The position numbers were made by a program, and so were the translations under genes. DNA of 64,000 nt from NCBI GenBank assembly GCA_965243135.1, contig OZ251539.1, forward strand, positions 3,264,001 through 3,328,000, read 5' to 3'. The notes below the pieces were generated by a model. The model did not search any database. It had not been told where the DNA came from and saw only the letters and a list, made by a program, of their open reading frames with translations. Source of the DNA: Alphaproteobacteria bacterium (lineage in GTDB: Bacteria > Pseudomonadota > Alphaproteobacteria > MPNO01 > UBA830). Position 1 is the stretch's first letter. The number at the start of each line of letters is the position of its first letter. Below are positions 1 to 64,000 of this stretch, one piece after another.

Positions 1-167
1 ACCTCAGCTATCCGGCGGCGAACAACCTCGTCGCGCGCCTGGTTTCGATCGGCATTCTGGAGCGGTTCGGCGACCGCAGACGCAACCGGGCGTTCCTTTA
101 TCGCGATTACATCCGCGTCTTCGCGGACGACCCGGAACCCGCGCCTAGCGATGCGCAAACGGCATGA
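1..167 (+). CDS. 3' end of a probable Fic-family protein (C-terminal HTH), truncated by the window edge
   Basis: Frame +3 reads LSYPAANNLVARLVSIGILERFGDRRRNRAFLYRDYIRVF...*, resembling the C-terminus of Fic/DOC-HTH proteins. Not in the ORF track. Confidence 0.6.
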   Translation, partial: LSYPAANNLVARLVSIGILERFGDRRRNRAFLYRDYIRVFADDPEPAPSDAQTA

Positions 168-260
168 GGCACGTCCTCAAGCCCTACCTATCGCGACAGC
201 GGCTCGCCTTGGCGTCGAAATTATCCCTCTATGGTATTATTGAACTGGGAGACGATAGAG

Positions 261-1313
261 ATGATCCGCTTCAAGACCGGCGACATTCTCGCCGAAGATG
301 TGGAAGCCTTGGTCAATGCGGTCAATTGCGTCGGCGTCATGGGGCGTGGCGTCGCGCTTCAGTTCAAGAAAGCGTTTCCTGAAAATTTCAAGTCCTATTC
401 CGCCGCCTGCAAGCGCAAGGAAGTAAAACCGGGCAGGATGTTCGTGTTCGAAACGGGTGCGCTTGCACCCCGCTACATCGTCAACTTCCCCACCAAAAGG
501 CACTGGCGCACCAACAGTCGGATGGAGGATGTGGAAGCGGGACTGGATGCGCTGGTCGCCGAGATCGAAGCGCGCAACATTCGCTCCATCGCCATACCGC
601 CCCTTGCCTGCGGCTCGGGCGGTCTCGCCTGGGACGATGTGCGCCCGCGCATCCAAGCGGCGCTGTCTGGCTTGGTCGATCTTCGGGTCACTGTCTTCGA
701 ACCCGATGCCGCGCCCGTAGCAAAGGATAGGGCGCGCATGCGAAAGCCGCCGGAGATGACTCCGGGCCGTGCGGCGCTTGTGGGCCTGCTGCGCCGCTAC
801 CTCGACGCCATGCTCGACCCTTTCGTAACTCTGCTGGAGGCGCACAAGCTGATGTATTTCCTGCAAGAGGCGGGCGAACCGCTGCGGCTCCGCTATGCCA
901 AAGCGCCCCATGGGCCCTATGCCGACAACCTGCGGCGCGTTCTGAACGAGATCGAAGGACACATCGTTTCGAGCGACGCTGACGGCGGCGGCGATCCTGA
1001 AATGCCGTTGGAACTTGTTCCCGGCGCTATCGAAGACGCGGAGGCAGTGCTCAAACGCGAGAGCGAAACACAGACACGGTTCGAGCGGGTTACCGAACTG
1101 ATTTATGGCTTCGAGTCGTCTTTCGGCTTGGAACTCCTCGCAACCGTTCATTGGGTGATGACACGCGAGATCGCCCGGCCGACAAGCGAGGTGGTCGCCC
1201 GCACCCATAACTGGCATAGAAGCAAAATGCGCTTCACCCCTCGCCAGATCGCCCTCGCATCGACGCGACTACGGGAGAAGGGCTGGGTCGCTGCTGCGCC
1301 GCCCGTAACCTGA
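261..1313 (+). CDS. darG: DarG-like macrodomain ADP-ribosyl hydrolase with C-terminal extension
   Basis: Motifs GDIL, NAVNCVGVMGRGVALQFK, NFPTKRHWR, SIAIPPLACGSGGL; C-terminal HKLMYFLQ..YAKAPHGPYA and GLELLATVHW. Start taken at ATG 261. Confidence 0.85.
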   Translation: MIRFKTGDILAEDVEALVNAVNCVGVMGRGVALQFKKAFPENFKSYSAACKRKEVKPGRMFVFETGALAPRYIVNFPTKRHWRTNSRMEDVEAGLDALVAEIEARNIRSIAIPPLACGSGGLAWDDVRPRIQAALSGLVDLRVTVFEPDAAPVAKDRARMRKPPEMTPGRAALVGLLRRYLDAMLDPFVTLLEAHKLMYFLQEAGEPLRLRYAKAPHGPYADNLRRVLNEIEGHIVSSDADGGGDPEMPLELVPGAIEDAEAVLKRESETQTRFERVTELIYGFESSFGLELLATVHWVMTREIARPTSEVVARTHNWHRSKMRFTPRQIALASTRLREKGWVAAAPPVT

Positions 1314-2080
1314 TGACGGCTGATTCGAGCGAAACAGGCTTCGAAATCCTCATCGTCAAATCCTTGATCGACAAGGGCGGCCATGTCGTCAGCGATCCGA
1401 AGGATTGCGGCCGCGCCATCGACGTAGCCAAGCTCTTTGGCTACTCGGACGCGAAGCAGTCCGGGGCCGTCGAGACGTCCGGCATCGGAGCCGACAACTT
1501 GCAACGTATCCGACTCCTCCAACGCCTGCGCGATAAGGTCGACAAACGTGGCGTTGTCGACGTGCTCCGCAAGGGATGTAAGCGCGAACCTGCCTTCGAT
1601 GGAGTTGTTCCAGGGCGCGCCGACCTCCGGCAACGCGAAGGCGGAACCCCTGTTTGCCGCGAACGTCTTCAGCGTCACGCGGCAGCTCCGCCATTCGAGA
1701 GACGAAACCCGGCTCGCGCTTGACCTGGCACCGTTCGTCAACGGTCTGTCCATAGCCGCCTTCGAACTCAAGAACGGCCTGACCAAGCAAAAAATCGAAA
1801 ATGCCGTCGAACAATACCGGCGCGACTGCGACCCGAAGGAACCGTTGTTTCGCTTCGGTCATTGCGTCGTCCATTTCGCGGTGGACAATCAAGAGAGAAG
1901 GATGTGCACCCATCTGCGAGGCAAAGACTCGTGGTTTCTGCCGTTCAATATTGATTGAGATAGCGGCGCAGGAAACACGCCGAACCCGCATTGCCTTGAG
2001 CCGACTACTTGTAGAAGAAGGTTCTGCCAAAAAAAGCCTGACTGACATCCTTGAGAACTACGCCCAGATCGTCTCGGAGG
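1313..2080 (+). pseudogene. hsdR: Type I restriction enzyme R subunit, N-terminal fragment, frameshifted and truncated
   Basis: HsdR_N-like blocks are spread over three frames: GVVDVLRKG; FSVTRQL..FVNGL..FELKN..AVEQY..HFAVD..WFLPFN; SLTDILENYAQIV. No helicase domain. Confidence 0.8.
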
Positions 2081-2097
2081 CGGGTGCGCCTTTCCAA

Positions 2098-2541
2098 CTA
2101 GTTCGAAAGTGCAGCCGCCTGACCGGGTGTTTCTTCCAAATTTTCACAGATCAGAACAACGGGATCTCCAACATTCACATAACCCCTTTCGTCATCCTCT
2201 AAATTCATATCCGATCTCATCAATATTTCATACTCCGCGATCCATTTTTTCGGCATAAGCGCATCATAAAGCGTTCCCGATCTTCCAATATTCACTCGCC
2301 TTTTCTTCAACGTAGATGCTACGCAAAGATTTTCCTGAACATGAGTCACTTTGAGTCTTGTCTTAGAACGTTCTATGGAACCCAGAACCTGATTTGTCTC
2401 AGGGTCCGTAATATCCCTGTGCTTGTCATCCACGACATCAAAAATCATTCCCAAACGAACGCCCTGCTTGGAACCAATATTGATTGCCGCCTCGCGAACG
2501 TTAAGGATTTTGGCGATTCTTCCACGAATTGGATCAGTCAT
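2098..2541 (-). CDS. Hypothetical protein, FlgT C-terminal-like beta domain
   Basis: IAKIL..AAINIGSKQGVRLGMIFDV motif; AT-richer than the backbone. Confidence 0.55.
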   Translation of the reverse strand: MTDPIRGRIAKILNVREAAINIGSKQGVRLGMIFDVVDDKHRDITDPETNQVLGSIERSKTRLKVTHVQENLCVASTLKKRRVNIGRSGTLYDALMPKKWIAEYEILMRSDMNLEDDERGYVNVGDPVVLICENLEETPGQAAALSN

Positions 2542-3003
2542 TTCTATCTCCTCGCAGCTGCATCTGGCGAATTTCCTCGCGATACTTCATCACTTCTTCG
2601 GGCACGATGTCGGCCCAATCTTCCAACGCATCGTCCGGTGTCCGTATTTCCCTGATAATTATTTCTCGAAGCGCCAACATTTTTGCGTCTTCTTTCTCAG
2701 GTTCGGAACTTGCTACCATATGTGCTATTCCGCTCAAACCCTCGTAAAGAGAAACAAGACGTCGAAACGCGGATCTTGCATGCGGTCTGATTGGCTCTCT
2801 TACCACATCTCTCGCCACCTATCTTCCTAAAAGATAAGAACCTGTTAAACCAACGCCAGAAATAAATATTTGGAACAAAATATTTTCCAATTCCGTCAAA
2901 TCTCTATTAGCCGATACCAAGAGAAAAATAACCGCGACTCCTACCGAAATCCCGATTAAAAATTTGCCCGAATTTCCCTATTTCTATAAAGAAAAAGAGC
3001 CAT
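2534..3003 (-). pseudogene. Two-TM hypothetical protein disrupted by an in-frame TAG at 2819-2821
   Basis: The frame continues upstream of ORF 2534..2818 through a TAG as GKFLIGISVGVAVIFLLVSANRDLTELENILFQIFISGVGLTGSYLLGR*, with two hydrophobic stretches. The 5' end is approximate. Confidence 0.5.
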
Positions 3004-3256
3004 ATAATAACTATGCCGTTCATTGGTCTTGTTGGCAAGGTCATTCGGTGCGCTTCGAAAGCTTATGATCAGCCTATCAACGCCATGGAGGGCAGTATCG
3101 GGGTGGACTGGCCAGCGAGTCAAGGTGCCCCGCCGCCGGCGCGAAAATCTTTCCTGTCCGGTCAAGCATCGACGAACGCCGACGGTGACGACTTCCGGAG
3201 GGTCGTTCGCCTGTCCTTGCACCGTCGGCCCCACGAACTGGCGCGGGCCGGCGGCG

Positions 3257-4837
3257 TCATTCGTCCGCCGTCGGCTCGCGGCGTCCCGCGAGCTTGTTAC
3301 CTGTCTCGAAGTACCGTCCCGTCACGGCGAACTCCGCTTCCTCCGCATTTTCCTGCGTCCAGGCGCTCAAAGGATAGCCGTGCCACGGCGTCCTCAGGTC
3401 GAGTTCGGGCAAGCCCAGCGCTGTCCATTTCTCCCGCGCCGCCCGCATGAAGTCCTCGCGCGGCAACGAGACGGGCAGGTAGGGATGCTCGCGCACCGCG
3501 TTGATCAGGATCGCCGACGCCCCCCGCGCGTCCGGGTACGCGGAATCCGAAGGAGCGACCGAAGGATCGAGACGCGCCACCTTGCCGCGAATGATCTCCA
3601 TATCGCGATGGGGCTGCGTACTGTAGCTCAGCGCCCACAGCACCGCTTCGAGGGAATCGGGATCGACGTCCGAATCGACAGCGATGAAGATCTTGCCAAG
3701 CGACGCGTCGAATGCAGCAGCCGCGCGAAGCGCTTGCCAGGGCTGCCCGGGTTCCGGCCGGTCGAGCTGGATCACGAACAGCATGTTGCAGCTCGCCATT
3801 TCGTGACATGCGACCCTGACGACGGACGGGTTGTTGCAGGCGTCTCTCAGATGCCTCAGATAGATCGCATCGAACGCAGCCTTGCGCATCACCGTGCTTT
3901 CGCTGGGCGGAAATTCGCTGATGATGCCCTGGTAGACGGGATCGGCGCGGTGAGTGACGGCCGTCACCTCGAAGATCTTCTCCATCTTGCGCGGTCCCAG
4001 ATAACCGCTCGCCTCGCCGAACGGCGCCTCGGGCTCCAGCGTATCGGTGCGAATGACGCCTTCCATCACGATTTCGGCTTCGGCCGGCACCATGCAATCG
4101 AACGTCTCCGCCGGGACGACCGCGATCGGCTCGCCGTTGAGCGCGCCGGCGACGCCGTATTCTTCGACGCCGTAGGGGACCTTGCTCGCGGCCGCCAGAA
4201 GCAGCGCCGGCGGGCCGCCCAGGAATACCGCCGCTTCAAGATGCCGGCCCGCCCGGCGCGCCTTCTCCCACTGAATGGCAAGATGCTGCGTGGACACGTC
4301 GGTGGCGCAGCCCATGCGGTCGGGCGCCTTGATCATGCCGCGATAGATGCCGAGATTGTACGTACCGTCCTCCGGATCCCGCGTAATCCAGACGCCCGCA
4401 GTGAGAAACGGCGCCGGATCGAAGCCCGGCGTCGAAACCAGATGAGGAAACCGGTCGATCCCGTCGCCGAAGGCCGCGCCGGCGTGGACGAAGTCCTTCA
4501 CCGGAGCGCTGGACGCTCGCTCGGGCGGCAAGTGGCCGCTCTGCACGCTCGCCCATCGGTCGCCGATCCCGTCGGGCTTCACGCCGAGCGCAGCGGCGTA
4601 TATCGCGCGCGAAGCGCCAAGCGACCCGATTGCTACGGATGCATCGAATTCCCGTCCGCGCGAGTCGGTGACGTTCGTGAACCAGAACGCCTTGCGCCGT
4701 TCCTCGGGCAGGCCGCGAAACTGCAGCCGGACGAGCGGAACGAGTTCGGTGTCCTTGCTGACGCGTTCCCGAACCACATGCAGAAGATCGCGCGCCTGCA
4801 GCTCTTCCAGATACGCCCGCAGATTACGGTACGGCAT
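3257..4837 (-). CDS. UbiD-family (prFMN-dependent) decarboxylase
   Basis: NLRAYLEEL, TRDPEDGTYNLGIYR, VPAEAEIVMEG, EAPFGE, IFIAVDSDVD..VLWAL. Confidence 0.9.
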   Translation of the reverse strand: MPYRNLRAYLEELQARDLLHVVRERVSKDTELVPLVRLQFRGLPEERRKAFWFTNVTDSRGREFDASVAIGSLGASRAIYAAALGVKPDGIGDRWASVQSGHLPPERASSAPVKDFVHAGAAFGDGIDRFPHLVSTPGFDPAPFLTAGVWITRDPEDGTYNLGIYRGMIKAPDRMGCATDVSTQHLAIQWEKARRAGRHLEAAVFLGGPPALLLAAASKVPYGVEEYGVAGALNGEPIAVVPAETFDCMVPAEAEIVMEGVIRTDTLEPEAPFGEASGYLGPRKMEKIFEVTAVTHRADPVYQGIISEFPPSESTVMRKAAFDAIYLRHLRDACNNPSVVRVACHEMASCNMLFVIQLDRPEPGQPWQALRAAAAFDASLGKIFIAVDSDVDPDSLEAVLWALSYSTQPHRDMEIIRGKVARLDPSVAPSDSAYPDARGASAILINAVREHPYLPVSLPREDFMRAAREKWTALGLPELDLRTPWHGYPLSAWTQENAEEAEFAVTGRYFETGNKLAGRREPTADE

Positions 4838-4974
4838 TCGCCCGGTGCTCCATTGTTAAGCTCGGGGGCATCGCGGCCCCGCTTCACGCCCGAAGCCGCG
4901 GCCGGTGCGCGTCGCCCTCGAACGCCCTGCGCCGCCGTTCGTCGTCGAGACCGGGCGTGGCGTCGACGCGGCGC

Positions 4975-5333
4975 TTGAGTTCGGGATCCATTTTCCTCGG
5001 CTCGACGCATTGCGGCAGTTGGCAGACGGGGACGAAACGAAAGGTCGCAGACCCTGCGAATCGTGTCGTTGCCGATCTGCGCCCAATGACAGGCCGTTTG
5101 CTCCGCGCCGAGATGATGGCCCATGCCGACCGCTCGAGGAGAGAACAACGTCAGGCCGCGTTCGCGCATGAACTTGAGTTGCTCGAGCTTTTCGCGCATC
5201 TCGCCGTCCGACGCCCGGAAGGCGGCGGCGGACGGCCCGAACCCGGGGTTGAACTCCGCATCGGCGAGCCGCTCCCTGCGGCATCAACGCAGCGGGTTCC
5301 GCGGTGCAGTGCCCGTGGCAATCGACGATCATG
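4975..5333 (-). pseudogene. LigJ-like amidohydrolase (4-oxalomesaconate hydratase type), N-terminal remnant
   Basis: MIVDCHGHCTAEPAAL in one frame; QLKFMRERG..LFSPRAVGMGHHLG..WAQIGNDTIRRVCDL in another. Confidence 0.7.
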
Positions 5334-6011
5334 GGGAAACCGCTCCTTGTCTCTCGCGTACCCTGCACTATAGCTAATCGTCGGCATCGCGCCCCGGAAA
5401 GCCGCCCGCCGACGCCGGTTCGCCGACGGCTAAAGGCGCCGCAGCACGCCATCGATGCTGTCTCGTGCGTCGCCGAACGGCATCCGGGCATTCAGGCTGG
5501 GAAGCGCTTTATCGTGCGATAGCATACAGGAAACCGATTCTGGAACCTTACGATACTTCCTGACATAATAAATTTTCGAAGTGTGTAGCAGGTTCTTCAG
5601 AGGGAAACATAACCAACGAAAGCTCGGCCATAAAGCCGAACGTTAGACGTCTGTCATGACGGTCGTGCCTCCTGTCGAGAGAGTCCTTTGCATTTAGCAC
5701 GACCACTACGAGTTAGCGGGAATTTCTGACAATCACAGGTGTTCGACTATAACTAACTGTAACTTCAAGAGAATCTATATCTGGGAGGTATCTATACAAG
5801 GATCGAATCGCCATATATGTCATCTTTAGTATCTGAATACGCTGAATATGACCGTCATACGGCCCATCGAGCGCGACTTAAATCCTGGAATCTCACGAGG
5901 AGCGCGCTATCCTCTGTCACAGGGAAACGAGGCGACTGGCGCTCGGATTCCAAGCCGAAACGCCGGGAGCCATCCCGAAAACAACACGTTTCCCAGGGTC
6001 GGGGTTCCAAC

Positions 6012-6213
6012 CCATAAGCGTCAACTTGTTTGGATACTTCATGTTTCGGGGGCCTCCAATGGTCGAAATTCGCGATGACACGGCAGTTCAGACCCGGATT
6101 TTGGAGACACTGGCCTCACTCACCCGCCCTGATCCGCGTTCTGCCTCACGCTCCTCGGCTTCAGTGGACCAGCGCGAGCAATGCCAAGCCGGGAAACAAG
6201 TTGACGCTTATGG
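6012..6213. mobile_element. MITE or internally deleted IS with perfect 20-bp terminal inverted repeats (IS4 family, IS186/IS231-like ends)
   Basis: CCATAAGCGTCAACTTGTTT (6012-6031) is the exact reverse complement of AAACAAGTTGACGCTTATGG (6194-6213). No transposase and no clear target duplication. Confidence 0.75.
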
Positions 6214-6238
6214 TCGGGAGGGGGGGGGGTGACAGCGG

Positions 6239-6826
6239 TCATCCCTCCGCTGGAGGCTCGGGTTCGAGCACGAATCCCCCGATCGAGAACCGGCCGGCCC
6301 CCCAGTCGTCGGGGTCGCAGCGCACCGGCTCGACCTCGTGCTCGGTCTCGGGCGGGAACGCGACGAAGGCGTTGTGCGCCGGCCGGATCCGGACGGGGCC
6401 GGCGCCGGGCGGATGGAGCACCAGGTCGCCTCCCGCGAAGGCGCACGGACGGCGATGCAGGTAGTAGATGTACGCGATGCGGCGGTTGTCGCACCAACTC
6501 GGCGTGGTCTCTCCGACGTCGGAATGCCGGACATGGAAGTCCCCGTCGTGATGGCACGCCCAAGCGCTATAGAGGCCGGGCGCGGCGGACACGGCCACCC
6601 CCAGCTCCCGCGCCGTCCGCGGAAGCGCCGCGTGGACGCGAGGGAACCACCACTCCCTCTCCCGCGCGCTCAGCTCGGCGTCGAAGGCCGACCGGGTCAG
6701 GCGGTCGATGGTCCCGTCGCCGCTCACCCCTATCGTCCAATCGCCGGAGTACGCATTATCGAACAACGCCACGGCATCGGCGGCGGGCAGAAAGTCGGGA
6801 ATCAGCACATGCGATCTAGGCTTCAT
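6239..6826 (-). CDS. 2OG-Fe(II) oxygenase, prolyl-hydroxylase-like, copy A
   Basis: HxD (HSD), YIYYL..FAGGDLVL, distal His in HEVEPV, RFS 2OG-binding motif; GGAGG RBS. Confidence 0.9.
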   Translation of the reverse strand: MKPRSHVLIPDFLPAADAVALFDNAYSGDWTIGVSGDGTIDRLTRSAFDAELSAREREWWFPRVHAALPRTARELGVAVSAAPGLYSAWACHHDGDFHVRHSDVGETTPSWCDNRRIAYIYYLHRRPCAFAGGDLVLHPPGAGPVRIRPAHNAFVAFPPETEHEVEPVRCDPDDWGAGRFSIGGFVLEPEPPAEG

Positions 6827-6913
6827 CCAGCCTCCGTGCCGTCACTTTCCGGTCGACTGTCCCCCGGACCGTATCGGCGCCGTCGTCCAACCGGGAACGG
6901 CGGGCGATTTCGC

Positions 6914-7501
6914 TCATCCTTCCGCGGAAGGCTCGGGTTCGAGCACGAATCCCACGATCGAGAACCGGCCGGCCCCCCAGTCGTCGGGGTCGCAACGCAC
7001 CGGCTCGACCTCGTGTTCGGTTTCGGGCGGGAACGCGACGAAGGCGTTGTGCGCCGGCCGGATCCGGACGGGGTCGGCGCCGGGAGGATGGAGCACCAGG
7101 TCGCCTCCCGTGAAGGCGCGCGGCCGGCGATGCAGGTAGTAGACATACGCGATGCGGCGGTTGTCCCAGAAAGCCATCGCGGTCTCTCCGGCGTCGCGAT
7201 GCCGGACGTGGAGATCTCCGCTGTGATGGCACGCCCAGGCGGTAAAGAAGTCGGGCGCGGCGGATACGTCCACCCCCAGCTCCCGCGCTGTCCGCGGAAG
7301 CGCCGCGAGGACGCGAGGGAGCCACCATTCCCTCTCGCGCGCGCTCAGTTCGGCGTTGAAGACCGACCGGGACAGGCGGTCGATGATGCCGTTGCCGCTC
7401 GTCCCTATCGTCCAATCGCCGGAGTACGCATTGTCGAACAACGTTGCGGCATCGGCGGCGGGCAGGAAGTCGGGAATCAGCACATGCGATCTAGGCTTCA
7501 T
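6914..7501 (-). CDS. 2OG-Fe(II) oxygenase, prolyl-hydroxylase-like, copy B
   Basis: HRD, HEVEPV and RFS motifs; 30 substitutions out of 195 aa versus copy A by manual count, with no gaps. Confidence 0.9.
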   Translation of the reverse strand: MKPRSHVLIPDFLPAADAATLFDNAYSGDWTIGTSGNGIIDRLSRSVFNAELSAREREWWLPRVLAALPRTARELGVDVSAAPDFFTAWACHHSGDLHVRHRDAGETAMAFWDNRRIAYVYYLHRRPRAFTGGDLVLHPPGADPVRIRPAHNAFVAFPPETEHEVEPVRCDPDDWGAGRFSIVGFVLEPEPSAEG

Positions 7502-7864
7502 CCAACCTCCGCGCCGTCGTGGTCGAGTTCGGGCCCAACATTCCCAACGGCGCCGCCACCCGCCGCGCTGTCACCGGCGCCCCGGCGGCGGCGAGAACCT
7601 TTCGCCAATCGATGCGGTAGCCGACCCCCTCGAGCCGTTTCAGGGAGTGCCGGCCCGCCTGCATGAGATCCGCCACGCTCTCGGGACGGATCTGGGCGGG
7701 CGCGCCGTCGACGGCGACCACGCACGCGCCGGGCTCCCTGCCCGGCGCGTCGCCGCTGCCCGCGAGCCGCCACCGCACCGGCGAGTCCTCGACCTGCATC
7801 CGGATCAGCACCGTCCGGGGCGGGCCTGCCGGGGCGCCCCGCGGCACCCCGGAAGACCGGGCAT
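7491..7864 (-). other. Uncertain small ORF(s) between the precursor and the oxygenases
   Basis: AAGGAGG precedes ATG 7864, giving a 19-aa ORF (MPGLPGCRGAPRQARPGRC). A second frame is open from ATG 7799 to 7491 (102 aa) and overlaps the oxygenase B start. May be one frameshifted gene. Confidence 0.3.
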
Positions 7865-7938
7865 CGGGAACCTCCTTCCGCGACGTGCGGCGAGCCACGT
7901 CGACCAAGCAGGGAGCAGCCCCGCCCTCGCCGGCTCCG

Positions 7939-8319
7939 TCACTGGCCGTAGCGGTACCCCGTAAACCCCGGAAGATTGGGCGGCGAGAAGCACCCACGGT
8001 AGGCGCGAGGGGCCGGCTGCGCCGAAGCGGTCTTGCCGCCGGCGACCATGTCGAGCACCTCGTCCCCCATGCCGGTGTTGAAGTCGGGGGGAAGGACGAA
8101 ATGGAAGACCTCGTCCGTGTCCTCCACGACGCGCACATCCGTATCAGGCGCCACGTCGATGTTGTTCTCGACGAGGGCCGCGACCGGGTCCGAGTCGAAG
8201 TTCGCGCGAAAGTCCAGATCCTCGCGGTACGCATCCGAGATGGACACGAGCTGGCGCGCGCACTGTCTGAATCCTTCGGCTTCCATCGGTACGTGGAGCA
8301 TCGTCGTCAAGTTGATCAT
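7939..8319 (-). CDS. NHLP-leader (proteusin-type) RiPP precursor peptide, 126 aa
   Basis: Leader DLDFRANFDSDPVAAL..VRVVEDTDEVFHFVLPP..DEVLDMVAGG with a double-glycine site; predicted core KTASAQPAPRAYRGCFSPPNLPGFTGYRYGQ; purine-rich RBS before ATG 8319. Confidence 0.85.
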   Translation of the reverse strand: MINLTTMLHVPMEAEGFRQCARQLVSISDAYREDLDFRANFDSDPVAALVENNIDVAPDTDVRVVEDTDEVFHFVLPPDFNTGMGDEVLDMVAGGKTASAQPAPRAYRGCFSPPNLPGFTGYRYGQ

Positions 8320-8794
8320 GTCTTCGTTCCTTCTTCCCAAGACCCATGTGACCACGCCCAACGGCTCCTCACGAGGATACTGCCATTAAGCGCCGGAAGC
8401 GCCATTACAGCGCCCGGTGCGCCCCGTCGTCAACCCCGAGTTGACCCTAATCTCGAGCTTGGGCCATGCCTGTCCGGGCGTCGCTGTGCGTGTCATGAGG
8501 GGTCCGTTCGCGCTCTTCCCCCCGGCGCGCGCCCCACCCCGACCTCCCCCCTGCCATTGCCTGACAGGAGGGAGGTCGGGAGGGGGGTCACGCGGCCCCG
8601 CAACGCCGCGCGCTCCTCGGTCCCCGCCGGTAGGAGAAATGTGGGCTGGTGTCGTAACATGAATCATGCCGACCGGGTTCGACGCGGCGAAGCGTTCGGC
8701 CACCCTCGATTCCGGAGGATTGGACATGGCCCGGGCCGGGGAGGCGTTCCCGGGCGCTCTTGAAAGACGCCCGACGCGGGATACCCGTCCCTGA

Positions 8795-8947
8795 ACGCCC
8801 ATACCGGAACCGACGCATACGGGCGTACTGATCGCCGGCCCCAAGGCCGCGGGAAAGTCCCGGCTCGCGCTCGCGGAGGCCCTGGAGTCTTTCGGCGGGG
8901 CGACGATCATAAATTCGGACAGTATGCAGGTCTATCGCGACTCTCGG
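8795..8947 (+). pseudogene. miaA: tRNA dimethylallyltransferase 5' fragment
   Basis: VLIAGPKAAGKSRLAL..GGATIINSDSMQVYRD matches the MiaA N-terminus. No ATG start, and similarity ends abruptly. Confidence 0.75.
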
Positions 8948-9174
8948 AGCGGCACCGTGGTGATTTCCGCGCGCGGAATGGCGACTCCCGACCGCATGGC
9001 GCCCATGCCTCCCGCGCGTTGCGCCGCCAACCGGTCGATCCCGAGTTTCCATGTGGCGATCGCCTGGAGCAGCGTGGATTTCCCGGCGTTGTTCGGTCCT
9101 GCGAGAACGACCGTATCCGCCAGCTCCTCCTCGCGAAAGCGTTTGAAGTTCTTGATGGAAACGCGCCGGATCAT
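8932..9174 (-). pseudogene. ABC/SMC-like (AAA_15/21) ATPase, N-terminal fragment
   Basis: MIRRVSIKNFKRF..VLAGPNNAGKST; only 80 aa, no Walker B. Confidence 0.75.
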
Positions 9175-9640
9175 CTTTGCCTCGGCGCCGCGGTCGCCAT
9201 GGCGATCGCCTTTCCGCCCCCTCGCCCCGGCAGGCGGCCGAAAGCGCGTTGACGAGCTTCAAGAAGCGGGGACCGCGCTCGCGTTCCGCCCACGCGGGCA
9301 GCGCGGCGTCGACTTCGAAGGAACATGAGGGCGCGCCGACGCTCGACGTTCGGGAACCGGGAATGCCGGGCGGCGCGGAGAGCCAACCGACCCCTTGCCG
9401 TTTCCGGAATGCTGCGCATGGCATTCTGCTCTGTTATCGCGACATTATGCCATTGTCGTCCGCGGATGACCATCCACTGCGCGCCGCTCTTCGGACCCGC
9501 GGAGTCGACCGCGCTTGCGCGACGCGACGCGGCCTTTTACGGGCCTTCCGAGGACAATCGGCGAAGCCGCGCCCGCCTCTCCGGCGCGGCTTCACAAAAA
9601 TGTTATTGGCCTGCGCGTCGCCGGAGCCTATATTTGCGGC

Positions 9641-10366
9641 ATGAAAAAACTCGTTCCCCTCGCTGTCGCTTCGCTAACGCTCGCTGCGGCGACGGCGAGC
9701 GCCGACAACGATCCCGTCGTCGTCGAGCTTTTCACCTCGCAGAGTTGCTATTCGTGCCCGCCGGCCGAGAAATTCCTCGGCGAACTCGCCGGAAGAAAGG
9801 ATGTCCTCGCGCTCGAGTTTCATGTCGACTACTGGAACGATCTCGTATTCGGCGAAGCCGGACGATGGAAGGACGTTTTCTCCAAGCGCGCCTTTACGGA
9901 ACGGCAGATCGGTTACAATCAGCGAATCCGCGAACAGTCGAACGTGTACACGCCGCAAATGGTCGTGGGCGGGCGGCTGGAAGCCGTCGGATCGCATCGC
10001 GCCAACGTCCTGTCCGCGATCGAGGCCTCCGCAACCGACCGAAACGACCGCGTTCGCATCGAGATCGCCCTCGACCCCGAAACGAACGTGACCCTCGCCG
10101 GCGATTCCGTCGAACGCGGAACCGTATGGCTCGTTCGGTTCGTCGAACGGCATCGAACCGACGTGCGGGGCGGCGAGAACAAGGGCAAGTCTCTGGTCAA
10201 CCACCATGTCGTGACGGAGGTCCGGCGAATCGGCGAATGGGCGGGACAGGGCATGTCTGTGACGGTGACGGATTTCTCCCTGGCGGCGGGAGAGGGATGC
10301 GCCGTGCTCGTGCAGGACGATCGCCAAGGCCCGATTCTGGGCGCCGGCGCCTGTCCGGCGCTCTGA
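9641..10366 (+). CDS. DUF1223 secreted thioredoxin-like protein
   Basis: Signal peptide; VVELFTSQSCYSCPPA, FHVDYWN, YTPQMVV. Confidence 0.9.
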   Translation: MKKLVPLAVASLTLAAATASADNDPVVVELFTSQSCYSCPPAEKFLGELAGRKDVLALEFHVDYWNDLVFGEAGRWKDVFSKRAFTERQIGYNQRIREQSNVYTPQMVVGGRLEAVGSHRANVLSAIEASATDRNDRVRIEIALDPETNVTLAGDSVERGTVWLVRFVERHRTDVRGGENKGKSLVNHHVVTEVRRIGEWAGQGMSVTVTDFSLAAGEGCAVLVQDDRQGPILGAGACPAL

Positions 10367-10454
10367 TCGGGAAGAAGGCGGCCGGCAGACCGACCGAATT
10401 GCCGAACCGCCGGCGGCCGCGTAAGCTCCCTCTTGGACGCGAAGCGGAGGCCGC

Positions 10455-11327
10455 ATGTTCGAATTCGGCGACGTCACGGTCGCTCCGATCGTCGAAATGG
10501 AACTGCCGCTGCTCGAAGCCGCGGCGTTCTTCCCCGATTGGAACGAGGACGCGATCGAACCGCACCGCGAGTGGATGGTTCCGCGCCACTACGACCCGGC
10601 AAGCGGCAAGGTCGTGATCAATATCCAGTCCTTCCTGGTCCGCACGCCTCGCCATACGATCCTGGTCGACACCTGCGTCGGCAACCGCAAGCGGCGCAAC
10701 CGGGAGTTTTTCGACGACGCGGCGTTCCCCTGGATGGACCGTTTCCTCGCGGCCGGCGCGACGCCCGAGGAAATCGATTTCGTCCTGTGCACCCACATGC
10801 ACGTCGATCACGTCGGCTGGAACACCAGGCTCGAGAACGGGCGCTGGGTTCCGACGTTTCCCAACGCGAAATACATCTTCGCGCGATCCGAACTCGACTT
10901 CTGGCTGCGGCAGTCGGAACGGAACCTGATGACGCGCACCGGCGATTACGTGGCCGACAGCGTGATCCCGATACTCGACGCAAGGCGCGAACTGCTGGTC
11001 GAAACGGATCACCAGATCGACGACGGGCTTACGCTGGAACCGTTGCCCGGCCACACGCCGGGAATGGTGGGACTTCGCATCTCTTCCGGTGGACGCGAAG
11101 CGGTCCTCTGCGGCGATCTCATGCATCATATGATCCAGTGCCATATTCCCGGCTGGAGCACCATCGCCTGCGCCGACCGCGAAGCGGCCCGGGCCACCCG
11201 GGAAGCGTTCCTCGACCGCTACGCCGAAACGGACGTCACCGTCGTCCCGTCCCACTTCCCGACCCCGACGGCGGGCGCGATCGTTCCTTGCGGGGGAGCC
11301 TTCGCTTTCCGCTACCTGGGCGAATGA
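10455..11327 (+). CDS. MBL-fold metallo-hydrolase
   Basis: THMHVDHVG, PGHTPG, GDLMH, SHF. Confidence 0.9.
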   Translation: MFEFGDVTVAPIVEMELPLLEAAAFFPDWNEDAIEPHREWMVPRHYDPASGKVVINIQSFLVRTPRHTILVDTCVGNRKRRNREFFDDAAFPWMDRFLAAGATPEEIDFVLCTHMHVDHVGWNTRLENGRWVPTFPNAKYIFARSELDFWLRQSERNLMTRTGDYVADSVIPILDARRELLVETDHQIDDGLTLEPLPGHTPGMVGLRISSGGREAVLCGDLMHHMIQCHIPGWSTIACADREAARATREAFLDRYAETDVTVVPSHFPTPTAGAIVPCGGAFAFRYLGE

Positions 11328-11451
11328 ACGCGGACGCCGGCCCGTCCGCCGGAACGAGGGCAGCGGGCGCGACGGCCGCTTCGCAAACGGCGCGGCGGTC
11401 CGCTCCGAAACGATCCCCGGAGCGGCTTCGAAAAGACGTTCCGCGCCGAAT

Positions 11452-13116
11452 TCAGAACAGTCCCTCGATCCTTCCCCCCGCGCCGAGCCTGATGGCGGCG
11501 GCGGCGGGAACCCGCGGCAGTCCGGGCATCGTCATGATGTCGCCGCAGATCGCCACCACGAATTCCGCGCCGGCCGAAAGCCGGACCTCGCGCACCGGAA
11601 CGACGTGATCGACCGGCGCGCCCTTGAGTTCCGGATCGACCGAGAAGCTGTACTGGGTCTTGGCCATGCACACCGGCAGGTTCCGGTAACCCTCCTCCTC
11701 CCAGCGCCGAAGCTGGTCGAGAACCCGCCTGTCCGCAGTCGCTTCGGCGCCGCGATAAATCTCGCGGACGACCGTGCCGATCTTGTCGAACAGGCCCATG
11801 TCGTCCGGATAGAGCGTCCTGAAATCCGCGTCGCCGCGCGCCACGACCGCGTCCACCTCTCGCGCCAGCGCCTCGATGCCCGCGGAACCGTCCGCCCAGT
11901 GGGTGCATTCCACCACCGGGACTTCGCCGCCGATCCCGGACGCCACGACCGCGACCTCGGCGTCGCTGTCGTCCGCGAAACGGTTGACGGCCACGACCGG
12001 AGGCACTCCGAAACGCGCGACGTTCTCGACGTGCCGGCGAAGATTGGGGAGGCCCTTCGCGACCGCCCCCGCGTTCTCCGTCCCCAGATCCCGGCGCGCG
12101 ACCCCGCCGTGCATCTTGAGGGCGCGGACGGTGGCCACGATCACGGCGGCGTCGGGCCGAAGGTTCGCCTTGCGGCACTTGATGTCGAAGAACTTCTCGG
12201 CGCCGAGATCCGCCCCGAAGCCGGCCTCGGTCACCACGTAGTCCGCCAGGCGAAGCGCCGCTTCCGTCGCGATCACCGAATTGCACCCGTGCGCAATGTT
12301 GGCGAACGGGCCGCCGTGGACGAAGGCGGGGTTGTTCTCCAGCGTCTGCACCAGATTGGGCATCAACGCGTCTTTCAACAGAACGGCCATCGCGCCGTCG
12401 GCCTGCAGGCGGCCGGCGGTCACCGGGGCGCGGTCGCGAGTCTGGCCGACGACGACGTTCGCGAGGCGGCGCTCCAGATCCGGGAGCGACAGCGCGAGGC
12501 AAAAGATCGCCATCACTTCGGAAGCGACGGTGATGTCGAAGCCGCTTTCGCGGGCGAAGCCGTTGGCGACGCCGCCCAACCCGACGGCGACCTCGCGCAG
12601 CGCGCGATCGTTGATGTCCACGACCCGCCGCCAGGAAATCCGGCGCGAATCGAGTTCCGCCGCGTTGTCCCAATAGACATGGTTGTCGACCATCGCGGCG
12701 AGGAGATTATGCGCCGCGCCGATGGCGTGCATATCGCCGGTGAAATGGAGATTGATGTCCTCCATCGGCACCACTTGGGCGTACCCGCCGCCGGCCGCGC
12801 CGCCCTTCATGCCGAAGCACGGACCGAGGGAAGGCTCGCGGATGCAAACCGCCGCCTTCCTGCCGATGCGGTTCAACCCGTCGACCAGGCCCACCGTGGT
12901 CGTCGTCTTGCCTTCGCCGGCGGGGGTGGGCGTAATCGCCGTCACGAGAACCAGCTTGCCCCTTGGACGGTCGCGAAGTCCGTCGAGAAAGCCATGGTCG
13001 AGTTTGGCCTTGTCGACTCCATAAGCGCGAAGCGCATCGGCCGGTATTCCCATGCCGGCGCCGATCTCGCCGATCGGCAGGGTCTTCGCGGCGCGGGCGA
13101 TCTCGATATCGGTCAT
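11452..13116 (-). CDS. fhs: Formate-tetrahydrofolate ligase
   Basis: [49 protein letters not shown]. Confidence 0.97.
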
Positions 13117-13263
13117 GAGCCTCTCCGACAGCGGCGGGAGAACGTAATCGCCGCCGAAGCAAATCACAAACGGCGGCGCGTTTGCGAGCAGGAAAACCGA
13201 GCGTATGACACGCGGACGGGCAGGCTATAGGTTTACCCGTCGTTTCAAAGGTCGGCGGTCGCC

Positions 13264-15411
13264 ATGCGGACCCGAATCCTTCTTCTGATTTTGGTTCTCG
13301 CCGGCGCGGCGGCGGGGCCGCCGCTCCATGCCCAGAGCGCCGCCGCGCCGCCGGCCCAGGAGGAAGCCGCCGGGCCGAGCCAGGCCGAGTTGACGGACCT
13401 CGTGGCGGACATCGAGGATCCGGAAGCCCGCGCGAAGTTGCTGACCCGCCTCAAGATCCTCCTTGCGGCGACCGACGGGACCGCAAAACCGGAGGCGGCC
13501 GGGGAAAGCGGAATCGCCAAAGCGCTGTCGGAGCGAATCGACCGCCTCAGCGAGGAACTGGTCGCCGGCGCCGCGCTGTTGCTCGATCCTCCGCGCGTCG
13601 CCGCATGGATTCGCGATCAGGCGGAACGCAAGGAATCGAGGAACCTCTGGCTGAACGTTCTGTGGATGTCGGCGGTCGTTCTGGCTGCCGGGCTGATCGC
13701 CGAACTCGGCGCGCGCCGCCTCCTGTCCCGCACGCGCGAAAGATTGCTGCCGCGGCACGTCGCAGCCCGGACGTCGCTCGACCTCGTTTCCATCGCCTCC
13801 TTCGCCGTCGCCGCTTACGCCGCGCTTTTCCTGCTCGGAGCCGGGGAGGCGACCCGCGCGGTCGCGGCGCCCTTGGTGGCCGCCAGCGTCGTCGCCCGAG
13901 CCGCCGCGGTTCTCGCCACGACGTTTTTCGCGCCGGGCGCGCCGCACATGCGCGCAACGAAACTCGACGACGAAACCGCGAACTATCTGGCGCTTTGGAT
14001 CCGCCGCTTCGCCAATGTCGGCGCCTACGGCTACTTTCTGGTCGAGTCGACGAGGCTGCTGGGGCTTCCGCACGGCGGTCAGTTCCTGCTCGGAAGGGCG
14101 GTCGGCCTGCTTCTGGCGTCGCTGGCGATCATCTTCGTCCTGCAGAACCGCCGGAGCGTCGCAGCGCGGATTCGCGGAGACGGCGGGAGCCTCGGCGCCC
14201 TTCGCCGCCGTTTCGCCGCCGTCTGGCACCTGTTCGCGGCGGGGTATTTCGGGGCCGTCTACGTCGTCTGGGCGCTGGAGACCGGGTTCGAATTCGTCTT
14301 CCGCGCCACCGTGATCAGCGCCGCGATCGTCGCGGCGGCCAAGGTCCTGACGTCGGGCTCCCGCATCGCCCTCGACAGGGGTTTCGGATTGCGGCCGGAA
14401 CTCGTCCGGCGGCATCCGGGGCTCGTCGAACGGGCGAACCGGTATTTTTCGGCGCTGCATCACGCGGTTTCCTGGACGATCGCGGCCGCGGCGGCCCTCG
14501 CGATCCTGCGGGCCTGGGGCGTCGACTCCTTCGGCTGGATCGACAGCGAGACGGCGCGCCGGGCGATCGGCAGCCTGGTCACGAGCGCGATCGTGGTCGT
14601 CGTCGCGGTGGCGCTGTGGGAAGTCGCGAGCTCCGCCATCGAGCGCTATCTGGAGTCGGCCGCGAACGGCGACCCCGGGCGCCGCGCGCGCACCCTCCTG
14701 CCCTTGCTTCGCCGGGTCCTGATGATCGTCACCGCCACCGTGATCGGACTCGTGCTTCTTTCGGAAATCGGCGTGGACATCGGGCCGCTGCTGGCCGGAG
14801 CGGGCGTCGTCGGCCTCGCGGTCGGGTTCGGCGCGCAGACGCTGGTGAAGGACGTGATCACCGGCGTCTTCATCCTCGCGGAGAACCAGTTCGGGGTCGA
14901 CGACGTCGTGCGCGTCGGCGACAGGTCGGGGGTGGTCGAGGACATCTCCATCCGCACCATCCGTCTCCGCGACCTGAGGGGCAACGTTCACATCATTCCG
15001 TTCAGTTCGGTTTCGACCGTGGAGAACATGACCAGCGAGTTCTCCCGCTACCTGTTCGACATCGGCGTCGCCTACCGCGAAGACGTGGACGAAGTGATCG
15101 AGGTCCTCGAAGCGCTCGGCGAGGAGATGCGGGCCGATGCCGTCTACGGCGGCTGGATCCACGAGCCCTTGGAGATCATGGGGCTGAACGAGCTCGGCGA
15201 TTCCGCGGTGGTCGTCCGCTCGCGCTTCACCACCGATCCCGGCAGGCAGTGGCAGGTCGGCCGCGAGTTCAATCGCCGGATCAAGCGCCGCTTCGACGAG
15301 CTCGGCATCGAAATCCCGTTCCCGCACCGGACGGTTTATTTCGGGGAAGGGAAGGAAGGCGGCGCGCCGCCGGCCTTCGTGCGCGAAGAGCGGGAAGCGG
15401 GCGCGGAATAG
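13264..15411 (+). CDS. Large MscS-family mechanosensitive channel (YbiO-like)
   Basis: Signal peptide, many TM helices, LLAGAGVVGLAVGFGAQTLVKD, GIEIPFP. Confidence 0.92.
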   Translation: MRTRILLLILVLAGAAAGPPLHAQSAAAPPAQEEAAGPSQAELTDLVADIEDPEARAKLLTRLKILLAATDGTAKPEAAGESGIAKALSERIDRLSEELVAGAALLLDPPRVAAWIRDQAERKESRNLWLNVLWMSAVVLAAGLIAELGARRLLSRTRERLLPRHVAARTSLDLVSIASFAVAAYAALFLLGAGEATRAVAAPLVAASVVARAAAVLATTFFAPGAPHMRATKLDDETANYLALWIRRFANVGAYGYFLVESTRLLGLPHGGQFLLGRAVGLLLASLAIIFVLQNRRSVAARIRGDGGSLGALRRRFAAVWHLFAAGYFGAVYVVWALETGFEFVFRATVISAAIVAAAKVLTSGSRIALDRGFGLRPELVRRHPGLVERANRYFSALHHAVSWTIAAAAALAILRAWGVDSFGWIDSETARRAIGSLVTSAIVVVVAVALWEVASSAIERYLESAANGDPGRRARTLLPLLRRVLMIVTATVIGLVLLSEIGVDIGPLLAGAGVVGLAVGFGAQTLVKDVITGVFILAENQFGVDDVVRVGDRSGVVEDISIRTIRLRDLRGNVHIIPFSSVSTVENMTSEFSRYLFDIGVAYREDVDEVIEVLEALGEEMRADAVYGGWIHEPLEIMGLNELGDSAVVVRSRFTTDPGRQWQVGREFNRRIKRRFDELGIEIPFPHRTVYFGEGKEGGAPPAFVREEREAGAE

Positions 15412-15584
15412 CGTCGGCGCGGAACCGCGCATCGCGCGAGGACCAGGGGGTCATGGCCGAAATCGAGACCCGAACGACCTTGCCTGCCCCTTACGAGCGC
15501 AAAGCGCTCCGAACTCGCTGCAACCGACACGGCCTGCAGCGTTCGGACCGCGCCGACGAATCTCGTTCCGGCGGGCACCTTCTC

Positions 15585-15960
15585 GGATAAGCATCGCGCA
15601 CTGCATCCCAGTCGCCAAAGTACCAAGCCTCTAGCTCTTCGATCACGAAACGCTATCTGCCACGAGTTATCGGCAACCTGGGTCCGAGTACGCAGATTCG
15701 ACGCCGCCGCCTCAAGCTGTCTTTTTAAATCGTGGCAATCATCATTGTCGCGATCGACCATCACGACTATACGCCAATCAGACGGAAGCCAACTCGCGGA
15801 TAACCTTTCACCCAGATTCCGCAACAATCTAGATTTGCCGCGAGATGCATGGACCTTGAACGTGCAACCACTCGGAAGAAGACGTGGAAGCAGGCCTCGC
15901 AAAAAACTCCATCGAGGATTCCTCGACAAAAAATTTCAAGTCCCGTGCCTTATCAATTAA
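15585..15960 (-). pseudogene. DUF4276-like partner of the upstream ATPase, frameshifted and truncated
   Basis: FVEESSME, RGLLPRLLP..GKSRLL..VMVDRDNDDC and IEELEAWYFGDW lie in shifted frames. Confidence 0.7.
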
Positions 15961-15962
15961 GT

Positions 15963-17204
15963 TTATTCTCCAAAATACGCTGGGTCGCCATTCCGAAAAA
16001 GGGGATCTCCCAATCCAAAATATCCCTCCATCCACAAATCTCCAAGAATGGCGCCATTTTTGATTAATGCCTCTATGTTGCTCAAATCCGCCACGGGCTG
16101 CGTACGCGTATAGCCCGCTTCGTCACGCCATAGAACTCGAACCTCCTCCGCCCGAAGCGCATCCACGAATAACGGCGAATGCGTGGTGATAAGAAGCTGC
16201 GTATGCTCGCAGGCGGCGCGGCATTCCTCGGCCAATTCAAAAAGGAGACGAGGATGCAGAAAATTTTCAGGTTCTTCAATACCTATAAACGGCGGCGGAT
16301 CCAGATCGTACAACAGCACGAACAAAGTAAGCATCTTTAATGTGCCATCAGAGGCAAACCGTGCTAAAACAGGATTTCCAAATGGAGCATCCTTGATTTT
16401 CAACGACAATCGGCCGTCCGACATCGTCTCGGTCAATACCCTTTCTATGCGCGGCACGCGTCTTCGGAGCGTTTCGATTATCTTCTCGAGTCGCGTCGAG
16501 TGCCGCTCGCTCAGGCATTGTATGACATTGGCGAGGTTGTCTCCGGTGGCGCTAAGCCGCTCTTGCGGATCCGTTCCCTGTTGCCCTCGGACGTTGTCCG
16601 CAGAAAGACGTGAGACATGGCATCCCATGACGAAGTCACGCAGCGCCGCTACCCGCGGATGTTCCTGCAACTGGCCAAGTACATTGGCAGCCAGAAGATC
16701 GGGCGACTTAAGGAGAATTGTCCGACGTTCGTCTTCGACGCGTGGCTCGTCGCCGCCGGTCGATTCGCCTTCGCCGCCGCTGAAACGGAGGAAACGAAAT
16801 GGGCCGCCCCGACGGCCAAGCCTCCACGCCAACCATTCATGCGCGACTGTCGGAGAGCCGCCATCCTCGTCGATTTCCAAATGATACGTGATCAATCTTT
16901 CCCCAGGCCGCTCGCGGTATTTCATTTCGATGACGATCGGTCCTTGGGAGTCGCGGGTCCTTAACTCTTTGGCGCGGCCGCGGCGATTCCATGCGCTGTG
17001 CAGGCCGAATTGAAAGCACTCCGCGAGGAACGCAAAGACGTCGAACACCGTGGATTTACCGCTGCCGTTCGGGCCGATAAGCACCGTCATCGGGGTTAGA
17101 TCGCGAAATTCAACTTCCCGAAGCGCTCGGAAATTTCGGACCTTCAGACACTCCACTCGAGGAATTTTTTGACACGCCGATTCGCGCATGTCGATTTCTC
17201 CCAA
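15963..17204 (-). CDS. AAA_21-type (ABC-like) ATPase
   Basis: [35 protein letters not shown]. Confidence 0.9.
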
Positions 17205-17533
17205 GTGAAACTACAACTTATGGACCAAGGAAAAAAGTAATGATTTGCGGAAACGAATTGTCATCATATCTACCAATTCAACTCCGTAAATCACGCATAT
17301 CTACTTTCGTCGCTTGATTACGTTCGCCACCTTTCCTTCAAAAACTCTCGCAACAATTCTCCTGCCTCCTTCATGCGAGCGCATGCGGAATCGGCAATCC
17401 GCGCCGCCCGCCCGAACAAGCGCGTTTCATACGCTCTTCTTTCGTCCATAGACGCCGGACGTGGATACAGGCAACGAGCGATCGCCGCAACCTCGTCGAA
17501 AAACCGCCTCGGCAAGCCGACGATTCGTCGGCC

Positions 17534-17905
17534 TCACTCCGCCGCATCGAGAATGTGCTGCGGCGTCGACGAAACCACCTCCGCGTATTTCGGGGAAAAG
17601 GCCCCCTTGTCGAGGTCTTCGATGTACCGCACGAACTCCGGCGCCATCGCCTGAACTTCCTTCAGGATGCGGCGATGCTCTTCCACGTCGGCCCATTCCG
17701 CGATGAGATAGAAGTGATCCGGATCGTCGACGTCCTGCAGCATGACGCCGTCCTTCACCTGCGCCGGCGACTTGTGCATCGGATTCTCGTCCGAATAGTC
17801 GAACTCCTCGAATTTCCTCAGAAACTCGGGGCCGGCGCCCGGCTTCACCCGGAAATCGTAGATGTGGAAGTAGTTCCCCTTGTTCGCAAGCGGTTCCTGC
17901 GCCAT
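17534..17905 (-). CDS. ABM/dimeric alpha-beta barrel family small protein, 123 aa
   Basis: GGAGG RBS; FRVKPG..LQDVDDPDHFYLIAEW; 3' part of the track ORF 17534..18235. Confidence 0.7.
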   Translation of the reverse strand: MAQEPLANKGNYFHIYDFRVKPGAGPEFLRKFEEFDYSDENPMHKSPAQVKDGVMLQDVDDPDHFYLIAEWADVEEHRRILKEVQAMAPEFVRYIEDLDKGAFSPKYAEVVSSTPQHILDAAE

Positions 17906-17931
17906 GTCCTCCTCCTGTTCCCTGCGCCCGG

Positions 17932-18414
17932 TCAAACCGGAAAAACCAGGCAGTTGTCGATCGTAACGCTGTCGTAGACGCACGTGCGCCGCTTCAGCAG
18001 CAGCGACTCCTCCGTTCTCTCGAACACGTCCCGGTACTTGCCCACCTGCTGCACCCGCGTCGGCTCCTCGACCAGCGTCTCGAAGAGCTGATAGTTGGCT
18101 TCCGCGCCGATCAGCGGCCCGTCGACGGAAAGAACGCGGGTGTTGGTCACCGAAAGCTGCAGGTAGCGCGGCGCGAACATCTCGGTGTTGAGGATCGCGT
18201 AGGCGCGATCTTTCAGCATCGCCTTCCCCTCGCAATAGATCAGTCCGAGCGGCAGGCCGGCCTCCTCGTTGTCTCGCGCGAGCACATGGTAGACGGCGTC
18301 GTCGGTGAAGAACCCGACCCAGCGGTCGAGGTCGAAGCGGTCGAGCGCCGCCGCGTAGTCCGCGTGAAATTCCTCGATCTCGAATCGGAGTTCGCGCCGT
18401 CCGTCCGCCGTCAA
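17932..18414 (-). CDS. Ring-hydroxylating oxygenase beta subunit
   Basis: YAAALD..W..FFTDDAVY..GKYRD..CVYDS; TTG start overlaps the alpha-subunit stop. Confidence 0.88.
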   Translation of the reverse strand: MTADGRRELRFEIEEFHADYAAALDRFDLDRWVGFFTDDAVYHVLARDNEEAGLPLGLIYCEGKAMLKDRAYAILNTEMFAPRYLQLSVTNTRVLSVDGPLIGAEANYQLFETLVEEPTRVQQVGKYRDVFERTEESLLLKRRTCVYDSVTIDNCLVFPV

Positions 18415-19658
18415 AGCTCCATCGCCTCCCGGTAGTACCGGTACATGCCGCGAATGGCGCGCTCCGTGATCATGGTGTCGAAGGGCTCGTCGTCCTCGCC
18501 CAGCATCGCGAGTCCCGCCGACGGCCGGGATCTCCGCACGCCTTCCTGCAGGAAAGCGAGCGCCTCGTTGTCCTCGATTCCGAGAAACCCGGCCGGCCCG
18601 AAGATGTTGTTCTGACGGAGCCGGTGTCGGATCATCTCGTCGTCGTCCTCCGCGCGTCCGAACACGGTCCAGATCATCATGAATTCGTTGGGACCGCGGG
18701 GCACCAGCAGCCGCGTGTTCAGAATGTTGGTCTGGCGCAACGCCGTGAGCGTCGGAAAGATCGTGAGAACGGACGCCGACCATCCGGAGTCGAACTCGCG
18801 CACGAAATCGAGAACCCGGGGATCGTTCAGTTCCATCTTCTCCTTGAACGCCAGCATGTCCCGGCGCTCCTCGCCCGATACGTCGGGCCGTCCCTCGGGC
18901 CGCCGCGTCAGCAGGCCGCCGTGGCGCCCCCGCGGATCCACGGGAATGCTGGTCTCGTTGCCGGTGACGAACAGGCCGAAGGTCGTGAGATAGGTGTGCA
19001 GCAACGTCGCGTGGTAGGGATCCTTGAGGTTTTCCTGATACAGCTTCCAGTTGCTGCGGACCAGGTTGCGATGAACGCCGAGGAGCTTCATTTCTCCGCC
19101 ATCGAACGTGGCGTCGAACTCGGTCAGGATGTCGGCCCCGAGATAATCCTCCAAGGGTTCGACGCCGTCGCTCGCGGTCGCGAATATCACGCCGCCGCGG
19201 CGCGTTACCACGTATCTGCGCAAGCCGTGCGCGGACATGTCGAAATCCTCCGGCGCGCCGCCCCTGCCCTTCACGCCGCGGCGAAACGGGATCGCCGCCA
19301 GATCGCCTCTGAGCGTGTACGTCCAGTTGTGATAGGGGCAGATGAAGCGCTCCGCGTTGCCGCGATAGGCGCGGCAGAACTCGACGCCGCGGTGGGCGCA
19401 GCGGTTCTCGAAAACGTTTATCTCGCCGTCTTCGTCCCGCGCGACGACCACCGGGTAGGGTCCGACGTAGGAGCGGAAATAGTCCCCTGGATTCGGCGCT
19501 TCGCAGTCGAGCCCGACGTAGTTCCAGTGGGGACCGAGAAAAATCCGTTCCTTTTCGCGCTCGTAGATCTCCGGATCGGTGTAGATCCAGTCCGGTATCC
19601 GGTTCCCGTCGCCCGGCCAGACCGGGCGCGCGCCTCCGCGCGTGACGACGCCGTCCAT
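18411..19658 (-). CDS. Rieske oxygenase alpha subunit (salicylate 5-hydroxylase/anthranilate dioxygenase-like)
   Basis: CAH..CPYH Rieske ligands, NWKLYQENLKDPYHATLLH, GPAGFLGIED. Confidence 0.92.
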   Translation of the reverse strand: MDGVVTRGGARPVWPGDGNRIPDWIYTDPEIYEREKERIFLGPHWNYVGLDCEAPNPGDYFRSYVGPYPVVVARDEDGEINVFENRCAHRGVEFCRAYRGNAERFICPYHNWTYTLRGDLAAIPFRRGVKGRGGAPEDFDMSAHGLRRYVVTRRGGVIFATASDGVEPLEDYLGADILTEFDATFDGGEMKLLGVHRNLVRSNWKLYQENLKDPYHATLLHTYLTTFGLFVTGNETSIPVDPRGRHGGLLTRRPEGRPDVSGEERRDMLAFKEKMELNDPRVLDFVREFDSGWSASVLTIFPTLTALRQTNILNTRLLVPRGPNEFMMIWTVFGRAEDDDEMIRHRLRQNNIFGPAGFLGIEDNEALAFLQEGVRRSRPSAGLAMLGEDDEPFDTMITERAIRGMYRYYREAMEL

Positions 19659-19823
19659 CGATCCTCCGCAAGTTTCCTCGCCTTCCGCGCCGACGGGAGC
19701 ATATCACAATCGCCGGACGCTTCCCGGACGAGGCGCCGGGCGGGCGGCGGCTGTCGCGCCGCGAATTGATCGCGGAAACCGTTTCCGTCATAAACGCCGC
19801 AGCCAACCGACCGGACGGGGGAC

Positions 19824-20930
19824 ATGAAGCTCGGATTTTTCACGATGCCGGTGCACCGCATCGACCGCGACTACACGCAGGTGCTGCAGGAAGACCGGGA
19901 AGCGATCATACTCGCGGACCGTCTGGGATATTCGGAAGCCTATGTCGGCGAGCACGTTACGGACACCGCCGAGAGCATCACCAATTCGATGCTGTTCCAG
20001 GCGAGCCTGATTTCGGAAACGAAGCGGATCAAGCTGGGCACGGGCACCACCAACCTCTCCCATACCCATCCCGTGCTGGTCGCGGCGCAAGCCGCCATGC
20101 TCGATCACCTGCTCGAAGGACGTTTCCTCTTCGGCATCAGTCCCGGCGCCCTGGAATCGGACGCCGAGGCGCTCGGCATCCGCGGGATCGACCGGAACGC
20201 GATGTTCGCCGAAGCCATCGGCCATATCGTCGACATCTGGAAGGGCGAGCCGCCCTACGACCTCGAAGGAGAACGGTGGAAGATCACCACCCGCGAAACG
20301 ATTTACCCCGAAATCGGGCTCGGCGCGATCGCGAAGCCCTATCAGAAGCCGCACCCGCCCATCCTCGGCACCGTCGTGGCGCCGTTCTCGAAAGGGGTGA
20401 TCGAGATGGGCAAGAAGGGGTTTCTTCCGATCTCGGCCAACTTCCTGCTGGACAAATGGGTCAAGACCCATTGGACCAACTACGCGCAGGGCTGCCGGGA
20501 AGCGGGACGCGCCGCGCGAACGGAAGACTGGCGCGTCGCCCGTTCGATCTTCGTCAACGACGACCATGCGAAAGCCGTGGACTACGGCATGAAGAATCCG
20601 CGCAGCCCCTACCGGTTCTATTTCAGCCAGCTCTCCACCAAGCTCAAGCGGGGCAACCGCCACGCGGTCTTCAAGCCAGAGCGCGACTTTCCCGACGAAA
20701 AGCTCACCGTCGACTTCATCGTCGACAGCCTCGTCATCGCCGGCGACGTGAACAGCGTCGTCGACCAGATACTCGCTTTCCGGGAAGTGACCGGCGATTT
20801 CGGGACCCTGCTGTACGCCGGCAAGGACTGGGAGGACAAGGCGCTCGCCACCCGTTCCATGGAGTTGATGGCCGAGAAGGTCATGCCCGCCGTGAACGCC
20901 GCGATCCGGCAGCCGCAGGCAGCCGAATAG
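19824..20930 (+). CDS. LLM-class flavin-dependent monooxygenase
   Basis: MKLGFFTMP, EAYVGEH, IKLGTG, AMLDHL..GRF, MELMAEKVMP. Confidence 0.9.
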   Translation: MKLGFFTMPVHRIDRDYTQVLQEDREAIILADRLGYSEAYVGEHVTDTAESITNSMLFQASLISETKRIKLGTGTTNLSHTHPVLVAAQAAMLDHLLEGRFLFGISPGALESDAEALGIRGIDRNAMFAEAIGHIVDIWKGEPPYDLEGERWKITTRETIYPEIGLGAIAKPYQKPHPPILGTVVAPFSKGVIEMGKKGFLPISANFLLDKWVKTHWTNYAQGCREAGRAARTEDWRVARSIFVNDDHAKAVDYGMKNPRSPYRFYFSQLSTKLKRGNRHAVFKPERDFPDEKLTVDFIVDSLVIAGDVNSVVDQILAFREVTGDFGTLLYAGKDWEDKALATRSMELMAEKVMPAVNAAIRQPQAAE

Positions 20931-21060
20931 GCGCGGCCTCCTCCCGGCGCGGCGACGCCGGGCGGCGGCTTCGCCGACGAGCGGACGCGGGCGTGCCGAC
21001 GGGCGAAGCGGGCGCGCGTTTCCGGACGTCGCGCCTTGCCCCTCATCGAGAGGAATTGCG

Positions 21061-21864
21061 ATGATGAAATACGAAAGCATCCGTTACGAAACGGCGGAGG
21101 GCGTCGCGAAAATCGTCTTCGACCTCCCGCGATACGGCAACGCGCTGGACTTGACCGGCGTTCGCGAAACCCTTGACGCGCTGGTCCGCTCGGAGGCCGA
21201 CGACGCGGTCGGCGCCGTCATGTTCATCGGCTCAGGCAAGGCTTTCTGCTCGGGCTTCAATCTGAAGGAAATTCCGGAAGCGCGGGAGGAAATTCCCGGC
21301 CATTTCCGCGAACTCGCGATGTGGTGGCACCAGGTCTTTCACAAAGTGGTCCATCTCGGGAAACCGGTCTTTTCGGCGGTCAACGGGGTCGCGGCCGGTT
21401 CCGGCCTCGGCCTCGCCCTGTGCTCGGACATGGCGATCTGCACCGACGACGCCCGTTTCCTCTGCGCATGGCATTCGATCGGCCTCGCCAACGACGCGAC
21501 CACGAGCTATTCGCTGGCGAAGATCGTCGGCTTCCGCCGCGCCATGGAACTGATGATGACCAACCGGACGCTCGACGCGCGGGAAGCGCTCGAATGGCAG
21601 ATCGTCAACCGGGTCTACGAGCGGGGCGAATTCGAGAAAAACGCCTGGTCGATCGCGAAGGATCTCGCGGCGGGGCCGACGCACCTGCAAGCCATGGCGA
21701 GAGAAAGCTTTCACCAGGGCTGGCGGCGTTCGGTCGAGGAAGCGACGGAATGCGAGATCCGCAACGTCATGCGGTCGGTGGACGACCCTTTCTTCGGAAA
21801 GGCGCTCGAGCGTTTCCTGGACGGGAACTCCCGCAGCGACGCGCCGGTCGTGCGGCTGCCCTGA
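21061..21864 (+). CDS. fcbB: 4-chlorobenzoyl-CoA dehalogenase-like protein (crotonase fold)
   Basis: FCSGF, WWHQ (catalytic His), CAWHSIGLANDATTSYSL (Trp and nucleophile Asp), RRAMELMMTNRTL, PTHLQ; all match the FcbB pattern. Confidence 0.9.
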   Translation: MMKYESIRYETAEGVAKIVFDLPRYGNALDLTGVRETLDALVRSEADDAVGAVMFIGSGKAFCSGFNLKEIPEAREEIPGHFRELAMWWHQVFHKVVHLGKPVFSAVNGVAAGSGLGLALCSDMAICTDDARFLCAWHSIGLANDATTSYSLAKIVGFRRAMELMMTNRTLDAREALEWQIVNRVYERGEFEKNAWSIAKDLAAGPTHLQAMARESFHQGWRRSVEEATECEIRNVMRSVDDPFFGKALERFLDGNSRSDAPVVRLP

Positions 21865-21883
21865 CCGGCGGACGGGCGCGGCA

Positions 21884-23209
21884 ATGTTCCGGAAGCGCGG
21901 ACGGCCCCTCCACATGGGCCGCTTCCCGATGGAGAAGATCAGGCGGGTCGACCGGCCGACGACCCTGATCACCGACGAAATCAAGCGCGTTCCCAAGCGC
22001 GCCGGCTTCTTCGTCCGCGCCTTTTTCGGCGATCTCGGCCCCAAGGCCGGAAAGGAAATCCGCAGATTCATCACCAAGAACCCGCTCAACGCGGCGATGG
22101 GACATCTGCACTGGACGCAGGTTCCCGTCCATCGCGGAGAGCCGTACGCCGACCCGGCGGAGCTGCCCGACGATCCCGAAGAGCTGGCGAGGCACCTCAA
22201 ATCCCTCTGCTACTTTCTCGACGCCGACATCGTCGGCATCTGCGAATGCCCGGAGTGGGCGTGGTACAGCCACGACATGGACGGAAAGCCCATAGACGCG
22301 AAGCACAAATACGCGATCGTCATCGTCGTCGACCAGCGCTGGGAAACCCTGGAAGCGTCGTCGGGAGACGACTGGGTTTCGGGCGCGCAGAGCTATCGAG
22401 CCTACCTGAAAGGGTCGACCATATCCGTGGTCGTCGCCGACTACATCCGCCGTTTGGGCCACGAGGCGCAGGCGCATTCCAACGCCGACGGCGACGTGCT
22501 GCAGATACCTCTGATGCTGCTCGCGGGTCTCGGGGAGATGAGCCGCATCGGCGAACTGGTCCTCAATCCCTTCGTCGGTCCGCGGCACAAGACCGCCGTC
22601 GTCACGACCAACCTTCCTCTCGCGGTCGACAAGCCGATCGATTTCGGGCTGCAGGATTTCTGCGCCAAGTGCATGAAATGCGCCCGCGAATGCCCGGCGC
22701 AGGCGATCCCGTTCGGCGGCAAGGTGCTCTACAACGGCTACGAGACCTGGAAGCCCGACGTCGAAAAATGCACGAAGTACCGGGTGACCAATCCCAAGGG
22801 TTCGTCCTGCGGCCGGTGCATGAAGATGTGCCCCTGGAACAAGGAGGGTTTGCTGCGGCACCGGCTCGCGATGTGGGCGGCCATCAGGTTGAAATGGTCG
22901 CGCCGCCTTTTGATCTGGCTGGACGACAAGATGGGATACGGCAGGCGCGATCCGGCGAACAAGTGGTGGTTCGACCTCGAAACGGCGAAGAAGAACGGGC
23001 GCGCCTTCGTCAGCGGGAAGGCGAGCGAGCGCGACCTCTCGCTCGACCGGGATACTTCCGGGGGCAACGACGGGATCGCGGTCTATCCCGTCGAGACTCT
23101 TCCGGAGGCCGATCGGAAGGAAGCCGTGCCTACCGACCGCCGAACCGGGTTGCGCGACACGAGGAATGCCGAGGCCGCCCTGCGGCGCGCGAAACAGGCG
23201 CGCAACTGA
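21884..23209 (+). CDS. rdhA: Reductive dehalogenase, cytoplasmic/catabolic type, with two 4Fe-4S motifs
   Basis: ADIVGIC, AGLGEMSRIG, FCAKCMKCARECP, CGRCMKMCPWN, KWWFDLE; no TAT leader. Confidence 0.88.
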   Translation: MFRKRGRPLHMGRFPMEKIRRVDRPTTLITDEIKRVPKRAGFFVRAFFGDLGPKAGKEIRRFITKNPLNAAMGHLHWTQVPVHRGEPYADPAELPDDPEELARHLKSLCYFLDADIVGICECPEWAWYSHDMDGKPIDAKHKYAIVIVVDQRWETLEASSGDDWVSGAQSYRAYLKGSTISVVVADYIRRLGHEAQAHSNADGDVLQIPLMLLAGLGEMSRIGELVLNPFVGPRHKTAVVTTNLPLAVDKPIDFGLQDFCAKCMKCARECPAQAIPFGGKVLYNGYETWKPDVEKCTKYRVTNPKGSSCGRCMKMCPWNKEGLLRHRLAMWAAIRLKWSRRLLIWLDDKMGYGRRDPANKWWFDLETAKKNGRAFVSGKASERDLSLDRDTSGGNDGIAVYPVETLPEADRKEAVPTDRRTGLRDTRNAEAALRRAKQARN

Positions 23210-23520
23210 AGCAACTTGACGTCCCGCCGCGCTGACGCGTTCTCCGCAGGAACGCCCCGGGCGCGTCCGCTTGTCGCCGCCGTCGGCAACTCCGCTCGCC
23301 GACGCCCGGTGCGCTTGCGCGCAACGAGACCGGGGATCGAGGCGTGCCGCCGGCGGCGCGAGGTCCGGGCGACAGGCTTTCCGTTCCGCATGAACCTCGC
23401 CGGACCGCCTCTCCGCCCAACAACTCTCCGCATGAGCCTTGATTTTCCGAGGATTTCCCAAAAAAATCCTTGTATTTTTCCAAAAAACTTGTCGTTTGCG
23501 TGAAAATGGCGGACTTCATC

Positions 23521-23754
23521 ATGGTCGAAGCCACGATCACCTTGAGAGGGCAAACGACGTTGCCGAAATCCGTCCGAAAGGCGCTCGGCGTCGGGGCAGG
23601 AGACCGCATACGTTATGTCATTGAAGACGGTCAGGTTCGCGTCTTGCCCGTTCGCCCGCTCGACCGGCTATTCGGCGCGTTGAACTACGACGGGCCGCTC
23701 GCAACGCTGGAGGATATGGAGCGCGCGATCGCCGAAGGCGCCGATGAAACATGA
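23521..23754 (+). CDS. AbrB/MazE-type antitoxin
   Basis: ITLRGQTTLPKSVRKALGV..GDRIRY. Confidence 0.85.
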   Translation: MVEATITLRGQTTLPKSVRKALGVGAGDRIRYVIEDGQVRVLPVRPLDRLFGALNYDGPLATLEDMERAIAEGADET

Positions 23755-24115
23755 TCGCACCAATGTTCTCGTCCGGTGCGAGAGACGACGCCGAACAGGC
23801 GGAAGCCGCGCGCGCTGTCGGGAGAGCTAACGGAAGAACGCCCGGGCCTCGTCCGCCGCGAGGTCATGGTCGAACTTGTTTGGGCACTGCGTCGCACGTA
23901 CGGAATCTCCCGCAGCCAGGAGGCCGACATGCTCGAAGAACTGGTTATCTCGAAGGAACTCGAAGTCGAGGCAGGGGTTGACGTCGCGAGCGCCGCTCTC
24001 CGCTACCGTCAGGGCATTGCGGATTTTATTTCAGCCGCGGCGGAACGATCAGGCGCGTCCGCACCTTCGACCGAAAGGCCGCAAGGCTCGACTCCGCGGC
24101 GCTGCTGGAGCAACC
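23751..24115 (+). pseudogene. PIN-domain (VapC-like) toxin, frameshifted
   Basis: ATGA overlap with the antitoxin; MIA..NVLVR, DDAEQAEAAR and VMVELVWALRRTY..ADF lie in different frames. Confidence 0.75.
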
Positions 24116-24368
24116 AACGGCTTGAGCGAAGCCGCGCCTCGGACCTCGCCGGTCTGCCTGCCGAACGAACAACGGCGGACCCGGCCGGGGGGCGCAGCAA
24201 CGAACGAACGGCCACGGCGCGCGATCTCGCGCCGCCGACGTACCGCGCCGGACGATTCGCAGGCTCCTGCAGCACCCCTGCCGCCGGCAAACCTCCGGCG
24301 CGCAATTGCGCTCCGGGCCGGCAACGCCCCTGGCGCCTGCGCAAGGCAAGGCGCTCAGGCGAAACCGG

Positions 24369-25391
24369 TCAGCCGGCCGAACCTGACAAGCGCTCCGCCC
24401 GATCGTCGACCTCGTCCGCGAGACGCGCCTTTTCCGCATCGTCGAGGAACGATGCGGCGACGGAGTTGCGCGCCAGCGCGACGACGTCCTCGATCGACAG
24501 ATCGAGCGCATCCTTCACGGCGATGTAGTTGTCCGCGACGTACCCCCCGAAATAAGCCGGATCGTCGGAGTTCACCGTCACCATCAGCCCCGCGTCCAGC
24601 ATCCGCTTGAGCGGATGGTCGCGCATGTCCGTCACCCCGCACAGCTTGAGATTGGACAATGGACAGACGGTCAACGGCACCTGCTCGTCCGCGAGGCGCC
24701 GAACCAGCGCCGGATCCTCCAGCGCCCGGTTGCCGTGATCGATCCGGGCGACCTGGAGCAGATCGAGCGCCTCGCGGACGTATTCCGGAGGGCCTTCCTC
24801 GCCGGCATGGGCGACGGTCAGGAATCCCGCCTCGCGCGCCTTCCTGAATACCCGCTCGAACTTCCGGGGCGGATGTCCCCGCTCGGTGGAGTCCAGGCCG
24901 ACCGCGGCAATCCGGTCGCGATAGGGCATCGCCTGCTCCAGGGTCCGGAACGCGTCCTCCTCGTCCAGGTGCCGAAGAAAGCACATGATCAGTCGCGAGG
25001 TAACGCCGGTCTCCTCCAAACCCGCATCCAAGCCGCGCCGAACGCCCTCGATCGCCGTCTCGAACGGGACCCCGCGCTCCGTGTGGCCCTGCGGATCGAA
25101 GAAAATCTCCGCGTGCGCGACGCCGTCGCGGCGCGCGCGCCGCAGATAGGCCGTCGTAAGGTCGCAGAAATCCTCTTCGCGCAGCAATACGCTCATGCCC
25201 TGGTAGTAGATGTCGAGAAACGACTGCAGGTTTTCGAAAGAGTAGGCGGCGCGGACCTCTTCGACCGAACCGAAGGGAAGTTCCACGCCGTTGCGGCGGG
25301 CAAGCTCGAACATGAGCTCCGGTTCCAGAGTGCCTTCGATGTGGACGTGCAGTTCGGTTTTCGGAAGTTTCCGTATGAAGTCGTCGGTCAT
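24369..25391 (-). CDS. Adenine/adenosine deaminase
   Basis: LPKTELHVHIEGTLEP, AHAGEEG, RIDHG, TVCPLSN, NSDDP. Confidence 0.95.
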   Translation of the reverse strand: MTDDFIRKLPKTELHVHIEGTLEPELMFELARRNGVELPFGSVEEVRAAYSFENLQSFLDIYYQGMSVLLREEDFCDLTTAYLRRARRDGVAHAEIFFDPQGHTERGVPFETAIEGVRRGLDAGLEETGVTSRLIMCFLRHLDEEDAFRTLEQAMPYRDRIAAVGLDSTERGHPPRKFERVFRKAREAGFLTVAHAGEEGPPEYVREALDLLQVARIDHGNRALEDPALVRRLADEQVPLTVCPLSNLKLCGVTDMRDHPLKRMLDAGLMVTVNSDDPAYFGGYVADNYIAVKDALDLSIEDVVALARNSVAASFLDDAEKARLADEVDDRAERLSGSAG

Positions 25392-25473
25392 CTCAAGCCT
25401 TTCCTCGGTGCGCAAACGGATCTGGAATGCTACGCTCGACGGCATCGCCAACCAAGTAAGGGACCTCGCGGAG

Positions 25474-27105
25474 ATGGGCAACGAAAAATCGTTCGATTAC
25501 GTGATCGTCGGCGCAGGGTCGGCAGGTTGCACGCTCGCGAACCGGCTGACGGAAGATCCGGAGATCCGCGTGCTCGTGATCGAGGCCGGCGGCAGCGACC
25601 GACATCCCTACATCACGGTTCCCCTCGGCTGGGGAAAGATTCTGTTCGAACGGCTGTTCGACTGGGGCTACTTCACGCAGCCCGAAGCCCGGTTCGACGG
25701 GCGCGAGGTCGAATGCGCGCGCGGCAAGGTTCTGGGGGGATCTTCGTCCATCAACGCCATGGGCTACGTGCGCGGCCATCGGGAAGACTACGATCGCTGG
25801 AGCCGCAACGGCTGCAAGGGCTGGTCCTACGCCGAATGCCTGCCCTATTTCCGGAAATCGGAGGACTGGGAAAAGGGCGGCGACGACTATCGCGGCGCCG
25901 GCGGCCCTCTGACCACGATCGAAAACAAGTACCCCGACCCGCTCCTGCAGGCGTGGCTGGACGCCGGAGAGGCGGCGGGCTACGGAACCACTCCCGACTT
26001 CAACGGCGCCAGGAACGAGGGACTCGGAGTCTTCCAGTCCACCATACGCAACGGTCGCCGATGCAGCGCCGCGGTGGCCTATCTGCGCCCGGCCATGCGG
26101 AGGCCGAACCTCTCCGTCGTCACGAAGGCGCTCGCCGGCAAGGTCGTTCTGGAGGGCTCGCGCGCCGTCGGCGTCGAATACTCCGTCTCCGGAGGCGCTC
26201 CCGAAGTCGCGCGCGCGGACCGCGAGGTCATCCTGTCCGGCGGAGTGATCAACTCGCCGCAATTGTTGATGCTGTCGGGGATCGGAGACGGAGACCGCCT
26301 GAAGGCGCACGGGATCGAGGCGGCCGTCCACGCTCCCGGCGTGGGCCGGAACCTGCAGGATCACCTGTCCGTGGGCGTCGAATACGAGAGAATCGGCGAC
26401 GGGCCGTTCGTCGGCCTGCTGCGCTACGACAGGATCGCTCTCGCGATGATGCGGGCGTACTTCTTCGGCACCGGCTTCGCCACCGAAATGCCGGGCCCCC
26501 TGACCGGCTTTCTGCATTCGAAGGACGGACTGGCGCAGCCCGACATCCAGCTCCTCGCCCGCTTCATACCGCCGGAGTCGCAACCGTGGTTCCCGGGCGC
26601 GCGCCGCAAGCCCACGGACGCCTTCATGGTCCGGCCCGTCCTGCTGCACCCGGCGAGCCGCGGCGAGCTGACGCTGAAGTCCGCGGACCCGGCCGACCAC
26701 ATGCTGATCCATCAGAACTTCCTGGCCGAGCCGGAAGACCGGCAGACGCTGCGCGACGGCATCGAGATGGTGCGCCGCATCGCTTCGCAGAAACCGCTCG
26801 ACGGATTTCGCGGACCGGAGATCCAGCCGGGGAACGAACCCGTCGACGACTTCATCAAGCGGACCGCATGGACCGCCCATCACCCGCTCGGCACCTGCAA
26901 GATGGGCCCCGACGACGACCCGCTCGCCGTCGTCGATTCGGAACTGCGCGTTCGGGGCGCCGAAAACCTGCGCGTCGTCGACGGATCCGTGTTTCCCGAC
27001 ATGATCGGCGGCAACATCAATGCGCCGATCATCATGTTCGCGGAGCGCATCTCCGACCTGCTTCGCGGACGAAAACCGCTCGCCCCCGCGAAGGTCGCGG
27101 CCTGA
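25474..27105 (+). CDS. GMC-family oxidoreductase (choline dehydrogenase-like)
   Basis: IVGAGSAG, GKVLGGSSSIN, GRNLQDH, HPLGTCKMG, GNINAP. Confidence 0.95.
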   Translation: MGNEKSFDYVIVGAGSAGCTLANRLTEDPEIRVLVIEAGGSDRHPYITVPLGWGKILFERLFDWGYFTQPEARFDGREVECARGKVLGGSSSINAMGYVRGHREDYDRWSRNGCKGWSYAECLPYFRKSEDWEKGGDDYRGAGGPLTTIENKYPDPLLQAWLDAGEAAGYGTTPDFNGARNEGLGVFQSTIRNGRRCSAAVAYLRPAMRRPNLSVVTKALAGKVVLEGSRAVGVEYSVSGGAPEVARADREVILSGGVINSPQLLMLSGIGDGDRLKAHGIEAAVHAPGVGRNLQDHLSVGVEYERIGDGPFVGLLRYDRIALAMMRAYFFGTGFATEMPGPLTGFLHSKDGLAQPDIQLLARFIPPESQPWFPGARRKPTDAFMVRPVLLHPASRGELTLKSADPADHMLIHQNFLAEPEDRQTLRDGIEMVRRIASQKPLDGFRGPEIQPGNEPVDDFIKRTAWTAHHPLGTCKMGPDDDPLAVVDSELRVRGAENLRVVDGSVFPDMIGGNINAPIIMFAERISDLLRGRKPLAPAKVAA

Positions 27106-27115
27106 GGAGAACGCG

Positions 27116-27571
27116 ATGAACAGCGTCATCGAGGTCGAACGCGTCGATCACGTCGGCATACGGGTTTCGGACGGGGACCGCGCGGTCCGGTTCTACGAAT
27201 TGCTGGGATTCGAAGTCGTCGAGCGCGTCTCTTTCGATCCGGTGATCATCATCCGCAATCCGAGGAACGTGGAGATCAATCTGATCGCGAACGCGGCGCC
27301 CGAACACGACGGCAGCAACGTTCTCATGGACGCCGGCGCCAAATACGCCGGCATGACCCATCTGGCGCTGCGGGTCTCTTCGATCTCCGAAACGATGGAT
27401 ATCCTCAAGCGGGAAGGCATCGAGATCACCCAGGGTCCGGTCGCGTTCGGCCGCGACGGGCACGTATCGCTGTTCGTCCGGGATCCGGATCGCAACGTCA
27501 TCGAACTGCGCGCCCGCGCGGAAAACCTTGCGGAAATCGAAGGACTCCGGCAATATGAAAACTTGAATTAG
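27116..27571 (+). CDS. VOC/glyoxalase family protein
   Basis: DHVGIRV, THLAL, FVRDPDRNVIEL. Confidence 0.9.
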   Translation: MNSVIEVERVDHVGIRVSDGDRAVRFYELLGFEVVERVSFDPVIIIRNPRNVEINLIANAAPEHDGSNVLMDAGAKYAGMTHLALRVSSISETMDILKREGIEITQGPVAFGRDGHVSLFVRDPDRNVIELRARAENLAEIEGLRQYENLN

Positions 27572-27835
27572 ACTGCGGTTGGAGCGGGCGCCAGCGTCCG
27601 GACGGAGACCTGAACGGTTCCGGACGTCCGGCGGGGACTTGAAGAATCAACGAACGGAACCGGGCGCAGCGGCCTTTCCTCCGAAACGAAGAAGCCGCGC
27701 GACGGCAAGCGGGGCCGGTCTTGTCGCCGGGGAGCCGCGCGCGATGAACGGCCTTCCCGCTCCCGCGGCTCGCTCCCGACCTTCGGAACCGGAACGACCT
27801 TCTGAGGGCCGCGGCCCCACAACGGAGAGGAAAAC

Positions 27836-28336
27836 ATGAAGAAATCCAGCAAAATCGCGTCCGCGGTCATAGCGGGCGCCGTCTGCACGGCGCAGATCGC
27901 CGTCGCCGACGAGAGCGGAAGCTTCGACGCGATCGAAAGCGCGGTCCACGACTATACGGTGATGGAGCACGCGGGGACGACCATCACCAGCGGTCCGCTG
28001 CATGGAACGACCACCGTCCTCAACAGCAGCGGCGGCCCTTTCGCGGAGGGCAGCCATCACAGCGCCACCTGCCTGGTCTATGCGAAGAAATCGGCTGGCG
28101 GCGTGGATCTTGAAGCGCCCTGCGTCTTCACCGACTCGTCGGGCGACAAATGGTACCTGATAGCCAAAAGAAGCGCTGGAGACACCGCTGTCGGCGGCGG
28201 CGGCAAGGGCAACCAACGCATCGTCGGCGGCACCGGCAAATACGCCGGCATCACCGGAAACTGTCCCTACGAGACCAAATATCTCCCGAACAAATGGCTC
28301 GTCTCGACCTCGACCTGCACCTGGCAAAAACCGTGA
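27836..28336 (+). CDS. Secreted beta-barrel hypothetical protein (allene oxide cyclase/dirigent-like), copy 1
   Basis: Signal peptide, four Cys in the mature part, IVGGTGKYAGITG. Confidence 0.75.
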   Translation: MKKSSKIASAVIAGAVCTAQIAVADESGSFDAIESAVHDYTVMEHAGTTITSGPLHGTTTVLNSSGGPFAEGSHHSATCLVYAKKSAGGVDLEAPCVFTDSSGDKWYLIAKRSAGDTAVGGGGKGNQRIVGGTGKYAGITGNCPYETKYLPNKWLVSTSTCTWQKP

Positions 28337-28613
28337 TCCCGCTTCCGCCGCCCGCGACGCGGGAACGGCGGTCGGCAGCCGGTACGCAAGGATCCTGGAA
28401 CGACCCGCGGCGAACCGGTTTCCCGGATCGTGGAGCTCGCCGCGGGAATCGAAATGCGCCTTCGGCATTCGCGCGATCCTGCGGTCTATAGCCGGCGCCG
28501 CGCGGCGGCGCGCCGGGTATGGCAGGCAACTCTCGCTCTTCCGAGGCGCGGTCCCGCTCTCGGAACCGAAGGGATCTTCCGACGGCCGCGGCCCGGCAAC
28601 CGGTGAGGAAAGC

Positions 28614-29096
28614 ATGAAGAAATCCGGCAAAATCGCCTCCGCCGCCATAGTTGGCGTCGTTTGCGCGGCGCGGATCGCCGTCGCCGGCGAGAGCGGAAGC
28701 TTCGACCTGCTCGAAAGCTACGTCCACGACTATACGGTCATGGAACATCGGGGAACCGCCATCACCGGCGGTCCGCTGCATGGAACGGCGACCATCGTCA
28801 GGAGCGGCGCCGGCCCTTTCGCGCAGGGCAGCCGTCACAGCGCCAAGTGTCTCGTCTACGCGAAGGAATCGGCCGGCGGCGCCGATCTCGAGGCGCCCTG
28901 CGTCTTCGCCGACTCGTCGGGCGACAAATGGTACATGCTGGTGAAAGAAAGCGATGCCGGCGGCAAGGGCAACCAGCGCATCGTCGGCGGCACCGGCAAA
29001 TTCGCCGGCGTCGCCGGAAACTGCTCCTACGAGCTTGGAAATCTCCCGGACAAATGGCTCGTCGTCGCCTCCACCTGCGCCTGGCAAAAACCGTGA
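28614..29096 (+). CDS. Secreted beta-barrel hypothetical protein, copy 2 (tandem paralog)
   Basis: Collinear with copy 1, same four Cys, one 6-aa deletion. Confidence 0.75.
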   Translation: MKKSGKIASAAIVGVVCAARIAVAGESGSFDLLESYVHDYTVMEHRGTAITGGPLHGTATIVRSGAGPFAQGSRHSAKCLVYAKESAGGADLEAPCVFADSSGDKWYMLVKESDAGGKGNQRIVGGTGKFAGVAGNCSYELGNLPDKWLVVASTCAWQKP

Positions 29097-29310
29097 CCTT
29101 GGCGTCTACCTCCTGAAGCGCGCGCCGCCGGGAAAGAGGGAGCGCCAGACGCCGGGCGAGCGTCGCGCCGGGAAGCCGGAAGATGCCTTCGCGCGGCGTC
29201 CGGCGGATCGCCCCGCCGCAAGTCGGCAACCACCGCAACGCGCCGGACGCGCCCGAAACCCGGAGGCAAGACCGCGCCTCGCTCCCCGGCGTCCCGGCGC
29301 GTTCGCCAAC

Positions 29311-29841
29311 TCAAAGCCACCATTGCATGACGTAATCGTAAGGGCCTTCGCGGTTGACCAGATCGACCCGCTGCAGCGCAATGCGGTACCCGTCGTCGGC
29401 CTTCTTCAGGAAATGACGGTACCGGCCGCAAAAATGCCGGACGCTGTAGCGCAGGTATTCGGCGCAGTAGAAGCGCGACCTCGCGACGATATCGCCGTTC
29501 GCGTCCTCGCTTTCCACGATCACCCCGGAAACCACGTGGCACAGCCGGTTGTTCGGAGACTGGCTGTGCGCTCGCGGATGGTCGTTGCGGCGGATGCGCA
29601 TCAGCATCAGTTCGCGGTCTTCCCAGAAAATGTTGGGGACGCCGTCGCCGTCCGTCTGGTCTTCCTCCGCCGGCATCCAGTACCGCCCGTCCGCGGCGAA
29701 CAGGGCGAGCCATTCGTCCCATCGCTTCTCGTCGAGGATCTCGGCCTGGAGGTAAAGAAAGCGCTCGACCGCAAGCTGCGTCTCGACGGAGACGTCGGCC
29801 GTCGCGAACGGAGCCGCGAGCTTCTCCGTGGCGGCGCTCAC
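29311..29841 (-). CDS. Ring-hydroxylating dioxygenase beta subunit
   Basis: FLYLQAEILDEKRWDEWL..YWMP..HSQSP..RVDLVN. Confidence 0.9.
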   Translation of the reverse strand: MSAATEKLAAPFATADVSVETQLAVERFLYLQAEILDEKRWDEWLALFAADGRYWMPAEEDQTDGDGVPNIFWEDRELMLMRIRRNDHPRAHSQSPNNRLCHVVSGVIVESEDANGDIVARSRFYCAEYLRYSVRHFCGRYRHFLKKADDGYRIALQRVDLVNREGPYDYVMQWWL

Positions 29842-31169
29842 GATCTCTCCTCCTCGCCGGCCGACGTCAGATAGTCCCGCCATGCGTGCATCATGTGGCG
29901 CATGGGCATTTCGCTCATGCTCTTGGGCGCGGACCGCCGCGCGTCGCCTTCGACCACGTCCTGGCCGGCGTTGCGGTGAAAGCTCACCCAGTCGCCGCCT
30001 TTCGACGCGAGGCCGTGCTGGCATTTCCACCAGTTGAACAGGTCGTCGGCGTTCACCATCGTCGAGGGCGAATTCACGAGATAGTAGTAGGCCAGCGACC
30101 GGCGATAGATCGGCTCCGGCGCCCCCTTCAGCCGGAAGTGCCAGATTTCGGTCAACGTGCGATCCGGTCCGAGCGGCCGCACGGCGCGAAGCTGCTGCAA
30201 CAGCGGCTGGACCGACAGGCAGGGATAGATCAGGACGTGGTGCAGGTTGACGCCGAGGATTTCCTCGGCTCGCTCTTCGCCGTAGGCGTCGTACATCAGC
30301 TTGACGTAGGCGTTCGTGTCCGGATCGTCCGGGCGCAGGCCCATGTAGCCTTCGAGCATGCAGTGGCCCCGCGGATAGCCGACCGTGCCGAACTTGTCCC
30401 ACCCTTCGATGCCGAGACGCGCGAAGTCCGACAGGAACGAGTATTCGAGCGGCACGTCGCGGCCCTCCTGCCGCAGCTCCTGCTCGACGGTCCTGGCGGC
30501 GACGCCGGCGGATTCGTGCGTCGCGCCGGGATGCGAGGCGTCGAGTTGGTTCTCCAGGAAGATCTTCCAGTTGGATTGCTGGATCATGTGGAAGCAGTCG
30601 CCGACGACTTCGGTCTCTCCGTCCGGCGCCCGGTCGACCAGTTGGTCGAGAGCCGTCTTCGCCGGACCCAGATGGCTCTCGAGATCGGGGACGTCCTCGC
30701 TGACCGAGGCGAACCAGAACCCGCGGTAACTGGCGGATTTCGCCGGCTTCCGAACGTGAAACTCCGGATCGTCGGAGGAAAAGCCGGTTCCGTCGTAGCC
30801 GCCGACCGCCGGAACGCTCTCGATCTTGCCGTCGAGATGGAACATCCAGGCGTGATACGAGCAACGCAAGGCCTTGCCGGCGTTGCCCTTGCGCGCGGTG
30901 CACAACTGCGCGCCGCGGTGCGGGCACCGATTGTAAAGCACGTGCACCTGGCCGTCGCGGTCTCGCGTCATCATCATCGGCTGGCGTCCGACCCTGGCGA
31001 GGTAGTAATCGCCCGGGTTCTTCACCTGGCTTTCGTGCCCGACGTAGATCCAATTGCGCTCGAAGATGCGCTCCATCTCGAGGTCGAAAAGATCCGGATC
31101 CGTATACGCTTTCCGATGCGCCCGATCCGGCTGAACCAGATCGGCGATCTCTGCATTGGACCATGCCAT
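29838..31169 (-). CDS. Rieske oxygenase alpha subunit
   Basis: CPH..CSYH, NWKIFLENQLDASHPGATH. Confidence 0.92.
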   Translation of the reverse strand: MAWSNAEIADLVQPDRAHRKAYTDPDLFDLEMERIFERNWIYVGHESQVKNPGDYYLARVGRQPMMMTRDRDGQVHVLYNRCPHRGAQLCTARKGNAGKALRCSYHAWMFHLDGKIESVPAVGGYDGTGFSSDDPEFHVRKPAKSASYRGFWFASVSEDVPDLESHLGPAKTALDQLVDRAPDGETEVVGDCFHMIQQSNWKIFLENQLDASHPGATHESAGVAARTVEQELRQEGRDVPLEYSFLSDFARLGIEGWDKFGTVGYPRGHCMLEGYMGLRPDDPDTNAYVKLMYDAYGEERAEEILGVNLHHVLIYPCLSVQPLLQQLRAVRPLGPDRTLTEIWHFRLKGAPEPIYRRSLAYYYLVNSPSTMVNADDLFNWWKCQHGLASKGGDWVSFHRNAGQDVVEGDARRSAPKSMSEMPMRHMMHAWRDYLTSAGEEERS

Positions 31170-31412
31170 TGCCTTGCCCCCATTCTCGACGAATTCGCTT
31201 CAAGTCTGACACATCTTGCGACAGAATCCAGAGATCCGAAAGGCGCGCCGCCGTTCCCGAGGCCGAATTCCGCCGCGCGGCCGCGCTCCGCGAAGGAACG
31301 GCGGCGCGAACGCCGCAGCTTGCGCCGGCCCGTCCGCATTCGCGCGCGGCGGTTGAACCGCCGGGGCCCTTGCGGTCTAATTCGCCGACAACGGAAATCG
31401 GGAGGAAAACCA

Positions 31413-32408
31413 ATGCGCCTCAGCCTCGCAGCCGGATGCGCGTTCGCCGCCGTCGTAGGCGCCGCCCACGCCGGGCAGATCACGATGAAAATCGGCCACC
31501 CCACCATCAAGGGCGCGTTCGACCAATGGGCGGACACGTTCAAGGCGGGCCTTTCGCAGCGGGTCGGCGACCGGATCAAGGTCGAGGTCTATCCCGGAAG
31601 CCAGCTCGGCGCGATTCCCAGCATGATCCAAGGCGTTCAGCTCGGCACCGTCGAAATGATCATGCTGCCGCCCGCGTTCCTGTCGGGCGTCGACCCGCGT
31701 TTTTCGGTGCTGGCCGCCCCCGGCATCTTCGGGGATCTGATGCACGGGTTCCGCACCGTCCACGATGCCGAGTTCAAGAAGGCGTTCTGGCCGATCGGCG
31801 ACGGCAAGGGCCTCAAGCTCGTCAGCATGACCTGCGAAGCGCCGACGGACTACGCCACGACGTCGCCGATCCGCCGGCTCGCGGATTTCCGCGGCAAGAA
31901 ACTCAGGGTGTTCGGCAGCAAGCTGGAAATCGAGGCCCTGCGCCGCCTCGGCGCGGCGGGCGTCCCGATGCCGTTGTCGGAAGTGGTCCCGGCGATCCAG
32001 CAGAGAACGATCGACGGCAACAAGGCCGGCATCACCGTCTTCGTGCCGTTCAAATACCAGAGGATTGCCCGCTACGTGCTGGAGGCGCGCGAGTCGCTGA
32101 TTTGCGCCGGCCGGTTCGTCAGCAAGACCTGGTTCGACAAGCTGCCGGGGAATCTTCGCAAGGGGATACTTGCCGAAGCGGCCGCGACGGATCCCGTGAA
32201 CCAGGCCTGGTCGGTCAGGTTCGTGCAGCGCATGTACAAGCTCTGGACCGAGTCGGGCGGCCGACTCACCCGGTTGCCTCCCGAGGACCACGCCGAACTG
32301 CGCAGGCGCCTGTCCACCGTAGGCGACGATATTCTCAAGGACCGGCCGGCGGTCCTCGAGATGTATCGGGTGCTGAAGCGGGCGGCCGCGCGGGCGCGGG
32401 CCGGGTAA
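31413..32408 (+). CDS. TRAP transporter substrate-binding protein (DctP family)
   Basis: Signal peptide, VEVYPGSQLG, GKKLRV, PMPLSEV..Q..IDG. Confidence 0.9.
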   Translation: MRLSLAAGCAFAAVVGAAHAGQITMKIGHPTIKGAFDQWADTFKAGLSQRVGDRIKVEVYPGSQLGAIPSMIQGVQLGTVEMIMLPPAFLSGVDPRFSVLAAPGIFGDLMHGFRTVHDAEFKKAFWPIGDGKGLKLVSMTCEAPTDYATTSPIRRLADFRGKKLRVFGSKLEIEALRRLGAAGVPMPLSEVVPAIQQRTIDGNKAGITVFVPFKYQRIARYVLEARESLICAGRFVSKTWFDKLPGNLRKGILAEAAATDPVNQAWSVRFVQRMYKLWTESGGRLTRLPPEDHAELRRRLSTVGDDILKDRPAVLEMYRVLKRAAARARAG

Positions 32409-32416
32409 GCCGCGCC

Positions 32417-33517
32417 ATGAAGGACGCGTTCTTCCCCGATCACCCGGAACTCTCGATTCAGACGATCCGGTTGATCGCCCAAGTGGCCTATGGAGGGGCC
32501 GATTATTTCGACGCCGCGGCGGCGGCCGCGCGCATCGATCCCGAGGATCCGGAAAGCTGGCGGGCGGAGTGGAGAGATCTCGGAGCCCGCGTCGAGCGGC
32601 GCGCGCAGGAGGCGCGCGCCGCCGGCCACGGGCAGGCGGCTCTGCGCCACTACCTGCATGCCGGGTCGTACTACCGCCAATCGGACTTCTTCCTTCCCGG
32701 ACGCGACCCGCGCAAGAAGGAGCTGTTCCTCAAGGCCCGCGCATGTTTCCTCGAAGCGGCCCGGCTGTACGACCCGCCGGTCGAAACGATCGAGGTGCAG
32801 TGCGGCGCAGAGCGTTATCGCGGCTATTTTCACGCGCCGTCGGCCGGGCCGCTGCCGGCGGTTCTCATGCTGGGAGGCGCGGATTCGCTCGCCGAAGAGC
32901 TCTTCGTGCTCGCAGGTCCGGAACTCGCGCGGCGCAACGTCGCGCTGATGCTCGTCGACACGCCGGGGCGCGGCTCGACCTTGCGAGTCGACGGAATTCC
33001 GACCCGGCCCGACTACGAGGTGCCCGTCTCCGCGGCCATGGACGGCCTCGCCGCCCGGCCGGAAGTGGATCTGTCGCGCATCGGTCTGCTCGGCATCAGC
33101 CTGGGCGGTTACTACGCCCCGCGCGCCGCCGGGTTCGACGACCGTTTCCGGGCCATGGTTCTGTGGTGCGGGTGCTTCGACGTGCTCGCCGACCTTTATG
33201 ACTTCTACCCGCCGATCCAGTCCCAGATGCAGTGGATACTGGGCGTCGATTCCGACGCCGAGGCTCGCGACAGGCTCGCAGCCTTCAATCTGCGCGGAAT
33301 CGCCAGCCGTATCTCCTGCCCGACCCTTGTTTCCCATGCCGAGGGCGACGCGCTGATGGATCCCGCGGGCGCGAGGAAGCTGTACGAGGAGATAGCGTGC
33401 GCCGACAAGGAGCTCAGGCTGTGGCCGAAAGAGGCCGGCGGGGCCGTCCACTGCAACTGGGACAGCTTGTGCGTCGCGCTCCCTTACATGCTTGACTGGC
33501 TCGCCGACCGCCTGTAG
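32417..33517 (+). CDS. Alpha/beta hydrolase (2,6-dihydroxypseudooxynicotine hydrolase-like)
   Basis: GGADS, GISLGGYYAPRAA, C-terminal HC. Confidence 0.85.
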   Translation: MKDAFFPDHPELSIQTIRLIAQVAYGGADYFDAAAAAARIDPEDPESWRAEWRDLGARVERRAQEARAAGHGQAALRHYLHAGSYYRQSDFFLPGRDPRKKELFLKARACFLEAARLYDPPVETIEVQCGAERYRGYFHAPSAGPLPAVLMLGGADSLAEELFVLAGPELARRNVALMLVDTPGRGSTLRVDGIPTRPDYEVPVSAAMDGLAARPEVDLSRIGLLGISLGGYYAPRAAGFDDRFRAMVLWCGCFDVLADLYDFYPPIQSQMQWILGVDSDAEARDRLAAFNLRGIASRISCPTLVSHAEGDALMDPAGARKLYEEIACADKELRLWPKEAGGAVHCNWDSLCVALPYMLDWLADRL

Positions 33518-33530
33518 CCGCGTGCCGCCG

Positions 33531-34559
33531 CTAACGCGGAACCCTGGCGCCGGCCATCGCGGCAAGACGCATGAGCGCCCGTTCGCAGATCGCGTCGGCC
33601 GGCAGGTCGGTCGACTTGCATTCGATCTCGGCCCGGATCAGTTCGGCGCGGCCGCGCGCCAGCAGGTCGCTCCGCCAGCGGCGAAGCTGGCCGGCGAATG
33701 CCTGCTGCTGCTTGAAGAACACCGGCGGTCGCAGGTTCTTGATCGCCTGTTCGGGGCTCGAGCCGCGCGCCACCGCGGCGGCGGCGACCTCCAGCCGCGA
33801 CAGATGCCTGAGTCCGGCGCGGATCATTCGAACCGGCTCCACTCCTTCGTACCGCGCGCGCGCGAACGCCACCGCGAGCGCCCCGATATTGCCGCCGACC
33901 GAGGCTTCGACAACGTCGTCGACGGTAACCGCCGCCGAATCGCCGATTATCGCCCTGGCGTCCTCCATGGAAATCTCCGTCTTGCCGCTCGCGTAGAGAG
34001 CGAGCTTTTCCAGTTCCGACCGGGTGACCATCCGGTCCGAACCGAGATTGGCGGCGATCCAGTCGATCGCGTCGCGGCCCGCCGAGAACCCGGCCTTCTC
34101 GATGCTCTGCCGAATCAATTGCGCGAGGTCCGCTCCCTCGTCGAGAAAGCAGCCGACGGCGGCGGCGTCGCCGGCTTTTTCGAACAGGAGGCGAAGCTTC
34201 GACCGCGGACTCAGCTGTCCGGCCTCGACGATGACCAGCGCGTCCCAGGAAAGCGAAAGCGCGTTCTCCACGGCCGCCGCCGCGCCGTCGTCGGCGTTGC
34301 GGAGTCTGACGAGGCGCCGCCCGCCCGCGAGGGACATGGCCGCCGCCTCGTCGGCGAGACGCGCCGGATCGTCGCGCAGCGCATCGGCGCCGAATTCCAC
34401 GACCGAAAACGGATCCGAGAGGTCGGCCGCGACCGCCCGCGCCGAGTTGAGCGCCCGCTCCCTCACCATTCCCGAATCCGGCCCGTAGTAGAGGATCGCC
34501 CGCATATCCGCCGGAGGATTTCCGGAAAAGGCCTCCGCCCGCGCCGGCGGGATCTTCAT
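33531..34559 (-). CDS. holA: DNA polymerase III delta subunit
   Basis: ILYYGPDSGMV, SKLR..FE, ELEKLALY, PPVFFK; syntenic with leuS. Confidence 0.93.
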   Translation of the reverse strand: MKIPPARAEAFSGNPPADMRAILYYGPDSGMVRERALNSARAVAADLSDPFSVVEFGADALRDDPARLADEAAAMSLAGGRRLVRLRNADDGAAAAVENALSLSWDALVIVEAGQLSPRSKLRLLFEKAGDAAAVGCFLDEGADLAQLIRQSIEKAGFSAGRDAIDWIAANLGSDRMVTRSELEKLALYASGKTEISMEDARAIIGDSAAVTVDDVVEASVGGNIGALAVAFARARYEGVEPVRMIRAGLRHLSRLEVAAAAVARGSSPEQAIKNLRPPVFFKQQQAFAGQLRRWRSDLLARGRAELIRAEIECKSTDLPADAICERALMRLAAMAGARVPR

Positions 34560-35125
34560 GACGCCCGCGCGCGGGCTTCGGCCGCCTTTCCGCCCGTCCG
34601 CACCAGCCAGATCGAGATCCGCTCCCTTATGTCGTCCGCGATCTCGCGGACGGCCCGTTCGCGAGCGTTCTTCCGGGCGATCAACGTCGCGTAATGAGAG
34701 CCGAGGATGTTGTAGCTGTTGACCGACTGCGCCGTTCCCCGGAACAGGACCTTGCCGTCCGCGCGCCCGGCGACCGCGTAGCGCGCGCGCAGGGTGAGGT
34801 TCGCGCGCGTCGCGGTCTCGTCGATCCGAATCCCCAGCTTCTTGATGCGTTCGCTTACCCTGACGTTCAGCGAAAACCGGTCCCCGCCCGGGATGCCGCG
34901 CGGCCGGAACCGCTGGAGCAGCTCGTTTCTGAGAAGCTGTCCGATCCGGTTCGGGATCAGTTCGACCTCGAATCCGTTCAGCGCGGTTTGCGAAGCGCGG
35001 GAACTCTCCCCGTGGATCGGCGCGAAGCCGCACCCGTGCAGACCCGGCGCGGCAGCGAGGACGAGGCAGACGAACGCCGGCCGCGCCGCGTTAGTGAATG
35101 ACGTTGATGACGCGGTTCGGAACAT
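34556..35125 (-). CDS. lptE: LPS assembly lipoprotein (start approximate)
   Basis: LHGCGFAP lipobox; position between leuS and holA. Confidence 0.8.
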
Positions 35126-37643
35126 AGACGACCTTCCTGATCTCCCCGCCGCCGATGGCGGCCGCGACCGTCGGCAGGGAGAGCGCCAGTTCTTCCGCGG
35201 CCTTCTGGTCCGCGTCGCGCGCAAGTTCGACGGTTCCCCGAAGCTTGCCCCGCACCTGCACGGCGATCGTCACCGTGTCGTCCACCAGCAACCGGGCGTC
35301 CGCTTCCGGCCAGGGCGTTTCCGCCACGGGGGTCCGGTGTCCCATCATGCTCCAGAGTTCTTCCGCGAGATGCGGCATCATGGGTCCGATCATCAAGGCC
35401 ACGGTTTCCAGCGCCTCGCGCAGAACGGCGCCGTCCGCGGCGGCGCCCGCCTCCGAAATCGCATTGACGAGTTCGTGAACGCGGGCGACCGCCCGGTTGA
35501 AATGAAACGATTCGAGATCCTCGGTCACGCCGGCGACGGCGGCGTGCACGGCGCGGCGAAGCGGGTTTTCGGCGCCGCCGGACGGAACCGTTCCCGGAGC
35601 GGGCAGGCCGTCCGCCCGCCTGGCCACGAGTCGCCAGAGGCGGTTCACGAACCGCCATGCGCCGGCCACTCCCGCCTCCGTCCAGTCGAGGTCGCGGGCG
35701 GGCGGGCTGTCCGAGAGCATGAACCAGCGCGCGGTGTCGGCGCCGTAGGTCTCGATGATGTCCTCCGGGTCGATGACGTTCTTTTTCGACTTGGACATCT
35801 TCTCCGAACGGCCGGACTCGACGGGCCGTCCGGTTCCCGTCTGGCGCAGGGCGCCGCGCTCTCCGCGCTCGACCTCGGCCGGCTCCAGCCATTCGCCGCT
35901 TTCGGCGCGATAGGTCTCGTGGCGAATCATGCCTTGCGTGAAGAGGCCCGCGAAAGGCTCGTCGATATCCGCGTGGCCGGTCTTCCGCATGGCGCGCATG
36001 AAGAAGCGCGAATACAACAGGTGCAGGATCGCGTGTTCGATGCCGCCGATATACTGATCGACGGGCAGCCAGTAATCCGCCTCCGCGCGCGCGGTCGGCG
36101 CGTCGGCGCGGGGCGAGCAGAAGCGCGCGAAATACCACGAGGAATCCACGAACGTGTCGAAGGTGTCGGTCTCGCGCCGCGCCGCGCGCCCGCACCGGGG
36201 GCAATCGACGTCCTTCCAGGTCGGGTGCCGGTCGAGCGGATTTCCCGGCGCGTCGAACGAGACGTCGTCCGGCAGGGTCACGGGCAAATCCGACGCCGGA
36301 ACCGGGACGACGCCGCATTCGCCGCAGTGAACGACCGGTATCGGACAGCCCCAGTAGCGCTGGCGGGAGACGCCCCAGTCGCGCAGGCGGAAGTTCACCT
36401 CCCGCCGTCCGACCCCTTCCGCTTCGGCGCGGGCCGCGATCTCGGCCTTGGCCGCCTCCACGTCGAGCCCGTCGAGAAAGTCCGAATTGGCGAGCCGGCC
36501 CGGACCGACGTAAGCGACGTCGCCGATCTCGAAACCGTCCGCGTCCTCCGGCACCACCACCGGCAGGACCTCCAGCCCGTACTTGCGCGCGAAGTCGAGG
36601 TCGCGCTGGTCGTGCGCCGGGCACCCGAAAATGGCGCCGGTGCCGTATTCCATCAGAATGAAATTGGCGACGTAGACCGGCAGGGTTCGGCCTTCGACGA
36701 ACGGGTGCCTGACCCGCAATCCGGTGTCGCAGCCCAGTTTTTCGGCCTGCTCTATGGCCGCTTCCGACGTGCCGAGCCGCCGGCATTCCGCGACGAACTC
36801 CCGGAGTTCCCCGCGCTCCGGCGCGAGCGTTTCGATCAGCGGATGTTCCGGCGACACGGCGCAGAAGCTGGCGCCGAAAAGCGTGTCGTGGCGCGTCGTG
36901 TAGACCTCGAGGGGGGCGGTTCCCGGCGGCGCGCCGTCGAACTCGAACGCGACGCGGAGTCCTTCCGAGCGGCCGATCCAGTTGGCCTGCATCAAACGGA
37001 CCTTTTCCGGCCAGCGGTCGAGGCCGTCGAGCGCGTCCAGCAGCTCCTGCGAGCATTCCGTTATGCGGAAGAACCATTGCGAGAGAAGGCGCTTTTCGAC
37101 CGGCGCGCCGGACCGCCAACCGCGACCGTCGATGACCTGTTCGTTGGCGAGCACGGTCCCGTCGACCGGATCCCAGTTGACCCACGCCTCGCGCCGGTAG
37201 ACGAGCCCGGCTTCGAGGAAATCGAGGAACATCTTCTGTTCGTGGCGGTAATACTCCGGATGGCAGGTCGCGATCTCCCGGCTCCAGTCGATCGACAGCC
37301 CCATCATCTTCAGCTGGCGGCGCATGCCGTCGACGTTGTCGTACGTCCACCTGGCGGGATGGATCCCCTTTTCCATCGCGGCGTTTTCCGCCGGCATGCC
37401 GAACGCGTCCCATCCCATGGGGTGGAGCACGTTGAAGCCGCGCGCGCGCTTGTAGCGGGCGACGAGGTCGCCCATGGTGTAATTGCGCACGTGGCCCATG
37501 TGGATGCGGCCCGACGGGTAGGGAAACATTTCGAGGACGTAGTATTTGGGCCTGCCGGGATCGCGCGCCGCGGCGAACGCGCCGCGCCGTTCCCATTCGG
37601 CCTGCCAGCGCGCTTCCGCCGCCTTGAAGTCGTACGAGGTCAC
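35091..37643 (-). CDS. leuS: Leucine-tRNA ligase
   Basis: [29 protein letters not shown]. Confidence 0.98.
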
Positions 37644-37721
37644 GACCGCCTCCCGCCCGGCGCGCGCGCCGCCGCGCTCGCTCTCATTCTCGCCGCCCTT
37701 TCCGGAAATCCGGTCGCTCGC

Positions 37722-38300
37722 CTAGCCGTCGCCGCTTTCCGCGAACCGGAGCTGCCGCGCGCGCGTCAGGATCCGGTCTTCCAGCTTGGTCGCCGTCTCG
37801 GGATCCACCGTCGCGTCCCGCCAGGCGACGGTCCCGTCGGCGTCTTTCACCCTGTTCTGGCGAAACACGGAAACGCGCACGCCGTCGGACCGGAGTTGCC
37901 GGGCCAGGATAAAGACGTTCACCTTGAGGCGTTCGTCCGGCGTCGACGGCGGCGAATACCAGTCGGTAATGATCACGCCGCCGAACGGATCCGCGGAGGC
38001 GAGCGGCACGAAGGACATGGTGTCGAGGGTTGCGCGCCACAGGTAGCCGTTCACGCCGATGCCGCCGCCGCCTTCGTCGCTCTTGCTTCCGCCGCCCAGC
38101 GCTCCGATGAGGTCGACGCCGTCCCCGCCGAACACGGTGCTCCTGTCGTCGCTGGGGTAATTCTTGCCCGCGCTTCCCGGGGGCGGCGTGGCCGGATCCT
38201 TGTGCGGCGGCACTCCGCCCTCGCAACCCGCGAGCGCCAGCGCGGACAGCGCCGCCAGCGCGGACAGCCCGCTCCCCCGCTTTACTGTTCGTATCGGCAT
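37722..38300 (-). CDS. DUF3576 lipoprotein
   Basis: LAGC lipobox, VNGYLWRATLDT..DPFGGVIITDWY. Confidence 0.9.
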   Translation of the reverse strand: MPIRTVKRGSGLSALAALSALALAGCEGGVPPHKDPATPPPGSAGKNYPSDDRSTVFGGDGVDLIGALGGGSKSDEGGGGIGVNGYLWRATLDTMSFVPLASADPFGGVIITDWYSPPSTPDERLKVNVFILARQLRSDGVRVSVFRQNRVKDADGTVAWRDATVDPETATKLEDRILTRARQLRFAESGDG

Positions 38301-38847
38301 TTCTCCTCCAGACTGGCTCCTTATGCGCGGCCAAGATAATGCAGGAACGCAGCCGCGTCACATGGATTCTGGCGGCTGCGCCGCCGTCCGGGTCGAACGG
38401 TCCACAGGGCCGTCCGCCGCGGCAGGGCGACGATCCGGCGACAAGCCGCCTTCGGTCCGGCCGCGCCTCGCGACGCGTACCGCTACGACTTCAAACCGGC
38501 TTGCCGGCTCGCCATCGAGCGGCGCGGCTGCGCCGACGGGCGGTTCGGCGCATCGGGGCGCAGGGCTCGGCGGCGGGATCCCGCCGCGAGGTCGAACTGC
38601 CCGGGGTCGGCGCGGGCGCGCACGGCACGGCGTTCCTCGGCGACGGCTGCCGCCTGAACGCGCAAGCGACCTGGCGCGACGTCAAGCCGACCGCCGGCCA
38701 AGAGAATTCGACAGAAGATGCGGAAGAGGGTTCGGAAGGACGGCGTGAAAATTCGCGCCGCCGCCGAACGGACGGCAACCGACAGGAAAGTTGCGCGGCG
38801 CGAAGGTTTCGCATACGTTCGTCGTTCCGAATTCGCAGGGGCATCTT

Positions 38848-39363
38848 ATGGAACAGTTCTCTTCCGAACTCATCGCCATTCTCGGCGTCGGCGCCATCAT
38901 GCTTGGCGGCGGCATTGCCGTTATCAGGCTGGTTCTTCTGCAAGGCCGCCGGCTCGACCGCCGAATCGACGCACTTGCCCTGCGCATGGACGAACGGGAC
39001 CGGCGGACGGACGACCGGTTCGGGCAGGTCAACGAGCAATACCGGCAGCTGACCGATCAGACCAACGAACGGTTCCGGCAGCTGACCGATCAGATGAACG
39101 AACGGTTCCGGCAACAGAACGAGGAGACCAACGAACGGTTCCGGCAGCTGACCGATCAGATGAACGAACGGTTCCGGCAACAGAACGAGGAGACCAACGA
39201 ACGGTTCCGGCAGCTGACCGATCAGATGAACGAGCAATTCCGGCAGATGAACGAACAGTTCCGGACGTTGAGCGAGCGCGTGGCGCGCGTCGAGGGCAAG
39301 TTCGACCTGCTCGAGACTTTCGTCGAGCACCGGAAGGAGCCGCCGGCCGAGGCGGCGGAATAG
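38848..39363 (+). CDS. Membrane-anchored coiled-coil protein with 11-residue repeats
   Basis: N-terminal hydrophobic helix, repeats of NERFRQLTDQM/NERFRQQNEET, C-terminal ERVARVEG. Confidence 0.8.
   Translation: MEQFSSELIAILGVGAIMLGGGIAVIRLVLLQGRRLDRRIDALALRMDERDRRTDDRFGQVNEQYRQLTDQTNERFRQLTDQMNERFRQQNEETNERFRQLTDQMNERFRQQNEETNERFRQLTDQMNEQFRQMNEQFRTLSERVARVEGKFDLLETFVEHRKEPPAEAAE
39061..39233 (+). repeat. Perfect 66-bp tandem repeat, about 2.6 copies, built from 33-bp subunits
   Basis: 39061-39126 is identical to 39127-39192; a partial third copy runs to 39233. Confidence 0.95.
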
Positions 39364-39608
39364 CGGCGCGCCGCGGAAATTCGCACTGCCGCCTGCCGCC
39401 GGACGGACGGGCAGCCGCCGAAAACGCCTCTGTCCGAATCGGAACTTGACATCGCTTGGGCGCCCGCGCAATCTGGCATCGTCAATCATGCTGATCGTTC
39501 ATTATCGCCTTTGATCGGCATCAACCATTGCGCGGATGGCATGGCGCACCGGAAAAACGGAACTATGGCGGGTCAATATCCGTCTACGAAATTTGGAGCG
39601 GCTTTCCA

Positions 39609-40433
39609 ATGATTGACGACGATTTGTTGAAAAGCGCCCGGGAAAAATCCCGGGATCTCGCCAAAGCTAAACGAGCTGTCGACGAATTCCTGAAAGTTAA
39701 GGACCACTCCGGCATAAATGCATTGCCGCTGTTCGAAAAAGCTGCAGGAGAATTGCATAAAGTATCCCACGAACGCCTTCTGGTCGAACGTTTGGAAGAA
39801 GAACGCAAGAAATTGGAGAAACGCACCGTCGAGGCTCTGCAACGAAGAAGGGAAGAGTTGCATAAATCCGCCGCGGAGGCCGGATGGACGGCGCGCAGAT
39901 TGCAAGATTTTGATTTTGTTGAATGTTTCCGTCTCGATTACCGCGGCGAACAAGTATCCGTGAAACTCGGAAGCGAAAGATGCGACAGCTTCAATGAAAC
40001 GGACGGAAAGAAGGTGTTCGTTCGCCTTCGACAAGAATTGTCGAAACTGCGAGACTTTCCCTTTTCCAGAGACAATTTTTTCCGGATGGTGAAAGAGGCG
40101 TTGCATATGGGAAGGGTTTTCGGATACGATAATGACGGCAAGGTGCCCATTCGCAGAGTTTACGCATTGTGCGCGTTGGCTCGGCAAACCGGGAACGAAA
40201 AATTCATGCGGAATCCGAATGGAAAGAATTTTCAGGATTACTCCATTTGCCAGTTCGTTTTCGACATGGCTCGTTTCGGACAATCCGGATGGCGCGACGG
40301 CCGGGGAGAAAGGCTATCCAGTCAAACGCCGAATATGGCTTCGGCCGTCGAGAAAAAAACGCTCACTCTGCCCTCGTTGGACGGCGCGGAAGCGGGCCCG
40401 CAACTTGCCGCCTTGTGGATCGAAAAGGCGTAG
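39609..40433 (+). CDS. Hypothetical protein, first gene of the ATPase-helicase operon
   Basis: 274 aa, charged helical N-terminal half, lower GC, abuts the next gene. Confidence 0.75.
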   Translation: MIDDDLLKSAREKSRDLAKAKRAVDEFLKVKDHSGINALPLFEKAAGELHKVSHERLLVERLEEERKKLEKRTVEALQRRREELHKSAAEAGWTARRLQDFDFVECFRLDYRGEQVSVKLGSERCDSFNETDGKKVFVRLRQELSKLRDFPFSRDNFFRMVKEALHMGRVFGYDNDGKVPIRRVYALCALARQTGNEKFMRNPNGKNFQDYSICQFVFDMARFGQSGWRDGRGERLSSQTPNMASAVEKKTLTLPSLDGAEAGPQLAALWIEKA

Positions 40434-41614
40434 ATCGCGTGCGGCCGGACGAGGCGTTGGCGACCCTTGCGGCGACCGGCGTCGCGCCGCCGGACGGAGA
40501 GACCGCCGCGCGCCTTTCCGTAGGCATCGGGACGACGCTGGAGCGCATCGTCGAGGAGACCTTCCCGTTCATCTCCGCCGGGGGCGGCGAGCTGAAATTC
40601 GTTCACGCGCCCTACGGCCGGGGCAAGACCCATTTTCTGCGGGCGCTGCAGAACGCCGCGCGCCGATATGGATTCGTGACCTCCTACGTGGATTGCAAGG
40701 ACTACGGCAGCCCCTTCCAGTCCCTTGTCGACACGTACCGGGCGATTTCGCGGAACATGCGTCCGCCGACGGACGACCCGGACGGCCGAACGGGCGCGGG
40801 ACCGGTGATCGAGGGCCGCTTCGACGAGGAACGCGTCGCGGCGAACAAGCTTTTGTCGCCGGAATATCGCAATCTGGTACGGTCGTATCATCAGGCGTCG
40901 GCGGACGACGAATGCGAAGATCTTCGCGGCCGCCTGGAGGCCCTTTTGAACTCCTATCCCGGAATCCGCGCGACGCCGGGAAAGTTGAGTTCGGCATATA
41001 GATGGCTGCCTCGACCGCTGGGGAAATTGGGATCCAGGAACGCAGGCTCGTGGCTGCGTTGCCTTCTGTCGCTGCCGCACGCTTTGGGGTATTCCGGGTT
41101 TCTGGTATTGTTCGACGAAACCGAAACCGTGCTCAATCGGGGCGCATCGCGGAGAATTCAGCAACGCCTGGCGCACATGCGGACCTTCGTGGATTACATG
41201 GCCATCGGCGGGATTCGCGGATGCGCGGTCTATTGCGCCGCGCTGGACGGTTTCGTAGACGACGCGCGCAGTTATCTCGAAGCGCTGTCCCAGCGGATCG
41301 AACGCTTGCGTTTGCCCGAGGCGGCCGGAGATGGCCAGCATGCGAACGGAACTCGAAACCCGCTCGCGACATGGGTGGACCTTGACGAATTGACGAATCC
41401 CGGTCCGAACGACGAGGAGTTCTTTTTCGGGATCGCGGACCGCATTGCCGACTTGGGAATGGAGGTGGGAATGTCCGAAGAAGGGAAGGCGAGAGCGTTG
41501 GAGAGAATGAAGCTGCAGGCGCCCGAATACACGGCAAACATCCAGCAAGGAAAGACGCGCGAATACGTCAAGTTCGCCGCGGCGTGCGTGGCCCAGGAAC
41601 TATACCGATCATGA
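40415..41614 (+). CDS. BrxD/DUF2791-like P-loop ATPase 1 (start GTG 40415 or 40439)
   Basis: ALATLAATGVAP, LKFVHAPYGRGKTH, LGYSGFLVLFDETE, ALSQRI. Confidence 0.85.
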   Translation: MDRKGVDRVRPDEALATLAATGVAPPDGETAARLSVGIGTTLERIVEETFPFISAGGGELKFVHAPYGRGKTHFLRALQNAARRYGFVTSYVDCKDYGSPFQSLVDTYRAISRNMRPPTDDPDGRTGAGPVIEGRFDEERVAANKLLSPEYRNLVRSYHQASADDECEDLRGRLEALLNSYPGIRATPGKLSSAYRWLPRPLGKLGSRNAGSWLRCLLSLPHALGYSGFLVLFDETETVLNRGASRRIQQRLAHMRTFVDYMAIGGIRGCAVYCAALDGFVDDARSYLEALSQRIERLRLPEAAGDGQHANGTRNPLATWVDLDELTNPGPNDEEFFFGIADRIADLGMEVGMSEEGKARALERMKLQAPEYTANIQQGKTREYVKFAAACVAQELYRS

Positions 41615-42894
41615 GCGTTGACGACGACGCCGCGGCGCGCCTGCGCGACTTGTGGGCGCGCCTCGCGGAAAGCGGCACGGTGCCTACCGATCTTGAGCTC
41701 GCCTCCCACAGCTTGCCGAATTACTCGGTCGCGGTCGAGCCTTGGATGGACCGGCTGGCGAAGCGCTATCTCCAGGACCTTTGCCGCAGAAACTCCCACT
41801 TCAAACTGGTTATCGCGCCTTACGGCGGCGGGAAGACCCATTTTTTGATTGAACTCGGAAATCGGGCGCGCAAGGAAGACTTCGCCGTTTCTTACGTTCC
41901 ATGCAGCGCGGATACGAATCTGGAAGACGGGTTGGAACTGTACAAGGAATCGGTGAAGAAACTGTGGCTTCCGGGCGAAACGGAATCAGGATTGCGACGT
42001 TTTCTCGGCGCGACGATCAAGAGAAAGCGCACTCAAATCTCCAGTCGCGAAGTCCCCGATGAAGCGTTGGCGTTCGACCGCTGGCTCCATACCGTGGAAC
42101 GGACGCAATACGAAGAGAACGCTTTCGGGCGCGTCATGGCGGCGGCGCTGCGGGGCGTGGACGAACCGTCGCAGCTTGGCGAAGCCGCTTTTCGGTGGTT
42201 GCAGGGCGATCCCGACACTCTCGGGCGAAGCGAACTGGAGGGGCTTGGTCTCGCGAGAATAAGCGCGAAGGACAAGAAGAAATTCGGAAGGAACATGCTT
42301 CTCTCGATGGCGAAATTTCTTCCGGAAGCAGGTCCTTACGGCTGGGTCTTGCTGATCGACGAGGTTGAAACCCTTTTCACCGCAAGAGGCAAGTCGTTGC
42401 TGCGCGTGCTCGCCGCGATGAGAATACTGGTGGACATTCAGGGAGTTCCTCTGCTGGGGACGTTCGCCGCCGTTCCCGACATCATGGAGCAAATCAGACT
42501 ATATGAAGCCCTTCGGGGCAGACTTTCGGTTATCGGCGCGGCCTTCGATCAAGGCAACGATCTTGCCGTCCAACTGCATCTGGACAAGATGGACAAACAA
42601 GAGAAGCTGCTCGCGGATATCGGACGTAGATTGATTCAAGTCGGAAGCCAGGCGAAAGGGGTTTCTTTCGACGCCGAATTGCAATCGTCCAACGCGGAGA
42701 ATCTGGCTCAAGTCGCGGCGGACCGGAATCTCGACGTGGATGCGCGACGGCTATACGTCAAGACATGGGTGAGCTTGCTCGAAGAACAGAGCGAGAAGGA
42801 ACAGCGGAGGTTCGAAAATCAGGAGCTATCGGAACGTTACCAAGGCGCTTTCGATTCGCTTCGCGCTTCCGAGAGCGACGATTTCGAACCATGA
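41611..42894 (+). CDS. BrxD/DUF2791-like P-loop ATPase 2
   Basis: SGTVP, FKLVIAPYGGGKTH, RWLQG, GWVLLIDEVE, YEALRGRL; ATGA overlap. Confidence 0.88.
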   Translation: MSVDDDAAARLRDLWARLAESGTVPTDLELASHSLPNYSVAVEPWMDRLAKRYLQDLCRRNSHFKLVIAPYGGGKTHFLIELGNRARKEDFAVSYVPCSADTNLEDGLELYKESVKKLWLPGETESGLRRFLGATIKRKRTQISSREVPDEALAFDRWLHTVERTQYEENAFGRVMAAALRGVDEPSQLGEAAFRWLQGDPDTLGRSELEGLGLARISAKDKKKFGRNMLLSMAKFLPEAGPYGWVLLIDEVETLFTARGKSLLRVLAAMRILVDIQGVPLLGTFAAVPDIMEQIRLYEALRGRLSVIGAAFDQGNDLAVQLHLDKMDKQEKLLADIGRRLIQVGSQAKGVSFDAELQSSNAENLAQVAADRNLDVDARRLYVKTWVSLLEEQSEKEQRRFENQELSERYQGAFDSLRASESDDFEP

Positions 42895-44258
42895 GGACCG
42901 GAGAAGAGATCTTCCATCCCGCTCTTGGTCGAGGAACCGTCGCCGAAATCGGCGCCCGAGGCGGGCGACCCGCTGCCCTCGTCGATTTCGGCTACGCGAA
43001 GAGCTGGGTGACCGCAGCTGAACTGGGAAAAGACATTGCGCCCGAGGCGTCCGAGCCGCCTTCGAGCGCGCCGCGCAGCTTGCCCGGCGACGTGGTGGAA
43101 GCGCGCCGCGGGGTGTTGGCGCTCAGACTCGGCCAGATTCTCGAAAGCGACGTGCGCGAATTGAGCGCCGGAACCGAGGACATCGAGGCCGAGATGGAAG
43201 CCCTCGTCTCGCGCGCGAGCCAGGGGCGGCCGGGATTTCTTCTTGTCGAAGGCGCTTGGGGCAGCGGCAAAACTCATTTGCTGACCATGCTCAACGCCAT
43301 CGCGGCGTCGAAGGAAATGGCGTCATGCGGCGTGATTCTCGATGGCGCAGGCCTGCGGCTTTCGGATCCGATGAAACTAATGGCGGCGCTGCTCGCTTCG
43401 CTGAAATACCCGGGCGAACCCGCCCCGCGAGGACTTCGCGACCGACTCGCTCTGTACCGTCAAGCCGGTCGCCGACCGGAAGCCCGCCTGACGTTGGTCG
43501 AACAAGCGGTACGCGCCTTGCCGGAGGTTCCGAAATCGGCGCTTGACGACGCCGAAGCGCTGGAAGTCCTCGAGGATTATTTTTGCCTCGCCTCCTCGGC
43601 GACCGCGGCGAGGGACAAGCTGACGTTTCTCGGCTATGGGCGCGTGCCTCTTCCTTCGATGGCCGCAAGAATGGTCGACGACCGTCCCATGCAATTTTAC
43701 CAACTCCTCCGGAGCTGGGTGGAGTTCGTCGTGACGACCGGAACGAAGGGGCTGGTGCTGACGTTCGACGAACTGGACGTAGAATATGCGAGCACGAAGG
43801 GATGGTCCCAGGCGCGGCGGAAAGAAAAGGATCGCCGCGCCGCGTTGTTGTCGGCTCTGGCGCGGTCGGTGGGCCGCGCCGTCAATTCCAGGGCGCCCCG
43901 GCTTCCGTTGATCGTCGCCTTCGGCAGCGCCCCGGGAAGCGGGGAAGGCGCAAGCGAGGACGATCCGGTTCGCGATCTGCAAAAGCATCTCGGCCCTGCC
44001 GGCCTGAAGGTCGTTTCGGCGCCGCGTCCCGACCTGCCGCAGGTGCGCTCGCTCGGGCGACGACTTCTCGAACTTTATGCGCGCGCCTACCCCGGCTGGA
44101 CCGCACGGGTCGCGCGGGACGAAATAGAGAAGCGGCTCGACGCATTGGCGCGAGAGCATCTCGACGGTCTCTCGCCCGTCACCAGAAACTTCGTGCGCCG
44201 GGCGCTGGAACTGCTGGACGTCGCCCCGGATCTTTGCGGCCGGCGGGCCAAAGCCTGA
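42891..44258 (+). CDS. BrxD/DUF2791-like P-loop ATPase 3 with a Tudor-like N-terminal domain
   Basis: GEEIFHPALGRGTV..VDF N-terminus, ALRLG, EGAWGSGKTH, GLVLTFDELD, RNFVR..LELLD; ATGA overlap. Confidence 0.85.
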   Translation: MRTGEEIFHPALGRGTVAEIGARGGRPAALVDFGYAKSWVTAAELGKDIAPEASEPPSSAPRSLPGDVVEARRGVLALRLGQILESDVRELSAGTEDIEAEMEALVSRASQGRPGFLLVEGAWGSGKTHLLTMLNAIAASKEMASCGVILDGAGLRLSDPMKLMAALLASLKYPGEPAPRGLRDRLALYRQAGRRPEARLTLVEQAVRALPEVPKSALDDAEALEVLEDYFCLASSATAARDKLTFLGYGRVPLPSMAARMVDDRPMQFYQLLRSWVEFVVTTGTKGLVLTFDELDVEYASTKGWSQARRKEKDRRAALLSALARSVGRAVNSRAPRLPLIVAFGSAPGSGEGASEDDPVRDLQKHLGPAGLKVVSAPRPDLPQVRSLGRRLLELYARAYPGWTARVARDEIEKRLDALAREHLDGLSPVTRNFVRRALELLDVAPDLCGRRAKA

Positions 44259-44276
44259 GGCGAGTCCGTCTTACCG

Positions 44277-46490
44277 ATGGTAGCCGATGCAGAAATCGTC
44301 CGCCGGCTGGGAGCGGCGGGAGTCGCCTTTTTCGGCGGGTTCCAGCGACTGCAGGAGATTCAGCGGGAGGCGGCGGCGGAGATACTTGACGGGCGCGACA
44401 CGCTTGTCGTGTCCGCGACGGCTTCCGGAAAAACCGAAGCGGTGGCCGCGCCGCTGGTTGCGCGTCTCCTCGCCCGCGGCGGCGCGCGCAGGAACGCCGT
44501 CCGATTGCTCGTCGTGACGCCGACGAGAGCGTTGGTCAACGATCTGGCGTTGCGCCTCGCCGGGCCGTTGGCGCAAATGGGTTTGACCTGCGGGCGCCAA
44601 ACGAGCGACCGCAGGGACAAAGGCAGGCGTCCCTTCGCGTTGATCACGACCCCGGAATCGTTCGATTCGATGCTGGTGCGCGACGGGGCGTTCGATGGCG
44701 GCAGGCTTGTCGATCACTTGTTGGCGAAAACGGACGCGCTCTTCGTAGACGAAGCGCATCTGTTCGACGGAACGCCGCGGGGCGACCAGCTATGCTGGTT
44801 GTTGGGCCGTCTGCGGCGCGTTCGGCAAGTCGGCAGAGGCGGCGAAGCGCCCGGGCTTCATCTCTGCGCTGCAAGCGCCACGGTGCGCGACGCCGACGCC
44901 TTGGCGAAACGATTGCTCGGTCCCGCTGCCGGCGCCGTAAGGATCGAGGGGGCGCGCAAGATCGAGGTTTTAGGCCCTGCCGACGAACCGCGCTGGATTC
45001 CGCTCGGAGCGAACGACACCGTCCCGGACTTGCGGAAGCGCATCGAGGCGGTCCCGTCCGCGGAACTGAACGAGGGGGTCTCCTCCCGGCTCTGGAAGGC
45101 CATGGCGGAAGCGGACCCGCCGATGGCCCGCAAGATTCTCGTCTTCGTTCCGACCCGTCGGCTATGCGACACCCTGTCCGCGCATCTGCGGGAAACGCTG
45201 ACGCGCCGCCGCGAGGTTCAGGTGTTGGCGCATCACGGAAGCCTGCAACGGGATTCCCGCGAAAAGGCCGAACGGTTGTTCATGTCGTCTCGCGATGCGG
45301 TGCTGGTGGCGACGACAACGCTGGAGGTCGGCATCGATATTGGGGACGTCGACGTCGTCGCGCTCGTTGGCGCGCCGCCGAAGACGAGCGCATTGCTTCA
45401 ACGTATCGGGCGTGGGGGCCGGCGGGACGGACGAACTCGTGTGCTCGCGCTTCCGCGCGACGATACGGAGCGCGCCGCGTTCGCGTCGATGCTGTTGTCC
45501 GCGAGGGATGGAACCGTGGAACCCGAAAGCGCCGGCCGACGCTGGTCGGTGGTCGTTCAGCAAGCCGCTAGTTTCGTCGCGCAGGCAGGTCGGCGCGGTC
45601 GGCGGCGCAGCGACTTGCTGGAACTGGCGGACGACGTCTGGCCGGGAGGGCGGAACGCCGTCCGAGAGATATGCGGCGAACTGCTCGAAACGGGCCATCT
45701 CGAAGAAAATCGCGAGCGAATTTTTCTCGGAGAGCCGTGGGCGGACGCTTTCGAGGCAGGCGAGCGCGGCATGCACGGGAATCTCGGCTCGCCGACCGGC
45801 GGCGTCCCGGTCGTCGATTCCAGTACCGGCGAAACGATCGCCCACGTATCGCAGGCGCCCGAGACGGAAAAGGGCATCGCTTTGGGCGGTCAAATGTGGA
45901 ACGCACGTTTCGCCAATGGCGAGGTTTGGTTGACGGCGCGCGCAGGGGGGCGACGACAAGGGGAATTTCGCTACGCTGCGAGGCGCGGCCCGCTCGGCGC
46001 GGAATATGCGGCCCATGTTCGCCGCGGGCTCGGTTTCGATGAACGGGACGCGCCGGTCGCGCTGATCGAAGAAAATCCGGTATGGTTGCATTTCGGCGGC
46101 GGCGCTTACGAAGCCGTGCTTGCCTCCCTCTTGCCGTCGGTTCGAAAACTCGCAGGAATGAGCGGCCTGGCGATGGCGGGGCATCCAGGCGCAGAGGATC
46201 CAAAGCGGGCAGCAGGCGAAAAAAACGCATTGAGCGATCTGGTGGAAGAGCTGTACGAGGATCTTGAATTCTTTTTGGAGACCGGCCCTTTTCAACGATT
46301 TCTTCCGAAACCATGCCGCAAGCGCGTGACCGTGGATCTGTTCGATGCGCCGCGCTTCCGGCGTTGGCTGGCAAGCCGACGGGTTTGGGAACTCGGCGCA
46401 AGCGACCGCCGGTTGGGGGCCGTTCTAGCCGCGTTCGGAGGCGGCAAAAGCGGGAAAAATAGCCGGAAAAATATGCATTCCATTTCTTAG
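44277..46490 (+). CDS. Lhr-like SF2 DEAH helicase
   Basis: ATASGKTEA, PTRALVND, TTPES, DEAH, SAT, HHGSL, TTLEVGIDIG, QRIGRGGRR. Confidence 0.92.
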   Translation: MVADAEIVRRLGAAGVAFFGGFQRLQEIQREAAAEILDGRDTLVVSATASGKTEAVAAPLVARLLARGGARRNAVRLLVVTPTRALVNDLALRLAGPLAQMGLTCGRQTSDRRDKGRRPFALITTPESFDSMLVRDGAFDGGRLVDHLLAKTDALFVDEAHLFDGTPRGDQLCWLLGRLRRVRQVGRGGEAPGLHLCAASATVRDADALAKRLLGPAAGAVRIEGARKIEVLGPADEPRWIPLGANDTVPDLRKRIEAVPSAELNEGVSSRLWKAMAEADPPMARKILVFVPTRRLCDTLSAHLRETLTRRREVQVLAHHGSLQRDSREKAERLFMSSRDAVLVATTTLEVGIDIGDVDVVALVGAPPKTSALLQRIGRGGRRDGRTRVLALPRDDTERAAFASMLLSARDGTVEPESAGRRWSVVVQQAASFVAQAGRRGRRRSDLLELADDVWPGGRNAVREICGELLETGHLEENRERIFLGEPWADAFEAGERGMHGNLGSPTGGVPVVDSSTGETIAHVSQAPETEKGIALGGQMWNARFANGEVWLTARAGGRRQGEFRYAARRGPLGAEYAAHVRRGLGFDERDAPVALIEENPVWLHFGGGAYEAVLASLLPSVRKLAGMSGLAMAGHPGAEDPKRAAGEKNALSDLVEELYEDLEFFLETGPFQRFLPKPCRKRVTVDLFDAPRFRRWLASRRVWELGASDRRLGAVLAAFGGGKSGKNSRKNMHSIS

Positions 46491-46769
46491 TTCGTTTGCG
46501 GATCTTGAGCGTCTCCCGACAACTTTTCGGGTCTTCTTTTGCATATTCCCCCCACGCGAAGCGTATCGCTCAAATCGTCCGTCAATCCGCGAAAGAGCGG
46601 ATAAAATCAAATTCTCCTCGAGAATCGCGCAGCCTATCGTTCGGGTCGAATTTCACCAGAAAACGCAATGGAGGAAAATACAGCAATTCCCGCTAAGGCT
46701 CTAAACCTTGGAAAATATGGGGTTTCAGAAAAATTTTTCGTAGACTTTTCTGGGTAGTTCGGTGCGATT

Positions 46770-48373
46770 GGGTGCAGATCTATTTTTGCCAAACTCCTTG
46801 TTTTTATTTACGGAATCGGGATTTCCGCCGTCAGGCCGCGATGACGTTGAACGCCTGATTGTCGTTCGCAGCCCCGGTCATTGTCCGCCATGCCGACTCG
46901 AAGCGACCTGACCAACGCTCTGAGGGTGAGGACGTTCTGACCGCCTTCGACGCTCCAGCGCGCCCGTTTCATACGCTGGTTGACCAGCACCTTGTTGGCG
47001 GCCTCCACGACGCCCGACCCATAGCCGCTGGCTTTGAGGCTCGCGTAGCGCATGCGACGCCTGTGCTTGCGGAAAAACTTGAGCTCGCGTCCGAGAACCT
47101 TGAGCGCCGTTTCCGTCGTCGCTTTGTCGCGGAGGTCGCCCGGATGACCTTGTCGACGCCGTCGGCGTCGTCGCGCAGGACGGCGCGGTACTTTTCGTAC
47201 CAGTTGCTTGCGACGGTCGGAGACCTCGTTGAGATGTTCGCACGCATGGAAAAAATCAACCGCCCGCTCGTCGGGCCGGAGCTTGTCGAGAAACGTCCAG
47301 TTGTCGGGCGCGGCGTCGGCAACGGCGACCACCTTCAGGTCGGGTCGTACCTTGGTGGGCGACCTCTTCGGCGAGTTGCGCCTTCAGCGTCGCCTTGCCG
47401 GCCTCCGGCCCGAAACTGAGCGTTTTCAAGCGATTGCCTTCCGCGTCCTGGAAACTGACCGTCCCGCAGGACGCCTCGCGCCAGCACGCTTCCTCGTCTC
47501 CGTCCGGGCGAAGCGAAACCCCGTCAAGCGAAACGGCGCAGGAAACCGCCTCGCACCGTTTCCGCCTCGCGGATGCTTTCCATGGCTTCCTGCTCCTTTT
47601 CCTTCCAGAGGCTGCCCGTCGTCTCCAACAGACGCGTGGCTCGACGACGGGTTCATGCCCCCCAACTCTCCGAAGAGTTTGGCCGTTTCCTGCGGCGTGC
47701 AGTGCTCCAGAAGCAGGAGAGAAGCGGCCGGGTTCGTGAGATAGCCGTCAATCAGGCCCAAGTCGTTGTCGACCGGCGAGAACGACTCCTTTTCCGAGCG
47801 CGTCCGAAAATACCGGACCGGACCGAACAGCGTGTGGACGGTCTTCTGCGTCCGCGCAGCCCGATAGAAGACCTTGTCGTCCTTGCGAATCGGGCCTCCC
47901 CTCTCGTCCCGGTCCTCGTTGCAAATCACCGTCCGGCACAGCACAGCGACCTGCTTACCCAAGCTCGAAATCGGCGAACGCCTCGGGACCCTCCCCCTCC
48001 GACCTTTCCTTGAGGAAGGCCGCGAATTCCCCGAACGCCTTGGCGGTCGCGGCCCCTTTCTCGACGATGGACGCGAAAGCGCCCCGGCGGCCACCGGGGA
48101 GAGCTCGGAAAGGGACAAACCGTTCGAAGATTGCGAAACTGACATGGGAATGCTCCTGATGTTGTGGTTTCGAGCCAACATTCTGCCGCGCGGCAGGAGC
48201 ATTCCTTTTTTTCGTCCTCCGACCCCCTGATCGTGTCAAAATCCGCGCCCGGAACGGCGTTTTGTCACGAAATCGCCGATTTCGTCCTTGAAGCGTCGCA
48301 GCTCGTACTCGAATAATTGTTGAAAATCAACAGGTTGTGGATTTTTCCTTTTGGCAATATCAGACCTGCACCC
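46770..48373 (-). mobile_element. IS (ISKra4/ISLre2-like), 1604 bp, with a decayed transposase
   Basis: Inverted repeats GGGTGCAGATCTATTTTTGCCAAA and GGGTGCAGGTCTGATATTGCCAAA (20/24 match); 8-bp direct repeat GTGCGATT at 46762-46769 and 48374-48381; transposase fragments DFFHACEHL and MRY..GSGVVEAANK..QRMKR. Confidence 0.88.
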
Positions 48374-48953
48374 GTGCGATTTGCCTTCGAATGAGGGATT
48401 TTCTTATGTCGCGGCGGCTTGTCCATTGGTAATTTCGCCTTCTCGGTGCACCTTCCGGACATGCGGCCGCCTTAGCGGGAATTGCTGAGGAAAATATAGA
48501 TCGTCGAGCTCGAACTTACTCGTTTCTATCGGGTCTTCTTGAATTTCCACGATATCCACCACCTCGACGAGGGATTTTTTCTCCGGTACGGATGCCGATG
48601 GCTTGGCCGTCAGCGATTGCGCGGCGCGACCGGCTCGAATTCTTGGTTATACGCTGCATGGACAACGCGGCCGTTCGACGGTTTGAGATCCATGCGACCT
48701 CCAAGAAAGTTCAGACGGACCTCCTCGCCCGTCATGAAAAAATTCGGATCGTCGTTCCCGCCGTCTCGCCTATCCGGGAAACCTGAAAGCGTCGATGCCT
48801 TCCACAGCCATCAATCTTCGACAGCCGCAATTTTTCGACAGCGATGCATCATTTCCTGGTTCGCTGCCGACAAGTTCCCCGCCCTCGACCGTCTGACGTT
48901 GGTTCTCGAAGCGCCGCCGCACGGACTGCCCTGAGAGCGGGTTCCCTGGCTTT

Positions 48954-50490
48954 TCAGACGGTTTCGAATTCGAACCCGACGATGTTGCGCTCCTCCCGGC
49001 CGAACTCAATGCCGATCAGGTGGACCGGCACGCCCGGACGCCGGTACTTGTCCGCGTAACCGCGCTCCCGAATCTGCGCCAGCGCGCGCCTTTCCGGCTT
49101 TCCGTCCGCGACCTTGAACTCGAACAGGTAGACGCCGCCATCGTACAGGACCGTAAGGTCCGAGCGGCCGCGCGCCGTGCTCTCTTCCGCGCGGACGTCC
49201 ATCCCCGCCGCCACGAAGTGCGAGTAGAACACGCTCGCATAGTGCGCTTCGTAGCCCGCCATGCCCGTGTTCGCGTACCACTCGTTCGGGATGCTCGCCA
49301 GGAACGCCCGGAACAGCCGCTCGAGGCCCGCGAAGTCGTTCGCGCGCATCAGGCGGCGCAACTCCCGGCTCTCCGCCGCGACCGCGACGTCCGGCGCCAT
49401 CGCCTCCAGAAGGAGCGCGTTCAAGCTGCGCTTCACCTCATGGTTCGGGTAGTCCAGTCGGTAAAGAAGCGCGTCCTCGTCCGGCTCTTCGCCGACGATG
49501 GTCAGGTAGCCGGTCTGGAACAGCAGCGCCTCGACGGGGATGCGGTCGACGTCGATGGCCGACAGCAGGTCGTCGTCCGCGATCATGCCCTCCAGGGCCG
49601 GCGCCGCGAACCGGCGCCGCGACAGAAGGTCGGCGAGGAAGGTCGGCGTGCCGGTCCGGAACCAGTGCGCCTCGAACTGGCGACGCCGGAAAAGCAGCAG
49701 GACATCGTACGGGTTGTATAGTTTCTCCGCGCCCCGCCAGTTGTAGCCGTTGTACCATCGGCGGACCTTGTCCCGGTCCAGGCCCTCGAGTTCCGGGACG
49801 AAGACCGCGTCCAGCTCCGCGTCCGTGTAGCCGCAGATGGACGAGAACTCCGGCTCCAGCGTGACGTCGATCAGGTTGTTCAGGCCCGAGAACAGGCCCG
49901 CATGCGAGAACTTGCTCACGCCGGTAAGGAAGGCGAACCGGATATGCGCGTCGCAGTCCTTGACGACGCTGTAGAAACCGCGCAGGAAGTCGCGGTTGGC
50001 CAGCGCCAGTTCCCGGTCGCCGAGCGCGTCCAGGATCGGCTTGTCGTATTCGTCGACCAGAACGACCACGCGCCGCCCGGCGCGCTCGTGCAGTTCGGAG
50101 ATGGTGAAGGCGGTCGGAGGCGTCCGGGTAGCCGCACTGGACGTCGGCGCGCTTTTCGGCGGCGTCGAGCTGCATCATCGCGTTCCTGTGCAGCCGGTCG
50201 GGGTCGCCGAGATTGCCGGAACCGAAACTGATCCGCACGACCGGATGGCGCGCCGACCAGTCCCACCCGTCGTGCACGGCGAGGCCCCGGAACAGTTCCT
50301 CGCTTCCCTCGAACAACTCCTTCAGCGTGTCCACGAACAGGCTCTTGCCGAAACGCCGCGGGCGCGACAGGAAATAGTGCTTGCCTTTCGCGGCCAACCG
50401 TTCAGCGTAGGCTGTCTTGTCGACATAGTAATGGCCTTCTTCGCGGATCTCGCGGAAGGTCTGGATGCCGATGGGCAGCTGGCGTTTCAT
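48954..50490 (-). pseudogene. AAA-ATPase-like + PD-(D/E)XK nuclease, frameshifted near 50100
   Basis: LPIGIQTF..YYVDKT..SRPRRFGKS in one frame; VDEYDKP..GRSDL..FEFK in another. Confidence 0.88.
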
Positions 50491-50601
50491 CGCGCCGCAA
50501 GTTAGTCCGCGGCGCGGCCGTTGTCGAACCGGGGCGCGCTCCGCCGCCAACGCTGCATCGGCGCGCTTGAAGGCGCGGTCGACTTCGCGCTATGCACGGC
50601 C

Positions 50602-52185
50602 ATGACAGAAACGCTTGCGGACGCCATCGCCGAAGCCTTCGCCGAACGCGGCGTCAAGCGCATGTTCGGCGTTCCCGGCGGCGGGTCGAGCCTCGATCTC
50701 ATCGACGCGGCCTCCCGTCGGCGAATCGAGTTCGTACTGTGCCGGACGGAGACGGCCGCGGCCCTGATGGCCGCGGTAACGGGCGAGTTGACAGGCGTTC
50801 CGGGCGTCGCGCTTACCGGCATCGGGCCGGGCGCGGCGAGCGCGACGAACGGCATCGCGTACGCCGCGCTGGAACGCGCGCCCGTCATCCACCTTGCGGA
50901 CGCGCCTGCGGAGGGGGCGACCGCGCCGCCGCATCAGATTTTCGACCAGCGGGCGTTGTTCGCTCCCATCACCAAAACCCAGGCTCGTCTCGACCCTGAA
51001 ACCGGCGCAACGACGATCCGTTCGCTTCTGGACCTCGCGTCCGCCGCCCCGGCGGGGCCGGTCCATGTTGACCTCTCGTCCCGCGACGCGGCGCGGAACG
51101 CGGCGGCTCCCGAACGTCCGCCGGCCGAGTCGAAACCGGCGCTGGATGCGAACGCGGTCGAACGAACCTTGTCGATGATCGCCGACCGCCGCCGCGCCGT
51201 GCTGATCGTCGGGCTGCAGGCGCGCAGCTGCGCCGCCGCGACCGTCCGGCTCGCCGAGGCTCTCGGCGCGCCCGTCATGCTCACCTACAAGGCGAAAGGA
51301 GTCGTCGCCGACGGCCATCCGTTGACGACCGGGCTCTTCACCGGCGCCAAACGCGACTCGGAAGTTCTGTCCGAAGCGGATCTCATCCTGTTCTGCGGCG
51401 TCGACCCCGTCGAAATGATCCCGGGCGAATGGACCTACGACGCTCCGGCCGTCGTCCTGTCGACGAGCGCCGAACTCGCCTGGCCGTTCGCGCCCGAAAC
51501 CCAAATCGTAGGCCCGCTCAAGCGATCCGTCGCGGCCCTGGCGGCTTCCGTCGACAGCGCAGCCTGGACAACAACGGAAATCGCCGCCCTTCGCCGCGCC
51601 TTGCGCTGCCCGCTGACCGGCGTCGGCCATACAGCCGAAAGCGCGATCGAGACGGTGGCGGCCGCGGCGCCCCAACGCCCGCGCCTTGCGGTCGACGCAG
51701 GCGCTCACATGTTTTCAATCATGGCGCGGTGGCCCGCCCGCCGCCCGCACGACGTGCTCAAATCGAACGGACTGTCCACCATGGGGTTCGCCGTGCCGGC
51801 CGCGCTTGCGGGATGGCTCGAGGAGCCCGATCGCCGGGCGATCGCGGTCACGGGAGACGGAGGCATGGCGATGTGCCTTGGCGAACTCTCGACCGCGGCG
51901 AGGCTCGGCGCCGGGCTGACCGTGATCGTGCTGAACGATGCAGCGCTTTCGCTTATCGACGTCAAGCAGCAGCGCCGCCAACATCCGCCGCTCGGCGTGC
52001 GTTATCCGAGGGTCGACTTCGCCGCCGCGGCCCGCGGCCTGGGATGCGCCGCGTGGACCGTAGGACGGCGCGAACCGCTCGAACCCGCCCTCGCCGAAGC
52101 TCTCGCGCATGACGGTCCGGGTCTGATCGATATCGACGTCGACCCGTCCGGATATCGGGATCAGCTCGCCGCGCTGCGCGGCTGA
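50602..52185 (+). CDS. Thiamine diphosphate-dependent enzyme (acetolactate synthase-like fold)
   Basis: FGVPGG, GPGA, TMGFAVP, GDGG..ND. Confidence 0.9.
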   Translation: MTETLADAIAEAFAERGVKRMFGVPGGGSSLDLIDAASRRRIEFVLCRTETAAALMAAVTGELTGVPGVALTGIGPGAASATNGIAYAALERAPVIHLADAPAEGATAPPHQIFDQRALFAPITKTQARLDPETGATTIRSLLDLASAAPAGPVHVDLSSRDAARNAAAPERPPAESKPALDANAVERTLSMIADRRRAVLIVGLQARSCAAATVRLAEALGAPVMLTYKAKGVVADGHPLTTGLFTGAKRDSEVLSEADLILFCGVDPVEMIPGEWTYDAPAVVLSTSAELAWPFAPETQIVGPLKRSVAALAASVDSAAWTTTEIAALRRALRCPLTGVGHTAESAIETVAAAAPQRPRLAVDAGAHMFSIMARWPARRPHDVLKSNGLSTMGFAVPAALAGWLEEPDRRAIAVTGDGGMAMCLGELSTAARLGAGLTVIVLNDAALSLIDVKQQRRQHPPLGVRYPRVDFAAAARGLGCAAWTVGRREPLEPALAEALAHDGPGLIDIDVDPSGYRDQLAALRG

Positions 52186-52269
52186 CGCCCGGCGAACAAA
52201 GGCGCCCGGGACCGTCCGGGCATCGTTCAGGTCCCGAACCCGCGGGCCGTTCGGGAACGCCGGAGGCGC

Positions 52270-53925
52270 TCAGCTCGCAGCCTTCGCGTAGGAATCGCGA
52301 AGACCGACGGTGCGGTTGAATACCGGGAACCCGGGAGTCGCGTCGGGATCGAGGCGGAAATACCCCATCCTTTCGAACTGAACCGTTTCGTCCGCCGCGA
52401 CCTTTCCGAGCGCCGGCTCCAGCTTGCAGCCCGTCAGGATCTCCAGAGAAGCGGGATTCGGCTCCTCGTCCGCGCCGGGATCTCTGGCGGCGAACAACGG
52501 CTCGTACAGCCGCACTTCCGCCTCCAGCGCCCGCGCCTTGGACACCCAGTGCAACGTTCCCTTCACCTTGCGCCCGTCGGAAGCGTTGCCGCCGCGCGTG
52601 GCGGGGTCGTACTTGCAGCGCAACCCGCTGACCCGCCCGTCGGCGTCCCGAACCACCCCTGTGCAAGTCACGAGATAGGCGCCTCGCAACCTGACCTCCC
52701 GATCCGGCGCGAGCCGAAAGAACTTCTTCGGCGGTTCTTCCATGAAATCGTCGCGTTCGATGTACAGTTCGCGCGAAAAGGCCACCTTGCGCGCGCCGGC
52801 CGACTCGTCGCGCGGATTGTTGGCGATTTCCAGTTCCTCCGTCCGGCCCTCGGGATAGTTTTCGATCACGACTTCCAGCGGCCGCAGCACCGCCATGCGC
52901 CGCAGCGCCGTCTCGTTCAGGCGGCTGCGTATGCAGTGCTCGAGCATGGCCGCTTCGACTGTTCCCTCGTTCCGGGAAATCGCCAGAAGACCGATGAAAT
53001 TCCTGATCGCGGCGGGCGGCACGCCGCGGCGGCGCAAGCCCGACAGGGTCGGCATGCGCGGATCGTCCCAGCCCGCCACGCGGCCGTCGGCGACGAGCCG
53101 GCCCAGCCGGCGCTTGGACAGCACCGTGTGGGTTATGTCCAGACCCGCGAACTCGTACTGGCGCGGCCGCGAGGGAACGGGCAGGCGTTCGATCAGCCAG
53201 TCGTAGAGCGGGCGATGGTCCTCGAATTCGAGCGTGCACAGGGAATGCGTCACGCCTTCGATCGCGTCGCTCTGCCCGTGCGCGAAATCGTAGGTCGGAT
53301 AGATGCGCCAGGTTTCGCCGGTGCGCGGGTGCGGCGCGCGGAGAATGCGGTAGAGCACCGGATCGCGCAGATTGACGTTGCCGGACGCCATGTCGATCTT
53401 CGCCCGCAATACGCGCGCGCCGTCGGCGAATTCGCCGGCCCGCATGCGGCGGAACAGGTCGAGGTTTTCCTCCGCGCTCCGGTCGCGGTACGGACTGTTC
53501 CGTCCGGGCTCCGTGAGAGTGCCCCGATGCGCGCGGATTTCCTCCGCCGAGAGATCGTCGACATAGGCGTCGCCTTCCCGGATCAGGTGCTCCGCCCAAT
53601 CGTAAAGCTGCGCGAAGTAATCCGACGCGTAACGGACCTCGCCCGACCATTCGAAACCCAGCCAGCGCACGTCCTCCCGGATGGCGTCGACGTACCTGCG
53701 GTCTTCCTTGATCGGATTGGTGTCGTCGAAGCGCAGGTTGCAGCGTCCGCCGAACTCCGCCGCGACGCCGAAGTTGAGGCAGATCGACTTGGCGTGGCCG
53801 ATATGCAGATACCCGTTCGGCTCGGGCGGAAAGCGCGTGACGATTTCGCCGTGCAGTCCCGCCGCCAGATCTTCCCGTATCCTGTCCCTGACGAAGTCGC
53901 GGACCGCGCCGGTCGTCTCGGTCAT
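52270..53925 (-). CDS. glnS: Glutamine-tRNA ligase
   Basis: [49 protein letters not shown]. Confidence 0.95.
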
Positions 53926-54269
53926 GTCGTGCTTCCTGCCGCTGCCGCGCGAGCGTATAGCATGACCCGGGCCGCCCGCTAACTCTCCGGCCGCCGCCCC
54001 CTGCGGCAGGCGCAGGCGGGCTCGCGTTCGGGACCGGAAGCGCCGTCGGCGTCTTCCGGACGGCCCGGCGCGGACGGCGTGGCGCGAGCCTTCCCGGCGG
54101 CCTTCCGGTCGACCGCGGCAGCGGCCGCGAAAATCGATACCCCGTTGCGCCGGACCCCGGATTCCGGCGCGCGCGGCTTCTTTATTTTTCGACGTCCGCT
54201 CGCTAGTTTGGGGCCCTTCCGGGATCTCGTCGTCACAAAAACGTCATCATCGACTGCCAGCATCGGGAT

Positions 54270-56453
54270 ATGAAAGACGTGGAAACCACTGTCGTCGCGG
54301 CCGACGGAGAGACCGCATCCGTCGGGGCCGAGGACGGCAAACGCGGCGGGCCGCTTCCGGGACCGCGATCGCCCAACCGCTTCATCAATCGCGAGCTGTC
54401 GTGGCTGGCGTTCAACGAGCGGGTGCTGGGAGAAGCGGAAAACCGGAATCATCCCTTGCTGGAGCGGGTTCGCTTCCTGTCGATTTCCGACAACAATCTG
54501 AACGAATTCTTCGCCGTCCGCATCGCCGGCCTCAAGGGACAGGTCCGCGCCGGCGTGACGGATCGCAGCGCCGACCGGCTGACGGCGGCGCAACAACTCC
54601 GGGCGGTCAACGAGCGCGCCGCCCGGCTCATGGAACAGCAACAGGCCGGCTGGGCGGAACTGCAGCGGCTGCTTCTCGGGAAGGGCATCGCCGTCGTCCA
54701 GCCCGACGAGTTGAACCGGACCGAGATGGAATGGCTCGAGTCGTATTTCATGGAGCAGGTTTTTTCGGTGTTGACCCCGGTCGCGGTCGACCCGGCCCAT
54801 CCATTTCCGTTCATTTCCAATTTCGGATTCTCGATCGTCCTGATGATGGAACGCCAGGACGAACGTCTCATCGGCCTGATCACGATTCCGCGCAGCCTTC
54901 CGAGATTTCTGCGCCTGCCGGGCGGCAAGATACGTTTCATCACGATCGAAAACGCGATTTCGCTTTTTCTCGACAAGCTGTTTCCGGGTTTCGCCTTTCT
55001 TTATCACGGCGTCTTCCAGATCATTCGCGACAGCGACATCGAGGTCGAGGAAGAGGCGGAAGATCTCGTTCGGCTGTACGAATCCGCGATCCGGGAACGC
55101 CGCCGCGGCTCGGTGATCCGGCTCGCGATCGAGGCCGGCCTGCCGGAGGAGATGAAGGAGTTCCTGCTCGCGCATCTCCGCGTGGACCACGAGGACGTCT
55201 TCACCGTTTCGGGCCTCCTCTCTCTGGTCGACGTCAGCGAAGTCATTCCCGACGACAGGCCCGATCTGCTCTTCAAGCGTTTCCGCACCCGTTTCCCGGA
55301 GCGGATTCGAGACCACAGCGGAGACTGCTTCGCCGCCATCAGCCAAAAGGACATCCTCGTTCATCATCCCTACGAGAGCTTCGACGTCGTCGTCCAGTTC
55401 GTCCGGCAAGCGGCGGCGGATCCCGACGTGGTCGCGATCAAGCAAACTCTCTACAGAACGAGCGAGGAATCGCCGATCGTGGCGGCGCTGATCGCGGCGG
55501 CGGAGTCGGGGAAGTCCGTAACCGCGCTGGTGGAGCTCAAGGCCCGCTTCGACGAGGAGCGCAACATCCGCTGGGCGCGGGATCTCGAACGCGCGGGCGT
55601 CCAGGTGGTCTACGGGTTCGTCCGGCTGAAGACCCACGCCAAGGTTTCCCTGGTCGTTCGCCAGGAGCGGCACGGCCTGCGATCCTACGTTCATTACGGA
55701 ACCGGCAACTACCATCCGATCACCGCGAAAATCTACACCGACCTGTCGCTGTTCACCTGCGATCCGGCGCTGTGCCGCGACGCCGCGGCATTGTTCAACT
55801 ACATGACCGGAACGGCGGCCCCGGAACGGCTGGAGAAGATTTCCATCTCGCCGCTCAACCTGAGGGACAAGATCGCGTCGCTCATCGACGGCGAGGTCGA
55901 AAACGCGCGGGCCGGGCAGCCGTCGGGCATTACGGTCAAGCTCAACTCCCTGGTCGATCCCGGCGTGATCGACCATCTCTACCGCGCCTCGCAGGCCGGA
56001 GTTCCGATCGACCTTATCGTGCGCGGCATCTGCTGCCTGCGCCCGGGCGTGCCGGGGCTTTCGGAAAACATCCGCGTGCACAGCATCGTCGGCCGCTTCC
56101 TCGAGCACAGCCGCATCGTCTGTTTCGCCGCCGGCCATGCGCTTCCGTCGAGATTGGCGAAGGTGTTCATTTCGTCCGCCGACTGGATGCCCCGCAATCT
56201 GGACCGCCGGGTGGAAACCCTGGTGCCGATAGAAAATCCTACGGTGCACCGACAGATCCTCGACCGGATCATCGGCGCCAATCTGAAGGACGACATGCAG
56301 ACATGGACGCTCGGACCGGACGGGGCATACACCCGCCTGCCTTCGGCAAAGAAGCCGTTTTCGGCGCACGACTACTTCATGACCAATCCGAGCCTGTCGG
56401 GACGCGGAAGCGCGCTCAAAAAGGAACGGAAGAAGCCGGCCCGGACCCCATAG
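54270..56453 (+). CDS. ppk1: Polyphosphate kinase 1
   Basis: [39 protein letters not shown]. Confidence 0.97.
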
Positions 56454-56482
56454 GCCACCGCCGCGAGAGTTCGGAGACCGAC

Positions 56483-57976
56483 ATGCCGGCGCGGCCCGGC
56501 TCCTTCGCGGTGATCGATATCGGATCGAACTCGATCCGCCTGGTGATCTTCGATGTCTCGGCAGGGTATCCGCATCCGCGCTACAACGAGCGCGTGTTCT
56601 GCGCGCTCGGCTCCGACGTCGGGACGGCGGGAAGGCTGCCGCGGGACTCCATCGACGCCGCGCTCTCCTCCATCGTGCGGTTCGTCGAAGTCGTCAACCG
56701 ATCGGGGACCGACCGCCTCAAGGCGTTCGCCACGTCGGCGGTCCGCGACGCCGAAAACGGCCGCGCGCTCGTCTCGGCCGTCCGGGAGCGGACCGGATGC
56801 GAGGTCGACGTGGTCGAGGGCGACGACGAAGCGCGGCTTTCGGCGAAAGGCGTTCTGCACGGGCTTCACGCCCGCGACGGCATCGTCGCGGATTTGGGAG
56901 GCGGCAGCCTCGAGCTCGCCCGACTGCGCGACGGCGATATTTGCGAAGCGGTCTCGATCCCCATCGGCACCATGCGGCTCATGGCGAAATCCATGGGCGA
57001 TCTGGGCAGCATGGCGCGGGAAGTGGCGTTTCGCCTGGACAAACTGCATTGGCTCGAAAGCTGTCCGAAGCGAACGCTTTATCCGATCGGGGGCGCCTGG
57101 CGCGCGTTCGCCAGGCTTCGAATCGCGGAAAGCGGGTACCCGCTCAAGATCATCCACGGATATACGGTGCCCGCCCCCGCCGCTCGCGAAATGGCGCAGC
57201 TTCTCGCTGGCCTGGGCGAGCGCTCCCTCGCGCGAATGACCGATATCGCGGCCAAGCGGCGGCCCACGATGCCGTTGACGGGACTGATCATGCGGGAACT
57301 GATCGACCGCATGCGACCAGGCGAGGTGACGTTTTCGGCGACGGGAATTCGCGAAGGCTACACGTACGCCTGCCTCCCCGAGGACGCCGTGGCCCGGGAT
57401 CCGCTGATCGCGGGCGCCGACGCTCTCGCGGCAAGGGAGAATCACTCGGGCGACGCGACGAGCGCCCTGATGGCGTGGATGGCTCCGTTGCTGCCGCCGG
57501 AAAAACCGGCTCGCGAGCGACTCCAGCGCGCAGTCTGCGCATTATCCAACATGGCTTGGCGCGAACACCCGGACTACCGCGCTGCCTACGCTTTCGAGCG
57601 TTCGATCCAGCATCCGTTTCTCGGCATCGCCCATGGAGACCGGGCGTTCATCGGCGTGTCTCTCTATCTCCGGTACGGGGGAAAGCTCGAAGACGCCCGG
57701 ATCGCGCCGTATCTGGAATTGCTGTCGAAACGGGCGGTTCGGCGCGCCGCCGTTCTGGGCCATGCGCTGCGTCTCGGCTACCTCATTTCCGGGGGAAGTC
57801 CGGAATTGCTTCGACAGGCCGGGCTGGAGGTGCACAAAGGCAAGATCTCGATGCAGCTGCCGGGCAACGGCGCCGCGCCCGACCCGGGCAGGGTCGAGCG
57901 CGAATTCGAGCGGCTGTGCGCGGCTCATCGTCACCGCGTCGGCGCGGTGACGATCGAGGACTGCGGCTTGTCCTGA
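56483..57976 (+). CDS. ppx: Ppx/GppA exopolyphosphatase
   Basis: IDIGSNSIRL, ATSAVRDA, DLGGGSLE, GIREG, HPDYR. Confidence 0.93.
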   Translation: MPARPGSFAVIDIGSNSIRLVIFDVSAGYPHPRYNERVFCALGSDVGTAGRLPRDSIDAALSSIVRFVEVVNRSGTDRLKAFATSAVRDAENGRALVSAVRERTGCEVDVVEGDDEARLSAKGVLHGLHARDGIVADLGGGSLELARLRDGDICEAVSIPIGTMRLMAKSMGDLGSMAREVAFRLDKLHWLESCPKRTLYPIGGAWRAFARLRIAESGYPLKIIHGYTVPAPAAREMAQLLAGLGERSLARMTDIAAKRRPTMPLTGLIMRELIDRMRPGEVTFSATGIREGYTYACLPEDAVARDPLIAGADALAARENHSGDATSALMAWMAPLLPPEKPARERLQRAVCALSNMAWREHPDYRAAYAFERSIQHPFLGIAHGDRAFIGVSLYLRYGGKLEDARIAPYLELLSKRAVRRAAVLGHALRLGYLISGGSPELLRQAGLEVHKGKISMQLPGNGAAPDPGRVEREFERLCAAHRHRVGAVTIEDCGLS

Positions 57977-58269
57977 CGCCCGGAGACGCGCCGTAGCCCG
58001 CCCGAGGGGCCGGCAGGTTCGCGAACGCAACGGCTTGCCGGCTCGCCGTCCGCGACGGAAATCCCGAACCGCGAGCACGGCGACCGCAGCGAGAACCGAG
58101 GCGTGGTCGATCGGCCCGGAGGCAGTCTCGCGCGCGTTTTCCGGAACTCGCGAGCTTGTCCCGTTTTCAAGGACGTTCGACGACGCAAGCCGACTTGGCG
58201 GACAAACTGCCGCTCGGCCGGCTATCGCGCGCGAGTCCTGGCTGCCCGACGTTCGGGACAAGCCGCCGG

Positions 58270-59757
58270 TTACATGCCCCAGATCTCGACGTTCGATTCC
58301 GTGCGGCGGAAAATCTTCTCGCTCCAGAGCTTCTTCTCGTCGCGGTCGAAGATCACAAGGTGGCCCGTCTCCGCCGCGCAGCGGTCCATGTAGCCCGCAA
58401 CCTGCTCCAGCCCCGCGGCGACCGTCGCCTCCAGGCTCCCGCGCAGCATCTTGCACTCGACCACGAACTTCTGCTCGCCGCCGCCCTTCGGCCAGACGAT
58501 CAGCAGGTCGACGCGCCCCCGGCCCAGCCCGAACTCCCGCCCGCCCGCCGCCGTTGAGCACCCGTTGCAGAAACGCCTGCAACAGAAGCTGAGGCCAGGC
58601 CTCCGGGTACGCGAAGCGGTTCTTCCAGTGCTCCGAGTTCTCTCGGAAGAACGTCTGGAACGCCGCCCTTCGCCGCGTCGAGGCCGCCGCCTGCGCCAAC
58701 GTACCAGGCCCTGCCTGAGCGCCGCCTGCGCCTTCCAGGACAGTTCGCGCGGAATCACCTCGGCATAGACCGGATTGGCGATGCGGAGCGGTCCGTCCTT
58801 CGCGAGCAGGCCCAGATCCCGCGCGTATTCGATGTCCCGGTCGGCGACGGCGCTCTCGTCTCCGCCGGCGAGGGTCGGCTCGATCACCTGCCGGACGCGC
58901 TCCTCCTCCAGCCTGTACGCCAACTGGTCCAGGTGAGTCGCCCGGCTCAGGATGAGCCGCTCCCGCGCGTCGGCGATGTCGCCGCCCGTCACGGCGCGCG
59001 AGCGGTCGCGCCCGGCCGCGCTCTCGAAGCAGGCTTCCTGCGCCAACGCGTTCACCAGCCACGGCTGGCCAAGGGTCTGCTCCCACACCGTCTCCTGCGC
59101 CTCCGCCGTGAACGCCTGCCCCGTCTCGGCGGTATGCTGGCCGAGCAGCGCCAGCGTTTCCTCCCGGCTGAAGTCGCCCAGACGCAGCGACTTCGCGACG
59201 ATGTTGAAGGGACTGCCCGTCGAGTCCATGCGGTAGTCGCGCACGTCCCGCATCCCGCACAGCACGACGCTCTGCGGAAACGCCTCCAGACGCTTGGGGT
59301 AGCCCGCGCGCAACTGCCGGAGCACGGAAAGCAACGATCCGCCCTGCAATGCGTCGATCTCGTCGATCAGCAGCACCAGCGGCTTCGGCGACGCCGCGTC
59401 GGGTCCGGATTCCGCGAGAACGCCGGGCCAGACTTCGGCCAGCAACGGATCGCCGAGCTCGTCCCGTGCCGCGTTAGCCAGCCTGGCGAGCACCGTCCGC
59501 ATCGTTTTCTCCGCGCCTTTCTCCGAGGCGCCCGCCCCCTCGACGGTGGCGTACAGGCAATGGTAGCCCTGCCGGCTCAGCAGATCCCGCAGGGCGAGCA
59601 GAACGGACGTCTTGCCCGTCTGCCTCGGGGCGCGAAGCACGAAATACTTTTCGTCCCGAACGAGCCGGAGCGCCTCGTCCATATCCAGACGCTCCAGCGC
59701 CGGGATGCAATAGTGCTTTTCGGGCTTGACCGGGCCAGCCGTGTTGAAGAAACGCAT
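58270..59757 (-). pseudogene. AAA ATPase + PD-(D/E)XK nuclease with compensating frameshifts
   Basis: FFNTAGP, APRQTGKT, IDEID, GRVDL..ECK. The conserved block FQTFFRENSE..YPEAWPQLLLQAFLQRVLNGGG (about 58550-58665) lies in another frame. Confidence 0.8.
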
Positions 59758-60011
59758 GGTCGAAACGGCTTTCGCTACGCTGCCGCGCGATCATAACCCG
59801 AAAAGCCGCCGCGCGCACGATGCCGGAAGCGCGACAATCGGGGCGAACGCGCCGCCAGGGACCGTACCGGGGTCGTCGGAGCCAGCCGCCTGCGCGCCAC
59901 AGCGGCCGGATATTCGTTTTGGATCTTGCCTGGCGCATCGTCTATGCAAAATGATTGACACGGAACAACATATTTTCTATCGAGCGTCTTGGACTACGGA
60001 AAGGCGCTTCC

Positions 60012-60533
60012 ATGCCCAAGAAGTACATCGTCCGGCTGACGGCCGAGGAACGCAACATCTGCCACGAAACGATCCGCAGGCTGAAAGGGAGCGGCGAGAG
60101 GGCTCAACGCGCCCGGATTCTGTTGAAGGCGGACGCCGACGGGCCGGCATGGACGGATCGGAAGATCGCGGAAGCGTTCTCGTGCCCGAGGCAAACGATC
60201 GAGAAAATCCGCCGGAGGTTCGTCGAGGGCGGTTTCGAGCGGGCGCTGAAGCGGAAGCGGCGGAAGCTTCCGCCGAGGCCGAAGATTCTGGACGGCGAGG
60301 CGGGAGCCAAGGTCATCTCCCTGTACCAGGGGCAGCCCCCGGAGGGGTACGCCAACTGGTCGTTGCGGTTGCTGGCCGGAAAGGCGGTGGAACTGGGGAT
60401 CGTGGACTCCATAAGCCACGAAACGGTGAGACAGACGCTAAAAAGAAACGGCTTCTCCTGCAAGAGGGAACCCCGGGCGATTCCGCCCGAAGGCGGAGTT
60501 CGCAGCGCGCCAAGCGCTTGAGATCCATCGCCC
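60012..60533 (+). mobile_element. IS630-family transposase remnant (HTH part only)
   Basis: MPKKYIVRLTAEER..RARILL..PPEGYANWSLRLLA..ISHETVRQTLK, followed by AEFAARQALEIHRP in another frame; no DDE domain. Confidence 0.85.
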
Positions 60534-61237
60534 TTTCAAGTTTGAAGCGCAACACGCGTGGCGGCTGACCGACCGTTTGCATGTTGCGGAGAGGTCAGGC
60601 TGGCGAGTTCAAAACCGGAGGCCAACGCCTGCCATCACCGTTTTCACTTTCGCGAGCCGCTTCGGCTGACGGCTTCGAACGAGCCCATGGTTTTCGGCGG
60701 CGGAAGTCCGCTCGCTCGACCGGACGACGCTCTCGTTCGACGGAACCGTTGCCTGGCGTTTCGCCGCTTGCGGCGCATGTTGTCGCGCGCCTCCGGCGGC
60801 GAACCAACTGCAGGTGCGAGGCCTGCCGCGACGATCATCGTCGGAAGCGCGCGGCTTTCCCTGGCGAGGGCGCTTGCCGTCGCGTCGCGCCGGCCCTGGT
60901 TTCCGCGGCGAGGGCATCGACCTTGCCGTCGAGGCTCGCGAAACCGGCGTCGTTGTCGCCGCGCGTCGCCTTTGGCGGCGGCGCCTTCCGTCGGCGTTCG
61001 CTTCCGCCTGACGGCCTCCTGGCCGTGCGTTGAGCGTGTCGAACGTGCTTGCAACCATGGTCGCCTACTGCGGGCGGGGCAGGATTTCCCGGAGCGACAG
61101 GTTCGCTCGCCTCCGCGCTTTTCCCCGCCGGCGGCCCGTGCCGCCGCGGAAACTGCCGGCTGCTTGCCGCACGACGCAAACAGGCCTGCCGCCGCCGACT
61201 TCTTGACGGCTCCGGCGCCGCGGCCTACTCTCTTCGA

Positions 61238-62773
61238 ATGACGCAACGCATGCTCCCGATCGGCTTTTCCTCCCTCCGGGAGATCCGGGGGATGGACTGC
61301 TACTACGTCGACAAGACGGACCATGTCCGCCGCCTCGTCGAGAGGGGCAAGTACTATTTCCTGTCGCGTCCGCGCCGGTTCGGCAAGACCCTCCTGGTGG
61401 ACACGCTGCAGAAGCTGTTCGAGGGAAGCGAAGAGCTGTTTCGGGGCCTCGCCGTGCACGACAAGTGGGACTGGTCAACACGCCATCCTGTCGTGCGGAT
61501 CAGCTTCGGCGGGGGCAATTTCGACTCCCCGGACCTAATTCGGGGAAACGTGGAAGACCAGTTGGAGGAAACGGAGCGGCTGGCCGGCCTCGAACCGGGT
61601 CCCGCCGAGGCGGCGGTCCGTTTCCGGCGCCTGATAAGGACGCTGCACGAGCGCGCCGGGCAGCGGGCGGTCGTTCTGGTGGACGAATACGACAAGCCGA
61701 TTCTGGACGCGCTCGGCGACCGGGAACTGGCGACGGCCAATCGCGACTTCCTGCGCGGCTTCTACGCGATGATCAAGGAGTGTGACGAGCAGCTCCGTTT
61801 CGTTTTCCTGACGGGGGTGAGCAAGTTCTCGAAGTCCGGCCTGTTCTCGGGCCTGAACAACCTGCGCGACATCACGCTGGCGCCGGAGTTCTCGGACATC
61901 TGCGGCTGCACGGACGCGGAACTGGACGCGGTCTTCGCCCCGGAACTCGAGGGCCTGGACCGGGACGAAATCCGCCGCTGGTACAACGGCTACAACTGGT
62001 GCGGGCCGGAGAAGCTCTACAATCCGTTCGGCCTCCTGCTGCTGTTCGCCGAGCGCAGGTTCGGCAACTACTGGTTCCAGAGCGGCACGCCGACCTTCCT
62101 GGTCGAGACGCTGACGCGCCGCAACCTGCCCACTCCCCGCCTGGACGGCATGATCGGCAGCGAGAGCCTGCTCTCGACCTTCGACGTGGACAGGATCGCG
62201 ATCGAAGCGCTTCTGTTCCAGACCGGTTACCTCACCATCGCCGGCGAGAAGGACGGGCGCTACAGGCTGGACTACCCGAACCTCGAGGTGCGCCAGAGCC
62301 TGGGCGAGGCCCTGCTGGGAGAGCTGCTCCCGGCCGAGGCCCGCGAGGAGGCAGAGAACCTGCGGCTGGGCGAACTGCTGGAGGCGAACAACTTCGAGCG
62401 TCTCGAAACCCTGTTCCGCGGCATTTTTGCCGCCATCCCGCACCAGTGGTACATGAACAGCCCGGTCGCGAAGTACGAGGCCCACTACGCGAGCGTCATC
62501 CACAGCTGCTTCCTGATGGAAGGCCTCGAGCCGGTGGCCGAGGACAGTGGCAGCCGGGGGCGCGCCGACATGGCGATTCGCGCCGGCGGGCGCGTCTACC
62601 TGTTCGAGTTCAAGGTGGTGGAGCGCGGGCGGGAGGGAACCGCGCTCGCGCAGTTGCGGGAAAAGGGCTACGCGGACAAGTACCGCCATCTCGGGCGTTC
62701 GGTCCACCTGATCGGGGTGGAGTTCAGCCGCGAGGAGCGCAACGTCGTAGGCTTCGATTGCGAAGCCGCCTGA
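61238..62773 (+). CDS. AAA-ATPase-like + PD-(D/E)XK nuclease, intact
   Basis: YYVDKT, SRPRRFGKT, DEYDKP, WYNGY, GRADM..FEFK..AQL..KGY. Confidence 0.92.
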   Translation: MTQRMLPIGFSSLREIRGMDCYYVDKTDHVRRLVERGKYYFLSRPRRFGKTLLVDTLQKLFEGSEELFRGLAVHDKWDWSTRHPVVRISFGGGNFDSPDLIRGNVEDQLEETERLAGLEPGPAEAAVRFRRLIRTLHERAGQRAVVLVDEYDKPILDALGDRELATANRDFLRGFYAMIKECDEQLRFVFLTGVSKFSKSGLFSGLNNLRDITLAPEFSDICGCTDAELDAVFAPELEGLDRDEIRRWYNGYNWCGPEKLYNPFGLLLLFAERRFGNYWFQSGTPTFLVETLTRRNLPTPRLDGMIGSESLLSTFDVDRIAIEALLFQTGYLTIAGEKDGRYRLDYPNLEVRQSLGEALLGELLPAEAREEAENLRLGELLEANNFERLETLFRGIFAAIPHQWYMNSPVAKYEAHYASVIHSCFLMEGLEPVAEDSGSRGRADMAIRAGGRVYLFEFKVVERGREGTALAQLREKGYADKYRHLGRSVHLIGVEFSREERNVVGFDCEAA

Positions 62774-63160
62774 ACGGCTTCCCGTCACGGCCGCCTCCGC
62801 GAAAGACCGCCACGCCGGAGCGCCTGCCCGCGCCCCAACGCGAAGATCATCCGCCCTCGGGGACGAACCCGGCATCGCAGTGCGCTCCCTCAAACCGGAT
62901 CGCATTCACGACCCCGCACGCGGTCTACGTCAATCGTCCCGGCGCGCGTTGTCGGCGCATAGCAGTTCCGGAACCAGCTCTCCGAGCGCCGCCCCAACTC
63001 CGATCTCTTTCGCGAGGGTTCATCGTCGTCCGGAGACGGACCGACCTCTGAAGGGAGGCGGCCCGCTCCAACAGGTCCAGCGAGAGTCGACGACAGGTAT
63101 CCAGCCGGGTTCGCTCCAACGACGGCGCGCGGCAGCCGCGGATCGCCGACGACGCCCCGT

Positions 63161-63856
63161 TCACAGCGACAGTCGGGTGACGCCGCCGTGATTGCCCGAC
63201 CAGGCGAGCGGATCCTCCAAGAACGCTTCGACTTCGGCGAGGGTCACCCGGTCGAAATACTCATTCTCCTTGCTGACGTTGAGCACGTCCCACCAAGTCG
63301 CAAGGTAATGCAGCCGCAGATCGTGCTCGATCAGCTTCTCCCGGGTCTGCGGGAATATGTCGTAGTAGAAGATCACGAGGGTGTCGGTGACCACGGCGCC
63401 GGCGCGGCGCAGCGCCTCGCAGAAATTGATCTTGCTTCCGCCGTCGGTGGTCAGATCCTCGACCAGCAGCACGCGCTGGCCCTCTTCGAGATCGCCCTCG
63501 ATCTGCGCGTCGCGGCCGAACCCCTTGGGCTTCTTCCGCACGTACTGCATCGGCAGGCTGAGCTTCTCCGCGAGAAACGCCGCGAAGGGAATGCCCGCCG
63601 TTTCGCCGCCCGCCACCGCGTCGAACTTCTCGAAACCGATTTCGCGCAACACGATCGACGCCGCGAAATCCATCAACGTCGCCCGGATCCGCGGATACGA
63701 AATCAGCTTGCGGCAGTCGATGTAGACGGGACTCGCCAGCCCGGAGGTGAACACGTAAGGCTTGTCCGCCCGGAAGCGGACCGCCTGGATCTCGATCAGC
63801 ATTCCAGCGGTCATTTCCGCTATCAGCTTCCTGTCCGGAAACGTGTTCGAAAACAT
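63161..63856 (-). CDS. pyrE: Orotate phosphoribosyltransferase
   Basis: [33 protein letters not shown]. Confidence 0.93.
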
Positions 63857-64000
63857 CGCCGATCTCCCCAACGTTTCCGGCCTCTTCGGACGCGGCCTCG
63901 TGTATAGACGGAATCGGTTTCGGTTGGAACGCTGCCGCGGGCGGCGCGGAATTCAGCCGCAGTCGCGCACGAAGCGGCGCAGCACCGCGTAACCGGCCAT

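Follow-up and report, generated by a model that had tools for sequence, protein, structure and literature searches.

A candidate mobile RiPP cassette pairing an NHLP-type precursor with prolyl-hydroxylase-like oxygenases in a sponge-associated alphaproteobacterium

Sponge symbionts produce proteusins whose peptide chemistry is rich and, for the most part, still cryptic. To our knowledge, Fe/2OG hydroxylases occur in proteusin pathways solely as accessories inside large clusters. Action of such enzymes on precursors with NHLP or Nif11 leaders has precedent in PhaI (PMC8784127) and in MppG, a Nif11-leader-dependent Fe/2OG hydroxylase from Moorena producens (10.64898/2026.10.04.756588). A full-text search, with most subscription journals and supplementary genome-mining tables outside its scope, found no report linking an NHLP/proteusin precursor, or any other bacterial RiPP precursor, to an enzyme of the prolyl-hydroxylase type.

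The locus described here lies within a stretch of 64,000 nucleotides, analysed as a whole and referred to below as the window (C1:3264001-3328000 of its genome). An earlier note on this DNA had proposed a RiPP cassette in which an NHLP-leader precursor is followed by two co-oriented oxygenases, and had suggested looking for the same neighbourhood in other genomes. That search was productive: the precursor, a small protein that we call ‘mid’ and an oxygenase are found together again, as a single block, in two further metagenome-assembled genomes of Alphaproteobacteria, at loci designated L001 and L002.

Genes of the cassette

The precursor gene (7939..8319, reverse strand) encodes 126 amino acids from its ATG, comprising a 95-residue NHLP-type leader and a 31-residue core; an alternative TTG start 42 nt upstream would give 140 amino acids. 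In a 14-member alignment its 13 homologues all begin with MINLT, or in one case with MMNLA. The earlier description of this ORF was accurate in position, sequence and residue counts: the leader ends in LDMVAGG and the core, KTASAQPAPRAYRGCFSPPNLPGFTGYRYGQ, contains, when counted from the translation, 5 Pro, 3 Tyr, 2 Phe, 3 Arg and 1 Cys among its 31 residues. The assignment to NHLP leaders held with one reservation, as TIGR03793 matches the precursor with an E value of 2e-10 over model positions 14-77 of 77 but at 40.4 bits, short of the NCBI cut-off of 50.9. A profile built from the 14-member family finds 8tb1, an NHLP leader of solved structure (E 7.3e-10), as well as alpha chains of nitrile hydratase (E 4e-8 to 1e-4), and PF02979 matches the precursor itself below threshold (E 0.008). 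The motif A-G-G is invariant at leader positions 93-95 of the alignment, and at least three unrelated, hypervariable core types stand behind the one conserved leader. At the level of sequence, the ORF is thus supported as a precursor of the NHLP clan whose leader ends in Gly-Gly, and its own genome has 20 paralogous matches.

The core in the window belongs to one of these types, group A, which shares the motif C-[FYW]-[ST]-P-P-[ND]-x-P-G-F-[TS]-G-[YW], represented in the window by C-F-S-P-P-N-L-P-G-F-T-G-Y. Three prolines are conserved in this group, one of them in an x-Pro-Gly context; the single Cys is invariant, as are the Phe, Gly and aromatic positions of the motif. Net positive charge varies among related cores, and the cationic character anticipated earlier is therefore not a conserved trait. 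Between the window and L002 the dN/dS of the precursor is about 0.9, for leader and core alike.

The view that the cassette consists of a precursor and two enzymes alone has to be revised, since a conserved ORF between them had been missed. This fourth gene, ‘mid’ (7491..7811, reverse strand), lies inside the 437-nt spacer that separates the precursor from the first oxygenase gene and encodes an orphan protein of at least 106 amino acids; GTG at 7811 and ATG at 7799 are candidate starts, and homologues elsewhere begin some 25 codons upstream. GC content by codon position in its frame is 0.76/0.63/0.89, its homologues form six clusters at 70-92% identity that are called as genes in metagenomes, and it shows a dN/dS of 0.40 against L002 and, against L001, 0 nonsynonymous and 3 synonymous changes. 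The stop codon of ‘mid’ overlaps the ATG of the oxygenase in both tail variants, and from this overlap the oxygenase is predicted to be translationally coupled to it.

Searches of Pfam up to an E value of 10 returned for ‘mid’ a sole, sub-threshold match to PDZ_6 (16.8 bits, E 0.006 for the window; 13.0 bits, E 0.087 for L002; cut-off 27); they gave no match to a PqqD/RRE family, and the Atlas gave no usable match. An AlphaFold2 model from a 7-row alignment was unusable (pLDDT 38.8). We also considered that ‘mid’ might be an N-terminal domain split off a longer oxygenase. Its HMM, run against 181 proteins, among them 54 relatives of the oxygenase that are longer because of an N-terminal extension, matched only the 7 members of its own family, the next best E value being 0.089, and this idea was therefore rejected. 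It may serve the oxygenase as an adaptor or a chaperone. A 19-residue ORF with a good Shine–Dalgarno sequence near 7808-7867 was likewise discarded, its ATG reading ACG in both L001 and L002.

Both oxygenases described in the earlier note are present, each with 195 amino acids and a PF13640 score well above the gathering cut-off of 27 bits: oxy1 (6914..7501, reverse strand; 50.4 bits), which has GGAGG 5 nt ahead of its ATG, and oxy2 (6239..6826, reverse strand; 50.0 bits). They form a tandem duplication with a period of 675 nt and 84.6% protein identity. The pair itself, however, is a lineage-specific feature of the window and L001, as L002 has a single oxygenase, to which oxy1 is orthologous; oxy2 is found in L001 and also, as P0018, in a metagenome. 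The residues of the HxD...H triad (H101, D103, H163) and the 2OG-binding R179 show no variation across an alignment of 60 sequences that includes both paralogues. The two paralogues are told apart by 22 residues, 13 of which fall within positions 84-112, a segment comprising the surroundings of the HxD motif and the loop after it.

A model of the oxygenase (AlphaFold2; pLDDT 87.6, pTM 0.86) was compared with known structures by Foldseek, and prolyl hydroxylases lead the best 50 matches. Foremost are Pseudomonas putida PPHD, a Trichoplax and a Dictyostelium enzyme and human PHD2, with TM scores of 0.61-0.72, E values of 5e-11 to 1e-8 and identities of 16-22%; the probability is 1.00 for PPHD and PHD2. 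On this model the oxygenases belong to the PHD/P4H-type fold class with its double-stranded beta-helix, and the intact residues together with the confident prediction suggest that they are catalytically competent. Family and fold would favour hydroxylation of peptidyl-proline, although a PHD-like fold does not in itself fix the target residue.

The dN/dS of oxy2 is 0.15 between the window and L001, and that of the oxygenases overall ranges from 0.15 to 0.55; values of 0.4-0.55 are high for an enzyme. The clade is isolated, with one full-length cluster and three fragments exceeding 50% identity among 1236 library matches. No convincing NHLP neighbour was found at 80 metagenome loci of remote oxygenase relatives, and a scan of JGI metagenomes, which recovered remote oxygenases (24-43% identity), revealed no further copy of the cassette. 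Three weak matches to the NHLP profile (E 6.6e-4) lie 4.5 kb from an oxygenase at L104, L108 and L109, which represent one repeated locus.

Recurrence and mobility of the block

Nucleotide identity of the block to the window is 96.6% for L001 and 85% for L002, compared with 66-73% for housekeeping flanks, and the surrounding genes are unrelated: UbiD/DUF1223 in the window, MiaA/HAD/DegP at L001 and hydantoinase/RidA/flavodoxin-like at L002. The window and L001 each have the four ORFs intact, and L002 its three. Because the block has been kept in three genomes despite these unrelated flanks, the precursor appears genetically tied to PHD-like 2OG oxygenases. At 96.6% identity, however, the cassettes of the window and L001 amount to about one observation, and independent evidence comes from L002 and from short metagenome fragments.

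The association follows the type of core. An intact oxygenase adjoins group-A cores at 3/3 loci with known context, a count of three that leaves out the group-A precursors P0002, P0003 and P0006 and likewise the group-B precursors, and stands beside family members with other cores at 0/5 (the second copy of L002, L003, L004, L008 and L009). L008 and L009 keep frameshifted remnants of the oxygenase, and since paralogous loci have let the enzyme decay the module is dispensable. The cassette was found in 0/4 genomes of the same genus and 0/25 of the same family that were searched.

The edges of the block carry repeats. A C-rich palindromic element able to form a hairpin lies upstream of the precursor (8516..8647), the same element flanking the L001 cassette on either side, and a truncated copy directly after the oxy2 stop (6220..6238) marks where the transferred block ends downstream, which is exactly where homology to L001 stops. 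Further upstream, on the forward strand, a fragment of a foreign miaA (8813..9034; residues 6-84 of 322) was located by tblastn with the MiaA of L001, which is 65% identical to it and 49% identical to the genome's own full-length copy, 220 kb away at C1:3050048-3050929. This fragment came in together with the cassette, and sequence comparison indicates that the cassette is horizontally mobile among uncultured, sponge-associated Alphaproteobacteria.

The stretch is present in sponge metagenome runs. Contigs from 4 runs (3 studies) cover the cassette piecewise, no single piece spanning it, and depth over the palindromic element is 10-20 times higher in them; no RNA runs carrying the stretch are listed. 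A joint from 6329 to 7795 with 13 inserted letters, seen in 3 runs with 30-nt sides, may stem from a related locus. A search for tRNA genes in positions 1-16000 of the window found none, and an Rfam scan of 5400-9500 gave sub-threshold miRNA models only, which fall on the palindromic repeat and are spurious. An attenuator or terminator 3′ of the precursor stop was also considered and set aside: a hairpin occurs in 3/3 loci, but it lacks a T-run and its energy resembles that of shuffled sequences in 2/3 (z 0.73, -2.36 and 0.59).

Host machinery, proposed pathway and alternatives

The window contains no C39 domain, as the earlier note had stated in proposing that maturation would occur in trans unless the cluster is a fragment, and neither an exporter nor a protease adjoins the cassette. 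The genome search that it suggested found two C39-ABC genes, with C39 domains at C1:3795828 and C1:120854, both outside the window; an ABC exporter with a C39 domain spans C1:3795765-3797963. In addition, C39-ABC exporters are encoded elsewhere in all three cassette genomes (including G061 and G062), which makes cleavage and export in trans plausible. The stated lack of radical SAM, YcaO and LanM enzymes is true of the window but does not extend to the genome, where an NHLP island at C1:3.78-3.816 Mb encodes two YcaO-wHTH fusions, a ThcOx-like dehydrogenase, a radical SAM protein, HlyD and C39-ABC. Two YcaO genes lie near a C39-ABC gene in each of the three genomes, and the cassette is therefore perhaps not the sole machinery acting on its precursor. 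As the closest paralogous leaders (68% identical) are situated in or near the island, beside Cys/Gly-rich cores, extra tailoring of the precursor in trans by island enzymes may also occur.

Taken together, these observations are best explained, in our judgement with fair though far from complete confidence, by a compact mobile ‘satellite’ proteusin module made up of an NHLP precursor, an orphan of about 106 amino acids and one or two PHD/P4H-type oxygenases, the hydroxylated peptide being exported in trans. That such a module is real we regard as likely, and its product is probably a hydroxylated, secreted peptide of an undescribed kind. For the substrate, the modified residue, the order of steps and the part played by ‘mid’, we infer the following scheme. 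The folded NHLP leader would dock the precursor to the oxygenase, possibly via ‘mid’; the oxygenase or oxygenases would then hydroxylate at least one of the three conserved core prolines (Pro18, Pro19 and Pro22), the x-Pro-Gly site being our best guess, with the diverged oxy1 and oxy2 acting on different sites; and a C39-peptidase ABC exporter from elsewhere in the genome would cut after Gly-Gly and export the peptide. A complex prediction for oxygenase, ‘mid’ and precursor, scored on the precursor, gave no answer (0.00 against a mark of 0.32) and is uninformative either way.

Considering what else the precursor might be made for, it could be mainly a substrate of the NHLP/YcaO island, whose enzymes would turn its conserved Cys, and also Ser/Thr, into azol(in)es, while the oxygenase would add no more than an accessory hydroxyl. 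The cassette would then not be self-sufficient, and its product would be an azole proteusin resembling the srp products rather than a peptide defined by hydroxylation. The island enzymes, the YcaO genes near C39-ABC in all three cassette genomes, the related leaders at the island and the invariant Cys of group A would suit this reading, as would the pairing of NHLP precursors with YcaO in sponge-symbiont srp proteusins (10.1101/2023.06.09.544420). We nonetheless think it unlikely, given that group-A cores have one Cys and none of the Cys/Ser/Gly-rich runs of neighbouring YcaO-type cores, that the leader differs from its island paralogues at about one third of positions, and that no YcaO travels with the cassette between genomes. 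The oxygenases might instead perform chemistry other than prolyl hydroxylation, whether by hydroxylating Asn/Asp, Phe or Tyr, by desaturation or by forming an oxidative cross-link, for example at the invariant Cys–aromatic pair. RiPP 2OG oxygenases are described as hydroxylating the C-beta of Trp (MppG, 10.64898/2026.10.04.756588) and ornithine (PhaI, PMC8784127), other targets are offered by the motif's invariant Cys, Phe, Gly and aromatic positions, and 16-22% identity to prolyl hydroxylases is low; still, both PF13640 and every one of the leading structural neighbours point to protein prolyl hydroxylases, and the core keeps its three prolines, one in x-Pro-Gly, which leaves such chemistry rather improbable.

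Recent transfer, with repeat elements at the block edges and the scar of a broken miaA, raises the further question of whether recombination between repeats has merely spread a passenger, selfish or in decay, that makes no functional product in this genome. The precursor's dN/dS near 0.9, the oxygenase pseudogenes at two paralogous loci of the same genome and the absence of the cassette from the related genomes searched could all be read in this way. Against it stand the intact ORFs at all three loci, the purely synonymous changes of ‘mid’ between the window and L001 (0/3 nonsynonymous), the dN/dS of oxy2, the invariant catalytic residues, and the retention of strong Shine–Dalgarno sequences and overlapping stop and start codons, and we judge a passenger of this kind very unlikely. 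Least credible of all, and in our opinion highly improbable, is a pair that works inside the cell in oxygen sensing or regulation, its PHD-like enzyme hydroxylating a small NHase-alpha-like protein, as in PPHD/EF-Tu or PHD2/HIF. It would account for oxygen-sensing protein hydroxylases being the best structural matches, and the NHLP leader is described as a folded, protein-like domain (10.64898/2026.10.04.756588), yet the precursor bears a full RiPP signature, namely the Gly-Gly end, a conserved leader followed by a hypervariable core, and paralogues in the genome (20 matches), and the genome has C39-ABC exporters.

Returning to the satellite module, a more specific form of it is conceivable, although we hold it only tentatively: prolyl hydroxylation would define a plug-in kind of proteusin module, in which a PHD/P4H enzyme, duplicated and sub-functionalised in certain hosts, and an orphan adaptor install hydroxyproline(s) at PP-x-x-P-G, and which hops on palindromic repeats between sponge-symbiont genomes and uses the NHLP exporter hub of its host. 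If correct, this would be the first bacterial RiPP family class-defined by collagen/HIF-type prolyl hydroxylation, and ‘mid’ would be a new family of leader- or core-binding proteins. At 2.1 kb the cassette would be an easily expressed unit that could provide a leader-guided peptidyl-prolyl hydroxylase pair for peptide engineering; ‘mid’ would add a small partner-protein family to study beside RREs, and the whole is a clear example of a core-plus-tailoring module that moves among genomes and borrows the host's hub for leader processing and export.

Relation to described systems

Outside RiPP biosynthesis, the nearest counterparts of the oxygenases are PPHD (4iw3/4j25), human PHD2 and Dictyostelium PhyA (6t8m), all about 200 amino acids long and likewise equipped with the HxD...H triad and the Arg that binds 2OG. 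Their targets, however, are folded cellular proteins (EF-Tu, HIF and Skp1), they serve oxygen sensing, and they have no known link to a RiPP precursor.

The srp proteusins (10.1101/2023.06.09.544420, PMC12426817) come from the same sponge habitat. Multi-copy, widely exchanged NHLP precursors are a further common trait, as are YcaO/C39-ABC hubs in the same genomes. Their cores are reported to be Cys-rich (LCCCW) with a brominated Trp at the end, from a pathway of NHLP precursor, YcaO and brominase (10.1101/2023.06.09.544420). The available portions of these two sources (10.1101/2023.06.09.544420, PMC12426817) mention no oxygenase, whereas the core studied here is rich in proline and aromatic residues and has one Cys.

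MppG, as far as its report is accessible (10.64898/2026.10.04.756588), is likewise a 2OG/Fe hydroxylase, one that requires a long folded leader and hydroxylates a short core twice; it differs in having its own RRE domain, a lanthionine-cyclised core and the C-beta of Trp as its target. The cassette has an NHLP rather than a Nif11 leader, no detectable RRE, a separate small protein and a proline-rich core. The polytheonamide and phaeornamide (PhaI) pathways, from what the accessible account gives (PMC8784127), share with it an NHLP-family precursor, a Gly-Gly leader end, a 2OG-type hydroxylase acting on core side chains and marine or sponge-associated producers. There, however, the hydroxylase merely accompanies other tailoring enzymes (LanM, arginase, GNAT or radical SAM) as an accessory, and PhaI is of the PF08007 type (PMC8784127), whereas the enzyme described here is a 195-residue PF13640 protein of the PHD/P4H type, sometimes duplicated, which is the sole enzyme of its block and is accompanied by an orphan partner.

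The cassette genes and their products

The cassette consists of four co-oriented genes on the minus strand (6239-8361), the first encoding a 126-residue precursor (7939-8319) whose start methionine is common to 13 of 13 database relatives (MINLT or MMNLA). Its leader ends in VAGG, and the 31-residue core that the earlier note had placed after this motif matches the translation. That note had described a minimal cassette of precursor plus two oxygenases, overlooking a conserved orphan ORF (7491-7811, minus strand) in the 437-nt interval between the precursor and the first oxygenase gene, oxy1. This interval is ~90% identical to that of L002, a cassette locus in another alphaproteobacterial MAG, and GC by codon position in the orphan frame (0.76/0.63/0.89) has the pattern of the flanking genes. 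Orphan homologues form six further clusters of 70-92% identity, called as genes in metagenomes and one NCBI MAG. Three synonymous and no nonsynonymous changes separate the orphan from its counterpart in L001, a second such MAG locus, and dN/dS against L002 is 0.40. A 5-nt indel near the 3' end produces two tail variants, in both of which the stop overlaps the oxygenase ATG, suggesting that orphan and oxygenase are translationally coupled. The orphan belongs to no recognised family: Pfam returned PDZ_6 alone for it, below cut-off (E 0.006 and 0.087), an Atlas search gave no match and the AF2 model was unusable; compared with 54 longer oxygenase relatives, it resembles none of their N-terminal extensions and so is not a detached domain of such an enzyme.

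Both oxy1 (6914-7501) and oxy2 (6239-6826), each on the minus strand with GGAGG 5 nt before the ATG, score above the PF13640 cut-off, bearing out the two co-oriented 2OG-Fe(II) oxygenases noted earlier. They represent a tandem duplication with a period of 675 nt and 84.6% protein identity, and H101, D103, H163 and R179 are invariant in 60 aligned relatives. A PDB search by sequence alone found nothing significant. The confident AF2 model of oxy1 (pLDDT 87.6, pTM 0.86) has as its best Foldseek matches only protein prolyl-4-hydroxylases, viz. P. putida PPHD, Trichoplax PHD, Dictyostelium PhyA and human PHD2, with TM-scores of 0.61-0.72 and 16-22% identity. Among 1.84 billion representatives, 1236 matched the oxygenase at E<=1e-3; above 50% identity there were just a single full-length cluster and three fragments, and the next matches lay at 30-46%. 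Judged by these matches, the cassette oxygenase clade is isolated. Two paralogue types can be distinguished, type 1 comprising oxy1, the L002 enzyme and database cluster P0016, and type 2 comprising oxy2, the second copy of L001 and P0018. Thirteen of the 22 paralogue-specific residues fall within residues 84-112, surrounding the HxD motif and the loop that follows, a clustering that fits an altered substrate site.

Leader family, core types and their link to the oxygenase

Assignment of the leader to NHLP, as first proposed, holds: TIGR03793 matches it at E 2e-10, although its 40.4 bits are below the curated cut-off of 50.9, and a Pfam NHase_alpha match is likewise sub-threshold. The profile of the 14-member family alignment A1 matched the solved NHLP leader 8tb1 (E 7.3e-10) and ~29 nitrile hydratase alpha chains. 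Taken together, these matches make the precursor a member of the NHLP clan in a divergent subfamily. The leader is well conserved in A1: 24 positions are invariant, A-G-G at 93-95 among them, and at least three unrelated core types follow the Gly-Gly. Group A, C-[FYW]-[ST]-P-P-[ND]-x-P-G-F-[TS]-G-[YW], comprises the window, L001, P0002, P0003, P0005 (= L002) and P0006; group B reads R-x-x-R-[TS]-A-x-x-G-S-[LW]-S-T and group C P-[SA]-C-G-C-G-A-x-C-x-D-[SA]-W-T. Since net charge varies among group-A cores, the 'cationic peptide' of the earlier note is not a family trait.

Scanning 185,579 species genomes with the A1 pattern gave six loci in four Alphaproteobacteria MAGs, of which only L001 (precursor 93% identical to the window, two oxygenases) and L002 (61%, one oxygenase) carry the enzyme; the pairing recurs, not always with tandem enzymes. 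Intact oxygenases occur at 3/3 group-A loci of known context, of which the window and L001 are non-independent because they are near-identical, versus 0/5 loci with other cores (the second copy in L002, L003, L004 and the own-genome paralogues L008 and L009). A convincing NHLP neighbour was found beside remote oxygenase relatives at 0 of 80 metagenome loci.

Frameshifted, deleted oxygenase remnants lie 3' of the group-C precursors at L009 (1999-2637; C1:3815247-3815690, C1 being contig OZ251539.1) and L008 (1000-1437; C1:4209591-4209832), whose cores carry S-C-G-C-G-A-S-C ... W-T; the orphan-gene region is absent from L009. Two further Alphaproteobacteria MAGs contain arrays of tandem NHLP precursors, five precursors at L005 (9449-11792) and seven at L006 (7834-11048), with Ser/Ala/Gly/Thr-rich cores and no oxygenase nearby.

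Mobility and distribution

Over 2337 nt the block and L001 share 96.6% identity; counterparts of the L001 housekeeping flanks lie 220 kb off in the own genome and are only 66-73% identical. Homology with L002 begins exactly 13 nt ahead of the precursor start and ends ~20 nt beyond the oxygenase stop. Cassette neighbours are unrelated among the three loci: UbiD and DUF1223 in the window, MiaA, HAD and DegP at L001, and hydantoinase A/B, RidA and a flavodoxin-like reductase at L002. A foreign miaA 5' fragment (8813-9034, plus strand, residues 6-84) has 65% identity to MiaA of L001, the own full-length miaA, elsewhere in the genome, being only 49% identical; we read this fragment as the scar of the transfer that brought the cassette. 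A minus-strand ORF overlapping it (8932-9174), similar to the N-terminal P-loop region of AAA/ABC-type ATPases, may be either spurious or a further fragment.

Upstream of the cassette (8516-8647) lies a REP- or MITE-like repeat, palindromic, C-rich and ~65-90 nt long, direct copies of which bracket the L001 cassette (9640-9705 and 12085-12150); the downstream copy in the window is truncated exactly where L001 homology ends. Copies are also present in L003, L004 and the own genome near C1:116000 and C1:122600. The element recurs beside NHLP precursor loci and the C39-ABC locus, and in four sponge runs its contig depth exceeds that of the neighbouring sequence 10-20-fold. A dispersed, MITE-like 240-nt repeat (5493-5731), with 17 more own-genome copies at 87-97% identity, occupies a stretch of lower GC just downstream of the cassette. 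Directly upstream of the L002 precursor is a perfect 9-nt tandem repeat, GGCGCTGAT, in ~11 copies (L002 9868-9965).

A search of 61 related genomes located the oxygenase in the own genome and that of L002 (G049; different family, same order), and a 33%-identical relative in G026; it was found in 0/4 same-genus and 0/25 same-family genomes searched. Synonymous divergence of the cassette genes from L002 is only 0.16-0.24. The NHLP leaders of the window, L001-L004, L008 and L009, from distantly related genomes, show dS of only 0.13-0.27 with dN/dS of 0.9-1.4 between leader types, which suggests ongoing, family-wide horizontal exchange and fast, diversifying leader evolution. Three studies yielded sponge metagenome runs that contain the stretch. 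Contigs of runs X1, X2 and X5 join 6329 to 7795, skipping 1465 nt and inserting 13 other letters, with sides of only 30 nt; this joint may represent a related locus where the orphan-gene start abuts an oxygenase 3' end.

Proposed pathway and known systems

The genome search for a C39-ABC exporter proposed earlier yielded two such genes, in a genome with 20 NHLP matches. One lies in an NHLP RiPP island (L111 and L112, C1:3779000-3817000) with several tandem precursors, a second ABC, two YcaO-wHTH fusions, a ThcOx-like dehydrogenase, radical SAM, HlyD and an APH-family kinase, the other in a locus with precursors (L113, C1:114000-124000). In the genomes of L001 and L002 (G061 and G062), a pair of YcaO genes likewise lies near a C39-ABC. 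Cleavage and export in trans are plausible on this gene content, although C39 is common (7/14 control genomes) and its presence therefore supports them weakly. Further tailoring in trans, e.g. an azoline at the invariant Cys, may also occur. Dependence of the precursor on the YcaO island appears unlikely. Some other oxidative chemistry by the oxygenases is a little less probable again.

We consider it reasonably probable that the cassette is a mobile satellite proteusin module, its core hydroxylated by the PHD/P4H-type oxygenase and exported by a host C39-ABC. The NHLP leader would present the proline-rich core to the oxygenase, possibly through the orphan protein, and one to three conserved core prolines would be hydroxylated, x-Pro-Gly being the best guess, to which the known activity of PF13640 enzymes points; the host C39-ABC hub would then cut after Gly-Gly and export the peptide. 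A decaying passenger is improbable, and an intracellular hydroxylation switch very improbable.

Neither the core motif nor the mobile architecture bounded by repeats is known from earlier descriptions, and both are new here. Among the main texts of a library with incomplete coverage, none connects a prolyl-hydroxylase-type enzyme with precursors of NHLP/proteusin or any other bacterial RiPP type. Fe/2OG hydroxylases acting on long-leader precursors are already known, for example PhaI, with an NHLP precursor (PMC8784127), and MppG, which has its own RRE and performs Trp beta-hydroxylation on a Nif11 precursor (10.64898/2026.10.04.756588). Compared with these, the new features here are that the enzyme of the cassette belongs to the small PHD/P4H-type oxygenases of PF13640, and that it is the only enzyme type in the block and has a dedicated orphan partner.

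Follow-up and report, generated by a model that had tools for sequence, protein, structure and literature searches.

Within a window of 64,000 nucleotides, the whole stretch of alphaproteobacterial DNA that was analysed, positions 39609-46490 of the plus strand carry five intact, co-oriented and closely packed ORFs in the order A-B1-B2-B3-H. These encode a 274-aa protein, three BrxD-type ATPases and an Lhr-like helicase (Table 1). Gene starts and stops overlap or abut throughout the cassette. A preliminary description of this DNA had named both the five intact genes and the two ATGA overlaps, and all were found in place when the sequence was read directly. The start of B1 was set at GTG 40439, 5 nt past the stop of A, in agreement with the N-termini of its orthologs; GTG 40415 is an alternative. 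No recognisable effector domain (nuclease, toxin or NADase) was found in any of the five proteins using Pfam, PADLOC and NCBIfam.

Immediately around the cassette lie leuS, DUF3576, a gene for a repeat protein, the remnant of an IS and a pseudogene, and Pfam searches of neighbouring ORFs also gave LptE and a TPP enzyme. When the stretch 46491-48953 was compared with its own genome, the 48 matches listed had 68-96% identity and many were fragmentary. In the frameshifted gene beyond it, the halves of PF09820 fall on two overlapping ORFs and PF08011 on the second. The operon had been described as lying beside an IS among decayed accessory genes, which holds for the degenerate repeat and the frameshifted gene and does not extend beyond those two.

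Table 1 Features of the cassette, its surroundings and the sister locus
Feature	Position	Strand	Basis or remark
Gene A, 274-aa protein outside known families	39609..40433	+	
B1, BrxD-type AAA+ ATPase paralog 1, 391 aa	40439..41614	+	PF10923, 79.6 bits
B1/B2 ATGA overlap	41611-41614	+	read directly from sequence
B2, BrxD-type AAA+ ATPase paralog 2, 427 aa	41611..42894	+	PF10923, 88.3 bits
B2/B3 ATGA overlap	42891-42894	+	read directly from sequence
B3, BrxD-type AAA+ ATPase paralog 3, 455 aa	42891..44258	+	PF10923, 53.9 bits, and AAA_16
UvrD/PcrA-type Tudor domain, B3 N-terminus (residues 1-50)	42891..43040	+	profile match
H, Lhr-like SF2 (DEAH) helicase, 737 aa	44277..46490	+	DEAD and Helicase_C (Pfam)
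Predicted H beta-hairpin with TGE tip, residues 510-524, VPVVDSSTGETIAHV	45804..45848	+	predicted model and motif
Terminator-like hairpin, possible operon end	46515..46531	+	25 nt past H stop; weak, such sites being regionally fewer than in shuffles
19-nt perfect terminal inverted repeats of ~200-bp element holding the IS-like repeat	46681-46699 and 48469-48487		
Degenerate IS-like repeat, 1.6 kb, without long ORF	46770..48375	.	inside ~200-bp element
Frameshifted AAA-ATPase_like and PD-(D/E)XK (PDDEXK_9) gene	48954..50550	-	PF09820 and PF08011
Sister cassette, same genome	G000:C1:689.9-695.0 kb		also in G334 and G093

The ATPases and protein A

All three ATPases score above the 22.2-bit gathering cut-off of PF10923 (BrxC_BrxD, formerly DUF2791), and B2 is the sole paralog to match the BrxD model full-length (PF10923 positions 39-407 of 414). 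The preliminary description had proposed PADLOC and Foldseek searches and a survey of five-gene synteny, all of which were performed. In PADLOC, the top model was BrxD for each of B1, B2 and B3 (77, 70 and 37 bits) and BrxHI for H, followed in rank by SngB and SngC, and A was assigned to no family. Scores with the NCBIfam BrxD equivalog NF033438 were 79.9, 70.9 and 38.1 bits, against a cut-off of 350, and the SngB model gave 26.7, 37 and 27.4 bits.

The three paralogs had been described as highly diverged proteins that nonetheless keep their Walker motifs, and this is what we see: pairwise identity is ~24-33% (tblastn), and each paralog has a Walker A (GxGKTH) and a Walker B (DE) that are conserved inside its orthogroup. 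In B1 these read GRGKTH and FDET, with G60, R61, G62, K63 and H65 as well as F225, D226, E227 and T228 invariant in 24 orthologs, and in B3 the conserved forms are GSGKTH and FDELD. Each of the three forms a monophyletic group (SH-aLRT 99, 100 and 99 for B1, B2 and B3, respectively), and the same subclades are common to all three trees. The paralogs are separate, co-inherited orthogroups with their catalytic motifs kept, which fits a hetero-oligomer of the kind proposed earlier.

Protein A has no Pfam, PADLOC or NCBIfam match. Profile searching recovered 194 representatives (E<=1e-3), its relatives form 22 clusters among 5.8 billion proteins, all without a name, and the neighbours listed in the ESM Atlas are all unnamed hypothetical clusters. 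In its predicted architecture a helical hairpin or coiled coil at the N-terminus is followed by a five-stranded sheet, and the C-terminal region (helix-helix-helix-strand-strand) may resemble a winged helix. The AF2 model (pLDDT 78) returned no match in Foldseek and a best Z of 7.6 in VIA. The preliminary description cast this protein as sensor or effector; nothing identifies it as either, and neither a conserved acidic cluster of catalytic appearance nor a known fold was found. There was also no TerB/SngA match (Pfam TerB at E<=0.01; no PADLOC family at all), and TerB is absent from the structural search lists for A, an absence that, by the tool's own account, is not an exclusion.

The N-terminus of B3 and the helicase H

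Two features of the cassette are new, namely a UvrD/PcrA-type Tudor domain on B3 and a TGE hairpin on H. As a single sequence the N-terminus of B3 has no Pfam match. When the N-termini of 12 orthologs are combined in a profile, it matches the C-terminal Tudor domains of solved UvrD structures over 32-33 aligned residues (7egs_B, E 9.5e-6; 6yi2_A, 1.4e-5; 9dqs_A, 2.4e-5), and further matches were to UvrD1 9dci (residues 721-754; 2e-4), 4c2t (5e-4) and PcrA 5dma (0.1). Going by this profile match, B3 begins with a Tudor domain of the UvrD/PcrA type. It is followed by a low-complexity linker that varies in length among orthologs, reaching ~130 aa in the Desulfomonile loci.

For H, the PADLOC scores were 231 bits with BrxHI (PDLC02503) and 184 bits with SngC. 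Compared by sequence with the PDB, it matches Lhr (5v9x, 1.2e-20) and also YprA/MrfA (6znp), and Lhr 5v9x is likewise the best Foldseek match of its AF2 model (pLDDT 85; E 2.3e-22, TM 0.62 over most of the chain). An Lhr-core helicase comprises RecA1, RecA2, a winged helix and Domain 4 (Pfam DEAD_assoc); RecA1 and RecA2 are present in H, and DEAD_assoc gave no Pfam match at E<=0.01. DSSP applied to the AF2 model assigns a strand to residues 510-514, a loop to 515-519 and a second strand to 520-524, with TGE at the predicted hairpin tip, and neither T517 nor G518 varies among 19 sequences.

In PMC8318588, the PcrA helicase interaction motif is given as [VIL]-D-x-x-T-G-E-[VIL]-[VILT], located at the tip of a beta-hairpin. 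The core of this motif was found in 19 of 20 H orthologs, the relaxed form in 15/20 and the strict form in 9/20. The 11 orthologs that miss the strict motif include the window's own H, in which VDSSTGETI has T for V/I/L at position 8, one position off the strict pattern. A six-frame translation of the whole 6.1-Mb genome holds only 10 occurrences of the relaxed motif, one of them in H, and among ORFs of at least 600 aa only H and one 996-aa ORF carry it, so neither RpoB nor UvrB matches here. The Tudor domain, the TGE hairpin and an A-like gene were each missing from six control loci (five Shango and one PglZ-linked BrxD). In a Verrucomicrobiota clade both the Tudor domain and the hairpin have diverged, and one locus (L036) lacks the Tudor domain as well as H.

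The arrangement resembles that of PcrA/UvrD and its motif-bearing partners (RpoB SI1 and UvrB), where a long disordered linker carries a small Tudor domain and the partner presents a TGE-tipped hairpin (PMC8318588). The Tudor domain there is C-terminal on an SF1 helicase, whereas here it is N-terminal on an AAA+ ATPase, and in the cassette the motif hairpin belongs to a helicase of the same operon, with a contact between them proposed.

Distribution and relation to known systems

In the synteny survey (tblastn) the gene order A-B1-B2-B3-H was kept at 20 of 28 related loci, across 8 phyla, in line with the self-contained unit proposed earlier; contig ends truncate four of the remaining loci, and the other four (L023, L027, L036 and L045) are partial. 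All-against-all clustering of flank ORFs revealed no other conserved neighbour. Protein A was found in 0 of 60 related genomes searched, and the wider A-like family in none of 400 further phylum genomes. Near-identical cassettes occur in MAGs of different phyla (L019, Gammaproteobacteria; L020, Latescibacterota). The helicase gene has a GC3 of 0.73 and the other four genes fall below the 0.72 filter, with host genes at 0.8-0.9. Judged from these comparisons, the cassette is rare, accessory and horizontally mobile. No cassette copy was found among PLSDB plasmids (72,556) or IMG/VR viral contigs, there is no tRNA gene in the window, and the cassette region is not flanked by long direct repeats.

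Strong PADLOC matches among the 197 flank ORFs of the 28 loci, counted in aggregate, were to gRAMP (5e-248), MTase_II (3e-226), PtuA (2e-211), HEC-01B (5e-200), REase_I (4e-174), RmrA (2e-163), PDC-S02 (1e-145), REase_III (3e-130), PglW (1e-77; 3 ORFs), AriA (8e-32) and mad2 (3 ORFs). The flanks further contain transposases, a group II intron maturase and many housekeeping genes (P450, dehydratases, transporters, PAS histidine kinases).

The BrxD-BrxHI dyad of type 2 Pgl and type 6 BREX likewise sets a PF10923 ORC/Cdc6-type ATPase beside an Lhr-like SF2 helicase, with one ATPase there against three paralogs here. According to PMC12839542, BrxD is an AAA+ ATPase of the ORC/Cdc6 type whose tight link with BrxHI goes with a proposed role as loader of that helicase, and it has no extra domains, unlike the Tudor-bearing B3. 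The cassette also differs in lacking PglZ, PglX, PglW and BrxC, in carrying the extra gene A, and in the TGE hairpin of H, which is absent from the one PglZ-linked control locus. Neither a PglX methyltransferase nor a BrxC/PglY large ATPase lies beside it (Pfam, neighbouring ORFs), and the whole genome (6.1 Mb, 98.8% complete, one contig) contains 0 matches to PglZ (PF08665) and no PF10923 outside B1-B3 and a second, sister locus. The earlier statement that BREX core and TerB genes are missing is borne out, and a BREX identity was rejected because the genome lacks PglZ and the BrxD scores fall far under the NF033438 cut-off.

Shango (SngA TerB, SngB ATPase, SngC helicase), which gives phage protection according to a preprint (10.1101/2022.11.11.516204), is likewise a stand-alone operon of small size in which a non-enzymatic protein is encoded upstream and a PF10923 ATPase is paired with an Lhr-like helicase. 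This identity was rejected too, since A has no TerB/SngA match, there are three ATPases rather than a single SngB, and the SngB model gives 27-37 bits on the cassette compared to 520-584 for true SngB in five same-class genomes. The Tudor domain and TGE hairpin of the cassette are missing from 5/5 Shango control loci.

The sister cassette in the same genome has a distant A homologue directly upstream of tandem BrxD-like ATPases (A1 against A4: hhalign 99.8%, E 6e-28), of which C1 groups with B1 in the tree and C2 with B3. It differs in having two ATPases, with no Walker A or B in C1 by pattern and no Tudor sequence at the N-terminus of C2, and in its helicases: the one downstream is of the SNF2 kind (ZorD/DpdE-like) and is not conserved in G334, the one upstream is RecD2-like, and there is no Lhr-like helicase. 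This locus, the B3 Tudor domain and the H hairpin had been overlooked in the preliminary description.

As an analogy only, eukaryotic/archaeal loading of MCM by ORC-Cdc6-Cdt1 also combines paralogous ORC/Cdc6-clade AAA+ subunits, a small accessory protein and a helicase, although the helicase there is a ring hexamer and H is an SF2 enzyme of monomeric type. The homology found is that of the AAA+ clade, and the tie to the C-terminal region of A, a match to chain G of the human OCCM helicase-loading complex (8s0e), has a Z of 6.0, within the tool's stated noise range.

Possible roles of the cassette

The reading we favour, and lean towards rather than hold firmly, is that of a rare, mobile and self-contained five-gene system of the BrxD/BrxHI and Shango kind, most likely directed against phages or other invading DNA, in which an ATPase complex tethers and deploys a helicase. 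Of the earlier interpretation it keeps the stand-alone system and the hetero-oligomeric ATPase complex. In its favour are the conserved gene unit, the co-inherited ATPases, the mobile distribution, the kinship with BrxD/BrxHI and SngB/SngC, the defence genes in the flanks, and the pairing of Tudor domain and TGE hairpin. B1, B2 and B3 would assemble on nucleic acid into one hetero-oligomeric, ATP-driven complex of ORC/Cdc6-type AAA+ subunits, and the Tudor domain of B3, on its flexible linker, would grip the TGE-tipped hairpin and thereby hold H. The complex might then load or activate H on its target. Lhr helicases prefer RNA:DNA hybrids, so the target may be replication or transcription intermediates of the invader, disrupted by 3'-5' translocation. 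Protein A, with its coiled coil, possibly winged-helix-like C-terminus and no catalytic signature, may act as an adaptor, sensor or regulatory subunit. Points against this reading are the lack of an effector domain, the housekeeping genes in many flanks, the absence of copies from the plasmid and viral collections, the departures from the strict hairpin motif and the shortness of the profile match behind the Tudor domain.

The Tudor partner could instead be a host protein, as the same Tudor type binds the TGE motif in RpoB and UvrB and directs R-loop suppression, according to PMC8318588. The cassette would then be a genome-maintenance module acting on R-loops, transcription conflicts or DNA repair, with B3 recruiting the complex to RNA polymerase or UvrB and H clearing RNA:DNA hybrids or processing damaged DNA. 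Lhr helicases are reported in PMC8301817 to work in repair and to unwind such hybrids, the nearest solved relatives of H are Lhr and the repair helicase MrfA, and the absence of an effector domain and the many housekeeping genes in the flanks are in keeping with this. We nevertheless consider such a role unlikely: the extreme patchiness and cross-phylum transfer of the cassette would be unusual for a repair pathway, the RpoB and UvrB of this genome do not carry the relaxed motif, the closest families belong to validated defence systems, and defence and mobile genes recur in the flanks.

It seems very improbable that the cassette is an expanded BrxD-BrxHI dyad that serves as an accessory to a BREX-, MADS- or restriction-type system elsewhere. 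The dyad of type 2 BREX does belong to a larger system (PMC12839542), models for PglW, mad2 and mad6 match 2-3 flank ORFs, and one locus (L044) carries, immediately upstream on the opposite strand, genes for a NERD-kinase protein (PglW/mad2-like) and an N6 methyltransferase; however, no flank gene is common to the loci, the near-complete genome studied here lacks PglZ, and the immediate neighbours of the cassette in the window are those listed above. About as improbable is a replication or maintenance module of a cryptic integrated element, whose ORC/Cdc6-like initiators and winged-helix-like A would load the helicase at the element's origin, for although BrxD-type proteins fall in the ORC/Cdc6 clade, the cassette moves horizontally and A weakly resembles OCCM chain G, that resemblance lies within noise, H is Lhr-like rather than of the replicative hexameric type, the loci share no adjoining genes for integrase, partition, conjugation or other element functions, and the plasmid, viral, tRNA and direct-repeat searches were all negative.

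In short, the five-gene cassette has the look of a stand-alone system, not described before, that is related to the phage-defence modules of Shango and BREX, and its make-up hints at how BrxD-type ATPases may hold and deploy their helicase.

The five-gene cassette and its surroundings

The five co-oriented genes claimed in the preliminary description are intact plus-strand ORFs at 39609-46490, and the ATGA overlaps it reported are present at the B1/B2 and B2/B3 junctions. The genes encode A, a protein of no assigned family, the three BrxD-type AAA+ ATPases B1, B2 and B3, and H, an Lhr-like SF2 helicase. B1 starts 5 nt past the stop of A, and a weak terminator-like signal follows H. The own genome is a single contig of 6.1 Mb with a G+C content of 65%, of which the window takes up 3,264,001-3,328,000; GC3 is 0.73 for the H gene, below the 0.72 filter for A, B1, B2 and B3, and 0.8-0.9 for host genes.

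The left flank consists of the core genes leuS, lptE and a DUF3576 gene, followed by a gene for a 190-aa repeat protein directly upstream of A. This last ORF has host-like GC3 and a weak Apolipoprotein-like helical match, and is not conserved beside the cassette in other loci. On the right, where an IS had been noted, lies a degenerate IS-like repeat, for which the 48 own-genome matches listed, fragments included, show 68-96% identity. It is inserted in an element of ~200 bp, with a perfect 19-nt inverted repeat at 46681-46699 and 48469-48487; the genome also has uninterrupted copies of this small element, among them those near 654.3 kb, 2,210.3 kb and 4,288.6 kb. There is no tRNA gene in the window. 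The four genomes of the same genus considered for an empty-site comparison share only ~70-75% identity with the core genes of the flanks, and the two flanks are not syntenic in them.

Features of the cassette, its flanks and the sister locus
Feature	Position	Strand	Remarks
190-aa repeat ORF	38791-39363	+	seven 33-nt (11-residue) tandem repeats at 38992-39287
A	39609-40433	+	intact ORF, 274 aa
B1	40439-41614	+	GTG start; intact ORF, 391 aa
B2	41611-42894	+	intact ORF, 427 aa
B3	42891-44258	+	intact ORF, 455 aa
H	44277-46490	+	intact ORF, 737 aa
Terminator-like hairpin after H	46515-46531	+	weak signal
IS-like repeat	46770-48375		1.6 kb, no intact ORF
AAA-ATPase_like (PF09820) + PD-(D/E)XK (PDDEXK_9) gene	48954-50550	-	predicted; frameshift gives two overlapping ORFs
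X2	sister locus		~290 aa, A-like
C1	sister locus		319 aa, BrxD-like, no Walker motifs by pattern
C2	sister locus		420-aa BrxD-like ATPase
SNF2 helicase	sister locus		ZorD/DpdE-like
Terminal sister protein			DruA domain, transposase DNA-binding and DDE domains

Three ATPase lineages and their relation to BREX and Shango

On Pfam PF10923 BrxC_BrxD, B1, B2 and B3 score 79.6, 88.3 and 53.9 bits, each above the gathering threshold. Their best PADLOC match is BrxD (77, 70 and 37 bits), with weak SngB scores (27, 37 and 27 bits), and on the NCBIfam BrxD equivalog, whose cut-off is 350 bits, they reach 80, 71 and 38. Walker A and Walker B are kept in all three ATPase orthogroups. A sequence search of solved structures gave no relative for B2. 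H carries the Pfam domains DEAD and Helicase_C and scores 231 bits as BrxHI and 184 bits as SngC in PADLOC; its nearest solved relatives by sequence are Lhr (5v9x, 7lhl) and YprA/MrfA, and its AF2 model (pLDDT 85) best matches Lhr 5v9x (E 2.3e-22, TM 0.62).

PF10923 matches occur in 14 genomes of a 401-genome class sample, and the loci of seven of these were examined. In five of them the ATPase is a lone one that reaches 520-584 bits with the SngB model, so these are taken as Shango-type, while one adjoins PglZ and is BREX-type; the seventh locus, a 1,679-aa ORF in genome G099, stands outside these six controls. None of the six has an A-like gene, a Tudor-like pattern or a hairpin pattern of the kinds described below. 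The reported absence of pglZ extends to the whole of the own genome, which is without PglZ, and the cassette neighbours include no methyltransferase and no BrxC. The cassette is neither BREX nor Shango. It corresponds to the BrxD-BrxHI dyad of BREX type 2 minus the methylation and PglZ partners, or to SngB-SngC of Shango without the TerB partner, but where those systems have a single BrxD or SngB it has three specialised paralogs that are catalytically intact by motif. To our knowledge, neither BrxD-BrxHI (BREX type 2) nor SngB-SngC (Shango) has an established role; in PMC12839542, BrxD is only proposed as a loader or activator of the helicase. The open-access main texts searched yielded no description of a triple-ATPase arrangement.

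A scan for relatives with one genome per species returned 28 loci, which, as labelled in their records, represent 8 phyla and come from Alpha- and Gammaproteobacteria, Latescibacterota, Acidobacteriota, Binatia, Gemmatimonadetes, Planctomycetaceae and Verrucomicrobiota, with further loci from Desulfomonile- and Syntrophus-type Deltaproteobacteria. A single locus, L028, belongs to a cultured strain, Thiocapsa imhoffii DSM 21303. The order A-B1-B2-B3-H is kept in 20 of the 28 (tblastn with the five window proteins), L039 with two interrupted ORFs among them. A contig end falls inside H in L037 and cuts the cassette earlier in L032, L035 and L038; the cassette is partial within the contig in L023, L027, L036 and L045. 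Clustering of all flank ORFs gave no other gene common across loci. The window ATPases share 30-57% identity with their own orthologs, but only ~24-33% with the other paralogs (tblastn). In a tree of 85 ATPases, a quick IQ-TREE run with long branches, each of B1, B2 and B3 forms a clade of its own (SH-aLRT 99, 100 and 99), and the three contain the same subclades. For all three ATPases, a gammaproteobacterial MAG (L019) and a Latescibacterota MAG (L020) are separated by branches of only 0.06-0.14 per site, which suggests either a recent transfer between phyla or a binning error; L025 and L026 form a similarly close pair. A turned up in none of the 60 related genomes searched.

Protein A and a sister cassette

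Protein A has no match in Pfam, PADLOC or NCBIfam. Its family is rare, with 22 clusters, none of them named, among 5.8 billion proteins, and the ESM Atlas neighbours listed are likewise unnamed hypothetical clusters. Searched against 1.84 billion proteins, the A profile finds 194 representatives at E≤1e-3, of which the long repetitive ones are suspect: P0117 is a repetitive junk ORF on reading, and P0092 and P0139 share its many-stretch pattern, judged by match pattern alone. In the AF2 model of A (pLDDT 78), the N-terminus consists of three long helices, residues 95-129 form a five-stranded sheet, and the C-terminal half is helical with two short strands at its end. The Foldseek search that the preliminary description had proposed for this protein was run against the PDB and gave nothing at E≤0.001. 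A wide VIA-align comparison, which barely probed the C-terminal part, matched only generic helical hairpins and small alpha+beta folds (highest Z 7.6), and the match of that part to chain G of the OCCM complex 8s0e (Z 6.0) is within noise. Across 61 aligned sequences, conservation falls mostly on Arg, aromatic and Gly/Pro residues, and there is no acidic cluster among the conserved positions. Complex prediction for A with B1 (score 0.02, mark 0.32) is evidence neither way, and no fused A-ATPase proteins were found, an absence that is weak evidence. With low confidence, we take A to be an adaptor or a DNA-binding subunit.

The own genome contains a second PF10923 locus outside the window, at 687-697 kb (G000:C1:687297-697100; L017:2297-12100), in the order RecD2-like helicase, X2, C1, C2, SNF2 helicase and DruA-domain/transposase protein. 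On sequence comparison, X2 is a distant homologue of A. It matches the intermediate P0121 over 297 residues (blastp, E 2.7e-5); set against X2 as a single sequence, the A profile gives nothing in hhalign, and the relation is visible only through intermediates. Against a profile of X2 plus distant matches, in which the rows other than X2 are themselves A-profile matches, the A profile gives 99.8% probability and E 6e-28. An A-like gene also lies directly upstream of the ATPases in G093 and G334, the only other class-sample genomes with tandem PF10923 genes, and no member of the A-like family turned up in a further 400 genomes from the phylum. The tree places C1 with B1 (SH-aLRT 80) and C2 with B3 (92 and 83), both on long branches.

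A possible ATPase-helicase contact and the role of the cassette

Two features absent from the preliminary description bear on how the ATPases and the helicase might meet. B3 orthologs open with a conserved domain of ~50 residues (G..v.HP.lG.G.v...VDFGY), followed by a low-complexity linker of very variable length. A profile of 12 B3 N-termini matches C-terminal Tudor domains of UvrD in the PDB (7egs_B 9.5e-6, 6yi2_A 1.4e-5, 9dqs_A 2.4e-5, UvrD1 9dci 2e-4, 4c2t 5e-4, PcrA 5dma 0.1); the match comes from this profile only, and B3 residues 1-75 alone give nothing in Pfam at E≤0.1. According to PMC8318588, the PcrA/UvrD Tudor domain is likewise on a long disordered linker; what it binds in RpoB and UvrB is a beta-hairpin with a TGE tip, called the 'helicase interaction motif', [VIL]-D-x-x-T-G-E-[VIL]-[VILT]. 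Residues 512-524 of H read VVDSSTGETIAHV, and its model places SSTGE in the loop between strands 510-514 and 520-524. Among H orthologs, the strict motif is found in 9 of 20, a relaxed form in 15 of 20 and the core [DN]xxTG[EQ] at this site in 19 of 20, with T517 and G518 invariant. Both Tudor and hairpin are diverged in the Verrucomicrobiota clade, and L036 is without the Tudor region and without H. The Tudor domain on B3 and the TGE hairpin on H lead us to propose that B3 may tether H through this contact.

A six-frame translation of the whole genome contains 3 copies of the strict motif: one in ribosomal protein S10 (by sequence), one in a 155-aa ORF resembling a TadA-type deaminase and one in a 499-aa ORF. 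The relaxed motif occurs 10 times, H included. The S10 (NusE) gene lies at G000:C1:2188722-2189027 (-). No RpoB- or UvrB-sized ORF in this genome has the strict motif. It is conceivable, if unlikely, that the cassette is an accessory module for R-loops or repair, with RNAP or UvrB as its recruitment site.

At up to 8 kb from the cassette, a greedy non-overlap rule combined with a GC3 filter selected 197 flank ORFs in the 28 loci. By Pfam these include housekeeping genes, transposases, a group II intron maturase, AAA_15/AAA_21 ATPases and restriction-modification domains. PADLOC at E≤1e-10 found PtuA (2e-211), HEC-01B (5e-200), HEC-01A (1e-128), REase_I (4e-174), RmrA (2e-163), PDC-S02 (1e-145), REase_III (3e-130), AriA and MTase_II (3e-226), together with PglW (3 ORFs), mad2 (3), mad6 (2) and MkoA (3). 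In a Methylobacillus MAG, a type III-E CRISPR gRAMP (Cas7-11-like, PADLOC 5e-248; L030:7884-11528, -) lies immediately downstream of the cassette. In the Verrucomicrobiota locus L044 (2041-9650, -), a 1379-aa PglW/mad2-like protein with NERD, protein kinase and AAA_16 domains and an N6 DNA methyltransferase are just upstream on the opposite strand, and L045 has a similar layout. That the cassette is an add-on to BREX- or MADS-type systems seems very improbable. The large neighbours in the Desulfomonile loci were considered as PglW and rejected, being PAS histidine kinases by Pfam. Because the flank counts aggregate over loci without a background, the link they make to defence is suggestive only. 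It is very improbable that the cassette is the replication module of a cryptic mobile element; neither PLSDB plasmids (A and B2, tblastn) nor IMG/VR gave a match.

Overall, we lean slightly towards the cassette being a stand-alone mobile defence-type system, in which B1, B2 and B3 would form a hetero-oligomer with A, and this assembly would load or activate the tethered Lhr-like helicase on invader nucleic acid. A broader and distinctly more tentative proposal is that the cassette and its SNF2-linked sister belong to an unrecognised defence superfamily that has a hetero-oligomeric, ORC/Cdc6-like bacterial loader at its core. Invader nucleic acid would be recognised by three specialised AAA+ paralogs together with an A-type adaptor, and the SF2 helicase would be the effector, held by a Tudor-TGE-hairpin contact such as UvrD/PcrA make with RNAP and UvrB. 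If true, this would also explain the function of the single BrxD or SngB of BREX type 2 and Shango. The Tudor-TGE hairpin pair is a concrete, mutable candidate contact between ATPase and helicase, which makes the loader idea directly testable. A and its A-like relatives form a new protein family that marks multi-BrxD cassettes, and the cassette itself adds a candidate new defence family across 8 phyla, with one cultured carrier.
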